NCBI GenBank assembly: GCA_964554805.1
Contig: CAZKPX010000002.1
Location: forward strand, 178,080-242,079
Source of the DNA: an uncultured Candidatus Saccharibacteria bacterium
GTDB lineage: Bacteria > Patescibacteriota > CAZHWT01
Direction: 5' to 3'
DNA length: 64,000 nucleotides
Program-made: the position numbers and the translations under genes
Notes under the pieces: model-generated
Databases searched by the model: none
Seen by the model: the letters and a program-made list of their open reading frames with translations, nothing else
What the model was told of the DNA's origin: nothing
In this document: positions 1 to 64,000 of the stretch, piece by piece
How the letters are laid out: each line of letters starts with the position of its first letter
Position numbering within the stretch: the first letter of the stretch is position 1

Positions 1-422
1 AGCCAATTAACAATATGCTCAACTTCATAATCGGTTTTGCCGTAGACATTGGTGTCTCGAGTAGCTAATCGATGCCTCAGCGTCTGCTCGTCAATCATTA
101 AAAATATGACGTTGGTTAGTAGTCGATGAATGTCCTGATCATTGGCACTGGTGCCGCATAAGAAAATATCTTGAGTTTCAGCTGTTTTGGCGATAGTCTC
201 TACTCGTTTTTGGTCAAGGCGCCACTGATAATCTTGATACCACTGAGGATCGAGCGTCTGGGGGAGATTGGCTTGAGGGACTGCTTGTCCTGTTTGACGA
301 TGGTGCCACATGGCGATATCGTCTTCGTCAACATCGTATGCTAGGTAGCCTTTTTGCAAAAGGAGGTTTCTGAGTGTAGATTTTCCAGTGCCGGCTACTC
401 CAGTAATGTAGTGCAAAGCCAT
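1..422 (-). CDS. P-loop NTPase (AAA/nucleoside-kinase-like ATPase), N-terminal part. The gene continues beyond the window start.
   Basis: Minus-strand translation from the ATG at 420-422 gives MALHYITGVAGTGKSTLRNLL, a Walker A motif (GxxGxGKST). The reading frame stays open to position 1. Confidence 0.55.
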   Translation of the reverse strand, partial: MALHYITGVAGTGKSTLRNLLLQKGYLAYDVDEDDIAMWHHRQTGQAVPQANLPQTLDPQWYQDYQWRLDQKRVETIAKTAETQDIFLCGTSANDQDIHRLLTNVIFLMIDEQTLRHRLATRDTNVYGKTDYEVEHIVNW

Positions 423-565
423 CGTGACCTCCTTTTGTAATGCATCAACTTTTATCTCAAATGTATATGTATAAAAGCTGAGTATACGAGTATCACTATT
501 GACTGTCAATATAGCTAATTATGTTGTTACAGCAAGCAAAATAGAGATGCTTGCTTGAGCAGTTA

Positions 566-961
566 TTATACTGGCAATATATCGAGCACGTGCTGCTTGA
601 CTTGTTGTTGAATATGTCTTATTTCAGCTATAGGCATATCGAAAGGGTCTTCGATATCCCATTTGACCACCTTGTCCGATTGCAAGAGATAGTCGGGAAT
701 ATCATATTTGTGAATGAGGTATATAGCATCTGCCTGGTCGACCATGTCTGGAGTAACTTGTCTGACTGGTTGGTGACTGACATCTATGCCCTCTTCGGCC
801 ATCAGCAAGATGGTCTCATGGTGCGGTATCGACCATTGATGGGGGGTGTTGGGATCTATGCCGGCGCTGGTGGCGTCTTGTGATTTGGTATAAAAATTGT
901 AGTAACCTTGCGCCATTTGACTGCGCTGAAGATTGCCCCGGCAGATAAAGAGTATGTTCAT
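566..961 (-). CDS. Low-molecular-weight protein-tyrosine phosphatase / ArsC-like reductase family
   Basis: The N-terminal P-loop CRGNLQRS (C-X5-R-S) at residues 8-15 is the LMW-PTP signature. Length is 131 aa. Confidence 0.7.
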   Translation of the reverse strand: MNILFICRGNLQRSQMAQGYYNFYTKSQDATSAGIDPNTPHQWSIPHHETILLMAEEGIDVSHQPVRQVTPDMVDQADAIYLIHKYDIPDYLLQSDKVVKWDIEDPFDMPIAEIRHIQQQVKQHVLDILPV

Positions 962-1083
962 TTGTCCATGGTATCAGAGACGGCTTGTTTGCGCCAGGAT
1001 GCTGCAGATGTAAAAAGGTGTTCGCTTAATAAATGGAACTTAGATTGATCAGCTTGCGTTGCTGCTTCTGTTATACTTAGCTT

Positions 1084-2511
1084 ATGGAGCAAAGTTTTTT
1101 CTTCTACGATATTGAAACTAGCGGTCTTAACCCTCGTCGCGATAGGATTATGCAGTTTGCTGGACAAAGAACAACATTGAACTTTGAGCCTATTGGTCAG
1201 CCTGTAAATGTCATGGTGGCGCTGACAGACGATATAGTGCCGAGCCCTTGGGCGACTATGATAACCGGCATTACGCCGCAGCAAACTTTGACTGAAGGTA
1301 TGTCGGAACCGCAGTTTGCTCAAATGCTGCAGCAGGATATATTTACACCACAAACTATTGCCGTTGGGTTTAACAATATTCGTTTTGACGATGAATTTGT
1401 TCGGCACCTCTTTTGGCGAAATTTTTATGATCCATACACCTGGACTTGGGAAGATGGGCGCAGCCGCTGGGATTTGTTGGATGTTGTGCGCATGACGCGA
1501 GCCTTGCGCCCGGACGGAATTAATTGGCCAACTGACGGTAATGGCGATTCTATTAATAAGCTCGAATTGCTAACCGAGGCAAACGGCTTAAATCATGAGA
1601 AGGCGCATGATGCCTTGAGTGATATCGAAGCGACTATTGCTGTTGCCAAGCTATTACGTCAGCATCAACCCAAGCTGTTTAGTTATTTGTTATCTATGAG
1701 AGACAAGAAAAATGTTTCTCAGTTAGTCAATCTCAGTGATCGTCGCCCATTTGTTTATACAAGTGGTCGTTATGGCAAAGTCAATAACTTTACGACGGTC
1801 GCTTATCCGGTTAGTGTCGGTAGCAACAAGAGTGAGTTGATTGTTTATGATACTCGGTTTGAGGTTATGGACTTGAAAGATCTTAGCCCGCAGCAGGTGC
1901 ATGATGGTTTATTTGGATCATACGAATCAAAAAGTAAGGGTCCGGTTATACCATTTAAGAGATTTAAATCTAATGCCTGCCCAGCGGTTGCGCCTGTGTC
2001 GGTGCTAGAGAGCGATGATGGCTGGCAACGGGTGGGGCTGGACAAAGAGCTCGTTGCATCTCGGATCCAGTCTCTGTATGCTGTGCCGGAGGTTATTACC
2101 CTTATAGAGGAAGCATTTGCTAGTCGACCAGAGTTTGATAGTGGGTCTGACCCAGAAGAGCAGCTCTATGACGGCTTCCTTAATGATACTGACCGGCGCT
2201 TATTGTCTCAAGTTCGTCATAAAGATGAGGCTGGTTTGGTTGATTTTCATCCTCTCTTTGCCGACCAACGCTTACCGGAGCTGTTATTGCATTATAAGGC
2301 CCGCCACTTTAGCTCTAGCTTAAGTTATGATGAACAGATTGCTTGGGGTAATTATCGTCACGACCGACTCATGCTGGCTGCCGGTCAATATATGAAAGAT
2401 ACACTAGCAATTGCAGCCATGAATATCGATGTGACGCAACAAGGCGCTTTGGACGATTTGCGCCGGTGGGTAGAGAAAGTAGTGCCGCGAGGCGGCTTGG
2501 ATCAACTATAA
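1084..2511 (+). CDS. sbcB: Exodeoxyribonuclease I (DEDDh 3'-5' exonuclease)
   Basis: The N-terminus FFFYDIETSGLNP is the Exo I DEDD motif. The 475-aa length and the SbcB C-terminal domain pattern fit. Confidence 0.8.
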   Translation: MEQSFFFYDIETSGLNPRRDRIMQFAGQRTTLNFEPIGQPVNVMVALTDDIVPSPWATMITGITPQQTLTEGMSEPQFAQMLQQDIFTPQTIAVGFNNIRFDDEFVRHLFWRNFYDPYTWTWEDGRSRWDLLDVVRMTRALRPDGINWPTDGNGDSINKLELLTEANGLNHEKAHDALSDIEATIAVAKLLRQHQPKLFSYLLSMRDKKNVSQLVNLSDRRPFVYTSGRYGKVNNFTTVAYPVSVGSNKSELIVYDTRFEVMDLKDLSPQQVHDGLFGSYESKSKGPVIPFKRFKSNACPAVAPVSVLESDDGWQRVGLDKELVASRIQSLYAVPEVITLIEEAFASRPEFDSGSDPEEQLYDGFLNDTDRRLLSQVRHKDEAGLVDFHPLFADQRLPELLLHYKARHFSSSLSYDEQIAWGNYRHDRLMLAAGQYMKDTLAIAAMNIDVTQQGALDDLRRWVEKVVPRGGLDQL

Positions 2512-2565
2512 GTTAGCTTTTATGGACAATACCTATTATAATAGCCAGGCATATTATTACTTATT

Positions 2566-3183
2566 ATGACAACTTTTGCAGAACAACTTTCAAATCTTTA
2601 TACCAGTATAGCTCAGTTCGGCCCAGCTAGTGTTCTGATTGAAGTAGTCATTATCTTGATTGCCGCCATAGTTTGTCAGCTGGTGGTTCGCTTTTCATTG
2701 CGGCGCCTCAAAAAATACTTGATTTATACAGCCGCCGGACCTATGGCACATCGACAAGCCCGAGCCTCTACTTTGACTCGGGTACTGCGAAGCACTTTGA
2801 GCGCTGTTATTTGGACAATTGCGATACTAATGATGCTTGACGCAGTTGGCATCAGTATCGCCCCATTTATTGCCAGTGCTGGTATAGTAGGCTTGGCAGT
2901 AAGCTTTGGGGCTCAGGAAATGATCCGCGATGGTTTTACGGGGTTCTTTTTTATACTAGAGAACCAGTTTAATGTTGGTAGTTATTTGCAGATTGCTGAT
3001 AAGAAGGGTGTGGTTATCAAAATGGATCTTCGGACTGTGACTCTGCGCGACGACAGTAATGAGGCTATTTATATTTTTCGCAACAGTCAAATTGGTGTAG
3101 TAAGCAAGTTTGATCCCGAAGTCGAAGCCAAGACAGAACAAGAAGCCAAAGAAGGTATAAAAGATACAAAGAAAAAGTCTTAA
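2566..3183 (+). CDS. Small-conductance mechanosensitive channel (MscS family)
   Basis: TM helices are followed by a conserved MscS beta-domain (GAQEMIRDGFTGFFFILENQFNVGSYLQI...GVVIKMDLRTVTLRD). It is preceded by a TATTAT -10 close to the ATG. Confidence 0.8.
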   Translation: MTTFAEQLSNLYTSIAQFGPASVLIEVVIILIAAIVCQLVVRFSLRRLKKYLIYTAAGPMAHRQARASTLTRVLRSTLSAVIWTIAILMMLDAVGISIAPFIASAGIVGLAVSFGAQEMIRDGFTGFFFILENQFNVGSYLQIADKKGVVIKMDLRTVTLRDDSNEAIYIFRNSQIGVVSKFDPEVEAKTEQEAKEGIKDTKKKS

Positions 3184-3184
3184 T

Positions 3185-3685
3185 ATGAATAAAGATTCCT
3201 CATTTGGTCAACGTCTGAGCATTGTCGGACCTCCTCTATTGCTAATCTTAGTCGGTGGGGCCGTCTATCTGACAGTTCAGTATCTGAGACAACCTTCAAT
3301 TCAAACCATCGAAGCGGTGCCTCAGCAGCAATCAAGTCCTTCAGCCAGCCAGCCTGAAAGTTCATCTTCGGCCACTCTCACCACCATCACTACTCAGGTA
3401 ACCGTCTATAGTGCCTCGCAGATTTCTGATATACAAAAAGGTGTTGATGGCGGTCAAGACGCATGGTATTTGAATCCACTATCAGCCGCCAAAGAGTTGG
3501 GGAGGGATCAAGGCTTTACGGTCAATGATGCATTCTCAACCATTCAGGCCAGTTCGTCAGCTAGCCCAAGTCAAATTCAAGTCAAGGCTATTCATCAAGG
3601 CAAGGCATATACTATCACTATGCATCAGCCCGGGATCAATGGCGCCAAGGGTATATGGCTGATCAAAGACATTGCGGCTAATTGA
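3185..3685 (+). CDS. Hypothetical membrane-anchored protein with a Ser-rich linker
   Basis: An N-terminal TM segment is followed by a Ser/Thr-rich low-complexity region and a small C-terminal domain. It overlaps the mscS stop (TAATATG). Confidence 0.5.
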   Translation: MNKDSSFGQRLSIVGPPLLLILVGGAVYLTVQYLRQPSIQTIEAVPQQQSSPSASQPESSSSATLTTITTQVTVYSASQISDIQKGVDGGQDAWYLNPLSAAKELGRDQGFTVNDAFSTIQASSSASPSQIQVKAIHQGKAYTITMHQPGINGAKGIWLIKDIAAN

Positions 3686-3696
3686 CAACTCTGGCG

Positions 3697-4983
3697 CTAA
3701 GCTTGCTTTATGGTATTTATTGCCTGATCAATGGTAGTGAGCGACTCTTGCTTGGTGATTAAGTTTCGCAATGAAACTTGTTTAGCTTGCTGTTCTTCTG
3801 GTCCTATAATAATAGCCCAAGCTACTCCGGCTTCAGCCGCGGCTTTGCATTGCTTGCCTATCGATGAGGGTTGGTAGACCATATCGGTTTTTATGCCAGC
3901 TTGTCTGAGTAAATTGGTGGTGCTCAAGGTTGATTGACTGGCATTATCTGAGTCATCAAAGAGAGTGACTACTGCTTGGGTTGGATATGGGACGGTAGGT
4001 AATTGACCTACTTCTTCTAAGGCCGCAATTAGCCTATCAAGTCCGACAGAGGCGCCAACTGCCGGCAAATCCTGCTTGCTGAATCGGCTTACTAATTGGT
4101 CATATCGTCCACCGCTAAAAATAGAGCCGTAGTTTGGGGCTTTGGTGAAATTTGTTTCGAAGACCAATCCGGAATAGTAATCTAACCCTCGGACAATAGA
4201 TGGGTCAAACTTTATGTACTGCTCCTTTAATCCAAGCTGCTTGGCCAACTCTATAACATGGTAAAGATGTGGGGCCTGCAGGCTTAAGTCTTGATTGGGA
4301 TTTAGCAGTTGTTGACGAAGGAGATCGATATCAAAACTGCTGAGTCCTAGCTGATGCAACGCCTGCTGACTGTCTTCCCAGCTGACCTTCTCTAAGCTGT
4401 CGAGTATTTTAAATAAACCTTTTGTTTGCTTATCGTCTAACTGGAGCTTAGCTGCTAGTTGATTAACTAATTGGCGGTCACTAACTCTGATTATAAAATC
4501 TTCAACTCCCAAATTAAGCAGAATATCCTGGATGAGGACCAGCACCTCGGCATCAGACATCGGGCTGCTGCTGCCGACGATATCTGCATCGAATTGATAG
4601 AACTCCCTGTAGCGCCCTCGCTGGCTATTATCTGCTCGCCACACAGGTGCGACCTGGTAGCGTTTAAATGGTTTGGCTAAGTCTGGATATTGCGCTACCA
4701 CCCGGGCCAATGGCACAGTTAGGTCATACCTCATCGCGACTTGACGTTGACCGTGATCGGTAAACTTGTAGAGCAATTTTTCGCCCTCATCGCCAAGTTT
4801 GCCTAGCAGAATATCAGCATATTCAAGTGTGGGCGTTTCCAAGGGTAAGAAGCCAGACAAGGACATGGTATGGCTGATATTGGCAATCATCGAGTTGCGT
4901 ACAGCCATTTGATTGGGCAAGGTATCTCTAAACCCTTTTAACAACCTTGGTTCTATTCTGGGAGTCTTGGTTGATTCGTTCAT
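3697..4983 (-). CDS. hisS: Histidine--tRNA ligase
   Basis: A class II aaRS with HisRS motifs (RGxxDxLP-like KGFRDTLP, GGRYD, anticodon-binding C-terminus). The start is chosen at the internal Met (MNESTKTPRIEPRLLKGFRD), which aligns with the canonical HisRS N-terminus. The ORF-track start at 5055 adds 24 aa and leaves only 18 bp to the capA start. Confidence 0.85.
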   Translation of the reverse strand: MNESTKTPRIEPRLLKGFRDTLPNQMAVRNSMIANISHTMSLSGFLPLETPTLEYADILLGKLGDEGEKLLYKFTDHGQRQVAMRYDLTVPLARVVAQYPDLAKPFKRYQVAPVWRADNSQRGRYREFYQFDADIVGSSSPMSDAEVLVLIQDILLNLGVEDFIIRVSDRQLVNQLAAKLQLDDKQTKGLFKILDSLEKVSWEDSQQALHQLGLSSFDIDLLRQQLLNPNQDLSLQAPHLYHVIELAKQLGLKEQYIKFDPSIVRGLDYYSGLVFETNFTKAPNYGSIFSGGRYDQLVSRFSKQDLPAVGASVGLDRLIAALEEVGQLPTVPYPTQAVVTLFDDSDNASQSTLSTTNLLRQAGIKTDMVYQPSSIGKQCKAAAEAGVAWAIIIGPEEQQAKQVSLRNLITKQESLTTIDQAINTIKQA

Positions 4984-5073
4984 GAATGAATTATAGCAGG
5001 CAGCCTGGTTTGCCACTACCCCTATATCTGATAGGTTGTCGAATAGTTCTGACAACTACGGTATACTAAGGCA

Positions 5074-6222
5074 ATGAAGTTGTTCCATAGGCCAAAATCT
5101 TTAAGCTATGTCATTATCGTGGTAGTGTTGTTATGCTTGGTGGCGGCGGGTGTTGTACTATATAACGTTTATCGCCAAGAGCTGGAGTTGTTTGCCGGAC
5201 AAGGCGAAACAATCATAGCTGATACTAACACTCCAAATTTATCTCCTACGACAACCCACAGTCAGCCAGCGACTATCAATTATGAGACCTTGTTCCTAGC
5301 CGCAGAGTTGCCGTCAGCCATCGATCATAGCAAGCTGCGAGTGGTGGTGGCTACCGGGGATATTATTCCTGCCCGTGGGGTGGATGCTCAAATACGAAAC
5401 AAAGGTGTAGATTTTCCTTTTGCAGGTGCTGGTGTTGTCGATATACTGAAAGAGGCTGATATCGCTGTTACCAATCTGGAAGCGCCGATTCTCCAAAACT
5501 GCCCGGTTCATAATGTGGGCTTTACTTTTTGCGGACAGGCCAGATTTGCTGAAGCTATGGCACGAGCAGGCATCGATATAGCTAGTCTGGAAAATAACCA
5601 TATTGGAAATTATGGTCAGGCTGGCATAGCTGAAACTATTAGCCATTTAGATTCTGCTGGCATATTATGGTCTAGCAAAAGCAAGTTGGCGATATTTGAC
5701 AGCAGGGGTATGAAATTCGGCCTACTATCCTTTAATGGTATCTCCAGTCAAGGAATACTTGAACAAGGGGCAATCGAGGCGATTAAGCAGGCAGATTCTG
5801 AGGTTGAGGTGCTGATGGTGTCGGTGCATTGGGGCAAGGAGTATGAACTAGTGCCAGCAAGCTCGCCCGGTATTGCTCCCGAAAATCCTTTGGATATTAG
5901 TCAGCTGCTTATTGATGCTGGGGCTGACCTGGTTATTGGCAACCATCCTCATTGGGTGCAGGGCGTGGAGTTGTACAAAGATAAGCTGATTACCTATGGT
6001 CATGGCAACTTTATCTTTGATCAGTCATGGAGCCTGGAAACAAGCCAGGGCGTGATTGGTCGTTATACATATTATGATGACCGATTAGTCAAGGTTGACT
6101 ATGTTCCTGTTCAAATTGCCAACCAAGCGCAACCACAATTGGCTCAGGGACAGGCGAAGATGGACATCTTGGCTCGGCTTAAAGAATCGACTGAATTGAT
6201 TCGTCAATTGCGTCAGAAATAG
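5074..6222 (+). CDS. CapA family protein (poly-gamma-glutamate synthesis / metallophosphatase-like)
   Basis: An N-terminal TM segment is followed by a CapA-type metallophosphoesterase fold (GDIIPARG...NLE.P...NNH.GNYG...HWG.E...GNHPH). TATACT sits 6 nt upstream of the ATG, suggesting a leaderless gene. Confidence 0.7.
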   Translation: MKLFHRPKSLSYVIIVVVLLCLVAAGVVLYNVYRQELELFAGQGETIIADTNTPNLSPTTTHSQPATINYETLFLAAELPSAIDHSKLRVVVATGDIIPARGVDAQIRNKGVDFPFAGAGVVDILKEADIAVTNLEAPILQNCPVHNVGFTFCGQARFAEAMARAGIDIASLENNHIGNYGQAGIAETISHLDSAGILWSSKSKLAIFDSRGMKFGLLSFNGISSQGILEQGAIEAIKQADSEVEVLMVSVHWGKEYELVPASSPGIAPENPLDISQLLIDAGADLVIGNHPHWVQGVELYKDKLITYGHGNFIFDQSWSLETSQGVIGRYTYYDDRLVKVDYVPVQIANQAQPQLAQGQAKMDILARLKESTELIRQLRQK

Positions 6223-6295
6223 ATTTGGCATATAGCGCACGACCTAAAAACTCCTCGATTGGAGGAGTTTTGATAGTGCTGTTGGGTTGGCAATC

Positions 6296-6685
6296 TTAAG
6301 CTGCTGCCTCGAGGAATTTTTTGACCTCGTCTATTATTTGGTCGGGAGTATATGCGGATTTGATTAGGTAGCCGTCGGCGCCGAGATTGAATCCTTCTTT
6401 AATAACTGAATCTTGGCCCAAGTTGGTTAACAAAATAACTGGCACATCCTTCGTCTGATCTTGCGCTTTGATAGCCTTTAACAAATCGAGGCCATTCATT
6501 TTTGGAAGCATGATATCCAAGAGCAATAGATGCGGGACCGTTTGGTTAATTTTGGTTAAACCTTCCGGGCCGTCGGCCGCACTGGCAACATCATAACCAG
6601 CCAATGATAATTGACGCTCATACAGTTCTCTAATAAAGAGATCATCTTCTACGATTAAAATTCGAGTTTGACTATTGTCTGCCAT
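6296..6685 (-). CDS. Single-domain response regulator (CheY-like receiver)
   Basis: ILIVEDD...LLLDIMLPKMNGLDLL...K has the receiver-domain Asp pocket and phospho-acceptor. There is no output domain (129 aa). Confidence 0.8.
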   Translation of the reverse strand: MADNSQTRILIVEDDLFIRELYERQLSLAGYDVASAADGPEGLTKINQTVPHLLLLDIMLPKMNGLDLLKAIKAQDQTKDVPVILLTNLGQDSVIKEGFNLGADGYLIKSAYTPDQIIDEVKKFLEAAA

Positions 6686-6735
6686 ATTAATGTAAGCTTA
6701 CCTGTTCCAATCGACACTTGTCAATAATTGGCTTG

Positions 6736-9105
6736 CTACCCTTTCATTTTGATTGTTTTACCTTGACGTACTAGCTCATACTCAGCGTCAGCAACTAAGC
6801 GACGAGTGGTGTTAATGGCTTCGGGGCTGACAGAGATGGAGCTAATTCCCCACTCGACTAACTTGCGAGTCATTTCAGGATAGACACTGGGTGCTTGCCC
6901 GCATATAGAAGACATAATACCATGCTCGGCGGCTCCTTTGACAACTTTTTGGAGGGCCCACATGACCGCCTCGTTTCGCTCATCGAACTGAGCAGCAACT
7001 TTGGGGTTATGCCGGTCGAGTCCCAAGATCAGTTGGGTCAAATCATTGGAGCCAATGGACAGGCCATCGATACCGACACCAATAAACTGATCGAGCATGA
7101 TGACATTGGCCGGCACTTCGACCATCATAAAGAGCTTAAAAGAGCCTCCTCTGTGCAAGCCGATTTGACTCATATGATGCTTGATTTCAACCAGCTCGCT
7201 TGGAGTGCGGACAAAGGGCACCATTAGCCATAGGTTTTTATGATATTGACGAACTTTTTTGACAGCTTGCAGCTCGAGCAATAGCTGTTGTCCGTCATTG
7301 CTGTGACGATATGCTCCGCGATAGCCAAGAGCAGGGTTGTCCTCATGGCCTTCATATTTCTGTCCGTGTTCTAGGTTGGCCAGCTGGTTGGCAGTCAGAT
7401 CACCAAGTCGGTATATCACTGGACGATTATCGAAAGGTTTGACCACTTCCATAATGCCTTCGTAGAGCGCGTCGACAAATACCTCAGATTTGCCTTTGTC
7501 TATAAAGTGTTGCGGGTGCTGACCGATGTGTTGGAAAAGGTATTCGGCTCGGAGCAATCCCACGCCATCGACATTTTTAGCTGCGACTTCGGCGGCTTGG
7601 CTTGGCTCGGAAATATTAACCATGACTTTTGTAGCAGTTTTCAGCTCAGAGTCTTGATCCGAGATGGCTTGAGTGACTTGACTGGAGTGTTTGATATGAG
7701 CATTGGCCGAAGTAACTGCCGCGCTCGAAGATTTAATAGCCAAGTCGCCTTGATAGACAGCGCCGGAGTTGCCATCGACGGTAATTGTTTCACCATTCTT
7801 TAACATTTTGGTGGCGCTGGTAGTTCCCAGAACGGCTGGAATGCCGAGTTCCCGAGCCACCATGGCTGCATTGGCAGTGCGTCCACCTTCGTTGCTGATT
7901 ATGGCAGATGGCAGCAGGCCGCTCGGAGTGAAGTTGAGTTCGGCCTCGTCTAAGACGATAATTGTATTTGGTTTTAGTTTTGATAAATCGTCGCCTGACT
8001 TAACTATTTTTACATGGCCTGCGGCGACACCGGGAGATGCCGGCAAACCGGTCAGTAGTGGGCTGGAGTTGGGGGAGGCTGCCGTTGAATGAGCAACACT
8101 GATGATATGCGCGCTGGATTGAGGATCTACGGGATTCGAGATAAGAGCATCTGACTGAACGATGTACAATGTGTGATCCGCATAGGCCCACTCTACTTGC
8201 TGCGCTTGTCCAAACTGCTCCTCAAGTCGGACTGTTAAGAGGGCTAGCTCAGTAATAAGTCTATCGGCTAGCTTTTGTTTGCGCTGCCAGGCTGCTGATA
8301 CCGGAATTCTAATATTTGCTTTGGTTAGCTCTGAAGTGGGGGCGTGAGTGGTTTTGGCTAATTGCCATTCTTGTCGAACTATATCTTTGCTCGTAATAAC
8401 CCAACCTTGCTTGCTGATTTGGTAATGATCGGGAGTTAGTTGACCATTAGCTATTGGCTCACCGAGTCCCCAGATAGCTTCGATTGTAATGCTGTTTGAG
8501 TCTAGGGTTAAAGGATTGATACTAAAACTGACGCCGGACATTTCAGCATCAACCATTCTTTGAATAATAACTCCACAACCATCGGGTATGGCATCGAGAT
8601 TTTTTTGGAGTCGGTAGTAGACAGCTTTGGCTTCGAATAAACTGGCCCAACAGTGCTTAACGGCTGCAAGCAGTTGTTTGTGGCCAATTATATTGAGATA
8701 TGAGGTGCCGGTGTTGTTGATGGAGCTATATTTGTCGTCCAAAATTGATTGGCGGACTGCTACGTGGACATCTTTGGTAGAAAGTTGTTGGTAGTTATGC
8801 AGGAGCTGTTGCTCGATTACGGCAGGTAGCTCGGCATGCAGAATTAACTGCTGGGCTACAGTTGCAGCATCCTGGAGCTTTTTGCTGTTATTAACATTGG
8901 CTTTTTGTAATACTTTGGGCAGTTTTTGATCAAGGTTGGTCTCTTGAAGAAATTGTTGAAAGACCTGACTTGAAATGACAAAGCCGTTGGGAATTGGCAT
9001 GCCAAGCTCAGTTAATCGTCCCAGATTGGCGGCTTTGCTGCCGATGTGTGGTGAAAGCTGAGGGTTGATTTGTGAAAGCCAGATAATGTGCTGTGATGAA
9101 GACAT
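6736..9105 (-). CDS. ppsA: Phosphoenolpyruvate synthase / pyruvate, water dikinase family
   Basis: It has an N-terminal PEP/pyruvate-binding (PPDK_N) domain and a central phospho-His mobile domain (GGRTANAAMVARELGIPAVLGT). The C-terminal PEP-utilizing TIM barrel and the 789-aa length fit ppsA. Confidence 0.75.
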   Translation of the reverse strand: MSSSQHIIWLSQINPQLSPHIGSKAANLGRLTELGMPIPNGFVISSQVFQQFLQETNLDQKLPKVLQKANVNNSKKLQDAATVAQQLILHAELPAVIEQQLLHNYQQLSTKDVHVAVRQSILDDKYSSINNTGTSYLNIIGHKQLLAAVKHCWASLFEAKAVYYRLQKNLDAIPDGCGVIIQRMVDAEMSGVSFSINPLTLDSNSITIEAIWGLGEPIANGQLTPDHYQISKQGWVITSKDIVRQEWQLAKTTHAPTSELTKANIRIPVSAAWQRKQKLADRLITELALLTVRLEEQFGQAQQVEWAYADHTLYIVQSDALISNPVDPQSSAHIISVAHSTAASPNSSPLLTGLPASPGVAAGHVKIVKSGDDLSKLKPNTIIVLDEAELNFTPSGLLPSAIISNEGGRTANAAMVARELGIPAVLGTTSATKMLKNGETITVDGNSGAVYQGDLAIKSSSAAVTSANAHIKHSSQVTQAISDQDSELKTATKVMVNISEPSQAAEVAAKNVDGVGLLRAEYLFQHIGQHPQHFIDKGKSEVFVDALYEGIMEVVKPFDNRPVIYRLGDLTANQLANLEHGQKYEGHEDNPALGYRGAYRHSNDGQQLLLELQAVKKVRQYHKNLWLMVPFVRTPSELVEIKHHMSQIGLHRGGSFKLFMMVEVPANVIMLDQFIGVGIDGLSIGSNDLTQLILGLDRHNPKVAAQFDERNEAVMWALQKVVKGAAEHGIMSSICGQAPSVYPEMTRKLVEWGISSISVSPEAINTTRRLVADAEYELVRQGKTIKMKG

Positions 9106-9187
9106 GGGCAGTCTATCCTTAACGGATATTTATAATGTAACTATAGCAAGCTTGGTTGATAAGCGCAATCAATTAATATTGCATCCA

Positions 9188-11290
9188 TCATTCTAATTTT
9201 AAGAATTTAGGTATAGATTGCTTATATTTGGCTGCAAATGCTAGGTCTACTTTTTGCACCGGATTGGAGCCTAGGAATGCCAGCAAGGAATCTAATTGTC
9301 GTTGACGGGTGTTTTTATCGTCGATATCAGCAATTTTAGCTATGTCTGATTCTAAGGCAAAATACTTTAGCTTATCGTCCAATGGTAGTTGCCAGAAGAG
9401 CAAGAATCCGCGTTCAGGAAAATCAATATCTATACTCCTGTAGCAATGCAGCATGACTTCCTTTTCTAGCTCTAGGAGCACTTGCTCTGTACTTGCTTTG
9501 GTTTGATCTATATCTGAAATATCAGCCGGAGGCGAACCTATCTCGAAGTACATTTTTATTTTAGGTTCAGTGCCGGATGGCCTAACAGTAACTTTTATAT
9601 CCTGACCATCTACTCCTGAATCAAGTTTGAAGATCAATACATCCTTGGCTGCTAAGTCAGTGTCAGACACAATCGGCAGCCTGGTTCGGCAGTCCTCGAA
9701 GCTTTGAACTGCAAACCTACCAAATTTTTGAGGCGGATTGGTGCGCAAGCTATTTTGTATCTGATCTATTTTTTCCTTACCAGTTGCACCTAGCATCCTG
9801 ATCTCTGTTAAGTAATTTCGGAAGTAGCCATATTCAGCATACATCTGATTCAGATAATCAACCAGCGTTTGCCGATCATCCTTTAATTCGGCTGCCAGCT
9901 CGGATAGCCAAACTGCTGCAGTGACCGCGTCTTTGTCTCGAGCATAGTCGCCAGCTAGATAGCCATGACTTTCCTCGCAACCAAATAAGAATCCATCTAT
10001 TTTTTCCTGCTCTTGTAACCTATTCATCACATCGCCGACATATTTGAATCCGATAAGTAAGTCACCCACCACATCAACGCCATTCATCTGACATATGCGC
10101 GCTACTAAATCCGTAGTTACAATGGTTTTAATAATGGTTTCTGAGCCATTGAAGCCAGCTTTCTTTTTATTAATGACATACGAAGTTAGGATAGCTGCAA
10201 TTTCATTGCCGTTAATAAACTGCCACTGGCCTTGGTGTTTAGCCATAACTCCAATTCTATCAGCATCGGGATCACTATTGAGAATAATATCGGCGTCTTG
10301 ATTTTTGGCAAATTCTAAAGTGGTATCAAATGACTGAATTACTTCAGGGTTTGGAATATTAAAAGTAACATTTTCAAATCTACCGCTTGGATTTGATGTC
10401 TTGGGATCGCTAACCACGCTAAAGCCCAGGTTTGACAGGACTTTTAGAACAGAGGTAGATCCACATCCATGCATCGGTGTGTAAATGATATTTATGTTTC
10501 GAGCTTCAGATAGCGATATGGCGGAAGCCTGAGCCAAATATTCAGTATCAAGTTTAGTTCCAAGGACTGTGATTAGTCCTTGATCCATTGCCTGCTGATA
10601 ATCCATGACTTGAATGTCGGTGACCTGCTGAGTGACTTCTGTCACTAAGGCCTCGTCTTCAGGTGGTATGAGCTGTCCGCCAAACTCATCATAAACTTTT
10701 TTGCCATTATGATTGGGTGGATTGTGAGAAGCGGAGAAGACTACTCCGGCTACTGTGTGTAAATGTCTTACGCTAAAGGAAAGCTGAGGTGTTGTTCGAA
10801 TATCGTCAAAGACATAGACTTTAAGACCATTAGCAGCATACACTTTGGCTGCGGCTAAAGCTAAATCCTTACTGGTTATATTTAAAACAGGATTAGGTAT
10901 GTCATTACTGAAATATTTATTGCCGATGAATTGTCGAACATCGTAGGCGAATACTACTCCTCGTTCTTTGGCTTGTAGTCCATATTGTTTGAGGAGAAAT
11001 TGCGAGTGACCTTGGGCTGATGCCTGGATAGTCCATTGATTAATACGATTTGGACCGACTCCCACCTCACCTCGCCTACCTCCGGTGCCGAATGGAATTA
11101 CCTGATAAAAAGAATCTAGCAAATAATCCCAGTGCTCTTGTTCAATAAGATGCTTGATTTGTGGGGTAAAGTCTGAAAACTGACTATCTGCTAACCACTG
11201 CTGGAGAAAACCTAAGGCGCTATCTTGATACTTAGGACTGACTTTTAATGAAGCAAATCCTTGCCTGGCTTTTTCGATGTATTCAGACAT
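9188..11290 (-). CDS. Phosphoglucomutase/phosphomannomutase family protein with a ~120-aa C-terminal extension
   Basis: It carries the active-site phosphoserine loop SASHNPPNHNG. The four alpha-D-phosphohexomutase domains are followed by extra C-terminal sequence, for 700 aa in total. Confidence 0.8.
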   Translation of the reverse strand: MSEYIEKARQGFASLKVSPKYQDSALGFLQQWLADSQFSDFTPQIKHLIEQEHWDYLLDSFYQVIPFGTGGRRGEVGVGPNRINQWTIQASAQGHSQFLLKQYGLQAKERGVVFAYDVRQFIGNKYFSNDIPNPVLNITSKDLALAAAKVYAANGLKVYVFDDIRTTPQLSFSVRHLHTVAGVVFSASHNPPNHNGKKVYDEFGGQLIPPEDEALVTEVTQQVTDIQVMDYQQAMDQGLITVLGTKLDTEYLAQASAISLSEARNINIIYTPMHGCGSTSVLKVLSNLGFSVVSDPKTSNPSGRFENVTFNIPNPEVIQSFDTTLEFAKNQDADIILNSDPDADRIGVMAKHQGQWQFINGNEIAAILTSYVINKKKAGFNGSETIIKTIVTTDLVARICQMNGVDVVGDLLIGFKYVGDVMNRLQEQEKIDGFLFGCEESHGYLAGDYARDKDAVTAAVWLSELAAELKDDRQTLVDYLNQMYAEYGYFRNYLTEIRMLGATGKEKIDQIQNSLRTNPPQKFGRFAVQSFEDCRTRLPIVSDTDLAAKDVLIFKLDSGVDGQDIKVTVRPSGTEPKIKMYFEIGSPPADISDIDQTKASTEQVLLELEKEVMLHCYRSIDIDFPERGFLLFWQLPLDDKLKYFALESDIAKIADIDDKNTRQRQLDSLLAFLGSNPVQKVDLAFAAKYKQSIPKFLKLE

Positions 11291-11299
11291 ATGTATCTC

Positions 11300-11968
11300 C
11301 TAAAGTAAATCAGGGCGGCGTTGTTTGGTGCGTTCTGTTGATTGCTGGTGTCGCCACTCTTCTATCTTAGCATGATGGCCGGATAAAAGAATCTCTGGAG
11401 TTGGCCAGTCATTATAGGTTTCTGGGCGAGTGTATTGAGGGTATTCTAAGAGGCCAGCTGAGAATGATTCGTCGTCGAGGCTGAGTTGTTTGCCGACTAC
11501 GCCAGGAATTAATCTGACAGTAGCGTCGATGATGGCCATGGCTGGGATTTCGCCGCCGGTCAGGACGAAGTCGCCGATGGATAGTTCTCGGTCTACCAAA
11601 TGTTGGCGGATGCGTTCGTCGAAACCTTCGTAGTGACCGCAGAGGAAGATGAGATGATCTTTATGGCTTAGATCTTGAGCGGTGGATTGCTTGAAGGGCT
11701 GTCCTTGTGGTGTCATCAAAATGCGAATGGCCTTATGTTCCGGGTCGATCTGTTGCAAAGCTTTGTCAAAAGGTTCGACGCGGAGAACCATGCCTGCACC
11801 TCCACCGAAAGGTGGGCTGTCGACTGTGCCGTGCTGATCAATAGCCCAGTCCCGTAATTGATGAATGTGAAGTTCAAACAAATTATTGTCCTGAGCTTTT
11901 TTGAGCAAGCTCTCCCCCATTGGACCATCGAACATTTGTGGGAATAGTGTGATAACGTCAATTCTCAC
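11300..11968 (-). CDS. trmD: tRNA (guanine37-N1)-methyltransferase
   Basis: MRIDVITLFPQMF...SPPFGGGAGMVL is the TrmD SPOUT knot signature. Length is 222 aa. Confidence 0.9.
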   Translation of the reverse strand: MRIDVITLFPQMFDGPMGESLLKKAQDNNLFELHIHQLRDWAIDQHGTVDSPPFGGGAGMVLRVEPFDKALQQIDPEHKAIRILMTPQGQPFKQSTAQDLSHKDHLIFLCGHYEGFDERIRQHLVDRELSIGDFVLTGGEIPAMAIIDATVRLIPGVVGKQLSLDDESFSAGLLEYPQYTRPETYNDWPTPEILLSGHHAKIEEWRHQQSTERTKQRRPDLL

Positions 11969-12539
11969 TGATTAGCTCCTTGTTGATTTGATCTAGCAGC
12001 AGTTGATAGTCAATTTTATCAAAGTCAGTTGTATCTAAGAAGAATAAACTACCAGGCAAGTCTAATGGTTGATACTGTTGGTCGGCTGACTGGCCAGGTT
12101 GATTGATCAAGTCGGCTAAGCGTTGTTTATCCATATGTCCTGGATGGCGGTCTGGTCCGTGAGCTCTGTCAACAAAGCGCTGATGGCGGACATCCTCATC
12201 GGCCTGACAAAAAACTTGGATGATTTGATAGTTATGGCTATGCGCCAACTCAGTAATCTTTGGCTGATTATATTTAGCGTAGAAGGCTGTTTCGATGAGC
12301 AGATTTTGACCGAAGGGCATCAGTTTGGACAGCCATAGCCAAAGCAGCTCAAAGCTGGCTGCACCAATCTTAATGCTTTGATCAACAGTTTGATAATCGA
12401 AGTGATTGTATAGTTCTTCTTTGATATCGTCCTTAGATAAGAGTGGTATGCTTAGTTGTTGGCTAAGCCAGCGACTAGCATACGTTTTGCCTGAGCCTGG
12501 AGCGCCGTGGATGATAATGAGAGTTGGTTTGCTTGCCAT
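11958..12539 (-). CDS. AAA family ATPase / P-loop kinase-like protein
   Basis: It has a Walker A motif (IIIHGAPGSGKTYASRWL). It overlaps trmD by 11 nt, suggesting an operon. Confidence 0.6.
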   Translation of the reverse strand: MASKPTLIIIHGAPGSGKTYASRWLSQQLSIPLLSKDDIKEELYNHFDYQTVDQSIKIGAASFELLWLWLSKLMPFGQNLLIETAFYAKYNQPKITELAHSHNYQIIQVFCQADEDVRHQRFVDRAHGPDRHPGHMDKQRLADLINQPGQSADQQYQPLDLPGSLFFLDTTDFDKIDYQLLLDQINKELISEN

Positions 12540-12700
12540 ATCTGTGATTTTACCACAGCAATAGATTGGAATTCTGCTAGGAGCTATATTAAACTCAATA
12601 AGTTAATTTATGATTGCCTGATATAGCTATTTACAAATACCATTATCAGGTGTATTTTTATTTGGTTGTCACTTTTTACAATTCAGAAAGGCAGTTAACT

Positions 12701-14107
12701 ATGCGGATGCTTCGTATCAAACCGACTAGACTTAGCCAATCAATGACCTGGGTCATCTTGGCAATGATGGTTGCACTCACACCAGCAATGGCGGCAGAGT
12801 CGTCAGGAGGGTCTAGCCACCACTTCGGCACTGTCTTTCTGATGATGGCCATTGTTCTGATGGCTGGTAAACTTGGCAATATTGTAGAGAGATTCGGACA
12901 GCCTCCCGTTATTGGCGAGCTTCTTGCCGGTATTCTGTTGGCAGTTGCTGGCTATTTGGGCTTTAGTTTTATTGGTGACATTATTGCCAATGAAAATATC
13001 GCCTTTATCGCCAGCCTAGGCGCATTGATACTTCTGTTCTCAATCGGACTGGAGTCAAATATTGCTGAAATGAGCAAGGTTGGCGCTCGAGCGCTGCTTG
13101 TTGCCTTAATTGGCGTTGTCACACCATTCGCTATTGGAGTTTACGTATTGGGCCCATTGCTCTTCCCAAACGAAACTTTCAATGCTCACCTGTTTCTTGG
13201 TGCTTCATTAGTGGCAACGAGCGTAGGAATCACTGCTTCGGTCTTTAGGTCTTTGGGTATCAGCAAGACAAGGGCTGCTCAGACGGTTTTGGGCGCCGCA
13301 GTCATAGATGATGTTCTAGGTCTGATCGTGCTAGCAGTTGTTTCAGCTCTAGCTAGCGGCGGTGAAGCCACGCCTACCATGGTGGCTACAATGGCCATCA
13401 AATCGTTCGGATTCTTAGCAATTGCAATCATTGCCGGTCGGTTACTGGCAGGCCCGATTTCCCAGCTGTTTAGCTATGTAAGCAACGGTGTTGGGATGAA
13501 GCTGTCTGTTGCGTTGGCTTTGGCTTTAACTGTCGGCTACCTTGCTGAACTGTTTGGATTGGAGGCAATCATTGGCGCATTCGCTGCTGGATTAGTCTTG
13601 GACGCAGTCCACTTCCGCCATTATGCGGATCCAGAAATTGTCGAAGACCTCAAGAAGGCATCCTTTGCTAGCGATGTCGACGTCCGTCGTGTTGACCAAA
13701 TTATCAACAAGCACCGACATAGTCATATAGAGGATCTTATCAATCCTCTGTCGTTGATCTTCGTACCGATCTTTTTTGTATACACAGGAATGCAGATTGA
13801 TATCGCATCCCTGCTCAAGCCTGAGCTATACCTCTACGCGCTTATCATTTCCGTCTTAGCCATCATGGCTAAGGTTGTAGCGGGCGCTGCTGCTCAAGGT
13901 AGTATTCAAGAAAAATTGCTGGTCGGAGTTTCAATGGTGCCTCGCGGTGAAGTTGGACTGATCTTTGCCTCAACGGGTGCAATGTTAGGAGTCTTGACCG
14001 GCGATTTGTTTTCGGTGATAATTATGGTGGTGATCATTACCACTCTGGTATCGCCTCCAGTTATTACCAAGCTAGTATCCAAATCAAGGGTTACTAGCAG
14101 CCAATAG
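12701..14107 (+). CDS. Cation:proton antiporter (CPA family, Kef/NhaP-like)
   Basis: It is a polytopic membrane protein with the Na_H_Exchanger fold pattern (GELLAGILLG...). The start is set at the MRMLRIK Met, preceded by AAAGG. The ORF-track start at 12614 adds an unlikely 29-aa leader. Confidence 0.75.
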   Translation: MRMLRIKPTRLSQSMTWVILAMMVALTPAMAAESSGGSSHHFGTVFLMMAIVLMAGKLGNIVERFGQPPVIGELLAGILLAVAGYLGFSFIGDIIANENIAFIASLGALILLFSIGLESNIAEMSKVGARALLVALIGVVTPFAIGVYVLGPLLFPNETFNAHLFLGASLVATSVGITASVFRSLGISKTRAAQTVLGAAVIDDVLGLIVLAVVSALASGGEATPTMVATMAIKSFGFLAIAIIAGRLLAGPISQLFSYVSNGVGMKLSVALALALTVGYLAELFGLEAIIGAFAAGLVLDAVHFRHYADPEIVEDLKKASFASDVDVRRVDQIINKHRHSHIEDLINPLSLIFVPIFFVYTGMQIDIASLLKPELYLYALIISVLAIMAKVVAGAAAQGSIQEKLLVGVSMVPRGEVGLIFASTGAMLGVLTGDLFSVIIMVVIITTLVSPPVITKLVSKSRVTSSQ

Positions 14108-14126
14108 AAACCTAGTTGTTCGTTAC

Positions 14127-14164
14127 GCCCCGCACCAATTGGTGCGGGGCTATTTCATTTTTTA
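14127..14164 (+). terminator. Rho-independent terminator after the antiporter gene
   Basis: GC-rich hairpin GCCCCGCACC-AATT-GGTGCGGGGC, followed by TATTTCATTTTTT. Confidence 0.7.
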
Positions 14165-14191
14165 AAAACCAACCAACTCGGCTATTACTTT

Positions 14192-14548
14192 TTAATTAAG
14201 TATATTTTGAATAACTGTAGCTATGCCTACTATGGCTAGCATGAGTATAAGCAGGAGAATACTGGCGTTAGCTATTAATAATGCTTTGAGACTTCCGGTT
14301 CTTTTCTTGAATATGCCACCACCGAAGAAAAGCTGCATTAGCAGGAAGATGACAATGAAAATTATGAAGCCTTTGATTATCTCGATGCCGGCTGTGGATG
14401 TGGCGCCTTGATAGATGAGAAACAAAAACATGCCGATGATCAGAATTGGCGCTAGGCAACCAGACCAAAAGAATCTTGGCTTAGGAGATGGTTGATAAAA
14501 TTTTTGAGATGGATGATTGACGATTTCGCCTTGTAAGGGTTCGGACAT
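14192..14548 (-). CDS. Hypothetical small membrane protein
   Basis: 118 aa with two to three hydrophobic helices. No recognisable domain. Confidence 0.45.
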   Translation of the reverse strand: MSEPLQGEIVNHPSQKFYQPSPKPRFFWSGCLAPILIIGMFLFLIYQGATSTAGIEIIKGFIIFIVIFLLMQLFFGGGIFKKRTGSLKALLIANASILLLILMLAIVGIATVIQNILN

Positions 14549-14585
14549 AGATACGTAAGAAGTAATGAGAAGGAGAGATTAGTTT

Positions 14586-15605
14586 TTATTCTTTTGGTTT
14601 GGCGCCTAGGTGGGCGTAGCCGGTGGGGGTTATGACCCGGCCGCGGGGGGTGCGGGCGATCAGGCCTTGTTGGAGTAAGTATGGCTCTATGACATCTTCC
14701 AGGGTATTGCTATCATCGGCCAAGGAAGCAGCTAGTGTTTCCAATCCGGCTGGGCCTCCGTCAAACTTGTATAGTAATGTTTCTAAATAACGGCGGTCAT
14801 TGGCGTCTAGGCCAATCTGATCTACTTCGTGGAGATCGAGAGTTTTTTGAGCGGTCTGCATAGTGGCTCGACTTTGACCATCGACTGAGGCCACATCCCG
14901 GACTCGCTTCAGTAATCGATTGGCGATGCGGGGAGTGCCTCGGGAACGTTTGCCCAGCTCAATGGCAGCTTCGTCGTCTATTTCAAGATCCAAGACTCGG
15001 GCAGCCCGGCTAATAATTTGCTGTAGGTCATCTGCCTGATAAAACTCGAGGCGGTGCGTTAGTCCGAAACGATCTCTCAGTGGGCTCGATAATAAACCAA
15101 TTCTGGTTGTGGCGCCAATAAGGGTAAAGTGAGGCAGGTCCAGTCGAACTGTTTTGGCACCTACGCCTTTGCCGAGAATTATATCCAGACTAAAATCTTC
15201 CATGGCCGGATAGAGGACCTCTTCAACTTGGCGATTTAAGCGATGAATTTCATCTATAAATAATACTTCGCCGGGTTCAAGTGCAGTCAGGATCGAGGCC
15301 AGATCGCCAGCCCGTTCAATGGCTGGGCCTGAAGTAACGCGGACACTTTGGCCCATTTCTCGGCCAATAATATGGGCTAGTGTTGTCTTGCCAAGCCCAG
15401 GAGGGCCATACAACAATATATGATCAAGCGGTTGCTGGCGAGACTTGGCAGCAGCGAGTGAAATATCCAAGTGCTTTTTGAGCTTGGGCTGGCCAATGTA
15501 TTCGGCTAAGTATTGCGGACGAAGACTTAGCTCAACTACTTGTTCTTCTTCTGAAATTATACTGCTGGACAGGATTCCACTGTCTTGGTCTACGAGTTGG
15601 TCCAT
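14586..15605 (-). CDS. ruvB: Holliday junction branch-migration helicase RuvB
   Basis: Walker [12 protein letters not shown], the RuvB sensor motifs and the C-terminal winged helix are present. It sits in a ruvC-ruvA-ruvB order. Confidence 0.95.
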
Positions 15606-15626
15606 ATAGATATAGTGTACCTTGGG

Positions 15627-16196
15627 CTATTTAGAAAGGAGCCGGAGTGACTGTTTTATTTGCTCTTCAAGAGATAAGCTGCTATCAATGGCTGATACTA
15701 CATTGACGACTTCTGCACCACTATAGCCAAGACTGGCCAGTGCCTGACCTATGTCTGTGTTGCCGGTGCTTGGCGTCATGTCTGGTGTTAATTGTGACAC
15801 AGCCACCTTATTGCGCAACTCTAAAATAATTCGCTCGGCATTCTTCTTGCCTATGCCAGAGACAGCGCTAAAGGCTGCAATATTACCAGTGGCGACGGCT
15901 GTTTGTATTTGATTGGCCGAGTAGGTTGACAAAACTGCTAATCCTAACTTGGGGCCGACTCCCGATACGCTGACTAGTAGCTCAAATAGCTGCTTATCAC
16001 TGACTGAGCTAAAACCATACAAGGTAATGGCATCTTCGCGGACAGCAGTATGGATATGGAGCGTTACCGCTTGATCGAGATGGAATGAATTTATTATATT
16101 TTGAGGCACATGGACTACATAGCCAACGCCTTGCACATCAATGATGAGGTAGCTAGCCTGGATTTCCGCCAAACTGCCATGCAATCGTCCAATCAT
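15627..16196 (-). CDS. ruvA: Holliday junction DNA helicase RuvA
   Basis: An OB fold with HhH motifs (GVGPKLGLAVL...GIGKKNAERI) is present. It overlaps ruvC by 4 nt. Confidence 0.9.
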   Translation of the reverse strand: MIGRLHGSLAEIQASYLIIDVQGVGYVVHVPQNIINSFHLDQAVTLHIHTAVREDAITLYGFSSVSDKQLFELLVSVSGVGPKLGLAVLSTYSANQIQTAVATGNIAAFSAVSGIGKKNAERIILELRNKVAVSQLTPDMTPSTGNTDIGQALASLGYSGAEVVNVVSAIDSSLSLEEQIKQSLRLLSK

Positions 16197-16720
16197 ACAG
16201 TTCGTCTCCCGGTTTTTACTTTGTAACCCTGTATGCTCGCATGCTGTTCAAGGCTATGGAGTGAGGTGTGGCATAAGGCAATAGCCAGAGCGTCAGCAGC
16301 ATCATCTGGCGATGGTTTGGTCGACAATTTTAAGAGAGTCTGCGTCATTAATTGCACCTGAGGTTTTTTGGCCATGCCATAGCCGCAAATTGACATTTTT
16401 ACTTGAAGCGGCGTGTACTCGGAGACTGGTGTTCCTGATTGCTCGATGGCCAACAATATCACGCCTCTGGCCTGGCTCACAATAACACCTGTTGTAATGT
16501 TAGTGTTGAAGAACAGCTTCTCAATAGCCACTGCTTCAGGTTTAAAATTGGCGAGCAATTGCTGCGTGTGGAGGTGCAGTTTGGCTAGCCTCTGCGAAGT
16601 AGTTAGGTCTTTGGCAGTCACAATGCAGCCGTAATCAACCACTTGATGCTTGCTGCCAATCGTTTCGATTATTCCATAGCCGGTCGTGGCTAATCCTGGG
16701 TCAAGTCCGAGAATGCGCAT
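16193..16720 (-). CDS. ruvC: Crossover junction endodeoxyribonuclease RuvC
   Basis: MRILGLDPGLATTGYGI... is an RNase H-like fold with catalytic Asp/Glu. Confidence 0.9.
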   Translation of the reverse strand: MRILGLDPGLATTGYGIIETIGSKHQVVDYGCIVTAKDLTTSQRLAKLHLHTQQLLANFKPEAVAIEKLFFNTNITTGVIVSQARGVILLAIEQSGTPVSEYTPLQVKMSICGYGMAKKPQVQLMTQTLLKLSTKPSPDDAADALAIALCHTSLHSLEQHASIQGYKVKTGRRTV

Positions 16721-16781
16721 ATATATACTATACCAAGATTGTTGCGATTAGCCAAACTTTACCCGAATACTAACCTACTAT

Positions 16782-16808
16782 AAATGCCACGGATAAACCA
16801 TGGCATTT
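16782..16808 (-). terminator. Possible weak terminator hairpin downstream of the SurA-like gene
   Basis: AAATGCCACGG-ATAAA-CCATGGCATTT (one mismatch). The minus-strand 3' flank is AT-rich. Confidence 0.3.
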
Positions 16809-16818
16809 ATAGTAACTA

Positions 16819-17820
16819 CTAAGAGCCGAATAGATTGGCTATGTCACCTGGAATACTGAGGACCTCATTGCGGAGGAAAGTCCAGAATGACAGGTTTGCA
16901 TGATCGAGATTGCTAGAAATAGTAGATTTTTCGGTTAATGATTGAACAAAAGTGGCAAACTCAGCCTCTTGCTTTTGCTCGACCAGCTGGATTTTGATTA
17001 GGTCTTTGATATTATCAAAGCCTCGGGTACCGTCCGGATCAAGAGTTTCTTTATTATTGTTGTAATAGTCCTGAACTTCTTGATCTGTAACAGAAATTCT
17101 GTCTTTGGTCAGCTCAACCAGAATCTGCTTGGTGCGAATTTGCTGGACTAGATGACTCTCGGGAATACCATATTGCTCCAATGCCTCTTGATAGGCAGCA
17201 GCACCACCTGATTCGTCAACAATTTTCTGCAATTCAGCCTGAATTACTTCGTCGGAAACATTGACGTTTTGATGATAGGCTTCTTGGGCGATTAAATGCT
17301 GCTGAGTTAATTGAGGCAAAGCTTGGGCGCCACCATTAATGAGTGTGTACGCATATAACTCGCTGGTCGGAATGTATTGCCCATTGACAACGCCGACGTA
17401 TGAGCGCTGCCACTGCCACCACACAGTCAAGCCGAACAGTACCACAAGCAGAATGCCAGCTAGCCACAACCATGGTTTGCGGGTGCGAGCTGCCTTGATG
17501 ACTGCCTTGCTTTTAGTTGACAGCTTTTGCTCACTGGGAATAGAAGAGGTTCGATGAGTTACCAGATTGTCGTATGGGCTAGGAGCCGTAGATTCAACGA
17601 GCTCTGGCCCGACTGGGACAACTTCAATTTCTTCCTCGAGCAGATCCTGACCTTGATCATCAATAATTTCATCGGGGACATAGGTTGAAGTAACTTTGAG
17701 GTCGGCGTCCTTGTCGGACTCGGTATTGCTAACCGGTGTTGCTGTGTTTAGCTTGGCCTTGTCTTCGACTGGACGAGACTTGGCGGCCTTTTTGCGCTTT
17801 TTCTTTGCTGAATCTGCCAT
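16819..17820 (-). CDS. SurA N-terminal-domain-like periplasmic chaperone / PpiD-like protein
   Basis: A Lys-rich N-terminus and a TM anchor are followed by a SurA_N-like helical domain. An AGGAG SD lies 9 nt upstream, and a TTGCTT-18-TACACT promoter lies upstream. Confidence 0.5.
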   Translation of the reverse strand: MADSAKKKRKKAAKSRPVEDKAKLNTATPVSNTESDKDADLKVTSTYVPDEIIDDQGQDLLEEEIEVVPVGPELVESTAPSPYDNLVTHRTSSIPSEQKLSTKSKAVIKAARTRKPWLWLAGILLVVLFGLTVWWQWQRSYVGVVNGQYIPTSELYAYTLINGGAQALPQLTQQHLIAQEAYHQNVNVSDEVIQAELQKIVDESGGAAAYQEALEQYGIPESHLVQQIRTKQILVELTKDRISVTDQEVQDYYNNNKETLDPDGTRGFDNIKDLIKIQLVEQKQEAEFATFVQSLTEKSTISSNLDHANLSFWTFLRNEVLSIPGDIANLFGS

Positions 17821-17986
17821 ATTAGATATACTCCTATCTGAGTAAGTTTTACTGTTGCAGTGTAGCAGATGATTTCAAACTGAAGCAAGGGGCTGTTGAG
17901 AGACATGGCCACCGGCGGTGGCGAGACACGAGACATGAGCCGCGGCAGATCTTCTCTTCTGGTTTGGACTTATCCGCAGATATGAC

Positions 17987-18547
17987 TTACCTTGCAGTGA
18001 GCAGATAGGCAGCAATAGCGGCGGCGGTGATCACATTCAGCGATTTGCCTTGGCCGCGCATGGGGATATGAGTAACCAGGTCGGATAAACGTAATAATTG
18101 GTCAGAAACACCGTCAGTTTCATGGCCCAGAATGAGGCACAGCGGTCCATTGGTCGATAGTCTGGCAATATCTTGGCTGGAATCTGTTAACTCTAGAGCA
18201 ATTATAGTGACACCCTGCTGCTTGAGATGGCTGATTATGGGTTCAGGGTCTTCATGATATTCCCATTGGACTGAGTCCAAGCCCTCCAGAGCAGTTTTGG
18301 CGATTTGCTGTCGTTGTCGCTGATACTTCAGTCGATTATGCGGTGCGCCAGTGTGACCAGTAAGATACAGTTTGGTTAGTCCAAGACCGTCAGCTAGACG
18401 AAATAGCGAGCCGACATTGTAGAGGGAGCGGATGTTGTGGGCTAGGATGGACAACTCGACGTTGGTCGAGTTGGAGCGACAAGCGACGGGCGACGAGGAT
18501 TGGGCTGAATCTTGAATAGTATCTGGCATATTTTTATAATTCTGCAT
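17987..18547 (-). CDS. TrmH/SpoU family RNA 2'-O-methyltransferase
   Basis: It has SPOUT motifs (LILGHETDGVSD...IPMRGQGKSLNVITAAAIAAY). Confidence 0.8.
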   Translation of the reverse strand: MQNYKNMPDTIQDSAQSSSPVACRSNSTNVELSILAHNIRSLYNVGSLFRLADGLGLTKLYLTGHTGAPHNRLKYQRQRQQIAKTALEGLDSVQWEYHEDPEPIISHLKQQGVTIIALELTDSSQDIARLSTNGPLCLILGHETDGVSDQLLRLSDLVTHIPMRGQGKSLNVITAAAIAAYLLTAR

Positions 18548-18552
18548 GTGCT

Positions 18553-19905
18553 TTATAGGTTTTTGGATTTATCCTGACGGCTGGTTCTCATCGCTGGTCG
18601 CCCCGAGTGCAAGGAGCTAGTTTCCCAACCCCGAATAGGCCTATAAAAAACTGTGCCCTGCAAATTGTCGGGAAGATGCTGCTGATTTACCTGGGCGTCT
18701 GGAGCGTGGTGGGCATATTGATAGCCCTTGCCATAGCCAACCTTTTTCATAAATGTAGTTGGGGCATTGCGGAGATGGAGTGGCACAGGTTGATTGGGTG
18801 TTGTCTCGATAGAATGACGGACTTGATTGTAAGCTTGATAGACAGCATTTGATTTGGGAGCTAGGCTCAGATATATGACCAGCTCGGCTAAAATAACAGA
18901 ACTCTCTGGCATACCTATTTTTTCGATACTTGAAAACGTAGCTGAGGCTAGGATGAGAGCTTGGGGGTCGGCCAGGCCAATATCTTCGGCGGCGGCTCGT
19001 GTTAATCGTCGCGCTATGAATACTGGATCTTCGCCTGCTTCCAACATTCGCCCCAACCAATAGACAGCTCCCTGCGGGTCCGAGTCACGCAATGACTTAT
19101 GCAGAGCTGAAATAAGATTGTAGTGCTCTTCGCCAGTTTTATCATATAAAAGATGCTTGTGTTGGAGTGCCTGCTTGAGCAGCTCAGGTGTTATTTGCTT
19201 TTCTGTTGTAGACATAGCAAGCTGATATGCAATCTCCAGAGCGGTTAGCAACCGCCTGGCATCACCGTCGGAGCTTTGGATAAGCTGTTGCTGAGCGATC
19301 TCGTCAAGTGTCACAGCTTGCTTACTTGAGCTGGCATTGTTGCTGTGCTCTAATCCTCGTTGAAGAATTTGGGCCAGATGATCCGGTTGCAATGATTCAA
19401 GAATAAAGACCCGGCTTCGCGATAATAAAGCGCTGACAATTGAAAAGCTCGGATTCTCGGTGGTGGCTCCGATAAGAGTAAAGGTTCCCGATTCAACATG
19501 CGGCAGAAAGGCATCTTGTTGAGACTTGTTAAAGCGATGAATTTCATCAATAAAAACCAGGGTGGACTGTTTGTAGAGCTGTGTGCGAGCCTTGGCTTCT
19601 TGTACGACTTGCTTGATATCCGCAATGCCGCTGGTGACTGCTGAGAATTCCTTAAAATAGTAATTACTTTGCTTGGCCAACAACCTGGCGAGAGTTGTTT
19701 TGCCGCTACCTGGCGGCCCCCATAGTATTATTGACGGCAGTTTATCCTGCTGGCTTAGAACCGACAGGATCTTGCCTGGTCCCAGTAAATGATCTTGGCC
19801 AATGACTTGCTCAACAGTTTGCGGGCGGAGTTGATCGGCTAGTGGGCTTTGCTCAGAGGCTGTCGCGTCGGATTGGGTTGTGTCTGAAAAGCTAAATAAA
19901 TCCAT
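18553..19905 (-). CDS. rarA: Replication-associated recombination protein A (MgsA/RarA AAA+ ATPase)
   Basis: Walker A LWGPPGSGKTTLARLLA, the Walker B FIDEIHRF and the RarA C-terminal MgsA_C domain are present. Confidence 0.9.
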   Translation of the reverse strand: MDLFSFSDTTQSDATASEQSPLADQLRPQTVEQVIGQDHLLGPGKILSVLSQQDKLPSIILWGPPGSGKTTLARLLAKQSNYYFKEFSAVTSGIADIKQVVQEAKARTQLYKQSTLVFIDEIHRFNKSQQDAFLPHVESGTFTLIGATTENPSFSIVSALLSRSRVFILESLQPDHLAQILQRGLEHSNNASSSKQAVTLDEIAQQQLIQSSDGDARRLLTALEIAYQLAMSTTEKQITPELLKQALQHKHLLYDKTGEEHYNLISALHKSLRDSDPQGAVYWLGRMLEAGEDPVFIARRLTRAAAEDIGLADPQALILASATFSSIEKIGMPESSVILAELVIYLSLAPKSNAVYQAYNQVRHSIETTPNQPVPLHLRNAPTTFMKKVGYGKGYQYAHHAPDAQVNQQHLPDNLQGTVFYRPIRGWETSSLHSGRPAMRTSRQDKSKNL

Positions 19906-20022
19906 AGTACTTTCATTATTGGTATCTATTATATATGAATGCTATAGTTATGCCAAACAAAACCCGAATACTACAACTGTGCATACTGATTTAACTTCCG
20001 TGATATGACTATATAGGTTACA

Positions 20023-20676
20023 ATGAGCTTGATGAATATCCTGAATTTCTTGGAAGATCATGTGTATCCGAGCCTGTTTGGCTATGTATTCGTAGAGGAG
20101 CTCGGGGTGCCGTTGCCTATACCTGGCGACGCCTTGCTGCTTTTTCTCGGCATAAAATCTCTGGAAGGTGAAGCTAATTTTTGGCTGGTACTTTTTATCA
20201 CATGTATGGCTACTTTTTTGGGTGCCTCAATCTTGTTTTTAGTGGCCAGAATGCTTGGCCGACCACTACTGATCAAGTATGAAAAATACTTAAAATATGT
20301 CCATATTACTAGCGAGGATATTGATAGTATGGAGCATTATATGCACCATTATGGCACCTGGGTGTTGATTGTGTCTCGACTAACTCCCGGACTGAGGATT
20401 ATTGGTACGGTTGCGGCTGGTGTACTGGGGGTATCTTACATAAAGTTTATATCAGCAACCATGGTCGGAACAGTCATCTGGACAATTATCTATTTCTGGA
20501 TTGGGGCTTTTTTGGGCAGGCGCTTTGCGGCTGAAATCGAAGATATATTTGGCAATAAATGGCTGATGGTTGGGTTATTTGCCCTTGGGTTATTGGTGTG
20601 GTACGCGATGTTTAAGTATTTATCTCCAGCTATCAAGAAGCATCGTCACCCCAAGAGTTTGCCGGAAAATGTTTAA
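20023..20676 (+). CDS. DedA family membrane protein (SNARE-associated/TVP38)
   Basis: It has the DedA signature (VFVEELGVPLPIPGDALLLFLG ... LTPGLRIIGTVAAG). Confidence 0.8.
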   Translation: MSLMNILNFLEDHVYPSLFGYVFVEELGVPLPIPGDALLLFLGIKSLEGEANFWLVLFITCMATFLGASILFLVARMLGRPLLIKYEKYLKYVHITSEDIDSMEHYMHHYGTWVLIVSRLTPGLRIIGTVAAGVLGVSYIKFISATMVGTVIWTIIYFWIGAFLGRRFAAEIEDIFGNKWLMVGLFALGLLVWYAMFKYLSPAIKKHRHPKSLPENV

Positions 20677-20752
20677 AACGTTTGAAGTGTTGTCAAAGAT
20701 AGTTTATAGTTGAGTAGACCCACTTCGGGAATACATATAAGGAGTGTCACCT

Positions 20753-21187
20753 ATGGAAACAAAACCACAAGAACAGCAGTATGATTTATTTTTAAAAAGA
20801 ATTGGTATGGTGCTGATAGCAAGCGCATTTTTGGGATACTTGGCTTTAGGTATCACTCCAGACGGCAGTTTGTTGTCTAAATGGTTGTATTTTGATGCAA
20901 ATCAGAATCTACTTCACGTAGTTATTGGTGTTATTGCGCTGGTAGCGGCTCGAAAGGGTAGCTTGGTAATTTGCCGTTACGCATCTGCTATCATTGGTGT
21001 ATTGGCTATCGTGGCAGCCGCTTATAGCATTTACCGTTATGACTTCCCTAGCCCAAATGCACTGATTATTAATATTGAGACACCTCTTGAGACAGTCTTT
21101 TACTTGGCGCTTGGACTTTGGTCCTTATGGGTAGTCCTAATGCCGGCTGGCCCAGTCTTTGTTAAAGACCAAAATCAGCTGTCTTAG
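20753..21187 (+). CDS. Hypothetical membrane protein
   Basis: Four predicted TM helices. The start is moved to the ATG at 20753, which has AAGGAG 8 nt upstream. The ORF track used the GTG at 20744, which lies inside the SD. Confidence 0.5.
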   Translation: METKPQEQQYDLFLKRIGMVLIASAFLGYLALGITPDGSLLSKWLYFDANQNLLHVVIGVIALVAARKGSLVICRYASAIIGVLAIVAAAYSIYRYDFPSPNALIINIETPLETVFYLALGLWSLWVVLMPAGPVFVKDQNQLS

Positions 21188-21250
21188 CTATTACCCTTAG
21201 TGATTAAACACACAAAGGCGCGCATTCTGATTGAGTGCGCGCCTGTTTGT

Positions 21251-23836
21251 TTAGTCGACTTTGAATTCAATCTGCTGATTATCTGCTAATTGGGCTGCAA
21301 CCGATTGGCCTGGTCCAATTTTCTGATCAATTATATCCATGGCTAACGGATCAAGGAGATGGCTTTGAATAACGCGCCGCAAGGGTCGAGCTCCATAGAT
21401 TGGGTCATAGCCTATCTTGGCCAGATACTCTTTGACTTGTGGGCTGATAGCGATATGAATATCGCGCTCGCGTAGTTGCTGTGATATTTGCTCAAGCTGC
21501 AGTTCGGTGATGGTATCCATATCCTCCGGTCTTAGGCGCTGAAAGACGATAATATCATCTAGGCGATTGACAAATTCTGGCTTAAAGTGCTGCCTGACCA
21601 CCGTCATAACCTGAGACGCTAATTGCTGTGTGGTATCACCTTGCCATTCTTGAATAATTTGACTCCCAAGATTAGAAGTCATGATAATTATGGTATTGCT
21701 GAAATTAACGACACGTCCTTGGCCATCTGTCAATCTTCCATCATCCAGCACTTGGAGGAGAGTATTGAATACTTCGGGATGGGCTTTTTCAACCTCGTCA
21801 AACAAGATAACGGCATAGGGTCGGCGACGAACACTTTCAGTGAGCTGCCCTCCTTGGTCATAGCCAACATATCCCGGAGGAGCTCCGATCAATCTAGAAA
21901 CTGCGTGCGCCTCCATATACTCGCTCATATCAATTCGAACCATGGCGTGCCGATCATTGAATAAAACTTGAGCTAAGGCTTTGGCTAACTCAGTTTTACC
22001 GACTCCTGTGGGTCCTAGGAACATAAATGACCCAAGTGGACGATTGGCAGCTGACAGGCCTGCCCGGGCCCTTCGAATGGCGTTGGCAACTGTTTTGACT
22101 GCATCGGCCTGCCCCACCACTCTTGATTGCAGCTCAGCCTCTAAATTAACTAATCGATGGCTCTCTTGCTCAATCAGCCGTGACACAGGAATGCCTGTCC
22201 ATTTATGAATAACCTTGGCTATATCTTCTTCGGTAACTTCTTGACGCAACAATCGACTCCCGGAATCCTGATTGGCTATCTTTTGGTTCAACTCTTCAAT
22301 TTGGTTGGTTAATACAGGGATTTTGCCATACCGAATCTCTGCAGCTACTGCCAAATCTCCTTGCCGCTCTGCCTGCTCCTCAGCAAAACGCAATTGATCC
22401 TGCTCTTCTTGCAGCTTTTGACTCTGGTCAATCAAATCCTTTTCTTGTCGCCATTGCTGTTCTAAGGCGCGCTTTTGCTCTGTTAGATTGGCAATATCCT
22501 GTTTAACATTTTCCAGTCGTGTCTTGGCCTGATTATCCTTTTCTGTTTTTAGAGCTTCTTGCTCCACCTCAAGGCGACGCACTCGACGAGTCAAGTTATC
22601 AAGCTCGGCCGGCATACTATCAATATCCATTTTTAGGCTTGAGGTTGCCTCGTCGATGAGATCGATAGCCTTGTCAGGCAAAAAGCGCTCCGGTATATAT
22701 CTACTGGATAATTTCACTGCAGCCACCAAGGCACTGTCCGTTATTCGAACTCCATGGTGAAGTTCATACTTCTCTTTTAAGCCCCTAAGAATAGTAATTG
22801 CATCTTCTACGGATGGTTCGCCAACATAGACTGGTTGGAAGCGGCGCTCTAAGGCGGCATCTTTTTCGAGGTGCTGGCGATATTCATTGAGGGTTGTAGC
22901 TCCGATTAAATGAAGCTTGCCCCTTGCCAGGAGCGGCTTGAGCATGTTGGCTGCATCAACCGCTCCTTCACTGGCGCCTGCTCCGACAATGGTATGAAGC
23001 TCGTCAATAAATAGTATTACTTGACCTTGAGCATCTTCCACTTCTTTCAAGACTGCCTTAAACCGTTCTTCAAATTCTCCTCGAAATTTTGCTCCAGCCA
23101 GCAATGAACCAATTTCAAGGGATATGAGTTTTTTATTGCGCAGCGTATCTGGCACGTCGCCGCTAATAATTCTTTGGGCGAGCCCCTCGACAATGGCAGT
23201 CTTACCTACTCCAGGCTCACCTATTAAGACGGGATTGTTTTTGGTTCTTCGTGTTAGAACCTGCATGGTTCGCCGTATCTCATCGTCTCGACCAACGACG
23301 GGGTCCAGTTTGCCGTCATTGGCTAGGGTGGTCAAATCTTGCCCATATTTCTGCAGAGCATTGTGAGTGTCCTCTGGGTTTGGGGTTGTAACATTCATTG
23401 GTCGAATTCCTTTCATCTGTTCTAAGAGTGAAGCCGAGGTGAGGAAGAATTGTTGTAAAAGACGAGTTAAGGCTGGGCAGTCAGCCAAACCAAGCAGCAG
23501 ATGCTCGGTGCTAAGATAGCTATCGCCCATGCTTGTCATGTAATTTTGAGCTGCTGTTACAACTGTCTGAATATCGGGCGAAGAAACAGGCATAGCCGCC
23601 TGGGCGGTCTTAACAGTTGGCAGTTTAGCCAATTCTAAATCAAGCTTTGCTATGAGACTTTGCCTATCGACCGACAAGCTATTCAGCAAAGGTTGTACGA
23701 CTGTACCATCTTGTTGCACTACGCTGTAAAGCAGGTGAGCAGCTTCAAGCTGCCCGTGGTGTAACCGTTGGGCTAGCTGAAGGCTATTTTGCAGGGCTTG
23801 AGCTGACTTGTGAGTAAATTGTTCAGGGCTAATCAT
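21251..23836 (-). CDS. clpB: ATP-dependent chaperone/disaggregase ClpB
   Basis: Two AAA+ modules ([15 protein letters not shown]; [15 protein letters not shown]) flank the long coiled-coil M-domain. Length is 861 aa. A TTGACA-18-TATAGT promoter ends 5 nt before the ATG. Confidence 0.95.
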
Positions 23837-23854
23837 GACTAAACTATACGGTAA

Positions 23855-23881
23855 TTGTCAGTCGTATGTCAAGAGTGCCAA
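23855..23881. promoter_or_regulatory. CIRCE-like imperfect dyad (TTGTCAGTC-N9-GAGTGCCAA) overlapping the clpB -35
   Basis: It matches the CIRCE consensus TTAGCACTC-N9-GAGTGCTAA at 14 of 18 positions with the exact 9-nt spacer. It sits immediately upstream of the heat-shock gene clpB. Confidence 0.35.
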
Positions 23882-23944
23882 TATATTGTAGGAGAAGTAA
23901 TAGGAAGAAGAAAAATTTCTGTTGGTTCTTGTTATATCTTCAGT

Positions 23945-23995
23945 TTATACCAAAAACACACCCAGCTCTTAGGGCGAAACCGGGAGAGCTGGGTG
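23945..23995 (-). terminator. Rho-independent terminator (minus strand) in the CAP-clpB intergenic region
   Basis: Perfect 11-bp stem CACCCAGCTCT/AGAGCTGGGTG with a 15-nt loop. On the minus strand it is followed by TGTTTTTGG. Confidence 0.6.
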
Positions 23996-24150
23996 AGGGA
24001 ATGTTACTTAGAGCAAAGAATCGAATGTGTTGTTCACCTGTATGTCCTAAGTTGACTGTGCAACATGGAGCATAAAAGCGCACATTATTCCTTATTTTAT
24101 TCTATTTTTACAAGGTTCTCTAAGGTACTCCATTGACCAAGCTACGCTTG

Positions 24151-24172
24151 GTGGATATAGGATATGGGATAT
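24151..24172. repeat. Triple heptad direct repeat (GGATATA-GGATATG-GGATATG), copy A
   Basis: Tandem 7-bp repeats. The same architecture recurs at 26731-26751 and 28125-28145, each about 40 nt from a conserved box. Confidence 0.7.
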
Positions 24173-24264
24173 GGAAAATCGGAACACTATATTCAATATC
24201 TGATATTCTTTTATCCGTCTATATAGCGTATCAAGCAATCATGCAGATTGCAATAATTAGATTT

Positions 24265-24969
24265 CTATTCTCCGAACTGTACACCGAATTCTTGCACCCA
24301 AAAATTAGGAGAACCAGCCTTAAAGCCAACTCCGAGTTCTTTGGCTTTGTCGCTCAAAATATTGGCCCGATGAGATTCAGAATTCATCCAAGCAGCCACG
24401 ACTTCTTCAACTGATTGCTGGCCTTGACCTATATTCTCCCCCATCCAGCGCCAGTTAGTGTATCCCGCCTGTTCGTTTCGGTGTTTAAAGGTTTGACCAT
24501 CCGGGCTGGTATGGCTAAAAAATTTTTGGGATGACATCTGTTGGGCATATGCTTGGGCGGATTTTGACAGCTGCTGATTGAGCGATAGACTGCCCAGCTG
24601 ATTTTGACGCCGGATCGCATTGACCCTACTAAGCATTTCCTCGGCAAACTTAGGATTATTGGTGGCTGGGGGAGGGTTTTGAGGTTGATCGATCGGTTTT
24701 ACGGTGAGCTGTGCAGGCTGGGTATTTTGGGCTGCAGGCGGAGCCTCAGTCGTCGTCTTCTGTAAAGGCTCCAAAATGAAGCTCGGTATAAAACTTTGCA
24801 GTAGTGGGCTCAGGGTTAAGCCGGTTGTTTGCTGAGGCTGCACAGATGACTCTTCTTTGCTTGATAAGAACCACCAGGCATGCGTAGGGCTGGCGGTGGA
24901 CAATAGGAATAAAAGAATCAAGCTAAAACAAACGGTCTTAGCTGCCCAGTTGCGAATAGATATGGACAT
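24265..24969 (-). CDS. Secreted CAP/SCP/PR-1 domain protein
   Basis: A signal/TM N-terminus and a Pro/Gln-rich linker are followed by a C-terminal CAP domain (GHYTQVVW-like GYTNWRWMGENIGQG...SESHRANIL). Confidence 0.75.
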   Translation of the reverse strand: MSISIRNWAAKTVCFSLILLFLLSTASPTHAWWFLSSKEESSVQPQQTTGLTLSPLLQSFIPSFILEPLQKTTTEAPPAAQNTQPAQLTVKPIDQPQNPPPATNNPKFAEEMLSRVNAIRRQNQLGSLSLNQQLSKSAQAYAQQMSSQKFFSHTSPDGQTFKHRNEQAGYTNWRWMGENIGQGQQSVEEVVAAWMNSESHRANILSDKAKELGVGFKAGSPNFWVQEFGVQFGE

Positions 24970-25117
24970 ATTATATATAAGTTAGCATAGTTTCGATGCA
25001 TCTAGCAATAATTTCTTATCAGGGATAGTATCTGTTTCTTGCTGTTACTAAAGCAATTATTATCAACTAATTCAGTAGAGTGCTGATAAGTACTTTGATG
25101 ATAATCAAATCAGGCAA

Positions 25118-25393
25118 TCAAAAGGGGAACGTATCCTGATTTGCGAGTGGCATTTCTTGATCCACAGAGGAGTCGATCTTGCCTGCTTCATCGACCTGAT
25201 CCTCCTTGAGAAGAGTGGTTATTTTGGCTTGTGAGTCGGTCAGTATGGTTTGACACTGCTTGTGCAGAGCCACCCCTTCTTCAAGCAAGGCTAAACCTTG
25301 CTCAAGTTCGATATCTGGACTCTCTAGTTTGGCCACTATGTCTTCTAATCGCTGCATCTTTTGGCTAAAAGTTTGAATCTGCTGGTTTTCCAT
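25118..25393 (-). CDS. xseB: Exodeoxyribonuclease VII small subunit
   Basis: A 91-aa helical protein with LEDIVAKLESPDIELEQGLALLEEGVALHKQCQ, immediately downstream of xseA. Confidence 0.85.
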   Translation of the reverse strand: MENQQIQTFSQKMQRLEDIVAKLESPDIELEQGLALLEEGVALHKQCQTILTDSQAKITTLLKEDQVDEAGKIDSSVDQEMPLANQDTFPF

Positions 25394-25403
25394 ATGCTGC
25401 CTC

Positions 25404-26699
25404 CTATGTCTGTGGATCGTCGTGCAATTGCTCTATGCGACTAGTGATTTTGCCTTGATAGAGTTGAATATTAATTGTATCACCTGTTGCTAATTGGTGT
25501 ACGTTGCATACAACCTGGCCTTGGTGAGTTACCATGCTATATCCTCGGGCCAAGACATTGTGCGGGCTGACTGATTGGAGCTGCTTATCAAGAGCCGATA
25601 GTTTGACGGCAACCATTCTTGGAATCTGATTAACGGCTTGCAAGCTTTGTCGCAGTTGGTCTAAGCGGGATTGATTGTGAAGAGATAGCCTTTGTCCGCT
25701 GGAGGCTAATTGTTGATGAAGATGATCCAATCGAACAGGCAAACTCCTGTAGCTATGTTGAACTTGACTGAGAGAACCAAGTAAGTGGTCGAGTTGTTGA
25801 TAGTAGGAGCTGGTTTGATATCTATACAGATTGGCGATCTTTTGTTTGAGGTGGTGCAGTTCTAGCTGAGCGTCCTCGTAATTGCGAGTAATGATTTGGC
25901 CAGCATTGGTGGGGGTAGATGCTCGAACATCGGCGACCAGATCAGCTATTGAGATGTCTTTCTCATGGCCGACTGCCACCAGGGTTGGAATGGGACTGCC
26001 GGCAATGGCTCGAACGACCGCTTCATCATTAAAGGCTGCGAGGTCCTCTGCGCTGCCTCCGCCGCGAGTTATGACGATTGCTTCAATATCACGCTGCTGC
26101 AATGATTTAAGAGCTTTTAGGATGCTTGCAGGGGCTTGCGGACCCTGTACGTAGGTATCTGCGACTGTTAATTCGATTAGGGGGAACTTGTCGATCGTGT
26201 GTCGTTGAAAATCTGCCCAGGCATCACTAACGATTGAGGTGACAACACCTATCCGTTGCGGAAAGTTGGGTAATTGACGCTTCTTGTCTTGATCAAGCAG
26301 GCCCTCCTTTTGTAATTGTAGCTTCAGTTTCTCTAGCTGAGCGGCCAAGGCGCCGGCACCCACTGCTTCAATTTTGTTGACCACAAATTGATATGACCCA
26401 GATTTGGTAAACAGACTCAGCTTACCGAAAGCAAGAATCTTTTGACCATTAACCAGCTCGGCGCCAATATACGGATAGTTTTGCCGAATCACTACGGCTG
26501 GTAGAGAAAAATCGCCGCCGGTGTCTTTTAGGGTGAAGTATAGGTAGTAATAGCGACCATGCGCCCCTTTAAACTCACTGACTTCAGCCTCTACCCACAC
26601 CGACAATGTTTCGAGCATATCTTTAGCCAGACTGTTTAGCTGACCTATGGAAAAGACCTGGCGGTCTGATGAAGAGCTGTCTTGGAACAATTGAGGCAT
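25404..26699 (-). CDS. xseA: Exodeoxyribonuclease VII large subunit
   Basis: An N-terminal OB fold and the ExoVII catalytic domain (ITRGGGSAEDLAAFNDE) are present. The extended -10 TGTTATACT ends 6 nt before the ATG. Confidence 0.9.
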   Translation of the reverse strand: MPQLFQDSSSSDRQVFSIGQLNSLAKDMLETLSVWVEAEVSEFKGAHGRYYYLYFTLKDTGGDFSLPAVVIRQNYPYIGAELVNGQKILAFGKLSLFTKSGSYQFVVNKIEAVGAGALAAQLEKLKLQLQKEGLLDQDKKRQLPNFPQRIGVVTSIVSDAWADFQRHTIDKFPLIELTVADTYVQGPQAPASILKALKSLQQRDIEAIVITRGGGSAEDLAAFNDEAVVRAIAGSPIPTLVAVGHEKDISIADLVADVRASTPTNAGQIITRNYEDAQLELHHLKQKIANLYRYQTSSYYQQLDHLLGSLSQVQHSYRSLPVRLDHLHQQLASSGQRLSLHNQSRLDQLRQSLQAVNQIPRMVAVKLSALDKQLQSVSPHNVLARGYSMVTHQGQVVCNVHQLATGDTINIQLYQGKITSRIEQLHDDPQT

Positions 26700-26730
26700 G
26701 GCTTAAGTATAACAGCCAACTGCGCTGGCG

Positions 26731-26751
26731 GATATCGTATATCGGATATCG
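26731..26751. repeat. Triple heptad direct repeat (GATATCG-TATATCG-GATATCG), copy B
   Basis: Tandem 7-bp repeats about 20 nt upstream (on the minus strand) of the xseA -10 element. Confidence 0.7.
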
Positions 26752-26792
26752 AAAAAGTGCCAGAGCCCAGAATTAAACGTCTTCCATATTCT

Positions 26793-26819
26793 TATCCGTG
26801 TCTCTATATTCGCCTTGCT
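26793..26819. repeat. Conserved 27-nt intergenic box, copy B (TATCCGTGTCTCTATATTCGCCTTGCT)
   Basis: 24 of 27 positions are identical to the box at 28188-28214, with a partial match at 24212-24228. It lies immediately 3' of the oxidoreductase stop and is followed by the small hairpin GCCTTGC-TAA-GCAAGGC. Confidence 0.7.
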
Positions 26820-26827
26820 AAGCAAGG

Positions 26828-28084
26828 CTACGTTTTTAACTTGGTCAAATGCTCAGCTAAATCCTTGAGGGATTGGGTGTCGTCAGCAAGTTCGGCTAAG
26901 TATTTGGTTACGGGCTGTTGAGAGGCTATGATTTTGGTTATTGGTGTTTTGTCGGCAAAACGATTGATGAGGGTGGCTCCAATGACACGTTCTTTGTGAA
27001 TAAGAATACGACCATACGACCCAGACTTGGCTGATCCTCGGGGAATGACGGTCATGGAAGGGCGAGCTGAAGCCTGGCCAATAAAGCTGATATTTTTGCC
27101 AAAGACTGAGATGGAATACGCCGAAACGGCTTCTAGAGGCTGATTATCCCCAACCATATTGACGCCGGCGATTTGCCCCTGGAGCGTGGCATTTGTCCAG
27201 TTGCCTTGGTGGTGATGCAGCCCGCCTATCAGGTCGTAAAAAAGACTAATATCGCCGGCAGCATACACATCTGGCAGCTCAGTTTGCATGTACTGGTTGG
27301 TAATTATGCCGCCTTCTAAAAGCAATCCGCTGTGCTTGAGCCAGTCAGTTTGCAGATCTAGGCCAATATTGACCAGAATCAGGTCAGTTTTGATATGTTT
27401 GCCGTTGGATAGGATGATGCCCTCAACTTGCGAATCTCCCAGAACTGATTCGACGGTGGTGTTGTAATGGAAGTTTAGGTAGGACGAGCCTTGTTGCAGA
27501 ATAGATTGAATCAATAGCCCAGACTCGTGATCCAAGGTATTTGACCAGTAATGTGGTGTTCTGATAATAGCTGTAGCCGCTACACCAATATCGGCTGCGG
27601 CTTGAATCATTTCCAGGGTAATAAAACCCCCACCGACAATTGTGACATGCTTGGCTTGATGGAGTCTTTCTTTAATTTGTGAGGCTTGATCGACGGTGCG
27701 AAGCGGAATAACGCCTTGCAGATGGCTGCCTGGTATATTCCATTGTCTAGGCATACCACCAGTTGCGATAAGTAATTTATCGTAGCTAAGCCGCTGTCCG
27801 TCCTGTAGGCTGACAACTTTGTGCACAGCATCAAGATGGGTGGCTGTTTGACCCAGTATGATATCTATGCCTTGATCCTGATAATATTGCCCATCCTTGA
27901 GAAATAGGCTGTCAAAACTATTCTTGCCTTTGATGTAGCCAGCCAGAGCTGTTCTGGAATAGAGATAGTGGGGCTCACGCTCAACTATAAGAATAGTTCC
28001 CTGTGGATCACGCTGGCGTATGGCGATGGCCGCGGTGGTACCAGCTGCGCCGCCACCGATAATAAGATACTTGGCTGATTGCAT
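26828..28084 (-). CDS. FAD-dependent pyridine nucleotide-disulfide oxidoreductase (NADH oxidase / CoA-disulfide reductase-like)
   Basis: An N-terminal GGGAAG FAD-binding Rossmann fold, a second NAD(P) Rossmann fold (VTIVGGGFITLE) and a C-terminal dimerisation domain. Confidence 0.8.
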   Translation of the reverse strand: MQSAKYLIIGGGAAGTTAAIAIRQRDPQGTILIVEREPHYLYSRTALAGYIKGKNSFDSLFLKDGQYYQDQGIDIILGQTATHLDAVHKVVSLQDGQRLSYDKLLIATGGMPRQWNIPGSHLQGVIPLRTVDQASQIKERLHQAKHVTIVGGGFITLEMIQAAADIGVAATAIIRTPHYWSNTLDHESGLLIQSILQQGSSYLNFHYNTTVESVLGDSQVEGIILSNGKHIKTDLILVNIGLDLQTDWLKHSGLLLEGGIITNQYMQTELPDVYAAGDISLFYDLIGGLHHHQGNWTNATLQGQIAGVNMVGDNQPLEAVSAYSISVFGKNISFIGQASARPSMTVIPRGSAKSGSYGRILIHKERVIGATLINRFADKTPITKIIASQQPVTKYLAELADDTQSLKDLAEHLTKLKT

Positions 28085-28124
28085 AGGTTAATGATACTAC
28101 ATCCAATCAGCCACTTGCAGTGGT

Positions 28125-28145
28125 GAATATTGAATATGGGATATT
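28125..28145. repeat. Triple heptad direct repeat (GAATATT-GAATATG-GGATATT), copy C
   Basis: Tandem 7-bp repeats about 20 nt upstream (on the minus strand) of the oxidoreductase -10 element. Confidence 0.7.
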
Positions 28146-28187
28146 GGTGGATTCTGGATTTAGATTCTGGTTATTTACGATACCCTA

Positions 28188-28214
28188 TATCCGCGTCTCT
28201 ATGTTCGCTTTGCT
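28188..28214. repeat. Conserved 27-nt intergenic box, copy C (TATCCGCGTCTCTATGTTCGCTTTGCT)
   Basis: A near-identical copy of the box at 26793-26819. It lies immediately 3' of the CvpA-CAP gene stop. Confidence 0.7.
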
Positions 28215-28226
28215 TGTCAAATCTGG

Positions 28227-29195
28227 CTAATTGGAAAAGACTTGAGTAAAAATAATACCGTAGCGGGGGTCTTTGTAGGCGCCGATACCGACCTTGTTGT
28301 ACTTAGGATCGAGGATATTACGCTTATGGCCTGGGCTATTCATCAAACCAGTGTGAGCCATATCGACGGTTGGGGCCAGCGCCAGATTTTCTCCAGCGGC
28401 CAGATATTGGATATTAGCTGCTTCAATTCTATCGAATGGATCGAGGCCTTCAGGGGAATAGTGAGAGAAATAGCCGCGCTTAAACATATCTAAGCTGTGA
28501 GCTCGTCCAACCTGCCGCAAGTCGGTGGCGAGAACAAGCTCGTTTAAACCCTGCTTCGCTCGCTCTTGATTTAAAAGTTTGAGCATCTGCTGCTCGTCGG
28601 GCAGACTAATAAATGCGGAATCGGACGAGAAATTGAGGGTAACAATCTCTTTTGAATCAGGCTCTATGGTAAATAGCTGAGACAATTCATTGATAGCCGG
28701 TGTGACCAGCTTCTGAACAGGTGACCCAAGCTGCTCAAGGCCGTCTATTAGCGGCCGAGCCAACACGGCCTGGGTAACGGCTACTTTCATTGGGTGCTCG
28801 ATAGGCAAAGACGAGAAGATAGACGTCATATATGCCACAGTAATGAGACCGTTGGCTAGTCCGAGACCAGCTGCAAACCAGCTTGGGTGGGTTACACTAC
28901 GGAGTCTTGGGCCCATTTTCTTGCTCAGTAGCAGAATACTGCCGGTTATGAGGGTATCGATAACAAAGGCAAGTAATAGAAAGGCAAAAATATTGAGCAG
29001 ACTAGGAGGTATTGGCCAGATATTGCTTAGCCATGATGCTACTGGAGCATAGAAGGCATAGGCTGCCAGCAGTGAAACAATTAGTCCCAACAAATTTGCT
29101 GAAGCGGCTAAAAGACCGACCTTATAGCCTCTCCATAGGCAAAATGATAGGAATACGACAATCAGCAAATCAACTAATAATGACCATTGAGACAT
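28227..29195 (-). CDS. CvpA-family membrane domain fused to a C-terminal CAP/SCP domain
   Basis: The N-terminal roughly 150 aa is a four-TM CvpA-like region (MSQWSLLVDLLIVVFLSFCLWRGYKVG...). The C-terminus is a CAP domain (HSLDMFKRGYFSHYSPEG...GENLALAP...MNSPGHKRNILDPKYNKVGIG). Confidence 0.7.
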   Translation of the reverse strand: MSQWSLLVDLLIVVFLSFCLWRGYKVGLLAASANLLGLIVSLLAAYAFYAPVASWLSNIWPIPPSLLNIFAFLLLAFVIDTLITGSILLLSKKMGPRLRSVTHPSWFAAGLGLANGLITVAYMTSIFSSLPIEHPMKVAVTQAVLARPLIDGLEQLGSPVQKLVTPAINELSQLFTIEPDSKEIVTLNFSSDSAFISLPDEQQMLKLLNQERAKQGLNELVLATDLRQVGRAHSLDMFKRGYFSHYSPEGLDPFDRIEAANIQYLAAGENLALAPTVDMAHTGLMNSPGHKRNILDPKYNKVGIGAYKDPRYGIIFTQVFSN

Positions 29196-29295
29196 TGATT
29201 AAGTATAGCAGCTGAATTGCAGTTAAACTATGAGACCCTTGGTTCAATTAAGAGCAAGAGTCTCATAGAGCTCGTAAATAGACCGTTAGTTTGAC

Positions 29296-31662
29296 CTAAT
29301 TTAAGACAGGACTACCTACGGATTTGTTGCCTGAACGCGCCTTGAGCGGTTTGGTCAGAGCATGGCTTAGGACTTGATCAATATGATCGACAAAGTGCAA
29401 CTGAACTTTTTTTAGCACTTCCGCTGGGATATCATCCTTGTCGACTTCATTAGATTTGGGCAGTAGGATAGTCGTGATACCAGCTCTTTCTGCAGCCATG
29501 ACTTTTTCTTTAACTCCACCAATCTTCATAACGCGTCCTCGCAAGGTGATTTCACCGGTCATGGCTAAGTCTTTGCGCACAGGAATACCTGTTAGGGCAG
29601 AGGTTATAGCCGTTGTCATGGCTACGCCAGCCGAAGGACCATCTTTTGGTATGGCACCGGCTGGGACATGGACGTGAATGTCCTTCTGTAGTGCTTTTGT
29701 ATCAATACCCAGGCTGTCAGCGTGGGAGCGGGCATAGGACAGAGCCGCATGGACTGACTCTTTCATCACATCGCCTAATTGACCGGTTAATTGAAGATTT
29801 CCCTTTCCATTAAAGAGAGTTGCTTCGACAGATAAGACCTCGCCCCCAACTGGAGTAACTGCCAGTCCCGCTACTAGTCCCACCTGGTCCTCAGTCTCTT
29901 TGGTCCACTTATCGACTTTGGATGGTCCCAAATACTTACCTACTTGAGGAATGCCTAGTTGACCAGGCGCCTGATCACCTTCTGCCACCTGCTTGGCCAC
30001 CTTTCGGGCAATGGCAGATAGCTGTCTTTCAAGATCTCGCACTCCTGATTCATGGGTGTAATGTTCGATTAAATGCTCAAGGGCACTGTCTGATAGATCA
30101 AATTGCTCTGCTTTTAAGCCGCTGGCGTCACGAACTTTATCGAGTAAGTGATCTTTGGCAATATGGAGCTTTTCTTTGGCCGTATAGCTAGGGAAGTTGA
30201 TGATCTCCATACGATCTCGGAGCGGGCCGGGGATGTTTTCCAAAACATTGGCCGTGGCGATAAAGAGCACATCTGATAGATCGTAGGGAACCTCAAGATA
30301 GTGGTCAGCAAAAGCAAAGTTTTGTTCTGGGTCCAAAGCTTCTAATAAGGCAGATGATGGATCGCCACGGAAATCTGAGCCCACCTTGTCAATCTCATCT
30401 AGCAAGAAAACGGGATTGCTCGATTTCGCCTGATTGATGCCCTGAATTATTCGGCCAGGCATGGCGCCGACATAGGTCCGACGATGACCACGAATCTCGG
30501 CTTCATCATGGACTCCACCTAGGCTGATTTTGACAAACTTACGATCAAGCGATTTAGCAATAGACCGCGCGATAGAAGTTTTACCAACTCCGGGAGGGCC
30601 CGCAAAGACCAGAATAGGTCCGCGAATTTTTCCAGTCAACTGATGAACTGCTAAGTATTCAAGAATACGATCTTTAACTTTGGGTAAGCCATAATGGTCG
30701 GCGTCAAGCTGCTGCTGAGCCTGTTTTAGGTCGACTTTCGACTTGGACTTATCGCCCCATGGCAATGAAGCAATTAAGTCTAGGTAATTTCTGATATAGC
30801 CTACCTCGGGGCTCATAGAAGGCATGGACTTGAGCCGGTTCAGCTCTTTGGTGGCTTTTTCGGCTACTTCCTTAGGCAACTTCTTGGCCTTGAGCTGTTT
30901 TTCTAAGTCTTCAAGGTCGCCGCCCTCACCTTCACCGAGCTCGCGCTGAATAGTTTTCATCTGCTCTCGAAGATAGACTTCCTTTTGCATCTTGGTCAGC
31001 TCTTCTTGAGTCTGTGAGTTTAGTTGTTGCTCCAATTCGGCAACATGCAGCTCTTGGGCCAATAATAGATTGGTTTTGGTTAATCTTTCACCAAGATCAA
31101 TTTCTTCCAGAATTTGTTGCTTCTGCTTGTGATCATTGCCAACTTGCGAGGCTATTAGATCGACTAAACGATGCGCAGATCCGGTAGAAAGTATATTAAT
31201 CAAGACTTGCATATCGAAATCACGCCGTAGGGAGACGTACGTCTTGAGTTGATTGGTCAGATTGTTTTTTAAGGCTAAAATTTCGTCTGTTTCAGACTCA
31301 ACTGCCGATAGCTTGCGGGCATCTACTCGGAAATAGTCATTATCGAGATTATACTTGGTGATCTCGACTCTCGCCAATCCCTCGGCCACCACCTTAACAT
31401 CGCTATCTGACCGCAAAACCTGGCGAATTATGCCTAGGGTTCCTATCTGATATAAATCTTCTGGCTCCACTTCTTCCTTATCCGGGTCCTTTTGTCCTAC
31501 AAAAATGACCAGATTATTGGCTTGTAGCGCTTCATCAATGGCTAGTCGGGTTAATCGCCTACCAAAAGCCAGCCCGGTGTGGGTTCCAGGAAAAATAATT
31601 ACGTCTTTTAGTGGCAATAGGGGAATATTTTCTAACTTAGGCTCTGATACTACGATATCCAT
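29296..31662 (-). CDS. lon: ATP-dependent Lon protease (LonA)
   Basis: It has a LON N-domain, an AAA+ module ([15 protein letters not shown]) and the S16 protease domain with the catalytic Ser ([14 protein letters not shown]). Length is 788 aa. An AAGGA SD lies upstream. Confidence 0.95.
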
Positions 31663-31741
31663 GTTGTCATCCTTTCTCTTGTAGACTTACTGTACCGTAT
31701 GAAAGTAAGACATGATTAAGCTGAATATGGCTTAATTCCTG

Positions 31742-31768
31742 TCTAGCAAAGTATGACATAGAGTGCTA
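31742..31768. promoter_or_regulatory. CIRCE-like half-conserved dyad upstream of lon (CTAGCAAAG-N9-GAGTGCTAA)
   Basis: The right half-site matches the CIRCE consensus exactly with a 9-nt spacer, and the left half is degenerate. It shares TTRGCACTCT...TGWCATAC with the clpB and 39180 elements. Confidence 0.3.
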
Positions 31769-31796
31769 AATAGGTCAAGAGGTAAATGACACCAAT

Positions 31797-32414
31797 CTAT
31801 CTTGAACTAGCCTCATTACGGAGACCTTTTAGCTGCTTTAGAATATCGATGACCAATTCTTTTGGGTTATCTGAATATTGTATGAGACTATGGCTTGCTT
31901 GGGCTAACTCAACTATTTGATTGACATGATGGCTTTGGTCTCGGCTACTGATTAATACGCCAATAGGGATAGTTTTTGTAAATGGTTGGGATAGCGAATC
32001 TAGTGGTTGGTGATGGGCCATAATTATAAGAGCATCAACCGTTTCAAAAAATAACTTTTGCCGGGCCACATTGGATCCAGCATAGATGATAGAATCGTAA
32101 ACAAACGCAGCTGGCTGGCGCTGTACATGGTCTGATTGTGTCTTGGCGTCTGAGAAGCCAAGACTTTGACCTTGTAATTGCCTGGCCCCTTTGGAGGCGA
32201 CGAGAGCGGTGCCTTGATCGGCAAAGGTAGCCACTATTTGTGATTGTTTAGCAACCAATTGACCAATCAGCAAGGACTGCTGGAGGTCGTCAGCACTAGA
32301 CGACTCTAAGTCTGGCCCAATAAAGCCTATGGTAAATCGGGCCGACAGAGGCCTGCCGACTTTGGGAGTGGTGGTTTGATATAAAGGTTTTGTTGAATTC
32401 AAAGGTCGCGCCAT
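31797..32414 (-). CDS. Hypothetical Rossmann-fold protein (LOG/SLOG/DprA-like nucleotide-binding fold?)
   Basis: It has a weak G-rich loop pattern (AGSNVARQKLFFE...DALIIM) reminiscent of the LOG/TIGR00725 families. No confident motif. Confidence 0.4.
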   Translation of the reverse strand: MARPLNSTKPLYQTTTPKVGRPLSARFTIGFIGPDLESSSADDLQQSLLIGQLVAKQSQIVATFADQGTALVASKGARQLQGQSLGFSDAKTQSDHVQRQPAAFVYDSIIYAGSNVARQKLFFETVDALIIMAHHQPLDSLSQPFTKTIPIGVLISSRDQSHHVNQIVELAQASHSLIQYSDNPKELVIDILKQLKGLRNEASSR

Positions 32415-32519
32415 TCATAGGTAGTGTAACAAATGTCTGTCATCTGAGCTAGGCCAAGGCTAATTGTTGTGCTATAGTACCAATATTGACAACAATTTAG
32501 GCATGAGGAGGAACAAATA

Positions 32520-34322
32520 ATGTCTTTTGTAACATCTTGGAATTTCGCAGATCTGGCACAGTCTGACACTGATCCAAATCTTGACAAGCGCTTGGAAGAA
32601 AGCCGCCAGGCTGTGGCAGCCTTTCGTGATAAATGGCGTGATAACGGCGACTATCTGACCAAGCCCGCCATTCTTAAACAGGCCTTGGATGAGCTAGAGT
32701 TGCTGGAACGAGACCATGGTTGCAATGCCTGGCAATCTTACTACTTCTCTCTTCGCTTGCAGCAGAATCAGCTAGACAATACGGTAAAAACCGCTTCGAG
32801 AGTGGCCGATGAAGCTTCGATTGAATTATATAATCAGCTACAATTTTTCACTTTATCATTGGCTAAGATTGGCACGGAGCAGCAGGCGCTATTCTTAGCG
32901 GACTCGCAATTGTCTGACTACCGTTATTTTCTCCAGCAACTATTTGCCGAGCAACCGTATGTGTTATCAGATCAAGAAGAAAAGATTCTTAATTTAGTAT
33001 CTCAGCCAGCCGTTCGCTCGTGGGTGGATATGACAGAATCATTTTTAGCCAAGGAAGAAGTTGAATCTTTATCTGCGGATGGTCAATCTGCTGCTCAAAC
33101 TGTTCCCCAGCTCATGGCTTTGCTTAATAATTCGAACAAGCCGATTCGCGACCAAGCGGCTGATCATGTTCATGCCATCATGGGTCGTCAGTCTGCCGTA
33201 GCTACCGAAGAAATGAATGCTGTGCTGGGGTTCAAAAAAATCAACGACGATTTAAGGGGCTTTGCTCGTCCCGATGCTGGCCGACATCTCGGTGATGGTA
33301 TAGACAGTCAAACGGTTGATTCAATGCTTGATGCTGTCAGCAGTCGCAATGACTTGCCGCACAAATTCTACTCGCTTAAAGCACAGCTACTTGCTCAAGA
33401 CAAACTGGCCTACCACGAGCGTAATGTAGAAGCAGGTTCTGTTGATAGCCGCTACTCTTTTGAAGATACGGTGGCATTGATTAACAAGGTTTTTAGTCAA
33501 CTTGACCCCGAATTTGCTACGATTACCACCAAATTTATTACTGATGGTCGAATCGATGTTTTTCCAGCTAAAGGCAAGAGCGGTGGCGCCTTTTGCGCCC
33601 ACAATCTGCTCACCCAACCAACCTATATTCTGCTCAATCATACCGATAGATTGCAGGACGTGTTAACGATGGCTCATGAGCTGGGTCATGGTATTAACAA
33701 TGAACTGACTCGCCAGGTACAGAATTCACTTAATTTTGGCACATCCCTGGCCACCGCTGAGGTAGCCAGCACCTTTATGGAAGACTTTGTGCTGGAAGAG
33801 TTGCTGAAAGAAGCAGATCCTGCGGGCCGGCTGGCGATTTTAATGATGAAACTCAACGATGATATGTCATCCATATTCCGTCAAGTTGCTTGCTATCGCT
33901 TTGAGCAGTCGCTGCACCGCAACTTCAGGCAAAAAGGCTACCTATCCACTGAGGAGATCGGGGACATATTCAATCAGCATATGGCGGAATATATGGGCCC
34001 CGCTGTAGAGCAAACATCGGGCTGCGAGAATTGGTGGGTTTACTGGAGCCATATTCGCAACTCTTTTTATGTCTACTCATATGCTTCTGGTTTGCTTATC
34101 TCCAAATCACTGCAGGCTATGGTTCATAGCAATGCCAAAGATATTCAAAAGGTCAAACAGTTTATGGCGGCTGGCACATCAGATAGTCCTAGCGGCATCT
34201 TTGCTGCTGCAGGTATAACTATTAACGACGCTAGCTTCTGGTCGGCTGGTCTTAATCAGATCGAAAGCCTCCTTGATGAGAGCTATGCACTGGCTCGAGA
34301 GTTGAAATTAATTAAAGACTAA
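32520..34322 (+). CDS. pepF: Oligoendopeptidase F (M3B family metallopeptidase)
   Basis: The HELGHG zinc-binding motif is in an M3 context. Length is 600 aa. A strong GGAGG SD lies 8 nt upstream. Confidence 0.85.
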   Translation: MSFVTSWNFADLAQSDTDPNLDKRLEESRQAVAAFRDKWRDNGDYLTKPAILKQALDELELLERDHGCNAWQSYYFSLRLQQNQLDNTVKTASRVADEASIELYNQLQFFTLSLAKIGTEQQALFLADSQLSDYRYFLQQLFAEQPYVLSDQEEKILNLVSQPAVRSWVDMTESFLAKEEVESLSADGQSAAQTVPQLMALLNNSNKPIRDQAADHVHAIMGRQSAVATEEMNAVLGFKKINDDLRGFARPDAGRHLGDGIDSQTVDSMLDAVSSRNDLPHKFYSLKAQLLAQDKLAYHERNVEAGSVDSRYSFEDTVALINKVFSQLDPEFATITTKFITDGRIDVFPAKGKSGGAFCAHNLLTQPTYILLNHTDRLQDVLTMAHELGHGINNELTRQVQNSLNFGTSLATAEVASTFMEDFVLEELLKEADPAGRLAILMMKLNDDMSSIFRQVACYRFEQSLHRNFRQKGYLSTEEIGDIFNQHMAEYMGPAVEQTSGCENWWVYWSHIRNSFYVYSYASGLLISKSLQAMVHSNAKDIQKVKQFMAAGTSDSPSGIFAAAGITINDASFWSAGLNQIESLLDESYALARELKLIKD

Positions 34323-34334
34323 GAAAGGTTTTGT

Positions 34335-35036
34335 ATGAGTAGTGAATTTGTTAATTATCTATTTAGTGTTGGCCTAGTATCAGTGATTGCGGTATGGCTG
34401 ATGCTCTATATCCGCACCTCTATTAGCCGCAACCGGCAATGGTTGATCAAAACCACAATCATTGCTCTAGCTTGGTCCGCCATAATCGCTTGGTGGATAG
34501 ATTATGCTTATCAATTTCCTGTTAGCTGGTTAGGAGCGGCCGGAGTACGTTTTGAGGCATGGCTTATTTTGGGCTTGGCGCTGGGTATCTTAGCCGACTT
34601 ATGGAGCAAATTGCCTACGACAAGGGCATTTACGTATCCCGTTACTGTTAATTGGCCGGCTCTTATTGTGTCGGCTGCGGCCATAATCCTCACTGGCCTC
34701 GTCACCAGTTGGTTTAGTTTGCCGGCTAGCCTGGGCGCTTTGACTGTTATTAGCTTGTCCGGACTCTTTATTGCCAGTCAGGTTATGAATCGGTTGCTAG
34801 CCAGTTTGCTAACGTTGCTTGCCGCACTGTTGGTTGCAGGGGCTATAAGTTTTGCTTTGCCCCTGGTCTGGCCTAGCATGGCTGGTCACTTTATACTGAG
34901 TTGGTGGAGTGTCCTTGACATACCCAGTCTTGCTCTAGCTGCCAGCTTAGGTTTTGGCTTTGGTCCTTTATGTTGGTGGTGGCTGGGCCAGCCAGTGCTT
35001 AATACAACTCAGGCTACTGCAGGCAATAAAAAATAG
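34335..35036 (+). CDS. Hypothetical polytopic membrane protein
   Basis: Six or seven predicted TM helices. It is closely downstream of pepF. Confidence 0.5.
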   Translation: MSSEFVNYLFSVGLVSVIAVWLMLYIRTSISRNRQWLIKTTIIALAWSAIIAWWIDYAYQFPVSWLGAAGVRFEAWLILGLALGILADLWSKLPTTRAFTYPVTVNWPALIVSAAAIILTGLVTSWFSLPASLGALTVISLSGLFIASQVMNRLLASLLTLLAALLVAGAISFALPLVWPSMAGHFILSWWSVLDIPSLALAASLGFGFGPLCWWWLGQPVLNTTQATAGNKK

Positions 35037-35139
35037 CTGCTTACGGTGTAAGCCTAGCCCTCATTCTCTTTAAGCATAAAACGCCCTTCCGTTAGGATGT
35101 AGGGCGTTTTATTTAGGCTATTTAGTTAATTTACTGCTA

Positions 35140-35940
35140 TTACCGACCCAGAGCGCCTGCTCCCCAATAGCCGTTGTACTGAATGGCTACTTGAAGGTTA
35201 TCTATTCGGACTCCTAATGATGGATTGGCTGCGTGGACAATTTGATTGCCACCAATATACATACCGACGTGATTGGCATTGAAGAATACCAAATCTCCTG
35301 GATGTAAATCGGCTAACCCTATACGAGGTGTGGCTGAATACTGAGATGTAACGGTCCTTGGAAGGCTGATGCCACGGAGTCCAGCCAGGTACTGAGTTAA
35401 TCCGGAACAATCAAATCCAGCTAATGAGGTACCGCCATGAACATACGGTCGTCCTATAACTTGAGAGAGGCCTGGAACGCCAGTGGCTGTCATAGTTGAA
35501 GGTGATTGCGTAGCACTATAGCCTGTGCTGCCAGCGTTTCGCTGCGATGTAGGGGCTGGCTGAGTCGGATTGCTTGGTTGTGGGGTGTAATCGGTTGAAA
35601 TTGGCTTATTTACTCCGGCAATTCCACGAGTTAGTGGAACGTCTTGTCCAGGAATAGTCAATATTTGTTGAGCGAAGATAAGATTGGGATCCGAAATGGA
35701 CTCATTCTTTTCGTATATCGAGGGCCAATTGATATTATGTTGCTTAGCGATGGCATCAAGATAGTCGCCAGGTTGAACGGTGTAGGTTGTACTGGCAGGT
35801 TCTGTAGCTGTTTCCACAGCTGGGGTGGTGGTTGTGCCTTCGTCGGCGGACGCAGTAGTTGCAGCGATAGTAGATGCCCCCATCCACAAGGTTGCTGCAC
35901 ACACTGAAGCCATGAAAAGCTTTGTGTATGTTCTTTGCAT
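35140..35940 (-). CDS. LysM domain + NlpC/P60 peptidoglycan endopeptidase
   Basis: A signal peptide is followed by a LysM domain (YTVQPGDYLDAIAKQHNINWPSIYEKN), a Pro/Thr linker and an NlpC/P60 core (CSGLTQY...HVGMYIG). An AGGAGG SD lies upstream. Confidence 0.8.
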   Translation of the reverse strand: MQRTYTKLFMASVCAATLWMGASTIAATTASADEGTTTTPAVETATEPASTTYTVQPGDYLDAIAKQHNINWPSIYEKNESISDPNLIFAQQILTIPGQDVPLTRGIAGVNKPISTDYTPQPSNPTQPAPTSQRNAGSTGYSATQSPSTMTATGVPGLSQVIGRPYVHGGTSLAGFDCSGLTQYLAGLRGISLPRTVTSQYSATPRIGLADLHPGDLVFFNANHVGMYIGGNQIVHAANPSLGVRIDNLQVAIQYNGYWGAGALGR

Positions 35941-36459
35941 AGTTACGACCCCTCCTATAGCGTCGTAAGTATTTAAATTTTGGGCGTTTTATACCCTAAA
36001 ACCGAGACATTTTACCGAACAAAAGACGAGACATAAATGCCTAGGGTAAAATGGCTGTTTCAAGATATAACAATCCGGCTATGGAGTTGGTTTCACATAA
36101 GGGGGAGCTTGTGTGCTTTTGCCTAAAGAGCAGAGGCGAAAAGTTGTGCCAAGGACGAACCGGATACTAGAAGCAGGATTCACCTCCTTTGGGAATTTCG
36201 ATCAATGACTGAAGCGCAGTCATGTTGCTTCTATTTATCCATACGCTTTCACAAAGCAAGCATAGAGTAAATTGTTTGTTTTATGTAACAAATAACGTTT
36301 TTAAAAGTACTCACTTTTTAATCATAAAGCAACAGGCAAGCATCTTTCTTGCTGCTATGAACAGATAATCTACATTTCAGAATATTAACTCTTACACGAT
36401 TTAATAGTTATGGATTTTGTCAAGTTGGCAGAGCGTGATGTCCGTGCTACACTCCTGAT

Positions 36460-37293
36460 ATGCCACTTTTGATGTCAGGCCAGCCTGTTGCACAGCATAT
36501 ATATAGCCAAATCGAGAAGCGCCTAGACTCTTTGCAGCAAGCACCTACTTTGGCTATTTTGCAAGTTGGCGATGTAGCTGCCTCAACAATTTACGTCAAG
36601 AAAAAGCTAGCGGCTGCCAAGCGCATAGGCATCGCGACTATATTTGAACATTTGCCCGCCACTGCTTCTCAAGATGAAGTCTTGTCAATTATCTCCCAAT
36701 GGAACACTGATGCTACGGTTACGGCTATACTCATTCAGCTACCCCTTCCCCAATCCCTTGCCAGCCAATCAATTATATCTAGCATTTTGCCAAGTAAGGA
36801 TGTAGATGGACTTCACCCTCTCAATGTAGGCTTATTGGTGTCAGGCCAACCGAATATCATTCCTGCCACTGCCAAAGGCGTAATGCGCATGCTAGATTAC
36901 TACACTATTGGCTTAGAGTCTAAAAGAGTTTTGGTAATTGGCAGGAGCTCATTGGTCGGTAAGCCTACTGCCATGCTTCTCCTTCAACGAAATGCTACCG
37001 TCACAATGGCTCATAGCCAAACTGCCAACTTATCCGAGTTGCTATCTAAGGCTGATGTAATCATCAGCGCAGCAGGCAAGCCGTTTCTTATCAAACCTGA
37101 GCAGGTATCTCCTAAGAGTGTTATAGTTGATGTGAGCATCAGTCGTTTACCGCAGGGTATTGTCGGTGATGCCGATTTGATTAGGCAGACAGCCTCGGTC
37201 GAGGCTATTTCCCCAGTACCAGGCGGAATCGGACCGTTAACTATCGCTTGTCTGCTGGAAAATGTACTCGACTGCTACGACTTACAACATTAG
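36460..37293 (+). CDS. folD: Bifunctional methylenetetrahydrofolate dehydrogenase/cyclohydrolase
   Basis: It has THF_DHG_CYH N- and C-domains (VILVGD-like LQVGDVAASTIYVKKK; GRSSLVGKP). The extended -10 TGCTACACT ends 6 nt before the ATG, suggesting a leaderless gene. Confidence 0.9.
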   Translation: MPLLMSGQPVAQHIYSQIEKRLDSLQQAPTLAILQVGDVAASTIYVKKKLAAAKRIGIATIFEHLPATASQDEVLSIISQWNTDATVTAILIQLPLPQSLASQSIISSILPSKDVDGLHPLNVGLLVSGQPNIIPATAKGVMRMLDYYTIGLESKRVLVIGRSSLVGKPTAMLLLQRNATVTMAHSQTANLSELLSKADVIISAAGKPFLIKPEQVSPKSVIVDVSISRLPQGIVGDADLIRQTASVEAISPVPGGIGPLTIACLLENVLDCYDLQH

Positions 37294-37371
37294 CCGGCTG
37301 TCGTTTGACGAAGACCAGCCAAGCCTTTAATATTAACATATAAATACAAAACAAAGAGATGACTACCTATA

Positions 37372-39078
37372 ATGACTGCCCCATTTTTTTCTTCTTTTCC
37401 GAAACCTGAAATTGCATATTTTTGCGCCGAGTTTGCTTTAAGCGACGATTTGCCTATTTATTCTGGTGGACTAGGCGTATTGGCGGGCGACGTTGTTCGG
37501 CAGGCGGCTGATGATGCTATGCCGATGGTGGCAATTGGCCTGTTTTATCACCAGGGGTATTTTGAACAAGGAGTTGACACCGAAGGTCGCCAGCAACACA
37601 ATTACCAAACCATCGATCCGATCAAGGCAGGTCTCAGCTTGCTTACAGACGTTAACAACAGGCCGGTTATTGTTAGCATTCCCTATGCCAACGAACTGCT
37701 TTTTGCCCAGGTATGGCATATTTCTCTGGGCACGGTTCGCATCTATCTGCTTGACTCAAACACAGAACTTAATTCAGAAGATCGCCGTCTGATCACGCAG
37801 CACCTATATAACCCAGAACCTATGATTCGTATCGCCCAAGAGATGCTGCTTGGCATAGGTGGCGTTAAATTGCTTCGTCAGCTTCAGTTTTCACCTAAGG
37901 TTTATCATCTCAACGAGGGCCATTCGGCGTTTGCTAACTACGAGTTGGCATGGGAATTGATGGCTACTCAAGGATATACTTTTGACCAGGCTCGTCAAAT
38001 TGCCAGAAAGCAATTAGTTTTTACCAATCATACAATTGTTGCTGCTGGAAATGATGTCTTTCCTCGTCACCTCATTTCATCTCAGCTAGCCACCTATGCT
38101 GAAGCTCAGGATTTGCCGCTAGATGAAATGCTTGATGCGGCCCAGGATAGTCAATCAGACAATAGCTTTAGTATGACTATTTTAGCCTTAAATAGTAGCC
38201 ACATCGCCAATACTGTCAGTCAGCTCCACTATCAAGCCGCAAAGCATGTCTGGCCTGACTACTCATTTAGTTCGGTTACTAATGGCGTGCATCTGCCCAC
38301 CTGGGTTGAACCTTCTATTGTGAAGGCAAGCCAAGGCCTATCTATTCAAGGACTATCAGAGCTCTCGGATCAGGATTTGTGGCAACTTCATCAAACCAAC
38401 AAGTCCAATATGCTGCGATATATTTCTGACCAGACAGGCACTGAGTTGTCTAGCGAGGTGCTCACTGTCGTTTGGGCGCGTCGATTTGCTGCTTACAAGA
38501 GGCCTAACTTAGTTCTCCAAGACATTGAATGTCTTAAACAGCTGGCACAGGAAAAACAGCTTCAAATCTTATTTGCAGGCAAGGCTCACCCCAAAGACAG
38601 CGTCGGACAGGCAATTTTTTCGGAGATTCATCGGCTTGTCCGTTTGCATGGCCTGGAAGAATCTGTGGTGATTGTGCCCAATTACAGAATGGGTATGGCC
38701 AAGGTTCTTGAGTCTGGAGCTGATATTTGGCTTAATACGCCTATTCGCGGCCAAGAAGCGAGCGGCACAAGTGGCATGAAGGCCGGCGCGAATGGCGCTC
38801 TTCATTTATCTACCTCTGATGGGTGGATGGATGAGGTTGACTGGAAGGACATAGGCTGGATATTGCCTGACAGCAACACTGCGGAGGCTCTTTTTGAAAC
38901 ACTAAAACAGGAGATTATGCCTCTGTATTACAATTCGACAGCTGACCAGCCTGTTTCTGAGTGGTTTCATCGAATGAGACTGACAATGTCTATCTCTTGG
39001 CAGCAGTTTTCTGCCGCTCGAATGCTATCTGAGTATCGTCAAAAACTCTATCAGCCAATTATTGACACTTTGCCATAA
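37372..39078 (+). CDS. Alpha-glucan phosphorylase (GT35, short archaeal/bacterial type)
   Basis: It has the PLP-Lys motif EASGTSGMK and the GT35 core. The 568-aa length is the 'alpha-glucan family phosphorylase' type. Confidence 0.85.
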   Translation: MTAPFFSSFPKPEIAYFCAEFALSDDLPIYSGGLGVLAGDVVRQAADDAMPMVAIGLFYHQGYFEQGVDTEGRQQHNYQTIDPIKAGLSLLTDVNNRPVIVSIPYANELLFAQVWHISLGTVRIYLLDSNTELNSEDRRLITQHLYNPEPMIRIAQEMLLGIGGVKLLRQLQFSPKVYHLNEGHSAFANYELAWELMATQGYTFDQARQIARKQLVFTNHTIVAAGNDVFPRHLISSQLATYAEAQDLPLDEMLDAAQDSQSDNSFSMTILALNSSHIANTVSQLHYQAAKHVWPDYSFSSVTNGVHLPTWVEPSIVKASQGLSIQGLSELSDQDLWQLHQTNKSNMLRYISDQTGTELSSEVLTVVWARRFAAYKRPNLVLQDIECLKQLAQEKQLQILFAGKAHPKDSVGQAIFSEIHRLVRLHGLEESVVIVPNYRMGMAKVLESGADIWLNTPIRGQEASGTSGMKAGANGALHLSTSDGWMDEVDWKDIGWILPDSNTAEALFETLKQEIMPLYYNSTADQPVSEWFHRMRLTMSISWQQFSAARMLSEYRQKLYQPIIDTLP

Positions 39079-39179
39079 CAGCCTATATTGTTATCAATCA
39101 TGCTTGCTTATGTGCTAGAAGAATACAGCTCTTGGATGATGGCCATATGTTGATCTATCTCAGATAAACTACATACCTG

Positions 39180-39206
39180 TTATCACTCTGTCATACGGAG
39201 TGATAA
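39180..39206. promoter_or_regulatory. Perfect 9-9-9 dyad TTATCACTC-TGTCATACG-GAGTGATAA (CIRCE-like) in a convergent intergenic spacer
   Basis: A perfect inverted repeat with a 9-nt spacer, one mismatch per arm relative to the CIRCE consensus TTAGCACTC-N9-GAGTGCTAA. It is AT-rich, so it is a poor terminator. Confidence 0.4.
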
Positions 39207-39252
39207 GATATTAGACCTATAGTCGTTTTATAGACCTCTATTCTTGCTCTTA

Positions 39253-40653
39253 CTACTCTCCATTATCTGAGCTGGCTACGGGCGCAATCTTGGCGACTGC
39301 GCTCAATATGGCTGCTGCTGCCCAGGCTTGAGTTTTGCTGGCTGTTTGTCCATGAGGAGCACGATAGTCGGTGTAGTTTTGATCATAGACATAGAGCTCG
39401 ACCGCATGCTGGTAATGACTGATCGCTTTAAGCATAGCTACTCGAACTAGGTCGGCTTCATCTTGATAGCCATAGTTGTCAAATCCTTGAGCTATCATGC
39501 TATTGTCATGAGGCCATATAGAGCCATTATGATAACTATTGGCTTGATAATGACTGGATTTGGTGCTGAGCGTGCGGATTCCAGCCATTGGTTCGAACAT
39601 ATCTGGAGACAGCAGCTGCTTGACGATGTCATCAACGCAATTGATATTGACGATACCATCCATCTGACCATCTTCGTCCTGATTTAAGCTTGCCCACAAA
39701 CAATGACCAATAGATGAACGTATATTTTTTATTTTGCGCCCCTGGCCATCAATGCCGGAAGCGAGGGTATATCGAGATCCTTCTATCACATAATGACGAT
39801 TAAAATCTTCCTTTAACTGACCTGCTCTTCGCTCTAACAAGCTAGATATGGTTGAATGATGTGGTTGGTGTTGGTTCTGCGAAAAGTAATTGGACCATAA
39901 GCGCAACCCTAAATAGGTATAGGCTTGCGCTTCAACGGGGGCGATGGGGTGCGGAACTGGCTGCTGATCCTCATGGAACGTAGATTCACTACTGTCCATC
40001 CAATTTTGATTTTGCAGCCCACCAAAGGTGCGCCGAGGATTGAGCTGATAGTCGATGAATCCATCTCCATTGCTATCTCCATACCAAAATATCCAATGGA
40101 TGGCAGCCTGGACGCTAGGAATAATCTGGTCAACGAATTGCTGGTCAAGTAGATTATTGGCGTGAGCTATCTGATGATAGCGATAGGCGGTAATGAGAAA
40201 AAGTGGCGTAGCGTCAACAGTATCGTAATTACGCATAGCTTGATCGGGATATATATACCAGGCTTTTTCATGACCATTTAGGCCACCCATTGAAGTTAGG
40301 TGCTCGTGTTTGTCTGGCCGATACTCATGAATTATCTTACCGGGTTCTTCCCCGCTCTCAATATTAAGGTTCTGGCCTTGCAATTGTGCCATGGTCAGCA
40401 ATACCTTGCGCACGATATTTAAGAACTTGGCATCTTTGGTAATCTGATAGACCTTTAAAAGTTGCAAACTGGTAATTAATGAATCCCGACCGAATATACA
40501 GCCAAATAACTCATTGCGAGCCGAGGCTAAAATACCGGTTTCGGTTTCCAGCTCATTTATAGCTTGGTAACCTAACCTCCACAGAAAATCCCAGTTTGTA
40601 TTGACATCTGTGTTGTTGATTAATGATTGGGGTGATGATTGAGGTTGTGGCAT
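39253..40653 (-). CDS. Amylo-alpha-1,6-glucosidase / glycogen-debranching-enzyme-like glycoside hydrolase
   Basis: An (alpha/alpha)6-barrel GDE_C-type sequence (...GDSNGDGFIDY..., ...QGFDNYGY...). It is adjacent to the phosphorylase and GT4 genes. Confidence 0.65.
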   Translation of the reverse strand: MPQPQSSPQSLINNTDVNTNWDFLWRLGYQAINELETETGILASARNELFGCIFGRDSLITSLQLLKVYQITKDAKFLNIVRKVLLTMAQLQGQNLNIESGEEPGKIIHEYRPDKHEHLTSMGGLNGHEKAWYIYPDQAMRNYDTVDATPLFLITAYRYHQIAHANNLLDQQFVDQIIPSVQAAIHWIFWYGDSNGDGFIDYQLNPRRTFGGLQNQNWMDSSESTFHEDQQPVPHPIAPVEAQAYTYLGLRLWSNYFSQNQHQPHHSTISSLLERRAGQLKEDFNRHYVIEGSRYTLASGIDGQGRKIKNIRSSIGHCLWASLNQDEDGQMDGIVNINCVDDIVKQLLSPDMFEPMAGIRTLSTKSSHYQANSYHNGSIWPHDNSMIAQGFDNYGYQDEADLVRVAMLKAISHYQHAVELYVYDQNYTDYRAPHGQTASKTQAWAAAAILSAVAKIAPVASSDNGE

Positions 40654-40739
40654 AAGAGGGGCAATCTATATCATGACAACAGCATGCAGGCTCAATTGCT
40701 CCAATGAGCGCTACTCTGCTATGGTGTTGCGGTGCTATT

Positions 40740-41837
40740 TTAAGCACTCAGCGGCAAACTGTTGGCCGACGCCTTGGCTGTGCGCGATCTCGGCTTACGC
40801 TGCTGAATGATTGACTGGTATATCTGTTCATACCCCTTAGCCATTCGATGGGCATTAAAGTTTTCTAATGCATGACGCCGACATTCCCGGCGATCAATGA
40901 GGTCTATTGATGTGACAGCTTCAACCATTTCTTCAGTGTCTTCTACAACAAAACCCGTTTTGCCTTGCAAAACTAGCTCTCGGATAGAGCCGCGCCCAAA
41001 GGCAACGATAGGACAGCCACAGGCCATCGCTTCGATAAGTGTTAGTCCAAATGGCTCGCGGAAGCTGACAGGGTGTAAAAAGACCTTGGCTTTGGACATC
41101 AACTGATTGCGTTGATCTGTATCGACTTCACCGATCCACTTAATTTTTTGTCCGTCCAGTCGTGGCTCTACATACTCCTTAAAGTACTGGACATCAGGCC
41201 GATGATTCAATTCTAGTTTTGCAGCAATTATGAGCGGCATATTGAGGTATTGAGCCACTTCAATTGCATGGTGCACCCCTTTTTCTTCAGAGATCCTGCC
41301 GACAAACAGCAGATAGCCGTCATGCTGATCGCTAAATGGATAATCTTCCATCGGCAGCCCGTTATAGACTACCCCGGCTATAGGCAAGTGAGGCACTGGC
41401 TTGACTTGTCCTTGAGAGATAGCAACCAAATGGACTCGATCAGCCACTGCTTCAAAGAGCTTGCGGTTGCTGGTTGAGAATGGTCCATGCAGTGTACTCA
41501 CAACTGGGGTTGGGCTGACAACACCTGCTAGCATACCTGCGCTATTGGTATGCTCATGAATAATGTCAAACTCATCAGCATGCTTAAAGGCATTGACTAG
41601 GTTTAAGGTTGTGTAATCATTCATTCCGTAGACATTCTTTATTTTGCTGACGCGCAGTGAGCTAGGAACTACCGATTCAAGTTTGGCGGAGGTAACTGAA
41701 TCGCCGCTGGCAAAGAGGGTTACTTTATGACCCATCTCAACAAGCTCTTCAACAAGAGCATGCACCATTCGTTCAATTCCTCCATATAGTTGAGGTGGAA
41801 CACTTTCAATTGGATTAACAATTTGGGCTATTCTCAT
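40740..41837 (-). CDS. Glycosyltransferase family 4 (glycogen/alpha-glucan synthase-like)
   Basis: A GT-B fold with the EX7E-type C-terminal motif (FLHPVSFREPFGLTLIEAMACGCPIVAF). The start is set at the MRIAQI Met, with AAGGAG 6 nt upstream. The ORF-track start at 41855 lies inside the SD. Confidence 0.75.
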   Translation of the reverse strand: MRIAQIVNPIESVPPQLYGGIERMVHALVEELVEMGHKVTLFASGDSVTSAKLESVVPSSLRVSKIKNVYGMNDYTTLNLVNAFKHADEFDIIHEHTNSAGMLAGVVSPTPVVSTLHGPFSTSNRKLFEAVADRVHLVAISQGQVKPVPHLPIAGVVYNGLPMEDYPFSDQHDGYLLFVGRISEEKGVHHAIEVAQYLNMPLIIAAKLELNHRPDVQYFKEYVEPRLDGQKIKWIGEVDTDQRNQLMSKAKVFLHPVSFREPFGLTLIEAMACGCPIVAFGRGSIRELVLQGKTGFVVEDTEEMVEAVTSIDLIDRRECRRHALENFNAHRMAKGYEQIYQSIIQQRKPRSRTAKASANSLPLSA

Positions 41838-41950
41838 ATATATATCTCCTTTCATACTATACAGTATGGTTGTATCTTTACATTATCATATGATAGTATG
41901 TTAATGCAACTAACCGTTGTCAGGTACGCGACTACAGAAAGGATGTATGC

Positions 41951-43141
41951 ATGAAGATATTACAAATAGCACCTCCATGGATTGGTATCCCTCCCCAGAA
42001 TTACGGAGGCACAGAGTGGATAATATCCAACCTCATTAATGAGCTGCACCGCAATGGTCATGACGTGACGTTGTTCGGTACGGGGAATAGCCAGACTCCG
42101 GCAACATTGAAGTATGTTTATGAAACTGGTCTGTTCGAACAAAACGATGCCGAATGGTCATTGATGCAACCAGCCTTAGCTTTGCCGGCATTAGTTCATT
42201 ACGACCAGGCATTTAAGGAAGCGGCGACCGGTCAATACGATATAGTGCATGCTCATCTATCTGCAGGGACTGATCTGATGAAGCTGAAGTTTTTGTCGGA
42301 ATTAAAAGTACCTTATATTGCTACAACGCATATGATATTCCCCTTTGATAAATGGTCAAACAAGGATGATGAGTATATAAAATACTATGCTAAAAATATT
42401 AAGCTAGTCTTTATTAGTGAAACACAGTCAGCGCTCTATCCTGATGATTTTAATAAGCTAGGAATTGTCCACAATAGCCTTGATTTGAGCTTGCACACAT
42501 TTCAGTCAAGACCTGCGGGTCGCGAGGGTCGCCCATACCTGACCTGGCTGGGGAAGATTATGCCGTGGAAGGGTCTAGATGTGGCAATCGAGGTAGCTAA
42601 GGCTACTGACCAGCGATTAGTATTTGCAGGCGTTCTGGACGAGACTAATCATCCCGAATCAATGGTCTACTTTAAAGAGAAGATTGAACCCCACATTGAT
42701 GGAGATCAGATTCAGTATCTCGGTCCAGCTAATTTGGCTCTCAAGAATGAACTGTTGGGCAATGCTTCGGCTTTTCTCAACCCCATTTCCTGGTCCGAGC
42801 CGTTTGGGATGGTGGTGATTGAAGCAATGGCTTGCGGCACACCGGTCATATCATTTGCCCGTGGTGGTGCGACAGAGATTGTTCGTCATGGTAATAATGG
42901 CCTGCTGGTTAATGACACCGACCAGATGATTGAAGCGGTGTCAGGCATAGATACTATTGATCGACTCCAGTGTCGTCAGTCGGTTGAAGAACGATTCTCC
43001 GCTCAAGCCATGACTAATAAATACGTAGAGCTCTACACGACAAGTCGGTCCATGCACGGTCTTACATCCACCTATTCTGTCGATAATCAGACCAGATCGC
43101 AGCTCAATTTTCTTGATCTGGAGCCTCAGCTGGCAAGGTAG
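41951..43141 (+). CDS. Glycosyltransferase family 4
   Basis: A GT-B fold (FLNPISWSEPFGMVVIEAMACGTPVISF). An AAGGA SD lies 8 nt upstream. It is divergent from the other GT4. Confidence 0.75.
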   Translation: MKILQIAPPWIGIPPQNYGGTEWIISNLINELHRNGHDVTLFGTGNSQTPATLKYVYETGLFEQNDAEWSLMQPALALPALVHYDQAFKEAATGQYDIVHAHLSAGTDLMKLKFLSELKVPYIATTHMIFPFDKWSNKDDEYIKYYAKNIKLVFISETQSALYPDDFNKLGIVHNSLDLSLHTFQSRPAGREGRPYLTWLGKIMPWKGLDVAIEVAKATDQRLVFAGVLDETNHPESMVYFKEKIEPHIDGDQIQYLGPANLALKNELLGNASAFLNPISWSEPFGMVVIEAMACGTPVISFARGGATEIVRHGNNGLLVNDTDQMIEAVSGIDTIDRLQCRQSVEERFSAQAMTNKYVELYTTSRSMHGLTSTYSVDNQTRSQLNFLDLEPQLAR

Positions 43142-43742
43142 GAAACAGAACTCCTCTGGCTTTTCGGATGAGGACTATTGCCACCAGAACCACGCTAACA
43201 GTTATGGCCATCATTAAGAGTTTATTGCTCAGTAGGTCATACACAAGCTCAGCAATATTCTCCCCTAGGTAAAACCCAGCCAAAAGGTATATTGTGGACC
43301 AGACGATGGTGGTGGGAATGACAGTGTAGATAAACTTGAGGTACGGCATGTTAAGAATGCCGGCCGCAATGGTTCCCAGAATACGAGCTCCTGGAGTAAA
43401 TCTAGCAATAACTAAAAACCATACTCCATGGTTATTCATGGCTATTTCTAGCTGCTTGATTGTGCGAGGGGTTATTTTGAGATGCTTGAGAATATTCTGA
43501 TACTTGTAAATAAGGTGTGTGCCAAATTTTCTGGAAATCACATACAGTAGCGTTGATCCGAGAAACGTGGCTAGTGTGACACCTGCAATAACAGCAACTA
43601 TCTGCCATGGCTGCAAATCCCCTTTAAAGCCGACAAAAAACAATAGTGTGCCGCTTGATATAAGGAGAGGTATGCCCGCCTCTTCGATGAGCATATGAAA
43701 GAATGTAACAAGGATAGGGTTGTCTAAGACAAGCTGCAGCAT
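43104..43742 (-). CDS. DedA family membrane protein (second copy)
   Basis: It has the DedA signature (IEEAGIPLLISSGTLLF...FTPGARILGTIAAG). Its 3' end overlaps the convergent GT4 by 38 nt. Confidence 0.8.
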   Translation of the reverse strand: MLQLVLDNPILVTFFHMLIEEAGIPLLISSGTLLFFVGFKGDLQPWQIVAVIAGVTLATFLGSTLLYVISRKFGTHLIYKYQNILKHLKITPRTIKQLEIAMNNHGVWFLVIARFTPGARILGTIAAGILNMPYLKFIYTVIPTTIVWSTIYLLAGFYLGENIAELVYDLLSNKLLMMAITVSVVLVAIVLIRKARGVLFPTLPAEAPDQEN

Positions 43743-44299
43743 ATGGGTAGTATTCCAGAATTAATAGAATGTGACAAGGTGTTCAAATAGCAGCCCCAGA
43801 ATAGAAATGCTGGTATCTATGGCTTCTAGGTCGAGTATTTTGGAGAAATCTGACTTGATGTTGCTATTATCGAGCCATTCTTTTTCTTTGGCCTGTGCTT
43901 GTTGCTTAAAACCGTGCGTTATAAAAGTAGACGGGTAAAGCCAACAACTGCGCCCAAAGCCATCAGATCATTGACTTGAATTGATTGCCAGACTACAGCT
44001 GCCAGAATGACAGACACAACAGCATAAAACCAGCCGCTATGCTTTTGGATAAAAAACCCTCGCAGGCAAACCCTATATTTTTATGATCGATAAATAACCA
44101 ATGGAGGAATAAAAAGACCATAAATATTCCACCACCGACCAATAAGATGGGCGTAGACTGTTGGATCGAGTCCAGAGCCTGCTCATCACCAGTCAAGGTA
44201 GCCGTCCGTGAGCCGAATAGTCCGAGGAGGATTCAACGCCCATGCAATTACCAGCGGCAGTAAACCTCTCACACCACATACAGCAATAGGAATATAGCG
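43743..44299 (-). pseudogene. Probable degraded membrane-protein gene (DedA-like N-terminal remnants with frameshifts or stops)
   Basis: A 557-bp stretch with no intact ORF. Minus-strand frames give broken hydrophobic fragments (EAIDTSISILGLLFEHLVTFY*, ...ILLGLFGSRTATLTGDEQ...LLVGGGIFMVFLFLHWLF...) resembling the DedA N-terminus (LVLDNPILVTFFHMLIEE). Confidence 0.3.
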
Positions 44300-45541
44300 C
44301 TACGGAAGAGGGAATTTGGTTATGAACTGACGCACTTTGTCAGCTAACTGATTGAGCTCTGTTTGACTATGTTTTGTGTTTAATGCTTGGGCGATGAATT
44401 GGCCGACTTGAACCATATCTTCCTCTTTGAGACCACGAGTTGTAACTGCTGGTGAGCCGAGGCGTAAACCAGAGGTGACGAATGGGGAGCGAGTTTCGCG
44501 CGGCACAGTATTTTTATTGACTGTAATATTGACGCTATCAAGGATTTCTTCGGCCTGCTTGCCTGTAAGTCCAGTTTTTTCTGAACCCAAATCTATCATT
44601 AATAAATGATTGTCGGTGCCGCCAGTCACAAGACGGAAATCATTCTTGGCCAACTCGGTTGCCAGAGCCTGAGCATTGTGTAGGACTTGTTTTTGATATT
44701 GTTGGAATTCCCGAGTGCTGGCCTCATCAAATGCCACAGCTTTACCGGCGATGACATGCTCTAGTGGACCACCTTGGATACCAGGGAAAATGGCTTTGTC
44801 GATTTTTTCAGCGTACTGCCCCCTACTTAATATGAGGCCGCCTCGTGGACCTCGAAGAGTTTTGTGGGTGGAAGAGGTAACAAAATCAGCATGAGGTACT
44901 GGTGATGGATGAAGGCCAGCGGCCACAAGTCCGGCAATATGGGCCATGTCGACTAATAAATATGCCTTGACTGACTGAGCAATCTCAGCAAACTTGGCAA
45001 AGTCTAGTAGCCTGGGATAGGCAGTTATGCCGGCCACCAGCAGCTTGGGCTTGATTATTTGGGCCTGATTATACAACGCTTCGTAATCAATGCGCTCTGT
45101 CTGGGGATCAACGCCGTAGTGGGTAAATTTGTATAGCTTACCGCTAAAGTTAACTGGACTGCCGTGAGTCAGATGTCCCCCTTGAGTTAAGGATAGACCC
45201 ATAACTTTGTCGCCAGGTTTGAGCATGGCATGATAGACAGCCATATTGGGCGCTGAACCTGAATGGGGCTGGACGTTGGCATGCTCAGCGCCGAATAAGG
45301 CTTTGGCTCTGTCGATGGCTAACTGTTCAATCTGGTCAACTATTTCGCAACCACCATAATAGCGGTGCCCTGGATAGCCTTCAGCATATTTATTGGTCAG
45401 AATTGAGCCAGTCGCCTGCAGAACAGCAGCTGAAACATAGTTTTCAGAGGCGATTAACTCAACCTTATCGCGTTGACGAATATATTCTTGTTCAATCAGA
45501 TCAGCGATGATTGGATCCTGTTTAGCAAGTGCATCAGACAT
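44300..45541 (-). CDS. glyA: Serine hydroxymethyltransferase
   Basis: The PLP-Lys context ([15 protein letters not shown]), a full-length SHMT fold and 413 aa. Confidence 0.95.
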
Positions 45542-45612
45542 GTTACTACCCCTTTGACTTTATAATAGCTATTATGCAGGATGACGGCCTAGGGGTGCAA
45601 TTAGTAAATTTT

Positions 45613-47946
45613 TTAAGGCCCTATGGGAGGGAAGAGAAAAGTTGGAGTCGGTGACGTCGTTGTTGGTGTGGGAGTTGCTGTCGGTGTTGGGGTAGGAGTC
45701 GCAGTCGGGGTGGGTGTGGGGGTATTAATTGGACTTGGGGTGGCCGAAGGACTGGTTTCTTCGGGGGTTGGGGTTGAGGTTGGGGTCGGAACTGCGTTGC
45801 AGCGGTTTTTAGGCTGGTTGCTGCGCAGGAAGTATTCCATGACAGTATTCTGACCGGTTTGGCTGGCAATGGCCTCCTGGCCCCGACAGATTGGCAGCTG
45901 GACTACGTTGCTGGGCTTGTTAAAGTTTTCAACTGCTTTGCCGCGAAGGTAGTATTCCATAACCTGATTCCAGATCGGTGCAGCCGCGGTGGCGCCGGCT
46001 GATGACATGGGCGTACTGGCCGTATTCCCCACCCACACGCCAACCACTACCTGAGGGGTATAGCCGAAGGTCCACGCATCTTTGGCTTCATCGGTAGTAC
46101 CTGTTTTGACTGCAGCTGGACGTGATAGTTTGAGAGGACTATTGCTGCCAAATATTTCTGAGCGAGCGGTATTGTCGGACAATATATCTGTGATTAAGTA
46201 CACCACACCCTTGTCAAAGACTTGCTTGCCAGCATTAGAAACATTATCAAACAAGCCCAGAGTTCTTTGCGGATAGACCTGTGATCCATTTTTGTCCACA
46301 ATCTTGGTATAGCTCGTCAAATCCCGATATTGACCTTCGTCGGCCAAGGTGGCATAAGCATGTGTTACATCTATGAGCGGCATCTCCGCGCAACCGAGCA
46401 CCACGGCCAAGCTACAGTTGCTAACACTTGATTGATTAATATTGGCTACTCCCGCCACTTTCATCGTGTTAACAAAGCTGTTGACACCAATCTCGCGTAC
46501 TGTCTCCACGGCTGGGATATTGAGGGAATTGGCAAGCGCTCGACGAACTGTCACATTACCGCGGAATCGGCGATCAGCATTCTGGGGCTTGTAGCCGCCA
46601 CCAAAGTCAGTTAGCTTATCGTTTAAAATAGTAGCTGGCGTATAGTCTTGGTTAAAAGCCTCTAGATAGGCAAAGGGCTTGGTAGCGCTACCGGGCTGGC
46701 GAGTATTGGCCGTCGCGACGTTAAATTTGCCGTTAATGTCGTCATTGTTGTAGTCTGCTGATCCGACCATAGTTAGTATTTGACCATTGTTGGGGTCAAT
46801 AGCTACTAGTGCCCCATTGTTGGCACCTGCTCTGGCCAGATTGGCTACCTGCTTGGCTACCACATCTTGGGCTTTGGTTTGTAAATCAATATCAAGTGTT
46901 GTGTAGACCTTATATCCAGAACGGTAAATAACATCTTCGCCATAGGTTTTACTGAGCTGATTGGTTAGGTATTCTACAAAATGGGGCGCCTGACTGGCTG
47001 TGGATAAGCTTTCAGCGGACTGATAGTTCAATTCTACTGCTTGAGCCTGTTCCATTTCTGCTTGGGTAATATCGCCAACTGCCACCATGGCTCGCAGGAC
47101 TTGACGCTGGCGCTGTCCGGCCAATTCAAGGCTACCATCAATTGGCGAATAGGCACTTGGGGCTTGGGGTAAGCCGGCCAGCATAGACGCTTCAGGCACG
47201 GTTAACTCTTTGGCTGACTTACCAAAATAGGTTTGAGCGGCATCTTCAACCCCATACGCTCCAGCTCCATAATAGGTGGAGGTCAGGTATAGTTCTAGGA
47301 TCTGATCCTTGCTGTAGCGACGATCGATCTCGATGGACAGAACCAGCTCTTGGAACTTTCTGACTAGGCTTTTTTCCTGCGTTAGTAGGGCATTTTTAAC
47401 CAGCTGTTGGGTGATGGTCGATCCGCCTGAGGCAGTGGCGTCTCCGATGCGGATGTTGTACCAAATAGAGCGGGCAATTGATTGAGGGCTGAACCCACCA
47501 TGCTTGTAGAAGTCTCTGTCTTCAATGGCCAAGGTGGCCTTTTCTAAATTATCAGAGATATCATCCAATTTGATAATAGTGGTGTCACGGGCATCGGCAG
47601 TCCGATAGAATTCTTTGCCGCTTTTGTCATAAAAAATGAGCCCAGAATTCTTACGATTGATAATAGACTCAGGTGTAGCTAGGCTATTGGCGAAGACAGC
47701 ATAGGTAATGGCTGCCACGATAATTAATAGAGCTGCACCGCCACTGGCAATCAGCAGCATTAGTTTGGGGTTTTTCAAAATTCCCAGAGCTGACTTTCTT
47801 AGTTTTTGCCGAAAGGTCTTGGGTTTTGGTTTTTTGGTGCGAGTTAATGTCGGATCAACAAAGGCCATAGAGTTATTTTGATTAATTTTCTCAGCCTTGA
47901 CTGAGTCGATGTCGTGCTGGTTTGAAGTAAGATTTTGATCTGCCAT
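45613..47946 (-). CDS. Class A penicillin-binding protein (PBP1A; glycosyltransferase + transpeptidase) with a C-terminal Pro/Thr-rich tail
   Basis: It has GT51 motifs (EDRDFYKHGG, GGSTITQQL) and TPase motifs (SxxK: SATKPF; SxN; KTG: KTGTT). The last ~60 aa are (PT)n low complexity. Confidence 0.9.
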   Translation of the reverse strand: MADQNLTSNQHDIDSVKAEKINQNNSMAFVDPTLTRTKKPKPKTFRQKLRKSALGILKNPKLMLLIASGGAALLIIVAAITYAVFANSLATPESIINRKNSGLIFYDKSGKEFYRTADARDTTIIKLDDISDNLEKATLAIEDRDFYKHGGFSPQSIARSIWYNIRIGDATASGGSTITQQLVKNALLTQEKSLVRKFQELVLSIEIDRRYSKDQILELYLTSTYYGAGAYGVEDAAQTYFGKSAKELTVPEASMLAGLPQAPSAYSPIDGSLELAGQRQRQVLRAMVAVGDITQAEMEQAQAVELNYQSAESLSTASQAPHFVEYLTNQLSKTYGEDVIYRSGYKVYTTLDIDLQTKAQDVVAKQVANLARAGANNGALVAIDPNNGQILTMVGSADYNNDDINGKFNVATANTRQPGSATKPFAYLEAFNQDYTPATILNDKLTDFGGGYKPQNADRRFRGNVTVRRALANSLNIPAVETVREIGVNSFVNTMKVAGVANINQSSVSNCSLAVVLGCAEMPLIDVTHAYATLADEGQYRDLTSYTKIVDKNGSQVYPQRTLGLFDNVSNAGKQVFDKGVVYLITDILSDNTARSEIFGSNSPLKLSRPAAVKTGTTDEAKDAWTFGYTPQVVVGVWVGNTASTPMSSAGATAAAPIWNQVMEYYLRGKAVENFNKPSNVVQLPICRGQEAIASQTGQNTVMEYFLRSNQPKNRCNAVPTPTSTPTPEETSPSATPSPINTPTPTPTATPTPTPTATPTPTTTSPTPTFLFPPIGP

Positions 47947-48131
47947 ATAGACAATGACTGCTATATTGTAGTTTAGTATGCCTGGTTGTTTATGGCAAGC
48001 ATACTGATAACTATGGGCAGAATTACTTGCTAAAGATACGAAATGCGACTAAGGGAAAGGTAAGAATGTTAAGGCGGCTTAGTTTTTAGGATTTAGGTTT
48101 TATGTAGAATTCCCAATAGGGCGTCCATGTT

Positions 48132-48207
48132 AAGATTTAATCCTGCACGGCGTGTTGGGATTAAATCTTGTTCTAGTTCTATTTGTTCTATTTTGTTTTT
48201 TTTATTT
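48132..48207 (+). terminator. Orphan plus-strand intrinsic-terminator-like structure upstream of the PBP1A gene
   Basis: Perfect 12-bp stem AAGATTTAATCC/GGATTAAATCTT with a 14-nt loop, followed by a long T-rich tract (TTCTATTTGTTCTATTTTGTTTTTTTTATTT). No annotated plus-strand gene lies upstream. Confidence 0.4.
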
Positions 48208-48224
48208 AAGATCTGGAGATGAGG

Positions 48225-48277
48225 GAGAGAATGGTATAGAAACGGAACGACCCGGTCGACGTGTTGTCGACCGGGTC
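48225..48277 (-). terminator. Terminator hairpin after the small membrane-protein gene
   Basis: Perfect 12-bp GC-rich stem GACCCGGTCGAC/GTCGACCGGGTC with the loop GTGTT, 16 nt past the stop. The minus-strand 3' flank is GTTCCGTTTCTAT. Confidence 0.5.
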
Positions 48278-48292
48278 TCCCACCCTGTTTGA

Positions 48293-48541
48293 CTACTCTT
48301 GGTAGCCGTACTTGTACCAGTAGTACTTTCTGGTCGCCATGACCAGGGTGACTATGGCGAAAAGGAGCAACCAGAGGATGGCTGACCAGTAGATGGGTCC
48401 CGACAGTGTCAATGTGGCCAAAATGGCGATAGCCGCGATAGCCATCAGTTTTTCGTACCGCAGCTGTTCGCGATCCATGATCCTTGACAGGAGAACCGCC
48501 AGGGCGATGACGACTAGCGCCATCAATCCTTGGTTCCTCAT
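48293..48541 (-). CDS. Small membrane protein (82 aa) within a GC-rich mini-island
   Basis: Two to three TM helices (MALVVIALAVLLS..., AIAAIAILATLTL..., ILWLLLFAIVTLVMA). The local GC content is far above the surrounding sequence. The overlapping 175-aa Arg/His-rich ORF in another frame is judged spurious. Confidence 0.45.
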   Translation of the reverse strand: MRNQGLMALVVIALAVLLSRIMDREQLRYEKLMAIAAIAILATLTLSGPIYWSAILWLLLFAIVTLVMATRKYYWYKYGYQE

Positions 48542-48924
48542 CAGACCGAGAACCAGGAGGCTGGATGATCCAGCCGCCAGATAGCCGGCCTGTCTGACCG
48601 TCGTGTTTTTTCGAGTGCATGGTATTGTCCCATGACTCGATTGGATACGCTTGTGCCGTCTACCGATCCGGTGAATGTTGTGCTCACGGAAGGATCCCCT
48701 TGGTTAGCCTAAAGACCACGACTTACGTGGTTGTGTATATGTTATAGCCTATAGTTATAATATTGTCAAGCTTTTGACTTTCATAGCATTGATAATTGGT
48801 TGCGCAAGGATAAAGAGCGATGCAAATAGTGATTATGATTGTCAACTTACATCTAAACCACAACACACCCAGGTCTTATGACATGAGTGTGTTTTGTATC
48901 AATCTGGTGACAGTTAAAATTAAC

Positions 48925-50751
48925 TTAACCCTGCTTGGATTGCTTGCGGCGGTCGTTTTCGTTGAGGTGGCGTTTGCGGAGTCGGAGGCTTTTGGGTGTA
49001 ACTTCTAGAACCTCATCATCTTCTAGCATATCCAAGCTCTGTTCAATTGATAATATGGAAGCCGGGGCTAATTTAACTGAAATATCAGAAGTGGATGAAC
49101 GGACGTTGCTTTGTTTCTTCTCTTTGGTAACATTGATAACCAAGTCGTCCTGTCGAGAGTTAAGGCCGACGATCATGCCCTCGTAGACTTGGGTGCCCGG
49201 ATCGATAAAGGTAATACCGCGGCCTTGAGCAATATTTAGACCATATGTTAGGGCTTGGCCGGCTTCAGAAGCAATCAGCGCTCCATTGCGAAGTTTTGGT
49301 AGATCCTGGCCAAGTGGCTGATACTCTAGGAAAATTGAAGCTGCTACGGCTGTGCCACGGCTTAAGGTTAGGGCGGTGTTGCGGAAGCCGAGGATACCGC
49401 GGGTTGGAATGGTGTATTCTAAGCGAGTGTTGCCTTGATGATCTGGGTGCAGGCCGACCATGTAGCCGCGACGCTGGCCGAGTTCTTGGGTGATTGCACC
49501 GACATATTCATCCGGGACATCGACAGTCAGGCTTTCGATTGGCTCCATCATTTGACCATCAATTTCCTTAGTGATAACTTTTGGCTTTCCAACCTGCAAC
49601 TCGTAGCCTTCGCGACGTAGCTGCTCAATTAAGACCGATAAATGCAATTCACCGCGACCGCTGACCAATAATTCGGCAGTTTCCGGATGATCGACAACTC
49701 TCAAGGCCACATTGGTTTCTATTTCTTTCATTAAACGATCGCGAAGCTGGCGAGAGGTGAAGAATTTGCCTTCCTTGCCGCTCATCGGTGAAGTGTTAAC
49801 ACCCATAGTCATCTGCAAGGTTGGCTCTTCGACGGAAATGGTGGGCATAGCATCTGGGGCTGATGGATCGGCAATAGTGTCGCCAAGATTGACTTTGCTT
49901 AGCCCAGCAATAGCAATAATATCACCGGTAGCTAGATCCTGCGCTTCAACACGCTTGAGCCCCATTGAGGTAAAGACTGATTCGGCTCGTGTCTGCGTCT
50001 TGGAACCATCGGCGGCGAGCACTACTACCGACTGACCGTTCTTGATGTTGCCGCGGTGAAGGCGGCCAATAGCGTATTTGCCTCGATAATCATCGTAATC
50101 TAGAGCAGTGACGATCATTTGAAATGGACCATCTTCGACTTCAGGCTCAGGGATTTCTTCAATAATGGCTTTGAAAATTGGCTCGAGGGTAGCCTCAGCT
50201 GCCATATCTTCAGGAATCGAGCTCCAGGCCTTGCCTTCTCGACCGATGGCGTACAAGACTGGGAACTCCAACTGAGCATCATCATTGGCTAGTTCGAGGA
50301 ATAAGTCGCCGATCTGATCGATAACTTCTGATTCACGAGCATTTGGTTTGTCAATTTTATTGATAACTACTACAACTTTTAGTTTCTGCTGCAATGCTTT
50401 CTTCAGCACAAACTTTGTTTGAGGCATGGGGCCTTCGGCTGCATCGACGATAAGGATAGCTCCATCGGCCATGTTTAAAACGCGCTCTACTTCGCCACCG
50501 AAGTCTGCGTGTCCGGGGGTGTCAATGATATTAATTTTATATTCGCCGTATGACACAGCCGTGTTTTTGGATAAAATAGTGATGCCACGTTCGCGCTCTA
50601 GATCATACGAATCCATGATCAGGTCCTGATTCATGGCTGATTCGTTTTCGCGGAATACGTGCGATTGCTTTAAAAGTCCGTCTACCAGAGTCGTTTTACC
50701 GTGATCGACGTGGGCGATGATGGCCACATTGCGTAGTTGTGAAGTTTTCAT
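48925..50751 (-). CDS. typA: Translational GTPase TypA/BipA
   Basis: GTP-binding motifs ([18 protein letters not shown]) plus EF-G-like domains and the BipA C-terminal domain. Length is 608 aa. Confidence 0.95.
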
Positions 50752-50980
50752 AATATGGTTAGTGCTGAGGGATACGTAATTTGGAGGTCTGAGCAGCTAA
50801 AATCAGTGCGTATTATAGCATACACAAGCAAAATTCGGCATAGTATATCAGCCAGGCTGGAGGTGGACGGGTATGATATAGTGAATAGGTAGGATTTATA
50901 CAGGTAATCTATTCAACAAAACCCAGCATGCCTGGGTTTTTATCGGTTTAAAACAACACGTATTAACTTTAGGATTTTTT

Positions 50981-52792
50981 ATGAAGGCAATTTGGCGAAT
51001 TATTTCTTTTACGCAATATTTATGGCGTTGGTATGTGGCAGCCGCAGTTATGGTAGTTTTGGTGGCGCTGCTATCATTGGCAACCCCGCTGTTAAGCAAA
51101 GAGGTAGTGGACCAGGTGGTGGCCCAAATTCAATCTCAAGACGGCAACGTTGAGGCGATTTTGTGGCTGTTTGGTTTGATCTTAGGCGTGCAAATCGTTC
51201 AACTCATCATTCAATCAGTCGGTGGATGGTTTGGTGACATGATTGAAGTTAAGCTTCGTATTTATCTATCGTCAGTTTTTTACAAGAAACTGCTGTCGCT
51301 GGATATTGCTTTTTTTGATAATAATGACAGTGGCAAGACATTCAATAAGTTCTACCGCGGCATAGCTCAAATCACTACCTTTATCCAGGGCATGCTTAAT
51401 AATTTCTTGCCAATGGTCTTGACTGCCGTGGCGACGATTGGCCTGCTGGCTTTCTACTCATGGGTATTGGCTATTTTGCTGACCAGCTTGTTCCCTGTCT
51501 ACATATGGTTGTCTCATAAATCAACTGTTGACTGGAAAAAGCATGAGGACCATAAGAATGAACTTTCAGACACCGCTCAAAGTCGGGCCTTTGAGTCGAT
51601 TAGCGGTATCCGAACAGTTAAGGCTTTTGCCACCGAACTAATCGAGACTATTAGCTTTAAGCAGCACAATACTGAGATTGAAAAAACTACTGCCAGTCAG
51701 TCCAAGGGCTGGCACAGCTGGGACTTTGCTCGCCAATTTGTCCTTAATGGCGTATTGTTTGCATCATTTGTCTATATTATTTATTTCACCTATATGGGCC
51801 GATACTCTATTGGCGAGATGACGCTGCTTTTGCAATTGGTCCAGCAGGCACGCATGCCGTTATTTGCTATGTCATACATCTTGAGTCAAATCCAGCGGGT
51901 CGAGTCTGGCAGCAAGGACTTCTTCTCTATTATTGAGACGAAGCCGGCCATCAATGACCCTGAGTCACAGGCACAATTAGTCTGGCAACCTACTCAGAAT
52001 AGCCGCGACTTAATTCATTTTGATTCCGTGAATTTTGGCTACGAGGACAATAGTACGGTGTTGCACGATATTAACTTTAGTCTTGGCGCGGATCAGAAAC
52101 TAGCTTTGGTTGGCGAGTCCGGACAGGGCAAATCAACCTTGGTCAATTTATTGTTGCGGTTTTACCAACCCCAACAAGGCCAAATCATCATTAATGACTA
52201 TGATATCAATCAGGTTACTCAGGAGTCACTCCGCCAACATATGGCGGTAGTATTTCAGGAGGCCTGGCTATTTTCTGGTTCAATTGTTGATAATATTCGC
52301 TACGGTAAGCTAGATGCGACCATGGAAGAAGTGATTGCTGCAGCCAAAGCAGCCAATGCCGATGAGTTTGTTCGTCAGTTGCCTCAAGGATATGACAGCT
52401 TGGTTGGCGAAAGAGGCGTCAAGCTGTCGGGTGGTCAGAAACAGCGCATTTCTATCGCTCGGGCTATTCTTAAAGATGCACCTATTATTATTTTGGATGA
52501 GGCTACTTCGGCCCTGGATAGCAAGTCTGAGCTGCTGGTTCAGCAGGGCTTGGATCGCTTGATGAAGGGTCGGACGTCAATAATCATTGCTCACCGACTA
52601 TCAACGGTGGCCGAGGCGGATTTGATTGCTGTGGTTGATAAGGGTACGATTGCTGAATTCGGTAGTCCTCAAAGTTTATTAAAGAAAAAGAATGGTCTGT
52701 ACAAAGAGTTGGTCAGCTTGCAACATTCGCTAACTGGCAAGTCAGCTGCTACTAAGAAAAAAGCTCTTAAGCAGTTCGATCTGGTTGGGTAG
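50981..52792 (+). CDS. ABC transporter permease/ATP-binding protein (type I exporter, MsbA-like)
   Basis: A six-TM ABC_membrane domain is followed by an NBD (GESGQGKST Walker A, LSGGQKQR signature, ILDEATSALD Walker B). Confidence 0.9.
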   Translation: MKAIWRIISFTQYLWRWYVAAAVMVVLVALLSLATPLLSKEVVDQVVAQIQSQDGNVEAILWLFGLILGVQIVQLIIQSVGGWFGDMIEVKLRIYLSSVFYKKLLSLDIAFFDNNDSGKTFNKFYRGIAQITTFIQGMLNNFLPMVLTAVATIGLLAFYSWVLAILLTSLFPVYIWLSHKSTVDWKKHEDHKNELSDTAQSRAFESISGIRTVKAFATELIETISFKQHNTEIEKTTASQSKGWHSWDFARQFVLNGVLFASFVYIIYFTYMGRYSIGEMTLLLQLVQQARMPLFAMSYILSQIQRVESGSKDFFSIIETKPAINDPESQAQLVWQPTQNSRDLIHFDSVNFGYEDNSTVLHDINFSLGADQKLALVGESGQGKSTLVNLLLRFYQPQQGQIIINDYDINQVTQESLRQHMAVVFQEAWLFSGSIVDNIRYGKLDATMEEVIAAAKAANADEFVRQLPQGYDSLVGERGVKLSGGQKQRISIARAILKDAPIIILDEATSALDSKSELLVQQGLDRLMKGRTSIIIAHRLSTVAEADLIAVVDKGTIAEFGSPQSLLKKKNGLYKELVSLQHSLTGKSAATKKKALKQFDLVG

Positions 52793-52805
52793 AAGGCTAT
52801 GGGCT

Positions 52806-52890
52806 GCGTGACGGGCGACGAGCGACCGGCGACAAGCTAAGACGGATCAATGCATTCGAACTCGTCGCTCGTCGCAGGTCGCACGTTTTG
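52806..52890 (+). terminator. Long GC-rich imperfect hairpin + TTTT downstream of the ABC transporter gene
   Basis: Arms GCGTGACGGGCGACGAGCGAC / GTCGCTCGTCGCAGGTCGCACG with a ~37-nt loop, then GTTTTG. Confidence 0.55.
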
Positions 52891-52966
52891 CTGAGCAAAG
52901 CTCGGCATGCTTGACTGTCTGTATTGGCTACGGGATAATGTAAATATGAATTGATAGCGAGTTTGT

Positions 52967-54328
52967 GTGCCTGATTTTTTTCCTCCAACCCCCTCACCTT
53001 CTACACATCAAGTAAACTCGGTTGATAACGACGCCTCGTTTGCCGTACCTCAATCACAATCTTCTCAACCAGTTCCGTCTGATTTGGACCATTCAAGGCT
53101 ATTTCGGTACCGCAAATGGTTATGGGTTATGGCGGCGTCGGTGATTGCGATTGGAGCGGTTATTGCCGTAATCGTTGCTAGCCAAGCTTCACTGCCACAT
53201 TCAACCCGAACCAATACTATTACGCCGACTCCTGGCAAGGCCGCTGTTTCGACTACTCATAGTGAAAGCGATGACGCCTATTTTGCTGGCTTGCCGCTGA
53301 CTATGTTGTACTATAGTTTTTCACAAACCAGTAATAGCAAGAATGTTTTCCAAGCCAATCCTTCGGATAGTGAGTCTCGCTTTTTGAATATCGGTTTTCC
53401 TGATAAATACACGTTTTTAACCTCACCTAACGGCAAATTCTTACTGAGATGGAACGAGACTGATTTAGAAATTGCTGAGGCGGCTACACCAGCTAAGTTT
53501 ATCTCACTTTACAAACCACAGGGTTCTCAGATTATGATACGCCAAGCTGTCTGGTCTACCGACTCATCCCGACTAGCTCTCAGCTATACAAAAGCACCAG
53601 TCGATACTTCAAAATTTGCCAGTGTGGTGACAATTATTGATCTGGCCAAAGGCGAGTCGACGACTGTTATTCAGACTGAGGTTGATTTTGTATACGGCCT
53701 CAAGGCTTTGGTCGATAACGAACGACTATATTATGTTCAGGACCGCAATGGTTTGGTTAGCAATCTGACAGAATTTAATACGACTGACAAAAAAGTGAGC
53801 CGTGAAATTCCTGCTTTTAACAGCAATGGCTTGCTGGCCAAACTTTCATTTGACAGAGCTATGAGTTGGGGGTATATGTTTGAGAACAATGTTGTTGTCC
53901 GCCACAATATTGCTACTTTTGAAAAAGAAACTCTCTATACGCTTGACCGGAGCTGCCGTAATGGTCAAACAAATAATAGTGCGGTGACGAGCTTGTCTGT
54001 GTCGCCTACTAGTGACCAATTGCTCTTTACTACAGTTCCTCAGGCTTGTCGTGTCGGCAGCAGAGATCAGGATTTAAAGAATCGTTTGCTCCTGCTAGAT
54101 ATCAAAAACAAAAAAGTTGTCAAAGAGGTTGTGAGCCCTGCTTTTACCAAATTAGTATCAAGTTCATGGTCGCCAGCCAATGATGTGGTGTGGGCTCAAG
54201 TAGACACACAGACTGCCTATGGAATCAGTCCGAGCACATTGGACATATGGCCTATCCCACCGCAGCAGCGGAATGTTTTGACTAAAGAGAGACCGATTTT
54301 CTTGGGATGGTTGCTGCCAAAGCCCTGA
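52967..54328 (+). CDS. Hypothetical membrane-anchored extracytoplasmic protein (possible TolB/PD40-like beta-propeller)
   Basis: A Pro-rich N-terminus and a single TM helix (WLWVMAASVIAIGAVIAVIVA) are followed by a large extracytoplasmic region with repeated SP.GK / WS.D / SWSP blade-like motifs. The ORF-track start is a GTG and the true start is uncertain. Confidence 0.45.
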   Translation: MPDFFPPTPSPSTHQVNSVDNDASFAVPQSQSSQPVPSDLDHSRLFRYRKWLWVMAASVIAIGAVIAVIVASQASLPHSTRTNTITPTPGKAAVSTTHSESDDAYFAGLPLTMLYYSFSQTSNSKNVFQANPSDSESRFLNIGFPDKYTFLTSPNGKFLLRWNETDLEIAEAATPAKFISLYKPQGSQIMIRQAVWSTDSSRLALSYTKAPVDTSKFASVVTIIDLAKGESTTVIQTEVDFVYGLKALVDNERLYYVQDRNGLVSNLTEFNTTDKKVSREIPAFNSNGLLAKLSFDRAMSWGYMFENNVVVRHNIATFEKETLYTLDRSCRNGQTNNSAVTSLSVSPTSDQLLFTTVPQACRVGSRDQDLKNRLLLLDIKNKKVVKEVVSPAFTKLVSSSWSPANDVVWAQVDTQTAYGISPSTLDIWPIPPQQRNVLTKERPIFLGWLLPKP

Positions 54329-54439
54329 AGAAGGAGATAGGATCCGCCTCCGCCAGGTGGCGGATGGCGGAAGGATTTAGAGAAATTAGGGTCAAGAGTC
54401 GGGCAGCCCGGGTGGAATTACTTCCAACCGGGCTGATTG

Positions 54440-55051
54440 CTAACTGTACCAGATGATACGCAGCGCTAGTTTGTGATTGCTGCCGGTGGACCGGACTTGG
54501 TAGTGCCTACCGGATTCCGGCTGCAGCGATACAAGCAGCTGCCTGCGCTCTGACCGGCTCAGATAGTCATAAACGCCGTGAAGATGGAGTTTTGTTTCCC
54601 TCTGTTCGGCGGGTAGCTGCAGCTGGATATTGAGCCAATCTACAACTTCCTTTTTGACATGTGCTAGTCTGTTGAACCGATGGGGCGACTTTTCTGAGGT
54701 GCCCGCTTTCTTCGGAGTAGGACCAAGGGGCGAGAAGGTAATGGGGGTAGATTGCAAACGTCTGGCATCGATCAGTAGAGTCAAAGAGCGACGCATCAAC
54801 TGAGACTGCTGAAGCCGAAGCTCCACTCTTTGGCGCAAATCTGCCTCTGGCAAATGGCGCAATGTGCCTTGAAATTCCTGGAAATTGAGCAGATCCTTTT
54901 CAAGAGTTTTTGTCAGCTGCTTTAGCTGATATCTAGCTCTAGATGTTTCTGCACTGGGTGATGAGTTTTGTCGGAGCTTTGATGCCAGAAGTTGAAACTC
55001 TTCCTCCCACTGTCTCAACGTGGGCAGGTTCTTGCCATTTAAACCAGGCAT
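54440..55051 (-). CDS. Hypothetical protein (203 aa)
   Basis: An AAGGA SD lies 8 nt upstream of the ATG. The protein is basic with a coiled-coil-like N-terminus. No recognised motif. Confidence 0.45.
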   Translation of the reverse strand: MPGLNGKNLPTLRQWEEEFQLLASKLRQNSSPSAETSRARYQLKQLTKTLEKDLLNFQEFQGTLRHLPEADLRQRVELRLQQSQLMRRSLTLLIDARRLQSTPITFSPLGPTPKKAGTSEKSPHRFNRLAHVKKEVVDWLNIQLQLPAEQRETKLHLHGVYDYLSRSERRQLLVSLQPESGRHYQVRSTGSNHKLALRIIWYS

Positions 55052-55129
55052 TGTCTCTATCCTTCGCTAAAATCTCATGTCCGTATCTGAGTTATATGAT
55101 GTAGATATAGTTTTGTCAAATAGTGGTTG

Positions 55130-55537
55130 TTATCCCGAGGGTGCATTTAGATAGGCAATTTTTATCAACTGCACTAGTTTGTCTCGATCGACATCGGCTA
55201 GTTTTTTAATATAGATACAGCCTTTGCCAGTTTGATATTTGCCTACATCCTGCAAAGATCGGGTAAGTTGCTCCGCATCGGTGGTGAGATACAATGATAT
55301 TTTGCCTTGACGAGGAGCAAAGCCTATTTTCATCCAGTCGCCTTCTTGAGAGGACCGCTGTGATTTGTAGTGGTATGAATCAAAGCCAACTATACTGTTA
55401 CCCCACATGACTGGGGGATAATTGGTGATGTCCTGCATTATTTTAATCAGCTGACGACTATCTTGCTGCTGGTCATCCGGCAAGCTTGCAATAAAGTCTT
55501 CAACACTGACTTGAGTTGCTTGAGTTTTGATTGCCAT
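55130..55537 (-). CDS. DUF1801 (YdhG-like) domain protein
   Basis: The ~135-aa length and the pattern ...VEDFIASLP...MWGNSIVGF...KIGFAPRQGKISLYL... match the YdhG/DUF1801 family. Confidence 0.55.
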   Translation of the reverse strand: MAIKTQATQVSVEDFIASLPDDQQQDSRQLIKIMQDITNYPPVMWGNSIVGFDSYHYKSQRSSQEGDWMKIGFAPRQGKISLYLTTDAEQLTRSLQDVGKYQTGKGCIYIKKLADVDRDKLVQLIKIAYLNAPSG

Positions 55538-55658
55538 ACTACCTCATTTCGATATGAGTGCTTATATATTACTTCAATTATACTCTAAAAAATTGCAGAA
55601 CATGGAAAACCACCTGGGCTGGCCAGACTGCGCCTTTTAATAAGGCTAAAGCAAAGCC

Positions 55659-55775
55659 CTAGAAGCTTTGGTCTTGTTGAAAGAAGTAGATAGCTGCTCC
55701 TACCCAAGCTGCGGACAGCACCCAACCAAATGGACTATGACCTGTCACTACTTTAATAGCATCCTTACTAACCAT
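55659..55775 (-). CDS. Candidate 38-aa single-TM small protein
   Basis: AAGGAG lies 6 nt upstream of the ATG. The product is MVSKDAIKVVTGHSPFGWVLSAAWVGAAIYFFQQDQSF. It was not in the ORF track because it is shorter than 60 aa. Confidence 0.35.
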   Translation of the reverse strand: MVSKDAIKVVTGHSPFGWVLSAAWVGAAIYFFQQDQSF

Positions 55776-55819
55776 ATACGGCTCCTTGGTTATGCATTAA
55801 CTAATAATTCTAAGGTTGT

Positions 55820-55860
55820 CATTTGTATATATAGACAAACCCCCGTCGAGTTGACGGGGG
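55820..55860 (-). terminator. Terminator hairpin downstream of the recQ-linked operon
   Basis: CCCCCGTC-GAGTT-GACGGGGG stem-loop 35 nt past the stop at 55895, flanked by T-rich sequence on both strands (TTTGTCTATATAT / TTCT). Confidence 0.55.
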
Positions 55861-55894
55861 TTCTGGCCTCTATTCCTTCAAGGTCGACCTGCTC

Positions 55895-56530
55895 CTACAG
55901 ATCAATTAGCTGCAGCCGTTCAAGCAACTCGTTTATAAACGCACACTGTTGCTCTATAGATATATCTGTCCGGCCTGAGTCAACTGACGTGCTGTGCTCG
56001 TCCACGAGTGAATTGATCAGCAACCCATTCACTGCGAAGTCGATCTCCTTCAGTACTCGATGAAATGCCTGATCGACTAAAAACTTTTCCGGATCTCCCC
56101 GGAGATAAAAGTCAGCATATAGCTCATTGAAAGACCAGTTAGCGAATGATTCTTTTCGGAGACTAAACGGTTCCGTGATAGCGATTTTAAGATTGGTGAC
56201 ACCCTGTATGTTATACGTCAAATCGACGACACCGCTTTCAAACTCGCCCATTAACCGCAATCGAATACCTTTCTGGAACATTTCGCGGCTTGGTTCGCCC
56301 CAAAATAAATCTCGGACTTTGCCCGGGTCGAACTTAACAACGCAGCTAGGAGCTATGATCATTGCGCCGGCAAGTTGATGCTCGACGGTTGGAGGTAGCA
56401 CAACTTTCATCATCCAACTCCTGACTTGAACGAAGCGTCTTCTCAACTCAAGAATTATACTATAAGTGTCAAAAGACGAAGACCCCGGCGGAATGGCCGG
56501 GGTCTGCAATTGCATCGAGCGAGCTAGCAT
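55895..56530 (-). CDS. Hypothetical protein (211 aa), translationally coupled to the upstream ORF
   Basis: Its ATG overlaps the stop of the 56524-56868 ORF (ccATGCTAG). No recognised domain. Confidence 0.5.
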   Translation of the reverse strand: MLARSMQLQTPAIPPGSSSFDTYSIILELRRRFVQVRSWMMKVVLPPTVEHQLAGAMIIAPSCVVKFDPGKVRDLFWGEPSREMFQKGIRLRLMGEFESGVVDLTYNIQGVTNLKIAITEPFSLRKESFANWSFNELYADFYLRGDPEKFLVDQAFHRVLKEIDFAVNGLLINSLVDEHSTSVDSGRTDISIEQQCAFINELLERLQLIDL

Positions 56531-56868
56531 GGCCGGTCAGAACGGATGCGTTGCAGCAGACTGGGGATGAGCAACCTCTCCTCTTCGGCTGAGCACCAGC
56601 CTCCGTTCAACCGTTTAAAGCTGTTGCGCTTGCTATCCAGGCACTCGCTTAGCTTGCCTGCCAGTTGAAGATCAAGCTCGGCTACCACATGATGAAAGGA
56701 TGGCGAATCTACCAGTGCCTGCAGTGTTCCCAAACAACAGCTCTCGATGCTGTATCGGTCGGGATTGCCAATTGAGGTGCTGGTAATCATTGTCCACCAG
56801 AGGCCGGCCGGCAAGCCATCATCTTCGTCAGAAACGTAGACTTCCAAGTTGATGGTGCCGTCTGTCAT
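56524..56868 (-). CDS. Hypothetical acidic protein (114 aa from the MTDGT start)
   Basis: A GAGGT SD-like sequence lies 9 nt upstream of the ATG at 56866-56868. The longer ORF-track start at 56934 is also possible. Confidence 0.45.
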   Translation of the reverse strand: MTDGTINLEVYVSDEDDGLPAGLWWTMITSTSIGNPDRYSIESCCLGTLQALVDSPSFHHVVAELDLQLAGKLSECLDSKRNSFKRLNGGWCSAEEERLLIPSLLQRIRSDRPC

Positions 56869-56899
56869 TAAACTAACCTCAATCAAGAGGTCATTGAAG

Positions 56900-57064
56900 C
56901 TACTGCTGATGACGCCATAAGCCCCCCTGCCCACGCTGGTATCTATCCGGCTGATCGGCCAGAATATCCTGACCGCCGAGCGTATCCACCCGAATTCGGC
57001 ATGATTTTGATCTCATTACTGCCAGAGCAAACCATGACTTAGGCGGGATTTTGACCAGATCCAT
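56900..57064 (-). CDS. Candidate small protein (54 aa) downstream of recQ
   Basis: AGGAGAGA lies 9 nt upstream of the internal ATG (MDLVKIPPKSW...). The 88-aa ORF-track version has no SD. Confidence 0.3.
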   Translation of the reverse strand: MDLVKIPPKSWFALAVMRSKSCRIRVDTLGGQDILADQPDRYQRGQGGLWRHQQ

Positions 57065-57315
57065 GTTGCATCTCTCCTGAGAATAAACACCCCATCGCCG
57101 GATTGGGTGGCAACTATTCAAAAGACCAAGGCCCCAGATGAAATCCTGATTGAGATATTTTATCACCTCAATAGCTAACGTTGTATCATACTATAAGCCT
57201 TCTTACAAAGACTTGCGCATAGTTCGCTACTATTGTCATCGTTGTGGCAATAGTGCTTCCTCATGCTAATGATTTATAGTCAAGATATGAGACCTGCGAA
57301 TAGTGTAATGGGCGG

Positions 57316-59148
57316 CTACATTGTTTTTTCATTATTGCGAGAATGTTTTTTGACTACTTCAATAAAACGAGGTCCGTATTTGTCCAGTTTTTGCTGGCCG
57401 ACGCCGTATATCTTAGAAAAGTCATCTAGGGCGGTGGGACGCTGAATGGCCATGTCGGTTAGGCTAGTGTCGGCGAAAATGATGTAGGGTGGCATCGCTT
57501 CTTCGGCGGCAATTTGCTTGCGGAGTTGTCGCAGAGCTTCGAATAGTTCCTGATCAACATCTTGCTGGTTATGGGCGGCAGCTGATGGGCCGGTTTTGAA
57601 TCTGGCTGGCTTAACTTTGGCTTTTTGGGGCAGGAATAAGTCTGACAGCTCGACTAGGCGCTGACCCTTTAAAACAGCTAGCCCATCTTGAGTCAGACTG
57701 ACACCGTTATAATTGTTGAGATCAATAGTGACATACCCCTGTTCTGATAATTCTAACAAGACTTGCCGCAGTTGAGTTTCTTTGTAATCTGCGATGATAC
57801 CGAAGACTGATAGTTGATTGTGCTGTCTGCGTTCAATCTGTTCATCGCTTTTGCCGGTGAGAATTTTGGTTATATAGGTCGGAGAGTATGGTCGACCAAG
57901 ACGATATACACATGACAGTACCTTTTGAGTCAAGACTGTAGCGTCGAAGGTTTGGCGAGGAGTTAAGCAGTTATCGCAAGAGGAGCAGGATTGGTTAAGG
58001 CTTTGTTCGCTAAAATATTCAAGCAACTGGTGATGCCTGCAGACAGACGACATGGCAAATCGCTGAACTTGACCTAGTTTCAAATTAGCCTGATCTTGTT
58101 CGGCGGGTGGGAGGCTTTGATTAAATTGACGGTATAATTGCAAGTCGCCGGAACTAAAATACATGACACATTGACTCGGTTGACCGTCTCGACCAGCCCG
58201 TCCTGATTCTTGGTAATAGTGCTCCAGGCTGCGAGGAGCACTTTCATGGAGTACAAAGCGAACATTAGATTTGTCGATGCCCATGCCAAAGGCCACCGTG
58301 GCAGTAATGATTTGGACTTCGTCATTTTTGAACTGTTCCTGATGACTGGCTCTGTCTTCATCCGATAAACCAGCATGATAAGTGGCGGCCTTGACGCCAT
58401 GTTCTTGCAAGAAGCTGGCTAATTTTTCGACATTGCTGCGTGACTGGCAATAAATGATTCCAGCCTCGCCTGGCCGCTCGAGAACATATTGAAGAATACT
58501 ATCTTTGACTTGCTGCTTGGGCTGCACCGAATATGTCAGATTGGGGCGAAAGAAACTTGAGACCAGCACTTGCGGTTGTCGAAGACTGAGCTGTGTCACA
58601 ATATCAGCCTTAACTCTGTCGGTGGCGGTGGCGGTCAACGCCATGATTGGCTTGGGGGCGAATTGCTGTCGAATCATTGATAGCTGCCGATATTCGGTGC
58701 GGAAGTCATGGCCCCATTGAGAGATACAATGAGCTTCGTCGATGGCAAAGAAATTGATATTGAGTTGACTTAGTAGATTGAGGAAGTGAGGCTGGACTAA
58801 TCGCTCTGGTGCGATATAGAGCATTGATATGTCACCGCGCAGAACTTGGTTGATGATGTCTTGTTGAGTTTGGTCATCGAGACTGCTATTGAGATAGGCG
58901 GCGGAGATCCCGTTATGACGCAGGGCATCAACCTGGTCTTTCATCAGCGAGATGAGCGGTGATATAACGATGGTAACACCGGGCATAACGACGCTGGGAA
59001 TGGAGTAGCACAGCGACTTGCCGCCACCGGTTGGCATGAGGACAAAGACATCCTGGCCGTCCAAAACTGCCTCGACTGCCTGCTGTTGATTTTGGCGAAA
59101 TGATTCAAAGCCAAAGTACTGTTTTAAAACTATCTCACTTGGTCTCAT
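57316..59148 (-). CDS. recQ: ATP-dependent DNA helicase RecQ
   Basis: DEAH helicase motifs (MPTGGGKSLCY, DEAHCISQWGHDFR), an RQC zinc/winged-helix region and a C-terminal HRDC domain. An AGGAGA SD lies upstream. Confidence 0.9.
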   Translation of the reverse strand: MRPSEIVLKQYFGFESFRQNQQQAVEAVLDGQDVFVLMPTGGGKSLCYSIPSVVMPGVTIVISPLISLMKDQVDALRHNGISAAYLNSSLDDQTQQDIINQVLRGDISMLYIAPERLVQPHFLNLLSQLNINFFAIDEAHCISQWGHDFRTEYRQLSMIRQQFAPKPIMALTATATDRVKADIVTQLSLRQPQVLVSSFFRPNLTYSVQPKQQVKDSILQYVLERPGEAGIIYCQSRSNVEKLASFLQEHGVKAATYHAGLSDEDRASHQEQFKNDEVQIITATVAFGMGIDKSNVRFVLHESAPRSLEHYYQESGRAGRDGQPSQCVMYFSSGDLQLYRQFNQSLPPAEQDQANLKLGQVQRFAMSSVCRHHQLLEYFSEQSLNQSCSSCDNCLTPRQTFDATVLTQKVLSCVYRLGRPYSPTYITKILTGKSDEQIERRQHNQLSVFGIIADYKETQLRQVLLELSEQGYVTIDLNNYNGVSLTQDGLAVLKGQRLVELSDLFLPQKAKVKPARFKTGPSAAAHNQQDVDQELFEALRQLRKQIAAEEAMPPYIIFADTSLTDMAIQRPTALDDFSKIYGVGQQKLDKYGPRFIEVVKKHSRNNEKTM

Positions 59149-59718
59149 GCAATACTATCTCCTAGAAACGGATTGTATCACAGCTTGAACTATGTGCACA
59201 GTTACTTACTATATTCTCATCGCGACTTTTTATCATTTCATGAGAAACTCCCACCTACTAGAGATAGGTGGGAGCGGTGTTGACTTAGAGCCAGGGGTTT
59301 ATATTTGTATCACAGTAACTGCAGTGATGTGCACCTGGGCGAGCAGCCGAATGGTGGCAGCCGTCTGTCTTACATTTTTGAGGCGAAGAAAGTATGACTA
59401 TGTCAGTTATCTTAGCTAATGAATTGTGTCTCAATTCTTTCCAGCAACTGTCTTGACTATCAAACCATCTATGAAGGACGACAATGCTTTGATTACAAAC
59501 GAGATTAGGTGTTTTTGCCACAGGCAAAACCTTTCACGAATGGCACTAGCCACAAAAATACACTACCAGACTTATCTCTAGCATCTGATCGAATGAGTAT
59601 ATCATACTGTATCAACTTTAGATTACTAATTAACCGCCATTGTCTTAATCGGTTTTGTTGGTTGTGACATATTAAAGGACAACTTTACTGACTGTGTATT
59701 ACTTGCTACACTCAATTA

Positions 59719-60513
59719 ATGTCATTTGAAGCAAGGTTTGCGCCTGAATCTGATAGCTACAATGAAATAACTACTCCATCGCCGAAAGAGCGCGACTTGC
59801 TCGAGCGCGAGCGCAGCTATGGTTCCCACTATCAAGGTGGTGTAAACGAGGTTATTTATGTTGATCTCATTGATGATGGTTGTGCTATGTTTAAGCCTGC
59901 CGATGGAGAAAACCAAACGAAAGTATTTCCTGAATTAAAAGCTGGCACTTACTATAAACGTGAGCGAGCAGCATATTTGGTTGATAGATTTCTTGACCTT
60001 GGCTTAGTTCCGCCAACAGTCATAAGAGAGATGGATGGTAGCGTGGGTAGCATGCAGGAGTTCATACCAGACGCCCAAACTCCAAGAAGTATGGATGCAG
60101 ATGAGTGGCAATCTCTTGATTTCGAAAGCGACGCATTCCAAAAGATGTGGCTACTGGACTATATCATTCATAATGCCGACCGCAATATGGGTAACTATCT
60201 GATCAAAGATGGCGGAGAAACCGTCAAGGCTATTGATCATGGTTTTTGCTTTGCAAATTATCCTCTATTTACCATATTTGATTTTTCTGGATATAAGTTA
60301 AACGATAGTCTGCTCGATAATTTTCGCTCTTTGGCCAATGATACTATTCGTCGGGAAATCTTGGTTGATTTATTAAAAGAGCTGCTGAGCGAAGAAGAAG
60401 TTTCTGCCTGTTTGGCTAGATTGGATCACTTATGCGAGATGGCTGAGGCTGGCAATGTTGATGGTTCTGAGTTTAACTACTATGGTAATGCAAGACAGGA
60501 GGCAGCCGAATGA
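59719..60513 (+). CDS. PI3/PI4-kinase family protein, type II phosphatidylinositol 4-kinase-like (eukaryote-type atypical kinase)
   Basis: From memory of PI4KIIalpha, ordered blocks align: GGVNEVIYV...AMFKP (cf. GGSSGSYFV...AVFKP), ERAAYLVDRFLDLGLVPPT (cf. EAGASLVDQKLELNIVPRT), the catalytic loop LLDYIIHNADRNMGNYLIKD (cf. [20 protein letters not shown]), and the DFG-equivalent AIDHGFCF (cf. AIDNGLAFP). The extended -10 TGCTACACT ends 6 nt before the ATG. Confidence 0.65.
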   Translation: MSFEARFAPESDSYNEITTPSPKERDLLERERSYGSHYQGGVNEVIYVDLIDDGCAMFKPADGENQTKVFPELKAGTYYKRERAAYLVDRFLDLGLVPPTVIREMDGSVGSMQEFIPDAQTPRSMDADEWQSLDFESDAFQKMWLLDYIIHNADRNMGNYLIKDGGETVKAIDHGFCFANYPLFTIFDFSGYKLNDSLLDNFRSLANDTIRREILVDLLKELLSEEEVSACLARLDHLCEMAEAGNVDGSEFNYYGNARQEAAE

Positions 60514-60764
60514 GAGCGATCATTTATAAAACTACCAATGACGGACAGCAAGAAGTGTTGGTTCAGGTGAGTTTGTCGACTGATGGAAAAGTCCTTATAG
60601 ATGGTGATGAGATCATGGCTCGAAATTTGGAGAATGAAGGAGTCCGCAACTATGAAGATGTGACCCAGCCAATTGTCTACCCTATCGATGGGGAAATATT
60701 CTTAAGACAACTGCCATTTAATTTCCGCAGCGGCTATTTGATGGCTGAGCTTTTAGAAGATTAA
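60510..60764 (+). CDS. Hypothetical 84-aa protein translationally coupled to the kinase-like gene
   Basis: ATGA start/stop overlap with the upstream gene. No recognised motif. Confidence 0.5.
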   Translation: MRAIIYKTTNDGQQEVLVQVSLSTDGKVLIDGDEIMARNLENEGVRNYEDVTQPIVYPIDGEIFLRQLPFNFRSGYLMAELLED

Positions 60765-60765
60765 G

Positions 60766-60999
60766 CTAATCTTGATTGCTTTTTACCCTAATCAGTTCGA
60801 GCTGCAGTTGAATATAACCGAGCGAGATGACTACTACGCCGGCGATTATTTTGAGAGCGGGCCAGCCGAAGGTTTGATTGGTAAAGAATGATAGTACATA
60901 TTGAATTACGCCGACGGCAAGCAAGACCGCACCGATAAGAATTACCGTGATGGCTACGGCTAAGAAGTTTTTGGATGAGGAGCGGGAGAAAATAGTCAT
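60766..60999 (-). CDS. Hypothetical two-TM small membrane protein (77 aa)
   Basis: Two hydrophobic helices. An AGGAG lies 12 nt upstream. Confidence 0.4.
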   Translation of the reverse strand: MTIFSRSSSKNFLAVAITVILIGAVLLAVGVIQYVLSFFTNQTFGWPALKIIAGVVVISLGYIQLQLELIRVKSNQD

Positions 61000-61103
61000 A
61001 TTAACAGTATGCTCCTGATGCTGAGATAAATATAGCTTGAGGATATGAGAAGGGCCTCAATAATGAGGCCCGGAGATTTTGTTTGGCTGGACTTGGCCAG
61101 CAT

Positions 61104-61574
61104 TTAGTCCATTTGGCGCTGCCGATAGTGTTGATACAGAAAGATGGCCTTCTTGTCAGCGACATTGCCTCTCTGATCTAGGCTCCAAGCCAACTTGGCA
61201 TAACAATCACGTTTGCCTGCCTCGGCACCTTTCGGACCTGTTTTGAGCCATTCCTGATATGCCCGTTTGGCGGCCTTTTTATTGATTTTGAGAAACTTGT
61301 TGTTCTCCCAAAAGGCTTTCCACCATCGGCGCTCATTCCTCCACACTAGCAAGGACATCAACAAGCTGAATATGCATGTCAGCCCTATGAATCCTGGCCA
61401 CAGACTGCGTAAGGTTGGATCGAGCACATACAATTCATACTGCTCCAGCAGTATAAGAACAATGCTGAGCAGGCCTATGCCCCAACATATGCCCAAAGCG
61501 CAGACGTCCCAATACTTTATAGAAGCATCTGGGTAAGGACGATATTCCGGTTCGGTCGCGTATTGCTTAGCCAT
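61104..61574 (-). CDS. Hypothetical membrane protein (156 aa)
   Basis: A strong SD (AAGGAGAAGATC then ATG) is embedded in the 3' end of the upstream gene, suggesting an operon. Two TM helices and a basic C-terminal tail. Confidence 0.5.
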   Translation of the reverse strand: MAKQYATEPEYRPYPDASIKYWDVCALGICWGIGLLSIVLILLEQYELYVLDPTLRSLWPGFIGLTCIFSLLMSLLVWRNERRWWKAFWENNKFLKINKKAAKRAYQEWLKTGPKGAEAGKRDCYAKLAWSLDQRGNVADKKAIFLYQHYRQRQMD

Positions 61575-61590
61575 GATCTTCTCCTTGCGG

Positions 61591-62142
61591 TCACAGCCCG
61601 TCGTATTCTTCTGCGGGTATGCCCAAACGAAATCCGACCGATATGGCGACAGGGCTGGAGTTTAGTCTAGCGCCGTGCTCCTCCCACTGGACAAAGATCT
61701 TTCCCTGATAGATCTTATCGAGGAATAGACCTTCCAAGTCCTTAAGGTCTTCATCTCGCAGACACTCCAGAATCCGAAGGAGGACTTTGGCCAAGGCTTT
61801 CTGAAGCTGTGCTTCAGTGAACCTGTAATCCCGCTGATACTCATCTTCTGGAACGTTAATGCAGGCACCAAAAGACATGCCGGCCACACTTTTGTCCCAG
61901 TTGAGGACCCGCCCAACCACAACTTGTGATTTTTGGGGCTGGAGCACGCCAAGCGCTAAGTAGTACAGATCTTCACGCGTAGCAGAGCTGGAAATGGCCT
62001 GAGATATCTCTTCAATAATCCAGGATAGCTGATCGTTCGAGCCAAGCTGCCACTGCCCAGATGTTCTGGTCTCGTCCACTCGCCTCAGGTTCGGTTCTGC
62101 AGGCGTGCCTGCTAGTCGCCGCCTCTTGGTCTCACCTACCAA
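61591..62142 (-). CDS. Hypothetical protein (183 aa; TTG start with SD)
   Basis: AGAGGAGAG lies 7 nt upstream of the TTG. No recognised domain. Confidence 0.45.
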   Translation of the reverse strand: MVGETKRRRLAGTPAEPNLRRVDETRTSGQWQLGSNDQLSWIIEEISQAISSSATREDLYYLALGVLQPQKSQVVVGRVLNWDKSVAGMSFGACINVPEDEYQRDYRFTEAQLQKALAKVLLRILECLRDEDLKDLEGLFLDKIYQGKIFVQWEEHGARLNSSPVAISVGFRLGIPAEEYDGL

Positions 62143-62305
62143 TGGGTCACTCTCCTCTTTAGTCGATGGGTCGATGGCGGTACTATATCATATCTTTAAT
62201 AATTTATGTTAATTGAAGATGCTACGAAAACACGGCTTGTATTAAATTGTATTAGTGATATAGTAAATCTCTGAGAGAGGTTGTTTGTTTAGGAAGGATG
62301 AGGCA

Positions 62306-62743
62306 ATGAGCAGTCCGAGTCAGTGGCAGTTGGACTATGTATTGCTGCCAAAGGGATCTATAGAAACGCTGATTAGGTTGAAAGTTGCCCAGCGCAAGCA
62401 TGCCTATGCGAAGTTTGTGGGCGCAGTGCCCGAAACTGACATCGATGAGGCTGCCTTGTTAATCACTTGCCTTGAAGACAAGTGGATATCTCAGCTTGAT
62501 GGCGATATGTTTGCCGCTGTGGTTGTTTTCACTCAAGACCAAGCGGACATTGAGTTTGAGACGGAACTGACATATGAGGAGCTGGATTGGGAGCATGAAC
62601 CATGCCAATCCTTCTCTGATCTGTCGCTGCTGGTCGAAGATATCGGTATGGAAGCCATTGCAGAACGGTCGTTGGATAACTGGGGCCATTGGGCCGATCA
62701 GCCTGGACTGTTGCCAGCTGCCATTGAAGAAATAGTAACCTGA
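62306..62743 (+). CDS. Hypothetical acidic protein (146 aa from the ATG at 62306)
   Basis: An AAGGA SD lies 7 nt upstream of the ATG. The ORF-track start at 62285 is a TTG inside the SD region. Confidence 0.5.
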   Translation: MSSPSQWQLDYVLLPKGSIETLIRLKVAQRKHAYAKFVGAVPETDIDEAALLITCLEDKWISQLDGDMFAAVVVFTQDQADIEFETELTYEELDWEHEPCQSFSDLSLLVEDIGMEAIAERSLDNWGHWADQPGLLPAAIEEIVT

Positions 62744-62754
62744 TTTTATCAGTG

Positions 62755-62786
62755 GAGCCGGATGCAGATGCATCCGGCTCTTTTCC
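62755..62786 (+). terminator. Rho-independent terminator
   Basis: Perfect 12-bp stem GAGCCGGATGCA-GA-TGCATCCGGCTC followed by TTTTCC. Confidence 0.7.
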
Positions 62787-62804
62787 ATGATGAGCGCATA
62801 TGTG

Positions 62805-62845
62805 ATTGGATTGGATTGGATTGGATTGGATTGGATTGGATTGGA
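62805..62845. repeat. Pentanucleotide microsatellite (ATTGG)x8
   Basis: Eight perfect tandem ATTGG units immediately 3' of the terminator, in a convergent intergenic region. Confidence 0.9.
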
Positions 62846-62904
62846 TATCACATTTTACGATTGACGTTTGAAGAAGCTGTTTAATAACACTTTAAGCACC
62901 TCTC

Positions 62905-64000
62905 CTAATCAGCACTGCCCAGTTCATCAAATATAGACCTCATGGTTGGGTTGCCACGGGTTAGTTTTTTGACGGTAAGGTCTTCGGCTTTGTTATTGGC
63001 GATGCGGAGATTGTCTTCGGAACGAAGGAGGTTTTCTTTGGTTTTTTGAAGTTGGGCGATAGATTTGTCGATGCTATCGATGGCGTCTTTGAATCTGTCA
63101 GAGGCTAGGCGGTAGTTGCGACCGAATGAATCCCGGAAGTCGTTGAGTTGATCTTCGAAGTTGGTGACGTCGATGTTTTGTTCTTTGACGAGAGCTAATT
63201 CGGCTTTATATTTGAGAGAGTTGAGGGCAGCGTTTCTGAGAATGGTGATCATGGGGATGAAGAATTGAGGGCGGATGACATACATTTTGTCATGCCGATG
63301 CGACATATCAACGATGCCAGTATTGTATAGTTCATTGTCGGATTCGAGCAAGGTCACCAACACCGCATATTCACACTTCTTGAGGGCGCGGTCTTTATCC
63401 AGTTCTTTAAGGAAATCTTCATTGCGCTTTTTGGTAGCAGTTTGGTCGCCTTCATTCTTCATTTCAAACATGATCGAGATCAGTTCGTTACCCTGCTCAT
63501 CAAATTCTTTGAAGACATAGTCGCCCTTACTACCGTCAAGGACTTCGTTGTCTTTCTCGAAGTAAGCTTTGGGAAAAGCGGTGGCGCGGAGTTTGTTGAA
63601 TTCTATCTCGCAATGCTGTTCCAGGGTCTCCCCGACCATCTTGGTCGATAATTTCGCCTTCATGTCTTTGTAATAGGCAATCATCTCGTCTTTGGACTTG
63701 AGTTTTGTTTCAAAATCTTGTTTGAGCGAATTTTCCAAGAGCTGCTTCTCGGTATCCTTGTTGGTCAGCTTGTTAGCCAGGTCATCGCGTTCTTTTTCAA
63801 TCTTATTAACTGCTTCCATGAGCGCCATCTTGCTATTAGCGCCAGAGGCTTCGATGGCAGAATGGAGCTTGGCAATCTCGGCATCTTTTTTTGCCAATTC
63901 CTCTTGCAGCTCTTGCTGCGTTTTGGCTTTGGCTAGTTCGGCAGCATTTTCCTTTTCTTTTTCTAAAAGGGCAATTTTGCTTAACAGTTCTTGCTCTTTA
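62905..64000 (-). CDS. DUF2130-like coiled-coil protein, truncated at the window end (N-terminus beyond 64000)
   Basis: The protein sequence (…[25 protein letters not shown]…GDYVFKE…) resembles the DUF2130 family. The minus-strand frame stays open upstream of the ORF-track TTG start (…[42 protein letters not shown]…) to the window edge. Confidence 0.55.

Follow-up and report, generated by a model that had tools for sequence, protein, structure and literature searches.

A conserved structured RNA element between a CAP-domain gene and clpB in a Patescibacteria-like genome

Several small RNAs of enterobacteria, including CpxQ, SroC, and DapZ, are derived from 3′ UTRs or share the terminator of a protein-coding gene, and the RsaE/RoxS small RNAs of Firmicutes carry C-rich motifs. 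Patescibacteria (CPR) have tiny, gene-dense genomes that have discarded most non-essential DNA, and to our knowledge almost nothing is known about RNA-based regulation in these organisms. The RNA element described here resembles CpxQ, SroC, and DapZ in lying directly downstream of a same-strand gene and ending at the intrinsic terminator of that gene, in having blocks that are more constrained than the surrounding intergenic DNA, and in being co-inherited with its parent gene. It differs from them in having no sequence or structure homology, in its Patescibacteria-like host, and in conserving a long-range closing helix and a terminator loop, not a single-stranded seed. As in RsaE/RoxS, short conserved C-rich stretches occur in a linker (UUCCCUCA) and a hairpin loop (GCCC) beside an intrinsic terminator, and by analogy these motifs could pair with G-rich ribosome-binding sites. 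However, the architecture is not that of RsaE/RoxS, the AUUCC part of the C-rich sequence is paired in helix P1, and no target was found among the gene starts of the window (the whole 64 kb stretch of DNA that was analysed). Terminator-type riboswitches and attenuators share with the element their covarying stems, conserved junction, variable peripheral hairpin, and a terminator immediately 3′, whereas the element is located at the 3′ end of a gene, has no competing antiterminator, and matches no Rfam family.

The element lies within a run of minus-strand genes comprising a CvpA-CAP gene (29195-28227), a Pyr_redox oxidoreductase gene (28084-26828), xseA (26699-25404), xseB (25393-25118), a CAP-domain gene encoding 234 aa (24969-24265; hereafter the CAP gene), and clpB (23836-21251). 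The 428 nt between the CAP gene and clpB make a long gap for the window, in which most intergenic spacers are 10-150 nt. An identical CAP protein is present in assemblies of SRR16798008, SRR16798009, and SRR16797978. The same gene order with a 240-316-nt gap was seen again in several lineages among the loci around the closest ClpB and CAP homologs. The nearest relative of the window ClpB was only 68% identical, and the named matches, from Patescibacteria, Paceibacterota, Kerfeldbacteria, and Saccharimonadales, were all at ≤62% identity. Judging from the best of these named matches, the host is most probably Patescibacteria/CPR-like. We conclude that the CAP-clpB gap holds a conserved structured RNA of ~185 nt on the minus strand that is predicted to be non-coding, and whose expression, 5′ end, and stability we infer. 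A tRNA/tmRNA scan gave no match.

The RNA core, as delimited by a covariance model, 11-sequence alignments, and RNAalifold, extends from the 5′ block (A)UGGAGUACC to the end of the U tract (24133-23950, ~184 nt, minus strand, as are all parts given below). The window matched the covariance model at 23950-24137 with 153.5 bits, and the minimum free energy (MFE) of the core had a z-score of -2.9. Helix P1 joins GGAGU (24127-24131) to AUUCC (23998-24002), after which comes the C-rich linker CUCA. It is a weak helix, with 88-89% of cells pairing, two invariant G-C pairs, a fourth pair that is G.U or U.U, and two-sided changes in none of its pairs. Helix P2 joins CUUAGAG (24118-24124) to CUCUAAG (24007-24013), with 98.6% of cells pairing, and in alignment A2 its 3′ strand falls within the most conserved block, GAUYCUUUGCUCUAAGUAAnAUUCCCUC. 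MFE folds and the alignment place P3 and a variable inner hairpin domain at 24015-24093. The base of P3 in the window consists of AAGGAAU (24087-24093) paired with AUUCUUU (24015-24021); in the window and in homolog L103, A-U takes the place of G-C at this helix base (GGGAU with AUCCU), which is less regular, with 80% of cells pairing. The inner hairpin domain varies in both length and sequence among homologs, and by eye its interior measures roughly 50-110 nt.

Downstream of the linker, an intrinsic terminator hairpin occupies 23959-23995, with arms at 23959-23969 and 23985-23995 forming a perfect 11-bp stem (seven G-C pairs, -23 kcal/mol) around the 15-nt loop CCCGGUUUCGCCCUA (23970-23984). 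This G+C-rich stem-loop is directly followed by the U tract UGUUUUUGG (23950-23958), as in intrinsic terminators generally, and U/G-rich tails follow the hairpin in the homologs. Perfect inverted repeats of at least 11 bp with a loop of ≤20 nt occurred at six places in the window vs 0.2 in shuffled sequence. Across homologs the terminator stem is 9-11 bp long and its sequence differs in nearly every lineage, unlike the loop, which keeps GGUNUNGCCC in all 11 sequences, with the positions GGU.U.GCCC identical in 11/11. Just 5′ of the core, folding predicted a small hairpin, P0 (CCAAGC-GUA-GCUUGG, 24137-24151), and hairpins of other sequence were seen by eye at this position in L085, L090, L095, L100, L084, and L099. 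Overall, the comparison of homologs shows an architecture in which a predicted long-range P1/P2 helix encloses a variable hairpin domain and is followed by a C-rich linker and then by a covarying terminator stem with an invariant loop.

We recovered 11 distinct versions of the element (the window, L097, L084, L099, L085, L090, L095, L100, L101, L092, and L103). The flanking ClpB and CAP proteins of the relatives were only 44-68% identical to those of the window, and the other intergenic DNA around the RNA could not be aligned among them. A 5′ block, (A)UGGAKUACCYUARAG, was near-unchanged across homologs, as was a 3′ block, GAUCCUUUGCUYURRGUAAnAUUCCCUC, with the hairpin and U tract following. 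The covariance model was trained on ten sequences, with L103 left out, and gave the untrained L103 a score of 124.7 bits. In 0.91 Mb of sequence outside the homologs, scores reached at most 13.3 bits; this sequence included the rest of the window and, as negative controls, 80 unrelated clpB loci from among the matches listed in the ClpB search of genome contigs (50-61% identity). A metagenome scan with a strict pattern of 3′ block plus loop yielded one extra homolog, L095, which also has a CAP gene upstream. The single match in a scan of viral contigs fell inside a 2538-aa ORF and was rejected as a chance match.

The whole window had no match at gathering thresholds to the 4227 covariance models of Rfam 15. 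Rfam catalogues many described sRNA families and holds no meaningful match for the RNA at E ≤ 10: across 23840-24270 the best scores at that limit were 18 bits, far below the cut-offs of the families concerned, a Dictyostelium snoRNA and the 3′ UTR of a plant virus. Nothing on the RNA element was found in the literature that we searched. The element is a genuine structured RNA, narrowly distributed and not catalogued before, and falls within the broad class of terminator-ended small or 3′-UTR RNAs.

Compensatory change was quantified in alignment A2, a plain MAFFT alignment fitted to no structure, and in a later alignment, A4, with 11 homologs across the two. On A2, 93.4% of cells paired vs ≤55.5% when the 3′ partners were slid by 1-3 columns (93-94% vs ≤56% across alignments), and P1 and P2 alone gave 94.2% vs ≤55% slid. 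Ten or 11 pairs change on both sides yet stay paired, and 0/500 column shuffles reached the observed pairing or covariation. In P2, two-sided changes affect three of the seven pairs (two of them U-A to C-G, the other G-C to A-U), giving the variants CUCAGAG/CUCUGAG in L090, CCUAAAG/CUUUAGG in L084, L099, and L092, and CCUAGAG/CUCUAGG in L101. In the terminator stem, six of nine pairs change on both sides and are still paired. P1 and the apical stem lack covariation evidence because their pairs are invariant or imperfect. The sample behind these values is small, at 11 sequences of which four or five are closely related, and the changes in P2 amount to ~3 independent compensatory events. RNAalifold, given no structure, returned the same P1, P2, terminator, and apical pairs, and when the sequences were folded singly by MFE, the terminator appeared in 11/11 and the closing helices P1/P2 in most of them. 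Four helices (P1, P3, the terminator, and the apical stem) contain G.U pairs, which would be A.C mismatches if the other strand were transcribed, placing the RNA on the strand of the CAP gene. The compensatory changes thus exceed the controls, as expected of a conserved structured RNA.

Position relative to neighboring genes was equally consistent. In 11/11 loci the RNA lies 40-140 nt downstream of an orthologous CAP gene on the same strand, whereas clpB is the next gene on that strand in 8/11 and no co-directional gene follows in 3/11. In L092, clpB is convergent with the CAP gene and keeps its own CIRCE promoter elsewhere, while the RNA follows the CAP gene on the CAP strand. L099 and L101 have no clpB beside the CAP gene and a convergent gene next to it, and the RNA is still found with CAP. 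The RNA is therefore inherited with the CAP gene and not with clpB. All 11 loci share the position expected of a 3′-UTR-derived sRNA, that is, on the same strand after the coding sequence, with a shared terminator and co-inheritance.

The element at 24133-23950 is thus probably a conserved structured non-coding RNA domain of ~185 nt that forms the terminator-ended 3′ end of the CAP transcription unit. RNA polymerase would arrive at the element from the CAP gene, and in some genomes additional transcripts may start at a weak promoter just upstream of it. Stopping at the terminator would set free a stable RNA, which would be the structured 3′ UTR of the CAP mRNA or else a 3′-derived small RNA generated by cleavage between P0 and P1. 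In addition, the terminator would insulate the separately controlled, predicted leaderless promoter of clpB, ~75 nt further on. Two sequences are invariant, GUAAnAUUCCCUC at the P1/P2 junction and linker and GGUNUNGCCC in the loop of the terminator. A plain terminator would not be this conserved, which suggests that the two sequences form a recognition surface for a protein or a base-pairing partner. Such a surface would make the element a riboregulator and not a passive terminator. The complement of the loop occurred nowhere else in the window above chance, and a search for duplexes with the 52 gene starts of the window yielded only outliers of ~3 sd without orthologous support.

Alternatively, the RNA could be an independent sRNA gene with its own promoter, starting at or near A24133 of AUGGAGUACC and ending at the terminator, in which case the heptad repeats found upstream in the window would be an activator or repressor site replacing the -35 element. 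We regard this as possible and, on the evidence at hand, unlikely. In its favor, TTACAA-17-TAATAT ends 7 nt short of the 5′-block AUG in L090, and in L097 a consensus TACACT lies 13 nt before P1; good -10 elements in this position suit an independent gene better than a CAP 3′ UTR. The window itself has TAGCUU 5 nt before A24133. Of the 52 gene starts surveyed across the window, many had a -10 element (TAyAcT, often TGn-extended) 6 nt 5′ of the ATG and no Shine-Dalgarno sequence (SD). From this -10/ATG geometry, leaderless transcription appears to be common in the host genome, extended -10 promoters included, and a -10 element 6 nt before the first transcribed A would fit that pattern. Heptad copies B and C, furthermore, directly precede the -10 elements of xseA and the Pyr_redox gene, and the RNA of L092 is preceded by a heptad array of another kind (AGAAARN x5).

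Against an independent gene, upstream -10 elements were by eye credible only in L090 and L097 and weak or absent in the other homologs, most of which (e.g. L085, L095, and L101) showed no consistently spaced -10 with A2 and T6. In L084 and L099, the space directly after the CAP stop codon is filled by a 9-bp hairpin. The CCATATC heptad module was present in 0/10 of the RNA-bearing relatives. The heptads of copies B and C are 18 or 25 nt from the -10 element, whereas those of copy A would be 8 nt from it, and the heptads of copy A form a palindrome. The 3′ end of the CAP transcription unit remains the reading that we prefer.

A cis-regulatory leader of clpB, either a riboswitch-like attenuator or an RNA thermometer, would control read-through or translation of the downstream gene. 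The same-strand position of clpB in 8/11 loci suits this idea, as does the sequence of a structured domain and then a terminator, which is found in many riboswitches. We nonetheless consider it very unlikely. The RNA stays with the CAP gene where clpB has moved or is absent, and so it is not a clpB leader: in L092 it faces the 3′ end of the convergent clpB, and a convergent gene comes next in L099 and L101. A search for antiterminators found best alternative pairings of -6 to -11 kcal/mol vs -18 to -25 kcal/mol for the terminator, and these pairings were not conserved; terminator stems also vary while P2 is constant. With three of 11 loci lacking a co-directional gene and no competing pairing, the locus does not behave as a riboswitch or attenuator, and no Rfam family matched it.

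The upstream region of clpB argues in the same direction. Between the terminator and the gene lies a consensus promoter, with TTGACA at 23867-23872, an 18-nt spacer, and TATAGT at 23843-23848, 6 nt from the ATG at 23836 (23843-23881 with the CIRCE-like element, minus strand). Every relative checked has TTGACA or TTTACA, a 17-18 nt spacer, and TATAGT, TACACT, or TATACT ending 6-7 nt before the ATG. This promoter/ATG geometry predicts that clpB is a leaderless gene, with no SD/AUG to mask. Such a gene, transcribed from a promoter of its own, leaves no room for the upstream RNA to act as a thermometer or attenuator. ROSE- or fourU-type thermometers accordingly find no counterpart here, where a terminator and a separate promoter precede the leaderless clpB. 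The promoter in the window is overlapped by a CIRCE-like element, TTGGCACTC-N9-GACTGACAA (23881-23855), and that of L085 carries the CIRCE-like TTAGCACTC-N9-GAGTGATAA. Like the CIRCE/HrcA operator, inverted repeats of the form TTAGCACTC-N9-GAGTG(A/C)TAA lie over the clpB -35 region in the window and in relatives. The window differs in its degenerate right half-site (GACTGACAA), and the element is separate from the RNA. For local gene control we infer a leaderless clpB with a CIRCE-like element lying over its promoter and with the terminator of the RNA insulating that promoter.

The coding potential of the element was also considered. According to the sequence-only reading that preceded this analysis, the region contained no ORF of 60 aa or more and very short ORFs such as MCAFMLHVAQST. 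The first statement was correct for the minus strand, where the longest ORFs between 24150 and 23945 were 47 and 48 aa; the plus strand has mechanical ORFs of 66, 69, and 93 aa, on which that reading was silent. The plus-strand ORFs were not conserved in relatives, and opposite-strand ORFs were mere translations of the conserved block (13 to 52 aa). The micro-ORF MCAFMLHVAQST was indeed present at 24085-24047, and had a counterpart in no relative. That reading had also offered a micro-peptide as an alternative, and either this ORF or a leaderless one, MEYLREPCKNRIK (24133-24092), might in principle encode it. The 5′ block opens with AUG in 6/10 homologs checked and with UUG in one, reading M-(E/D)-Y-(L/P)-R-E, and leaderless translation appears to be common in the host genome. 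Even so, we find a micro-peptide scarcely credible. There is no start codon at the 5′ block in L084 (CUG), L092 (AAG), or L099 (UAG), and the peptides of 9-23 aa are completely different past six residues; the ORFs vary among homologs in presence, length, and sequence. Changes between Leu and Pro codons are compensated ~110 nt away in the 3′ strand of P2, which indicates constraint on the RNA and not on coding, and no frame through the 3′ block is kept, since the terminator stems differ in length by 1 nt. Neither a conserved in-frame start nor a coding pattern of substitutions was observed in the homologs, and the RNA element is predicted to be non-coding.

It is likewise most improbable that the locus is only a CAP terminator plus neutral spacer with its conservation due to shared ancestry and not function, since, although the sample is small and from one clade and a terminator alone would explain the hairpin and U tract, the blocks and loop are nearly invariant beside flanking proteins of 44-68% identity and otherwise unalignable intergenic DNA, compensatory changes link blocks roughly 50-110 nt apart, and an invariant loop on a changing stem is the opposite of a plain terminator.

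An RNA domain kept with compensatory changes beside a CAP gene at ~50% protein identity implies selection for RNA function. We tentatively raise the further idea, which is rather doubtful as it stands, that the element represents an undescribed riboregulator family of one Patescibacteria (CPR) lineage, coupled to a secreted CAP/SCP-domain protein, with GGUNUNGCCC and GUAAnAUUCCCUC as a protein or small-ligand site or as an mRNA seed. If true, it would, as far as we know, rank with the earliest functional small RNA classes to be described in these reduced, host-dependent bacteria. The alignment and covariance model provide a concrete RNA that can be searched for in CPR metagenomes and metatranscriptomes, and evidence of its expression and of a partner, in bacteria that have been little studied, would add to its significance.

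The heptad module upstream of the RNA has a separate history. The degenerate heptad 21-mer, with 0.01 chance occurrences expected in the window, occurs in only three copies in 64 kb. Copy A (CCATATC, CCATATC, CTATATC) occupies 24174-24153 of the minus strand, and copies B (26750-26730) and C (28145-28125) end 30 and 40 nt before the ATGs of xseA and the Pyr_redox gene, respectively. A long imperfect palindrome has copy A as its 3′ arm; its 5′ arm (GGAUAAAAGAAUAUCAGAUAUUGAA, 24192-24216, minus strand) was recognized from the fold and from the strain variant L003, in which this arm consists of inverted heptads (GGATATA GAATATC GGATATT GAATATA). The palindrome folded with z = -2.1 in the window and z = -3.8 in L003; copies B and C folded no better than shuffled sequence. 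In L084, the spacers matching the sites of copies B and C are only 44-57 nt, which marks the ~100-nt heptad module as a recent, lineage-specific insertion.

The sequence-only reading had located this array and its strand, the spacing of copies B and C, and the terminator with its 11-bp stem and T tract accurately, and it had predicted a non-coding RNA of about the size and on the strand found here. The conservation and covariation in related genomes that it proposed as a check were found in the 11 sequences. It reached this prediction, however, by taking the heptad module as the promoter of the RNA and of the genes behind copies B and C, which is an interpretation and not an observation. All ten relatives that carry the RNA lack the module, and copy A is palindromic with no -10 (TAyAcT) at a suitable distance, only the weak TAGCUU before P1. 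xseA and the Pyr_redox gene have their own -10 elements 6 to 9 nt before a leaderless ATG, with an extended TGnTAyAcT before xseA. The earlier reading thus came to the right place by reasoning that fails.

The heptad module could be either a regulator site or a REP-like palindrome, and its presence is no evidence that the RNA has a promoter. It resembles REP/BIME palindromes in being ~100 nt long and occupying three consecutive intergenic regions between co-directional genes, in that copy A is palindromic, and in that the module varies between strains and is missing from relatives. It differs from them in having three clustered copies only, of which B and C do not fold above shuffles, and in consisting of 7-nt direct repeats that abut the -10 elements of leaderless genes, where a regulator-binding site is possible. 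Hairpins of the P0 type also come after heptad copies B and C.

A heptad module of about 100–130 nt occupied each of three consecutive intergenic regions on the minus strand of the window, upstream of the conserved structured RNA that lies between the CAP-domain gene and clpB (copy A, 24134-24264) and of xseA and the Pyr_redox gene (26700-26827 and 28085-28226). Each copy ran in the order TTGAYA..ATAGAGACRCGGATA, then the CCATATC-type heptads, then a hairpin of the form CCA-N7-9-TGG. The equivalent spacers in the related locus L084 were only 44–57 nt long, and the strain variant of this region, L003, had sequence differences inside the module. The module may be a regulator site or a REP-like repeat. 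The relative L092 carried a heptad tandem array (AGAAAGT AGAAAAC AGAAAAT AGAAAGT AGAAATG; L092 6018-6050, strand of the RNA) 60–95 nt upstream of its own RNA copy, and the sequence differed from that of the window heptads. Thus, a 7-nt periodicity before the RNA recurs while its sequence is not shared, and the presence of such a repeat in both L092 and the window may be coincidence.

Heptad-like units also formed a long plus-strand hairpin at 52806-52886 in the window, with the arms GCGACGA GCGACCG GCGACAA and TCGTCGC TCGTCGC AGGTCGC followed by GUUUUG. This hairpin was flanked by two plus-strand genes, had a promoter (TTGACT-17-GATAAT) downstream, and is probably a terminator.

Downstream of the RNA in the window, a CIRCE-like inverted repeat overlapped the clpB promoter (23843-23881, minus strand), and the same overlap was found in the relatives L085 (9897-9945), L090 (2958-3000), and L092 (2975-3000). 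The repeat was TTAGCACTC-N9-GAGTGATAA in L085 and degenerate in the window (TTGGCACTC-N9-GACTGACAA). The -35 hexamer of the promoter fell within the N9 spacer of the repeat. This arrangement suggests putative HrcA-type heat-shock control over clpB in this CPR-like lineage.

Three mechanically called plus-strand ORFs of 66, 69, and 93 aa (window 23855-24075 and 24133-24414) overlapped the RNA and the CAP gene 3' end, antisense to the conserved element, and a search for their conservation in relatives found none. One further contig, L102, was identical to L101, a locus with the RNA, as far as GATGGAG, where the 5' block of the RNA begins, and diverged completely past that point (L102 4395-4456). 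Either the assembly of L102 is chimeric, or L102 is a variant without the RNA.

A conserved small ORF of ~34 aa, mostly uncalled as a gene, was located between the PGA_cap and CAP genes in L085 (about 8650-8790), L090, L092, L099, and L103, within a 335-nt gap 5' of the CAP gene; it was absent from the equivalent site in the window. The hydrophobic product (MSSALLHKKALVALGIGIATGFAMQLYLILTHAV in L085) probably forms a single transmembrane helix, and the ORF had its own promoter (TTGACG...-10) and appears leaderless.

Many gene starts in the window had no Shine-Dalgarno sequence but a -10 element (TATACT, TACACT, or TATAGT) whose end lay 6 nt upstream of the ATG (e.g., 1084, 5074, 16720, 23836, 26699, 29195, 36460, and 59719); in many cases TGn stood in front of this element. 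Other genes had a clear GGAG-type Shine-Dalgarno sequence. Judging from these starts, this genome appears to make common use of extended -10 promoters that yield leaderless mRNAs.

Follow-up and report, generated by a model that had tools for sequence, protein, structure and literature searches.

Heterogeneous heptamer repeats have been described in Xanthomonas, with the pattern (GGGANTN)n, and in Nostoc, with the unit GGGGA(C/T)T (Rehm et al. 2015, PMC4692102). Their arrays consist of few units, approximately 90% are intergenic, mostly between co-oriented genes, and two arrays often lie close by in inverted orientation. In Nostoc PCC7120, regulatory effects have been measured for contiguous heptamers, such as (TTCAAAA)3 at recF and (GACYAAT)8 at recO, that lie close to a -10 element or start codon (doi 10.1101/2022.06.06.494920). 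Direct repeats of TAACTGA occur in Beggiatoaceae, cyanobacteria and Bacteroidetes (MacGregor 2015, PMC4679880). Finally, contiguous 7-bp heptads in both orientations are bound by the ribbon-helix-helix omega repressor/ParB of pSM19035 (PMC9499535, PMC2441792).

The window, a 64-kb stretch of a deep-branching Patescibacteria (CPR) genome, contains three co-oriented intergenic modules on the minus strand, A (~28226-28085), B (~26827-26700) and C (~24264-24132). They are non-coding, measure ~105-135 nt per copy, and occupy three neighbouring gene gaps. On the coding strand, the stop codon of the upstream gene is followed by a small hairpin (hairpin 1, clear in B and C), a box with the consensus TATAGAGAC(N0-2)CGGATA, whose 3' part and flank carry one or two heptads in inverted orientation, a 12-32 nt tract of decayed heptads, three forward heptads C-N-ATAT-Y, and a CCA...TGG hairpin (hairpin 2). 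The box, the three contiguous heptads and the CCA...TGG hairpin are common to all three modules. The preliminary description had proposed three co-oriented modules with one architecture, two 27-nt boxes and a partial third copy. All of this was confirmed, with the minus-strand heptad triplets lying no more than 1-3 nt from the positions claimed. The box-to-repeat spacing, given there as 40-43 nt, is 43 nt in A, 43 nt in B and 39 nt in C between CGGATA and the first ATAT. The inverted heptads in the box, the covarying hairpin after each array and the identity of a small RNA downstream of module C had been overlooked.

The three loci carry paralogous copies of a single composite unit. At three mismatches or fewer, ATATNCNATATNCNATATNCNCCA has five matches in the 64 kb versus 0.06 expected; four of the five, including all three exact ones, lie inside the modules, and none of 100 shuffles reached five matches. 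Within the same 64 kb, three ATAT at period 7 occur in the modules only. The lag-7 self-identity of the modules is 0.37-0.42, versus 0.27 in 4.3 kb of other intergenic DNA. An nhmmer profile recovers the three copies with E-values from 1e-32 to 4e-22, and no further copies in the window or in four relatives' loci. Column identity across the copies is ~64% overall.

In module A, the box AGCAAAGCGAACATAGAGACGCGGATA (28188..28214, minus strand) is identical to the box of module B at 24/27 positions and begins ~13 nt past the stop codon of the CvpA-CAP gene (28229-28227). Two inverted heptads, CTATATC and CGATACC in the plus-strand reading (28178..28191), overlap its 3' end. A decayed second period-7 array of GAATCCA type (28148..28170, minus strand; TRF period 7, 3.4 copies; lag-7 p=0.004) directly adjoins the forward heptads CAATATC CCATATT CAATATT (28126..28146, minus strand), which, as in the other modules, were found by pattern scans and TRF. 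Hairpin 2, CCACT-GCA-AGTGG (28111..28123, minus strand), folds at -4.9 kcal/mol on the sense strand. The -10 hexamer of the FAD oxidoreductase gene, TATCAT (28091..28096, minus strand), is situated 6 nt before the ATG at 28084, with no leader, and is kept in relative L065 (TAGTATCATAAACATATG).

In module B, hairpin 1, CCTTGC-TTA-GCAAGG (26813..26827, minus strand), immediately follows the stop codon of the FAD oxidoreductase gene (26830-26828), and its plus-strand complement was flagged as terminator-like. The box AGCAAGGCGAATATAGAGACACGGATA (26793..26819, minus strand) contains the inverted heptad CTATATT (26804-26810, plus strand), and another one, CCATATT, lies at 26784..26790 (plus strand). 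The forward heptads are CGATATC CGATATA CGATATC (26731..26751, minus strand). Hairpin 2, GCCAGC-GCA-GTTGGC (26715..26729, minus strand), folds at -7.9 on the sense and -4.7 on the antisense strand. The extended -10 element of xseA, TGT TATACT (26706..26714, minus strand), again lies 6 nt before the ATG (26699) with no leader; it is kept in relative L066 (GTTATACTAACGATATG).

Module C starts with hairpin 1, GCAATC-TGCAT-GATTGC (24235..24251, minus strand), followed by a partial copy of the box, CGCTATATAGACGGATA (24212..24228, minus strand), two inverted heptads CTATATT and CAATATC in the plus-strand reading (24187..24200), the forward heptads CCATATC CCATATC CTATATC (24154..24174, minus strand), and hairpin 2, CCAAGC-GTA-GCTTGG (24137..24151, minus strand; -8.7 kcal/mol). 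The unannotated transcript postulated here is a conserved, previously undescribed structured small RNA directly 3' of the module (23954..24131, minus strand). It consists of a closing helix, GGAGU/CUUAGAG...CUCUAAG/AUUCC, an insert that varies, and then a terminator stem with covariation (23984-23961) plus a U-run. In 6/6 relatives' loci carrying the CAP 3' flank the RNA accompanies the CAP gene, and it has no match in Rfam.

ATAT and the C at position 6 of the heptad ATATNCN are invariant in 9/9 forward heptads despite the low overall identity of the copies. Heptads with the same consensus in inverted orientation occur in the left half of every module (5 observed versus 0.29 expected, P=1.3e-5); indeed, the 3' half of the box is such an inverted heptad. 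The spacers between box and forward heptads in A and B are unrelated in sequence, yet 43 nt long in both. Elsewhere in the window, a GCGAC heptad pair at 52.8 kb has near-identical arms and forms a 17-bp hairpin. Unlike this pair, the ATAT modules have marginal arm-to-arm pairing, on strands that are inconsistent between copies, and the variable positions of the inverted heptads are not complementary to the forward ones. These observations suggest that the heptads may be double-stranded DNA binding sites for a small multimerising regulator upstream of three promoters, a tentative reading that we prefer to its rivals, although we give it clearly less than an even chance. Such a protein would multimerise along DNA and read heptads in either orientation, with a logic like that of the omega repressor on its contiguous 7-bp heptads, and would place the oxidoreductase, exonuclease VII and the small RNA under common control.

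The modules are close to promoters. The distance from the module end to the -10 hexamer is 3-14 nt in A and B, and that to the 5' end of the small RNA is ~20 nt in C; the last heptad is separated from the start by 41 nt (A), 31 nt (B) and ~20 nt (C). If transcription is assumed to start at the ATG, the arrays are centred at ~-51.5 in A, -41.5 in B and roughly -31 in C, the latter depending on the small-RNA start, which is unmapped. With centres one helical turn apart, a bound protein would keep the same face towards RNA polymerase, although this phasing consists of three points with assumed transcription starts and a weak -10 element for C. The forward triplet would lie over or just upstream of the -35 region; the original placement of the arrays at the -35 position itself applies only to xseA, whereas the array of the FAD gene spans ~-42 to -62. 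Both the -10 hexamers and the leaderless ATGs are conserved in relatives without the module, and relative L075 has a promoter TTACAA-17-TAATAT at the position equivalent to module C. The genes at the modules sit in a stress-gene cluster bracketed by lon and clpB, both with CIRCE-like sites.

A shared activator or repressor site, as suggested initially, is compatible with this promoter-proximal placement, the ~10 nt steps and the heptads in both orientations, and has precedents in the omega heptads (PMC9499535, PMC2441792) and the Nostoc heptamers (doi 10.1101/2022.06.06.494920). However, no ribbon-helix-helix (RHH) or other small DNA-binding protein was found among the ~60 ORFs of the window. 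The orphan response regulator at 6296-6685, named as a possible binder, is a bare receiver without a DNA-binding output domain and thus a poor candidate. Besides, a gap of 12-32 bp separates the left heptad cluster from the right one, whereas omega operators are contiguous; relatives manage without the module; and a common architecture of ~105 nt in which the spacing is fixed would be more usual for a copied element or an RNA than for operators that evolved independently.

Hairpin 2 is not explained by a double-stranded DNA operator. Its pairing is kept through compensatory changes across the copies, and in B it includes a G.U pair on the sense strand only, pointing to RNA or single-stranded structure. 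No intrinsic terminator was found between the co-oriented genes, so read-through transcripts would contain the modules. One possibility, in our view an unlikely one, is that the heptads in such transcripts are single-stranded sites for an RNA-binding protein, either with HutP-like trimer logic or of the S1 or cold-shock type proposed for TAACTGA repeats, while hairpin 2 stabilises or processes the 3' end of the upstream mRNA or gates translation of the following gene, one that lacks a Shine-Dalgarno box. The HutP anti-terminator of Bacillus subtilis recognises NAG triplets in RNA that precede a true terminator, and its sites, three motifs at a 7-nt period in two clusters beside a hairpin, have the geometry of the modules. 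The position of hairpin 1 directly after the stop codons in B and C and the weakly terminator-like character of hairpin 2 in B agree with action on RNA, as do convergent heptad pairs elsewhere in the lineage, which form sense-strand hairpins after genes, and the TAACTGA repeats upstream of Beggiatoaceae genes without ribosome-binding sites (PMC4679880). On the other hand, sense-strand folds of whole modules are no better than those of shuffles (z = +0.1, -0.1, -1.4), arm pairing is not conserved, no Rfam family matched a module even at E<=5, and the inverted heptads, which would go unrecognised by an RNA-binding protein, nevertheless keep the consensus. Judging by the conserved -10 elements and leaderless starts, the downstream genes' own transcripts do not include the heptads, and since module C precedes a non-coding RNA, the three modules cannot share a translational role. 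A shared role in Rho utilisation was rejected, since module B lacks C-rich, G-poor character.

The module is real, and it is lineage-specific, since relatives with the same gene order have promoters of just 44-57 nt at sites A and B. The ancestral copy is probably C, as relative L065 shares its box region, with ATGATTGCTTGATACGCTATATAGAC of the module aligning with ATGATTGGCTGTTACGCTAGATAGGTAC there. Copies A and B may have arisen via local duplication, and replication slippage could keep each array internally uniform (CG in B, CC/CT in C, CA/CC in A). The spacers orthologous to the module sites are insertion hot spots, with two genes in L065 and unrelated ~500 nt inserts in L068. A rival reading, to which we give only slightly less weight than to the regulator, is that the modules are a slippage-born heptamer-repeat family copied locally into insertion-tolerant spacers, neutral or selfish, without an adaptive role and with incidental effects on promoters. 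Uniform arrays adjoining decayed arrays of other heptads are typical of tandem-repeat birth and death; arrays with different units also occur at 52810-52886 and in relative L076, and a collection-wide pattern scan gave mostly plain heptamer repeats from unrelated phyla. Many bacteria have an excess of heptameric simple repeats, perhaps owing to polymerase slippage alone, which also weakens the case for a regulator; for the large families of Xanthomonas and Nostoc, no function has been demonstrated (PMC4692102). However, constraint is indicated by the invariant core, exactly three heptads per locus, the spacer length kept in unrelated sequence, the inverted-heptad enrichment (P=1e-5) and the compensatory changes in the hairpin, and three independent assemblies of the organism have the same copy number. 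The notion of a small dispersed repeat family holds insofar as the copies are paralogous and absent from the relatives' orthologous spacers, but they are not dispersed: all are confined to 4 kb, and the remaining 60 kb contain none.

Hairpins near both ends, inverted heptad clusters and a single orientation between stop codon and promoter in all copies, together with absence from relatives, could also be expected of a non-autonomous mobile element (MITE, REP/BIME or IS200/IS605-derived PATE type) with hairpins at its ends, in which a transposase would bind the subterminal heptads. We consider this highly improbable. No terminal inverted repeats or target-site duplications were recognised, features whose absence likewise argues against neutral spread; hairpins 1 and 2 are unrelated in sequence; and the copies are too local and too divergent. 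The window has no transposase, RAYT, TnpA or TnpB gene, and plasmids, phages, viral contigs and metagenomes contain no similar sequence. Thus the modules do not appear to be fragments of a known mobile or REP-type element, an explanation raised at the outset.

Pneumococcal BOX and REP/BIME elements are, like the modules, intergenic and consist of a conserved block at the 5' end, tandem repeats in the middle and a hairpin-capable 3' block, and they have tens to hundreds of dispersed copies of high identity. The modules have three local copies, 64% identical, and no sequence similarity to those elements. HutP sites differ in motif, which here is ATAT..C. A U-tract is missing from hairpin 2 in A and C, and nothing resembling a hutP gene was seen. 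The omega operators resemble the modules in the 7-bp unit and in having several direct and inverted units at promoters, and show protein recognition of a contiguous period-7 array on double-stranded DNA to be possible. However, their consensus WATCACW is unrelated to CNATATY, they have 7-10 contiguous heptads rather than three plus one or two across 12-32 bp, and they belong to a plasmid, whereas the modules are chromosomal in a CPR context with no RHH gene nearby. As in the Nostoc and TAACTGA arrays, at least three tandem heptamers lie no more than some tens of bases from a -10 element or start codon, DNA-repair genes are among the targets, and downstream genes often have no canonical ribosome-binding site. 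Those arrays are plain, without a shared flanking box or hairpin, and TAACTGA arrays are within a few nucleotides of the start codon, not 20-41 nt upstream with a -10 element in between. The Xanthomonas and Nostoc heptamers are G-rich, G-quadruplex-capable and dispersed, at ~185 per genome with copy numbers varying by strain, whereas the modules have an AT-rich core and exactly three units per array, the three copies in 4 kb are identical in three assemblies, and each array lies within a larger conserved module of box and covarying hairpin. Still, the contiguous 7-nt units of Xanthomonas have a core conserved at positions 1-4 and 6, the same pattern as ATATNCN, and the closest known class is formed by the intergenic arrays of tandem heptamers, frequently arranged as convergent pairs, in Xanthomonas, Nostoc and Beggiatoaceae.

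The three modules follow one another on the minus strand. Module A (~28226-28085) lies between the gene of a CvpA-CAP fusion protein, itself preceded by lon, and the gene of an FAD/pyridine-nucleotide-disulphide oxidoreductase; module B (26827-26700) separates the latter from xseA, xseB and a CAP-domain protein gene; and module C (24264-24132) is followed by a gene-free stretch of ~250 nt and by clpB. Thus all three modules are situated between co-oriented minus-strand genes. Among the ~60 ORFs of the window, those outside the locus are housekeeping or stress genes, and none encodes a transposase or a cold-shock protein. The named relatives of ClpB (~60% identity) are Patescibacteria, which places the source organism among the deep-branching CPR bacteria. 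The closest match of XseA is only 60% identical.

Reading of the minus strand of 23900-28500 bore out the three heptad-plus-box loci of the preliminary description, as well as the identity of 24 of 27 positions between the boxes of A (28214-28188) and B (26819-26793). The box of C has the shorter form CGCTATATAGACGGATA (24228-24212). The forward triplets are CAATATC CCATATT CAATATT in A (28146-28126), CGATATC CGATATA CGATATC in B (26751-26731), and CCATATC CCATATC CTATATC in C (24174-24154). Read in the register ATATNCN, all nine units share the ATAT core and the C at position 6, and vary at positions 5 and 7. The variable positions are uniform within arrays, CG in B, CC or CT in C, CA or CC in A, which probably reflects homogenisation by slippage. 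In module A, an additional, decayed period-7 array adjoins the ATAT heptads. The first ATAT lies 43, 43, and 39 nt from CGGATA in A, B, and C, respectively. The mean column identity of the three-way alignment is 64%, and the invariant columns cluster in the box, the heptads, and the subsequent CCA...TGG.

Scanning with a position-weight model of the nine heptads revealed inverted copies of the same heptad in the 3' part of the box and in the flank of the latter. In module A these are CTATATC and CGATACC, in module B CCATATT and CTATATT, and in module C CAATATC and CTATATT. They are present in all three modules, and exact opposite-strand CNATATY occurs five times in the three left halves (0.29 expected, P=1.3e-5). 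Directly after the forward triplet there is a short hairpin, hairpin 2: CCACT-GCA-AGTGG in A, GCCAGC-GCA-GTTGGC in B, and CCAAGC-GTA-GCTTGG in C. Its outer CCA/TGG is invariant, and the bases of the two inner pairs change from copy to copy with pairing retained. The hairpin of B contains a G.U pair, which is possible on the sense strand only (-7.9 vs. -4.7 kcal/mol). Only in B is hairpin 2 followed by a U-rich tail.

This three-copy composite element is real, statistically solid, and lineage-specific. The pattern ATATNCNATATNCNATATNCNCCA with at most three mismatches has five matches against 0.06 expected. Across the 64 kb, three ATATs at period 7 occur inside the modules only, all within 4 kb, and an nhmmer profile retrieved the three modules (E=1e-32 to 4e-22) and no further match. 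TRF reported period 7 with 3.1-3.3 copies at each locus, and lag-7 self-identity reaches 0.37-0.42 within the modules, compared with 0.27 in other intergenic DNA. That the modules are under constraint is indicated by their invariant core and fixed copy number, by spacers of equal length but unrelated sequence, by the enrichment of inverted heptads, and by the covarying hairpin.

The modules are close to candidate promoters. Hexamers resembling -10 elements are found 6 nt upstream of the start codons of the FAD oxidoreductase gene (28091-28096, ATG at 28084), xseA (26706-26711, ATG at 26699), and clpB (23843-23848, ATG at 23836), and none of these genes has a Shine-Dalgarno sequence. Two of these elements, TAGTATCAT..ATG (FAD oxidoreductase) and GTTATACT..ATG (xseA), are common to the window and to the loci of relatives, and thus both genes appear to be leaderless, with promoters that follow the module and precede the start codon. 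The same layout of a hexamer, 6 nt, and ATG in the relatives suggests that leaderless mRNAs are widespread in this CPR lineage. The last heptad is 41 nt from the ATG in A and 31 nt in B; in C it is ~20 nt from the ATG/GGAG opening a small RNA. If transcription starts at these ATGs, the arrays would be centred at -51.5, -41.5, and approximately -31. Given the promoter and ATG positions of the two genes and the small RNA following C, every module ends directly upstream of a transcription unit.

Several other signals were observed near the genes of this region. A perfect 9-bp inverted repeat GGCTGATTG...CAATCAGCC (28103-28111 and 28073-28081, minus strand) lies on either side of the -10 element and start codon of the FAD oxidoreductase gene; it would sequester codons 2-4 in a read-through RNA. 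Sequences similar to CIRCE, the HrcA operator, were found at three positions: a good site TTATCACTC-N9-GAGTGATAA at 39180-39206, a site upstream of lon with a degenerate right half (TTAGCACTC-N9-CTTTGCTAG, 31742-31768), and a site overlapping the TTGACA-18-TATAGT promoter of clpB (23855-23881). The right half of the latter is also degenerate, and the site is cleaner in relatives (TTAGCACTC-N9-GAGTGATAA in the related locus L068).

The small RNA following module C (24131-23954, minus strand) belongs to a structured RNA-like element that is found downstream of the CAP gene in all considered relatives: L065 12258-12441, L066 17240-17390, L068 13390-13512, L075 2817-2938, and L076 5790-5960 (minus strand). 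In L076 it remains beside the CAP gene though clpB is elsewhere. Its closing helix pairs GGAGU/CUUAGAG with CUCUAAG/AUUCC and is accompanied by a variable insert and by a terminator hairpin that has a U-run; the element also contains a single-stranded tract AUUCCCUC and a conserved terminator apex GGUUUCGCC. Compensatory changes were observed at three positions of the closing helix and at many, strongly covarying positions of the terminator. In the window, L068, and L075, the small RNA opens with AUG. Since the compensatory changes alter its codons, conservation is at the level of RNA. It has no match in Rfam; analysis of the locus has also uncovered a conserved CAP-gene-linked small RNA that is absent from this database. 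In L075, a promoter TTACAA-17-TAATAT occupies the position equivalent to module C.

The relatives' loci, anchored on the XseA and ClpB homologues, retain the gene order, and no ATAT heptad triplets were found in those examined. In L065 and L066, the spacer corresponding to module A has 54-57 nt, and in L066 the one corresponding to module B has 44 nt; these short spacers hold hardly more than the -10 hexamer 6 nt upstream of the ATG. In L068, both junctions contain unrelated inserts of ~500 nt (3539-4049 and 5293-5798), and in L065 two extra genes are inserted (8832-9932). Throughout the clade, these two junctions are hot spots for insertion, and modules A and B are lineage-specific additions of ~100 nt to insertion-tolerant spacers, as the relatives have short or unrelated spacers without triplets. 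One of the two L068 inserts contains a small Cys-rich ORF. A part of the box region of module C, ATGATTGCTTGATACGCTATATAGAC, aligns to ATGATTGGCTGTTACGCTAGATAGGTAC of L065, which makes C the probable ancestral copy. Over the loci that they cover (B and C in both, A in one), two independent assemblies of this organism show 100% identity, so that copy-number variation is not seen. The organism is represented in the Logan assemblies SRR16798008 and SRR16798009.

An origin from a mobile element is very unlikely. No terminal inverted repeats, REP palindrome, or target duplication of the REP/BIME, MITE, or PATE type were recognised, the copies are local and only 64% identical with no matches elsewhere, and the window contains no transposase. 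BLAST searches of plasmids and phages produced no matches to the modules, and the box-plus-heptad pattern had none in viral contigs; in the JGI metagenomes it had two, both unrelated. A neutral repeat, maintained by no function, is a possible but less than probable explanation. It agrees with the lineage-specific distribution, the signatures of slippage, and the fact that heptamer arrays without function are abundant in general, and has to be weighed against the constraint indicated by the core, spacers, and hairpin.

Other readings were rejected. The modules are not coding: the overlapping ORFs are spurious, starting with TTG and encoding 40-48 aa, and a repeated peptide could not arise from a 7-nt period. 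The box is not a sigma-70 promoter, as its TTGACA/TTGCTT-like hexamers are only 9-13 nt from TATAGA, which lacks the final T, and the promoter scan was silent there. On inspection, elements of the sigma-54 or sigma-32 type in hairpin 2 had unsuitable spacing. TIGR arrays were dismissed, as there is no gene with a Tas/Nop domain and the repeat structure does not match. A C-rich, G-poor Rho-utilisation tract is strong in A and C and absent in B. The orphan response regulator at 6296-6685, put forward in the preliminary description as a candidate for binding, consists of a receiver domain alone (129 aa) and lacks an output domain.

At the RNA level, the sense strand of the whole modules folds no better than shuffled sequences, and strong structure of the antisense strand was observed in C only, not in A or B. 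No Rfam covariance model reached the gathering score over the whole window, and a permissive search yielded nothing at E<=5 over 23800-28300. Pairing of the left arm with the right arm is marginal as a conserved helix, with an inconsistently favoured strand. Moreover, the inverted heptads keep the consensus, yet lack complementarity to their forward counterparts at variable positions. Recognition on double-stranded DNA, with the heptads read in either orientation, fits these two observations better than pairing. Taken with the placement near promoters and the steps of ~10 nt between array positions, this makes a multi-site operator the best single mechanism, which we favour tentatively. This model leaves hairpin 2 unexplained. 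The hairpin points to a role at the RNA level, in read-through transcripts, which we consider rather doubtful. The multi-site operator may be specified further: the ATAT heptads could be the code of a dedicated heptad-reading regulator, uniting the oxidoreductase, exonuclease VII, and the small RNA in one stress regulon. We regard this extension as speculative and rather unlikely.

The lineage of the modules also builds true hairpins from heptad pairs. A convergent pair of GCGACNN and NNGTCGC triplets (52810-52886, plus strand) lies 18 nt downstream of the stop codon of an ABC-transporter gene and forms a GC-rich hairpin of 17 bp with UUUU after it (z=-2.8), thus being terminator-like. In L076, five tandem heptads (YAGAAAR)5, CAGAAAG TAGAAAA CAGAAAA TAGAAAG TAGAAAT, are found with an inverted partner CTTTCTGTTTCCTG after the CAP stop codon and before the small RNA (5990-6100, minus strand); they form a sense-strand hairpin (z=-2.7). 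The position and layout are those of module C, the heptad is different. A perfect pentamer tandem repeat, (GATTG) x8.6, was observed in another intergenic spacer (62804-62846).

Intergenic heptamer repeats have been on record since the STRR sequences of cyanobacteria, and Xanthomonas, Nostoc, and Beggiatoaceae contain them in abundance; to our knowledge, neither a binding partner nor a mechanism has been established for any of them. We also know of almost nothing on the control of transcription in Patescibacteria, and the modules would be among the first cis-regulatory architectures described there. A search of 185,579 species-representative genomes with the heptad-only pattern produced 62 scattered matches, none of them from the source genome, nearly all single per genome and mostly plain tandem heptamers from unrelated phyla. 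Loci of other genomes (L003-L064, e.g. L045, L023, L008, L010, L052) from Chloroflexota, Bacteroidota, Planctomycetota, Balneolaceae, and others contain long drifting intergenic heptamer runs with several units in succession, often directly upstream of a ribosome-binding site and ATG.

Among known systems that read such units, the omega protein of pSM19035, a dimeric ribbon-helix-helix protein, recognises contiguous 7-bp heptads at promoters, both direct and inverted. The modules have three contiguous forward sites at or upstream of -35, but their inverted sites are 12-32 bp off. The omega consensus is WATCACW, whereas that of the modules is CNATATY, and no ribbon-helix-helix family match was found among the ~60 window ORFs. 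RNA sites of the HutP type share the three units at period 7, but consist of NAG triplets instead of ATAT..C and adjoin a terminator, whereas hairpin 2 has a U-rich tail in B only; HutP family matches were also absent from these ORFs.

Heptameric repeats are over-represented in bacteria (PMC4692102). The (GGGANTN)n repeats of Xanthomonas, in which positions 1-4 and 6 are conserved, are ~90% intergenic, mostly between co-oriented genes, and form inverted pairs in 70-75 cases; their function is unknown (PMC4692102). In Beggiatoaceae, TAACTGA repeats are situated directly upstream of start codons (PMC4679880). In Nostoc, (TTCAAAA)3 of recF and (GACYAAT)8 of recO, near promoters, cause a modest regulatory change and have no known partner (doi 10.1101/2022.06.06.494920). 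The modules resemble these arrays in the contiguous 7-nt units, the intergenic position with co-oriented flanking genes, the heterogeneous units around a conserved core, and the inverted partners of all three arrays. The conservation of positions 1-4 and 6 is the same as in Xanthomonas. The known arrays have many copies dispersed over the genome and strain-variable unit numbers; in the 64 kb covered here there are three modules, all within 4 kb, and the two assemblies do not differ in unit number. With three paralogues, an invariant core, a fixed copy number, inverted partners, a covarying hairpin, and a defined position at leaderless promoters, the locus is a small, tractable case for this unexplained class. 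Were the operator code correct, the modules would be the first case of an intergenic heptamer array for which both the binding partner and the positional logic, steps of one helical turn relative to leaderless promoters, are defined, and the conservation pattern common with Xanthomonas might reflect shared heptad reading. The element is an unreported variant of the class of intergenic heptamer arrays, in a CPR genome.

Follow-up and report, generated by a model that had tools for sequence, protein, structure and literature searches.

Candidate HrcA operators in the clpB and lon promoters of a Saccharibacteria-like bacterium, and a possible orphan CIRCE copy between two convergent genes

In Bacillus subtilis, the class I heat shock genes groESL and hrcA-grpE-dnaK-dnaJ carry CIRCE, the operator of the HrcA repressor, which has the consensus TTAGCACTC-N9-GAGTGCTAA. 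For the Mollicutes, one report places clpB and lon in the HrcA regulon and describes functional CIRCE elements with at most two mismatches (PMC5138195). For Saccharibacteria, Patescibacteria, and the candidate phyla radiation, the literature that we searched contained no description of regulation by HrcA and CIRCE. Here we describe three CIRCE-like dyads in a 64-kb stretch of DNA (the window, meaning the whole stretch that was analysed; 45 to 48% G+C) from a bacterium of a Saccharibacteria-like lineage. Two of them immediately precede clpB and lon, the only two heat shock genes in the window, and the third lies between two convergent genes. The reading that we favour, with moderate confidence, is that the clpB and lon dyads are HrcA/CIRCE operators situated in promoters and that the third dyad is a young orphan copy without a gene to control.

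Three CIRCE-like dyads in the window

Each 27-mer of the 64-kb window was scored against the 18 positions of the CIRCE consensus, and the chance expectation was taken from 100 first-order Markov shuffles. A sequence-only reading of this DNA, made before our analysis, had allowed for a motif frequency equal to random. Instead, exactly three dyads in the window score 14/18 or more, where the shuffles gave 0.24, namely, the perfect dyad between the convergent genes (16/18) and the dyads upstream of clpB and lon (14/18 each). At 16/18 or more the expectation was 0.00, and in a separate shuffle test the perfect dyad was the only site in the window with three mismatches or fewer to CIRCE (0.05 expected). 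We also considered a 13/18 dyad at 25060-25086 (TCAGCACTC-TACTGAATT-AGTTGATAA in gene orientation), 90 nt upstream of a gene for a secreted CAP-domain protein (24265-24969, minus strand), as a fourth operator. We treat it as a product of chance, which it probably is, as 2.3 dyads are expected at 13/18 or more and the region is absent from the related locus L047, where the counterpart intergenic region measures only 14 nt.

The repressor and the classical target genes were searched for with Pfam on about 29 open reading frames (ORFs) of the window and with tblastn, for which the queries were B. subtilis and E. coli reference sequences and eight HrcA ORFs from metagenome loci. Neither hrcA nor groES, groEL, dnaK, grpE, dnaJ, or hsp20 was found in the 64-kb window or in about 279 kb of loci from the same clade, and exact-protein matches reaching about 2 kb beyond the ends of the window revealed no chaperone genes there. 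We infer HrcA as the binding protein in this genome from the sequence of the dyads, from their positions, and from the association of the same arms with hrcA in metagenomes that is described below.

Candidate operators upstream of clpB and lon

The clpB gene (21251-23836, minus strand) encodes a protein of 861 aa with the Pfam domains AAA_2, ClpB_D2-small, and Clp_N. Its dyad, at 23855-23881 on the minus strand, lies 19 nt upstream of the ATG (23836) and reads TTGGCACTC-TTGACATAC-GACTGACAA in gene orientation, or TTGTCAGTC GTATGTCAA GAGTGCCAA on the plus strand. The -35 hexamer TTGACA (23872-23867) makes up the first six bases between the two arms, the -10 hexamer TATAGT is found at 23848-23843, and the right arm of the dyad fills the promoter spacer. 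This promoter, TTGACA-18-TATAGT, matches the consensus at 11/12 positions and is the joint best in 20 kb. The clpB mRNA is probably leaderless, because the ATG begins 6 nt past the -10 hexamer. A spacing of 6 to 7 nt without a Shine-Dalgarno sequence is seen in all three species in which clpB could be compared (23834-23848 in the window, about 18400-18422 in L047, and about 22140-22160 in L049), and several CPR-like hrcA and clpB genes in metagenome loci also begin 0 to 30 nt past a dyad.

The lon gene (29296-31662, minus strand; 788 aa; Pfam Lon_C, LON_substr_bdg, and AAA) has its dyad at 31743-31769 on the minus strand, 80 nt upstream of the ATG (31662). In gene orientation it reads TTAGCACTC-TATGTCATA-CTTTGCTAG (CTAGCAAAG TATGACATA GAGTGCTAA on the plus strand), with one arm perfect and the other matching at 5/9 positions. 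The lon promoter consists of TTGACC (31778-31773) and CATACT (31755-31750), 17 nt apart, with a TG extension before the -10 hexamer. The left arm of the dyad is inside the promoter spacer, the -10 hexamer spans the junction of the dyad spacer with the right arm, and this arm covers the start region. The sequence-only reading had pointed to related elements in front of both genes, and both are real; it gave the exact coordinates for clpB, whereas for lon its register of 31742-31768 has to be corrected to the one given here.

The same reading had proposed that all three dyads share TTRKCACTCT..TGWCATAC, and this is true only in part. Within the window, the strict form CACTCT-N0-2-TGWCATAC is confined to the clpB and lon sites (0.00 expected), but the perfect dyad fits it only when the two halves are allowed to overlap by one base. 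Moreover, TGWCATAC corresponds to the -10 hexamer (CATACT) at lon and to the -35 hexamer (TTGACA) at clpB. It is therefore not one homologous motif, and the idea of a single spacer motif common to all dyads has to be given up. Common descent of the three dyads as a repeat family was likewise rejected, as there is no similarity beyond the arms and the promoter hexamers.

Both sites were compared with their counterparts in four related lon loci of about 20 kb each (L003, L047, L048, and L049), of which L047 and L049 also contain clpB. In public assemblies, the Lon proteins of this clade are 74 to 85% identical, and the next ones, at about 55%, belong to Levybacteria, Microgenomates, and Saccharimonadales. 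The closest Lon among species-representative genomes, with 75% identity, is that of a MAG named "uncultured Candidatus Saccharibacteria" (L003). In every related locus, the top CIRCE-like dyads are those upstream of lon (14 to 15/18) and, in L047 and L049, clpB (15/18). With the window included, the lon site is kept in 5/5 species and the clpB site in 3/3. At lon, the block CTTGAC..TTAGCACTCT.T...ATACT.TGC.AG is invariant across the five species, in contrast to the diverging flanks (mean column identity, 52%), and the promoter has the form TTGACn-17-(C/T)ATACT, with the TG extension in the window. At clpB, the block T..CACTCTT.ACA....ACTG..AA is invariant across the three species in an alignment with a mean column identity of 64%, and the sites read TTATCACTC-N9-TACTGCTAA in L047 and CTATCACTC-N9-GACTGCTAA in L049. 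The promoter hexamers alone account for part of the conservation at both sites, but the invariant arm bases of the lon site occupy the spacer between the -35 and -10 hexamers, which is normally unconstrained. The earlier view of the two elements as CIRCE-type operators is thus strengthened by their place among the top-scoring dyads of the window and of every related locus and by their conservation within promoter regions that have otherwise diverged.

In Woesebacteria and other Patescibacteria loci, CIRCE-like dyads likewise closely precede lon, and in one Lachnospiraceae locus a perfect CIRCE lies upstream of this gene. In six loci (L008, L020, L021, L023, L024, and L032), which are labelled Patescibacteria except for two labelled Gammaproteobacteria (L008 and L024), the right arm upstream of lon is GACTGCTAA and not GAGTGCTAA. 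The right arm of the clpB site is GACTGCTAA in L049, TACTGCTAA in L047, and GACTGACAA in the window. A C-for-G change in the operator may be typical of the lineage.

Taken together, the best interpretation of the dyads at clpB and lon is that they are HrcA operators, and their conservation argues that they are functional despite four mismatches to the consensus in each. According to this model, the heat shock repressor HrcA would control clpB and lon through its DNA sites, which are operators of the CIRCE type. Since these operators would be embedded in the sigma-70-type core promoters of the two genes, a bound repressor dimer would be expected to occlude RNA polymerase. Heat or protein-folding stress would then release the repressor, and clpB and lon would be induced.

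The perfect dyad between two convergent genes

The third dyad, TTATCACTC-TGTCATACG-GAGTGATAA, occupies 39180-39206 and has no strand of its own. It is a 9-9-9 dyad whose arms are perfect reverse complements of each other, and each arm differs from the consensus TTAGCACTC/GAGTGCTAA by one mismatch (16/18 in total), so that it is a CIRCE variant with T for G at arm position 4. It is situated in a gap of 174 nt, 101 nt after the end of an alpha-glucan phosphorylase-like gene (37372-39078, plus strand; Pfam PF00343, with the name taken from the sources of its homologues) and 46 nt before the end of a gene that, according to Pfam, encodes a GDE_C/MGH1-like glycoside hydrolase (39253-40653, minus strand; here called GDE). 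The perfect inverted repeat with CIRCE spacing, the single mismatch per arm, and the location between convergent genes are all as the sequence-only reading had described them. The dyad is therefore not in the promoter of a heat shock or protein-quality-control gene, as its neighbours are two convergent genes of glycan metabolism.

A scan of metagenomes for the exact arms TTATCACTC-N9-GAGTGATAA returned at least 120 loci, and the genes near them were determined by tblastn with chaperone queries and with ClpB and Lon of the window. Among the matches listed, groES (44 loci), hrcA (28), clpB (16), or dnaK (5) lies downstream in 93/120 (78%), and in these 93 loci the dyad is -1 to 279 nt from the gene start, with a median of 48. 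Also among the matches listed, Hsp20 was found at one further locus, and in 9 of the other 27 loci the sequence ends within 150 nt of the dyad. Two layouts recur. In one, the promoter is immediately upstream and its -10 hexamer abuts the left arm; in the other, the -35 hexamer TTGACA lies in the spacer and the -10 hexamer is past the right arm. Because a chaperone gene or hrcA starts downstream in so large a share of the matches listed, the T-for-G arm variant is, as judged from gene context, a widely used operator form in uncultured bacteria, and the suggestion that the perfect dyad may be a protein-binding site has become credible.

Two further observations were made in these metagenome data. 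There is a subfamily of the exact dyad with the near-constant spacer CAAGCCCAA or its complement, with members in IMG/VR (L053, L054, and L056-L058) and in metagenomes (L111, L120, and L126). The contigs that carry it have about 47% G+C, and its members fall within ORFs and have no chaperone gene in their vicinity; the subfamily looks like conserved coding sequence of a virus-like element and not like an operator. The HrcA-like ORFs that accompany the T variant in CPR-like contigs (L064, L097, L101, L110, L135, and others) are short, with 224 to 261 aa from stop to stop versus about 340 aa in Bacillus, and tblastn often splits them into an N-terminal and a C-terminal piece.

None of the six related loci with either of the flanking genes (L050, L051, L052, L179, L180, and L183) has the perfect dyad. 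In the first three of these, SHMT is the direct convergent neighbour of the phosphorylase gene, and the whole block 39253-43742, of which GDE is the first gene, is missing, with no dyad. L179, whose GDE is 78% identical, has the same pair of GDE and phosphorylase genes, again with no dyad, and shows a half-site, AAGTGATAG, where the window has GAGTGATAA. The GDE homologues of L180 and L183 have different neighbours and no dyad. Only L001 and L002 carry it, and these are taken to be the same species as the window because their GDE protein is identical. We found no support for the possibility that the dyad is a relic brought in from beside a chaperone gene together with the block of GDE and glycosyltransferase genes, as neither a chaperone gene nor a dyad is present 3' of GDE in L179, L180, or L183.

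The block itself consists of four genes, for the GDE_C/MGH1-like hydrolase, two GT4 glycosyltransferases, and a VTT-domain protein; it is partly present in L179, and at its far end there is a non-coding stretch of 557 nt (43743-44299). Downstream of the phosphorylase gene, two short elements are common to three species in intergenic DNA that is otherwise unalignable (39100-39109 and 39156-39166 in the window, 7681-7853 in L050, and 11372-11517 in L179). The first is a decamer, ATGCTTGCTT (ATGCTTGCT in one copy of L179), that occurs twice, in direct orientation, in both L050 and L179, and the second is an 11-nt palindrome, TATCTsAGATA.

In the reading that we favour, the perfect dyad is probably an orphan HrcA site of recent origin, confined to one species, that may also serve as a weak 3' hairpin. 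It would have arisen in a fast-changing intergenic region, in which L179 has only the half-site AAGTGATAG, and the repressor of the clpB and lon sites would be expected to recognise it as well. Locally, the only effect that seems plausible is that of the sole weak hairpin, or of a roadblock, at the 3' ends of the two convergent genes. One finding goes against this explanation, as a perfect 18/18 inverted repeat is not what one expects of a neutral relic; it suggests either a very recent origin or some selection.

The perfect dyad could also be mainly an RNA element, a bidirectional 3' hairpin that serves as a terminator or 3'-end stabiliser and whose likeness to CIRCE is incidental or exapted. 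We regard this as unlikely, but it is the alternative that survives best. Each of the five other intergenic regions between convergent genes of the window has a single strong hairpin of -20 to -28 kcal/mol (6231-6280, 14126-14151, 21216-21244, 35071-35120, and 54343-54371). These are of the bidirectional terminator type, with a G+C-rich stem and mostly an adjoining A/T run, and the genome therefore uses conventional intrinsic terminators. The perfect dyad is the sole hairpin in its own intergenic region (-15.2 to -16.6 kcal/mol), its stem on the plus strand reaches 12 pairs around a 3-nt loop (-15.3 kcal/mol, z = -4.1), and L050 carries a GC-rich hairpin at the equivalent place. However, the 9-bp arms form only three G-C pairs, no T-run is present on either side (the tails are GATATTAGACC on the plus strand and CAGGTATGTAG on the minus strand), and a terminator scan of 38800-39500 found nothing; the combination of a G+C-rich stem and a U-tract that marks Rho-independent terminators is absent here. 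Because it has no U-tract and is AT-rich, the dyad would be a weak terminator at best, which agrees with the opinion of the sequence-only reading that so AT-rich a palindrome makes a poor one. In addition, L179 has the same gene pair without an equivalent hairpin, and a hairpin does not need arms that match CIRCE at 8/9 positions with a gap of exactly 9 nt, given that the calculated probability for a random 9-mer arm to match at 8/9 or more is about 1e-4.

Less probable still is that HrcA acts through the perfect dyad on an active promoter that gives rise to an antisense or non-coding RNA. One such promoter, on the minus strand, would consist of ATGACA (39194-39189, in the dyad spacer) and TAGTTT (39171-39166), 17 nt apart, and could start a transcript near 39159 that is antisense to the 3' end of the phosphorylase gene. 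The order of CGT-ATGACA, GAGTGATAA, 8 nt, and TAGTTT, with the -35 hexamer at the end of the spacer and the -10 hexamer eight nt past the right arm, is the same as in the hrcA promoter of L077, and a -35 hexamer in the spacer is also found in the operators of L089, L072, L108, and L121. The two hexamers, however, match the consensus at only 8/12 positions (39166-39194 as a whole) and fail the criteria of the promoter scan. On the plus strand, TTGACA-16-TATATT at 39062-39089 scores 11/12, overlaps the stop codon of the phosphorylase gene, and lies about 90 nt upstream of the dyad, which would then be part of the transcript. Against this, there is no ORF downstream of this site, no -35 or -10 hexamer on the plus strand is in register with the dyad, and the putative 131-nt plus-strand RNA over the dyad folds no better than shuffled sequences (z = -0.34). 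The spacing of TTGACA and TATATT is lost in L179, and both the dyad and the promoter spacing are unconserved in L179 and L050. As the promoter scan beside the dyad passed nothing on either strand, no ORF near the dyad exceeds 22 aa (the nearby maximum is elsewhere given as 21 to 23 aa), and no Rfam family was matched in a scan of the whole window, the idea that the dyad marks an unannotated small transcript finds no backing.

We think it very unlikely that the perfect dyad has been put to use as an HrcA-bound roadblock, a conditional 3'-end element, or a decoy. As a roadblock, it would be occupied by the repressor at normal temperature and would stop read-through and antisense transcription, in a region without an ordinary terminator, until heat shock frees it. 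As a decoy, it would act as a buffer for unbound HrcA in a genome where operators are very few. If either were true, it would mean that CIRCE is used outside promoters. The least credible proposal is that all three dyads are due to chance or to promoter constraints and that no repressor binds them, for example, because the lineage has lost hrcA: although the failure to find hrcA in the window and in the clade loci, the four mismatches at clpB and lon, and the share of the promoter hexamers in the conservation would fit, the number of dyads in excess of the shuffles, with two of them at the only heat shock genes, their return as top dyads at lon and, where present, clpB in each of four relatives, the invariance of arm bases between the -35 and -10 hexamers in five species, and the chaperone genes and hrcA beside the same arm variant in the metagenome matches listed all argue against it.

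Comparison with known systems

If our favoured reading of promoter operators and an orphan copy is correct, the HrcA/CIRCE circuit would extend into the candidate phyla radiation, to a Saccharibacteria-like lineage, and this appears to be undescribed in the literature that we searched. HrcA and CIRCE themselves are known, as is the membership of clpB and lon from the Mollicutes, and our understanding of how the system works is unchanged. New is the documentation of the T-for-G arm variant as a form that seems to be widely used in uncultured bacteria. There is also a caution for the motif-based prediction of regulons, as a perfect palindrome may turn out to be a young orphan, and the genuine operators, those under conservation, would be the ones that look "degenerate" and are merged with promoter hexamers.

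Compared to the CIRCE/HrcA system of B. subtilis, the sites in the window have the same 9-bp inverted repeat with a 9-bp spacer and match 14 to 16 of the 18 consensus positions, and those of clpB and lon are at or overlap the core promoter of protein-quality-control genes. There are also clear differences. The putative targets are clpB and lon, and groE and dnaK are not in the window; the perfect dyad and the clpB sites of the relatives have T for G at position 4; the right arms at clpB have GACTG for GAGTG; the right arm at lon is weak; and the perfect dyad is a copy outside any promoter. Like a bidirectional intrinsic terminator, the perfect dyad can form a hairpin midway between two convergent stop codons and is the only one there, but it is AT-rich, has no flanking A/T tracts, reaches about -15 kcal/mol versus -20 to -28 kcal/mol, and has operator sequence in its arms.

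The Mollicutes offer the closest parallel. The window belongs to the Patescibacteria, a different phylum, and its candidate operators are described here from their sequence. Given the limit of two mismatches reported for the Mollicutes, the four-mismatch sites of clpB and lon would be unusually degenerate if they are functional. The two systems would have in common a small genome and HrcA-type operators over clpB and lon, some of which are degenerate (PMC5138195), and the reduced genome studied here would thus, as in the Mollicutes, have placed both clpB and lon under an HrcA-type repressor.

Follow-up and report, generated by a model that had tools for sequence, protein, structure and literature searches.

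Among the systems closest to the locus described here, the hipJS and hipIN modules consist of a kinase gene followed by a HipS-like gene (PMC8262856), and HipS blocks HipT by inserting itself directly near the Gly-rich loop (PMC10627512). A small immunity ORF typically comes after a MuF protein that bears a C-terminal toxin, and no kinase cargo is listed among the MuF toxins of temperate phages (PMC5576092). SCO1664, after which the NCBIfam family TIGR03843 is named, has been called an actinobacterial signature protein whose gene is invariably linked to mshC (PMC4255298). Further points of comparison are the eukaryotic type II phosphatidylinositol 4-kinases PI4K2A and PI4K2B (PF00454) and the FAM20 kinases of the secretory pathway, FAM20A, FAM20B and FAM20C (PF06702). 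The kinase superfamily as such is already known, and databases automatically annotate its members as "PI3K/PI4K catalytic domain-containing".

The locus analyzed here encodes a 264-aa minimal PI4KII/FAM20-like atypical kinase (59719..60513, plus strand) and, directly 3' of it, an 84-aa partner protein (60510..60764, plus strand). With HipT/HipS it shares the combination of a small kinase and a separate, adjacently encoded protein of ~100 aa; unlike HipT, the kinase is much nearer to PI4KII and FAM20 than to HipA, and no HipB-like HTH gene lies near the pair. The minimal core of about 235–265 aa is shared with the SCO1664 family, whose genes show linkage with mshC, and in Arthrobacter with a gene of the MSMEG_4193 phosphatase family, and lack the 85-aa partner; our kinase gene, by contrast, adjoins recQ, the partner gene and hypothetical genes, and the phosphatase is absent from the window (the whole 64-kb stretch of DNA that was analyzed). 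The motifs shared with PI4K2A and PI4K2B are FKPK with its Lys, E-x-x-A-Y/S-LVD...VP-T, GS-Q-F, LDYII-N-DR-x-x-N-L and IDNG/IDHG, together with the catalytic Lys/Asp/Asp. Unlike these two enzymes, the window kinase is a bacterial protein of the cytoplasm, and a small partner gene accompanies its own. It differs from FAM20 in having no signal peptide or disulfide-rich secretory features, and in that its partner is a small non-kinase protein. The likeness to MuF toxins is carried partly by a relative on a viral contig (L087), in which the kinase lies C-terminal to a Phage_Mu_F domain and the gene comes right after the portal gene, and partly by the small ORF directly 3' of the cargo gene, represented here by the 84-aa ORF and also present on the viral contigs L086 and L095. 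The window kinase itself is, unlike MuF toxins, a stand-alone chromosomal protein without MuF or any other N-terminal delivery domain.

Genomic setting and expression signals of the operon

The window is ordinary chromosome, with genes for ClpB, Lon, a PEP-utilising enzyme, phosphoglucomutase, PBP1, TypA, an ABC transporter and RecQ; scans of its 64 kb for tRNAs and Rfam families found none. The TypA encoded in the window is 62–65% identical to proteins from Patescibacteria, Berkelbacteria, Andersenbacteria and Chloroflexota, and 75–94% identical to metagenomic relatives in the same database that was used for the kinase search. Because of these identities to named and metagenomic relatives, we place the source organism, roughly, in a sparsely sampled CPR-like lineage. 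A cyanobacterial origin of the window was rejected, HIP1 sites being absent.

On its 5' side, the kinase gene is separated from the divergent recQ gene (57316..59148, minus strand; DEAD, Helicase_C, RQC and HRDC domains) by a 570-bp intergenic region (59149..59718) with a GC content of about 0.41–0.43, which contains no supported ORF and gave no Rfam match at E ≤ 1. The genes 3' of the pair encode small membrane and hypothetical proteins of no family, followed by a DUF2130 gene; the block of hypothetical genes that the initial annotation had placed here is real, with DUF2130 as the only family assignment. The kinase/partner operon contains no metabolic genes.

The partner ATG (60510–60512) overlaps the kinase TGA (60511–60513) to form an ATGA. 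A Shine–Dalgarno (SD) sequence, AGGAGG (60497–60502, plus strand), is embedded in the 3'-terminal part of the kinase gene with a spacing of 7 nt to the partner ATG, and its strength suggests that the partner is made in excess. This strong SD of the partner's own had been overlooked in the initial annotation.

No SD-like motif is found 5' of the kinase ATG, an in-frame TGA at 59689 excludes an earlier start, and a scan with the sigma-70 consensus recovered no full −35/−10 promoter for the gene. The last base of an extended −10 promoter-like element, TGCTACACT (59704–59712, plus strand), lies 6 nt before the ATG, marking a putative leaderless mRNA start. The case for this element comes from a genome-wide pattern: a TANNNT that stops exactly 6 nt short of the start codon, in many cases with a TG upstream of it, is found at 9 of 47 large window ORFs (non-overlapping, at least 150 aa), including clpB, versus 33 of 2175 (1.5%) for the same spacing among all ATGs (Fisher p 1.2e-8). 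An SD-like motif is present at only 15 of these 47 ORFs. The kinase gene is thus very probably leaderless, judging from these signals, and forms a coupled two-gene operon with the partner. The ORF sizes and coordinates, the ATGA overlap, the position of TGCTACACT 6 nt before the ATG and the 570-bp gap, all reported in the initial annotation, hold on the sequence. The leaderless start proposed there is likewise well supported by the TANNNT statistics, but it reflects a general habit of this genome and is not peculiar to the kinase gene.

Fold, family placement and distribution of the kinase

The kinase matches the Pfam PI3_PI4_kinase profile (PF00454) over residues 109–225 with 39.1 bits, above the gathering cut-off of 27.1. 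A PDB search with the single kinase sequence recovered PI4K2B weakly, in the catalytic loop (E 0.005); a profile built from 40 family sequences recovered PI4K2B (4e-16) and PI4K2A (1e-14), followed by FAM20A/C (3.5e-12 to 1e-9), Vps34 (0.016) and PI4KIIIβ (about 0.1). The sequence profile and the fold both point to PI4KIIα and PI4KIIβ as the nearest solved structures, in agreement with the PI4KII-like core recognized in the initial annotation, and FAM20, CtkA and HipA-type protein kinases are nearly as near in the fold comparison. The AF2 model of the kinase has a pLDDT of 89.9 and a pTM of 0.89. Among 40 homologs, no variation is seen at K59, E82, R83, D147, R155 and D173, conservation reaches at least 90% at N152, D154 and N159, and the segment past the metal-binding Asp is poorly conserved. 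These residues include the ATP-binding K59 (codon 59893–59895), the catalytic loop D154-R155...N159 (D154 codon 60178–60180) and the metal-binding D173 (codon 60235–60237), all encoded on the plus strand inside the kinase gene. Because K59, D154, N159, D173 and other core residues are kept in the homologs, the kinase looks catalytically intact and active. The catalytic aspartates of the initial annotation are indeed intact and conserved across the family, but their numbering is D154/D173 and not D153/D174.

The PI4KII-like assignment is right for the fold and the catalytic core. The kinase, which falls short of the PI4KII catalytic domain by about 100 residues, lacks the CCPCC loop, a palmitoylation insert typical of PI4KII, and the membrane-binding features. 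Because this membrane-anchoring insert is absent, we do not count it as a full member of the eukaryotic PI4KII family, and regard PI4-kinase activity as only putative. Neither the kinase nor the partner has a signal peptide or membrane segment, which speaks against the secreted effector suggested in the initial annotation; the kinase, acidic and soluble as judged from its sequence, has 4 Cys in total, no CC motif and no hydrophobic segment (maximum KD19 1.14).

The best curated bacterial match of the kinase is TIGR03843, the SCO1664 family (E 1.4e-27), with a score of 96.7 bits that lies well under the family cut-off of 172.4; a Chloroflexia homolog passes that cut-off with 278.1 bits. The Pfam HipA_2 profile reaches an E-value of only 0.17, under threshold, which gives no basis for HipA_C or HipA-like membership, and the Fam20C model PF06702 gave no match at E ≤ 1. 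Our profile comparisons thus place the kinase outside TIGR03843, HipA and FAM20 alike. A placement among HipA- or aminoglycoside-phosphotransferase-type kinases, which the initial annotation had weighed as the alternative to its own, finds no support here, PI4KII being closest.

Kinase homologs form 499 clusters at E ≤ 1e-3, and a pattern scan of one genome per species confirmed 218 loci in Patescibacteria, Chloroflexota and Actinomycetota. The best 80 of these 218 include Patescibacteria of the Staskawicz-, Davies-, Azam-, Sung-, Harrison-, Woese- and Zambryskibacteria, Saccharibacteria and Minisyncoccia, as well as Chloroflexota and many Actinomycetota, such as Arthrobacter. Some homologs, from Yanofskybacteria and Harrisonbacteria, carry the UniProt label "PI3K/PI4K catalytic domain-containing protein". 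Such numbers, together with the curated TIGR03843 family, overturn the earlier description of the family as essentially eukaryotic and rare in bacteria. Longer homologs have N-terminal extensions without a Pfam domain. Our analysis places the window kinase in a CPR-type clade that is sister to the SCO1664 family, in which the Arthrobacter kinase gene directly follows a histidine-phosphatase gene of the MSMEG_4193 family (TIGR03848). Curated GenBank phages gave no match to the kinase or the partner, and a plasmid search returned only five weak matches, all actinobacterial.

The top non-self homolog of the kinase is only 46% identical, although relatives with TypA identities of 75–94% are present in the database; this suggests an accessory, patchily distributed gene, with the proviso that the contigs of these relatives end short of the recQ side. 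The accessory rather than core role proposed in the initial annotation is accordingly plausible, in view of this best homolog and of neighbors that vary between genomes.

The partner family, its linkage to the kinase and phage versions

The partner, an ORF that the initial annotation had listed as unknown, has no match by sequence in Pfam, NCBIfam, PHROG, PADLOC or the PDB, and our homology searches identify it as a member of a conserved, unannotated family of ~85-aa proteins that appear to be obligate partners of the kinase. Its AF2 model (pLDDT 97) shows an alpha/beta fold in which three β-strands and a helix precede a short pair of strands, two short helices and one last strand. Across 48 sequences, G44 and Y76 are invariant (Y76 in 48/48), position 74 is Ser or Thr in 47, and V3, G61, F64, L65, L68 and A79 are at least 90% conserved, giving the motif FPxDGxxFL...FxSGYLxA. 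A full HMMER search of 1.8 billion representatives recovered about 50 small clusters of partner homologs; matches of 1000+ aa in that search correspond to WD40 and other β-propeller repeats and were set aside as generic β-hairpin similarity. A word-indexed search had returned the partner itself only, a sensitivity artefact overturned by phmmer, full HMMER and profile searches. As to the partner being a HipS, Pfam Couple_hipA gave no match in the 48 members and Foldseek against the PDB gave nothing significant; the idea is kept only as a weak lead.

Linkage between the two genes is strict in both directions. Using phmmer, we found in 22 loci a partner homolog of 84–89 aa whose start lies −16 to +20 nt from the kinase end (E 1e-8 to 1e-17), and a profile search returned the identical 22 loci at 1e-26 to 1e-37, all of CPR type. 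The partner thus lies directly 3' of the kinase at 22 of 27 CPR-type loci, and the profile search detected no partner homolog at Actinomycetota or Chloroflexota loci. Conversely, all three partner homologs taken from an independent HMMER list directly follow a kinase homolog, one of them being a tandem-duplicated partner of 183 aa. No kinase–partner (Rosetta stone) fusions occur among 123 kinase homologs. The identities of kinase and partner co-vary (Mantel r 0.62, p 5e-4), and the two-way linkage is accompanied by co-inheritance. The module has no other conserved neighbors, its surroundings differing from genome to genome; recurrent chromosomal neighbors are housekeeping genes, such as those for PNPase and RNase III, with no obvious island or prophage around the chromosomal modules. 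A conserved cassette, made up of a kinase and its obligate small partner, describes the locus best.

The partner is the better conserved of the two proteins, with a mean identity of 48% versus 34% for the kinase, and in one Azambacteria MAG with two modules the kinases are 52% identical and the partners 94%. This higher conservation is atypical of an antitoxin or immunity protein; a shared substrate or cofactor fits better.

Versions of the kinase were also recovered on viral contigs. On L087, a 541-aa protein consists of a Phage_Mu_F domain fused to a C-terminal kinase, and its gene lies between the portal gene and the genes for an XkdF prohead protease and the capsid, with no partner gene beside it. 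L086 encodes a 581-aa kinase protein whose gene overlaps by 4 nt with that of a downstream partner homolog (hhalign probability 97.9%, E 6e-13), and a gene for a Mu-F protein is close by. On L095, two proteins encoded in tandem (533 and 571 aa) each end in a C-terminal kinase and are followed by one overlapping partner, and on L096 and L097 the kinase domain forms the C-terminus of proteins of 793 and 1865 aa. These viral contigs lend independent support to a possible conflict-type role. In PADLOC, 29–30 of 40 family members weakly match the PDC-M03/PDC-M66 kinases, reaching 1e-7; the match of the window kinase to PDC-M66A is weak and limited to the catalytic loop (E 7.8e-4), and the partner and the neighboring genes have no PADLOC match.

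Candidate functions of the cassette

We tentatively favor, with somewhat less than even confidence, a reading in which the small partner binds the kinase tightly and gates it, as an inhibitor or neutralizer or as a pseudosubstrate. The locus is a self-contained two-gene cassette, most likely transcribed into a leaderless mRNA from the extended −10 element abutting the start codon. Its first gene encodes a soluble, minimal and competent 264-aa kinase of the PI4KII/FAM20/HipA-like branch of atypical kinases, for which the fold and the intact catalytic residues are established, as are the family's distribution, the two-way linkage and co-inheritance with the partner, and the phage cargo versions. 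The second gene, translated from its own SD inside the end of the first, encodes the ~85-aa alpha/beta obligate partner. We infer that this partner binds the kinase directly and gates its activity, either as a neutralizing, antitoxin- or immunity-like subunit or as a pseudosubstrate, docking through the invariant F-x-[S/T]-G-Y-L-x-A motif. Only once freed from the partner would the kinase phosphorylate a target, probably a protein, a logic that we liken to HipT/HipS and to toxin–immunity cassettes; the physical binding, the inhibition and the nature of the substrate are the conjectural elements of this scheme.

Gating is favored by the order of a large enzyme gene followed by a small overlapping ORF amid variable neighbors, and by the lack of a close ortholog although relatives of the lineage are in the database, both of which have the flavor of a conflict system. 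It is further favored by the conserved catalytic residues, by the obligate pairing and the co-varying identities of kinase and partner, by the phage proteins that carry the kinase as C-terminal cargo, on MuF and on proteins of 533–1865 aa, with the partner overlapping in L086 and L095, by the weak PADLOC matches of family members to candidate defense kinases, and by the HipS lead together with the partner motif ([S/T]74 in 47/48, Y76 in 48/48). Weighing against it are the better conservation of the partner, including the near-identical partners beside diverged kinases in a single MAG, the lack of a nearby HTH gene, the housekeeping neighbors, and the L087 fusion without a partner gene.

A close rival of gating is a physiological phospho-module whose small protein is phosphorylated by the kinase as its dedicated acceptor, on S/T74 or Y76, or else serves it as an activator or adaptor, much as FAM20A does for FAM20C; the pair would then serve ordinary regulation and not conflict. 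We regard this kinase–substrate or adaptor pair as possible. A partner more conserved than its kinase, staying almost the same beside diverged kinases in one genome, fits such a role, as do the invariant or near-invariant hydroxyl residues of the F-x-[S/T]-G-Y-L motif, the strong SD with the excess production it suggests, and the housekeeping genes that adjoin the chromosomal modules. The sister SCO1664 clade adds to this, because its pairing with a TIGR03848 histidine-phosphatase gene suggests a reversible phosphorylation cycle in the superfamily. The distribution of the module is sporadic, however, with no close ortholog in relatives of the lineage; C-terminal phage cargo on MuF and giant proteins is more typical of injected effectors or toxins, and the family's weak matches to candidate defense-system kinases also count against this rival.

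A small-molecule kinase akin to SCO1664, acting on a metabolite of the sugar or inositol type with the partner as an accessory or carrier subunit, seems unlikely to us. The idea draws on TIGR03843 being the best curated bacterial match (E 1.4e-27), on a structural clade that includes non-protein kinases (PI4KII acting on lipid and FAM20B on xylose), and on the linkage of SCO1664 to mshC, of the pathway to mycothiol, an inositol conjugate (PMC4255298), and to a gene of the phosphomutase/phosphatase family. The kinase nevertheless scores far under the TIGR03843 cut-off (96.7 versus 172.4), no Actinomycetota or Chloroflexota locus has the partner, the phosphatase is missing from the window, the operon is devoid of metabolic genes, and a cargo architecture like that of the phage proteins is at odds with metabolism.

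A eukaryote-type PI 4-kinase that was taken from eukaryotes, or that targets them or host membranes, and works as a secreted lipid-kinase effector is very improbable: PI4KIIα and PI4KIIβ are the nearest solved structures, the catalytic residues are intact and CPR bacteria live attached to host cells, but these hosts are prokaryotes that mostly lack PI, members of the family occur broadly in bacteria and in phages as well, signal peptide, membrane segment and CCPCC insert are all missing, FAM20, CtkA and HipA-type protein kinases come almost as near in structure, and the family is poorly conserved past the metal-binding Asp.

In the literature searched, three aspects of these results appear undescribed, namely the ~85-aa family genetically locked to a PI4KII-like kinase, the kinase domain carried at the C-terminus of phage MuF head proteins and of further large proteins of phages, and the compact ~260-aa bacterial version of the PI4KII/FAM20 fold that is widespread in CPR, Chloroflexota and Actinomycetota. 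We consider it possible, though less likely than not, that the kinase and its partner form an undescribed toxin/effector–neutralizer family common to CPR chromosomes and the phages of these bacteria, in which the kinase would travel as injected cargo on MuF or large proteins, and that the minimal bacterial kinase represents the prokaryotic stock of the eukaryotic PI4KII/FAM20 folds. If the partner is a neutralizer, the pair would constitute a new kinase-based conflict module in organisms known almost entirely from genomes; if it is a substrate, the pair would be a new minimal phospho-switch. Being small, soluble and confidently predicted, the two proteins are readily testable either way, and the pair bears on the bacterial ancestry of the type II PI4K and FAM20 kinases.

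Gene starts and the region downstream of the kinase module

Across the whole window, a TANNNT element, frequently in the form TGnTAnnnT, ends exactly 6 nt upstream of the start codon in 9 of the 47 large ORFs; among all ATGs the share is 1.5% (p = 1.2e-8). An SD-like motif precedes just 15 of the same 47. Starts exemplifying this pattern lie at 1084 (+), 5074 (+), 16720 (−), 23836 (−, clpB), 25404..26699 (−), 28227..29195 (−), and 36460 (+). The leaderless gene layout is genome-wide.

Immediately 3' of the two-gene module, which encodes the PI4KII-like kinase and its 84-aa partner, the segment at 60766–62743 encodes a 77-aa two-TM protein with a weak DUF308-like match, a 156-aa membrane protein, and two proteins of 183 and 152 aa without a family match. 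All four ORFs were recovered again in a Logan contig (L001), and nothing was seen tying these downstream genes to the kinase module. In the gap between the 152-aa ORF and the convergent DUF2130 gene, the pentanucleotide GATTG is perfectly repeated 8.6 times (62804–62846), forming a tract that could be slippage-prone.

The partner family and further kinase–partner modules

A word-indexed protein search with the 84-aa partner returned zero homologs, missing dozens of relatives that share 30–47% identity with it. For short proteins, a negative result of this search is not a sign of orphan status.

Directly 3' of a 353-aa kinase homolog on contig L090, the partner is tandemly duplicated, forming a 183-aa protein with two partner units (P0264; 1064–1615). 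A single Azambacteria MAG (MEYT01) carries two kinase–partner modules (L009, 5836–6991; L020, 6–1056), whose partners are 94% identical and whose kinases are 52% identical; this pattern might stem from a partner function that is shared, from gene conversion, or from a bin of mixed strains. Modules of the CPR-type, the patescibacterial clade of the kinase, were also observed in three MAGs labelled 'uncultured Gammaproteobacteria' (L007, L010, and L027); these carriers may represent mis-binning or mislabelling, or else horizontal transfer.

Phage relatives of the kinase and partner

In the viral contig IMGVR_UViG_3300037067_011471 (L087, 4026–5651), a Phage_Mu_F domain and a PI4KII-like kinase domain are fused within one head-module gene, flanked by a portal gene on one side and by XkdF protease and capsid genes on the other. 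Kinase cargo is absent from the list in a survey of MuF toxins (PMC5576092). Three further IMG/VR contigs encode large proteins with C-terminal kinase domains: tandem 533- and 571-aa proteins followed by a single overlapping partner homolog (L095, 4098–7649), a 793-aa protein (L096, 3390–5771), and an 1865-aa protein (L097, 51–5648). On the phage contig L085, a 72-aa ORF (795–1013) comes after the gene for a stand-alone 237-aa kinase, and its N-terminus resembles the β-hairpin region of the partner; this ORF lacks the C-terminal FPxDG...SGYL motif, does not match the partner profile, and could be either a diverged form of the partner or an analogous protein.

The SCO1664-type sister clade

Loci encoding kinases of the SCO1664-type (TIGR03843) sister clade include L036 (5121–6594; Arthrobacter humicola) and L038 (5854–6648). 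In Arthrobacter, a histidine-phosphatase gene of the MSMEG_4193 family (TIGR03848) lies immediately 5' of the kinase gene, an adjacency pointing to a pairing of kinase and phosphatase in this clade.
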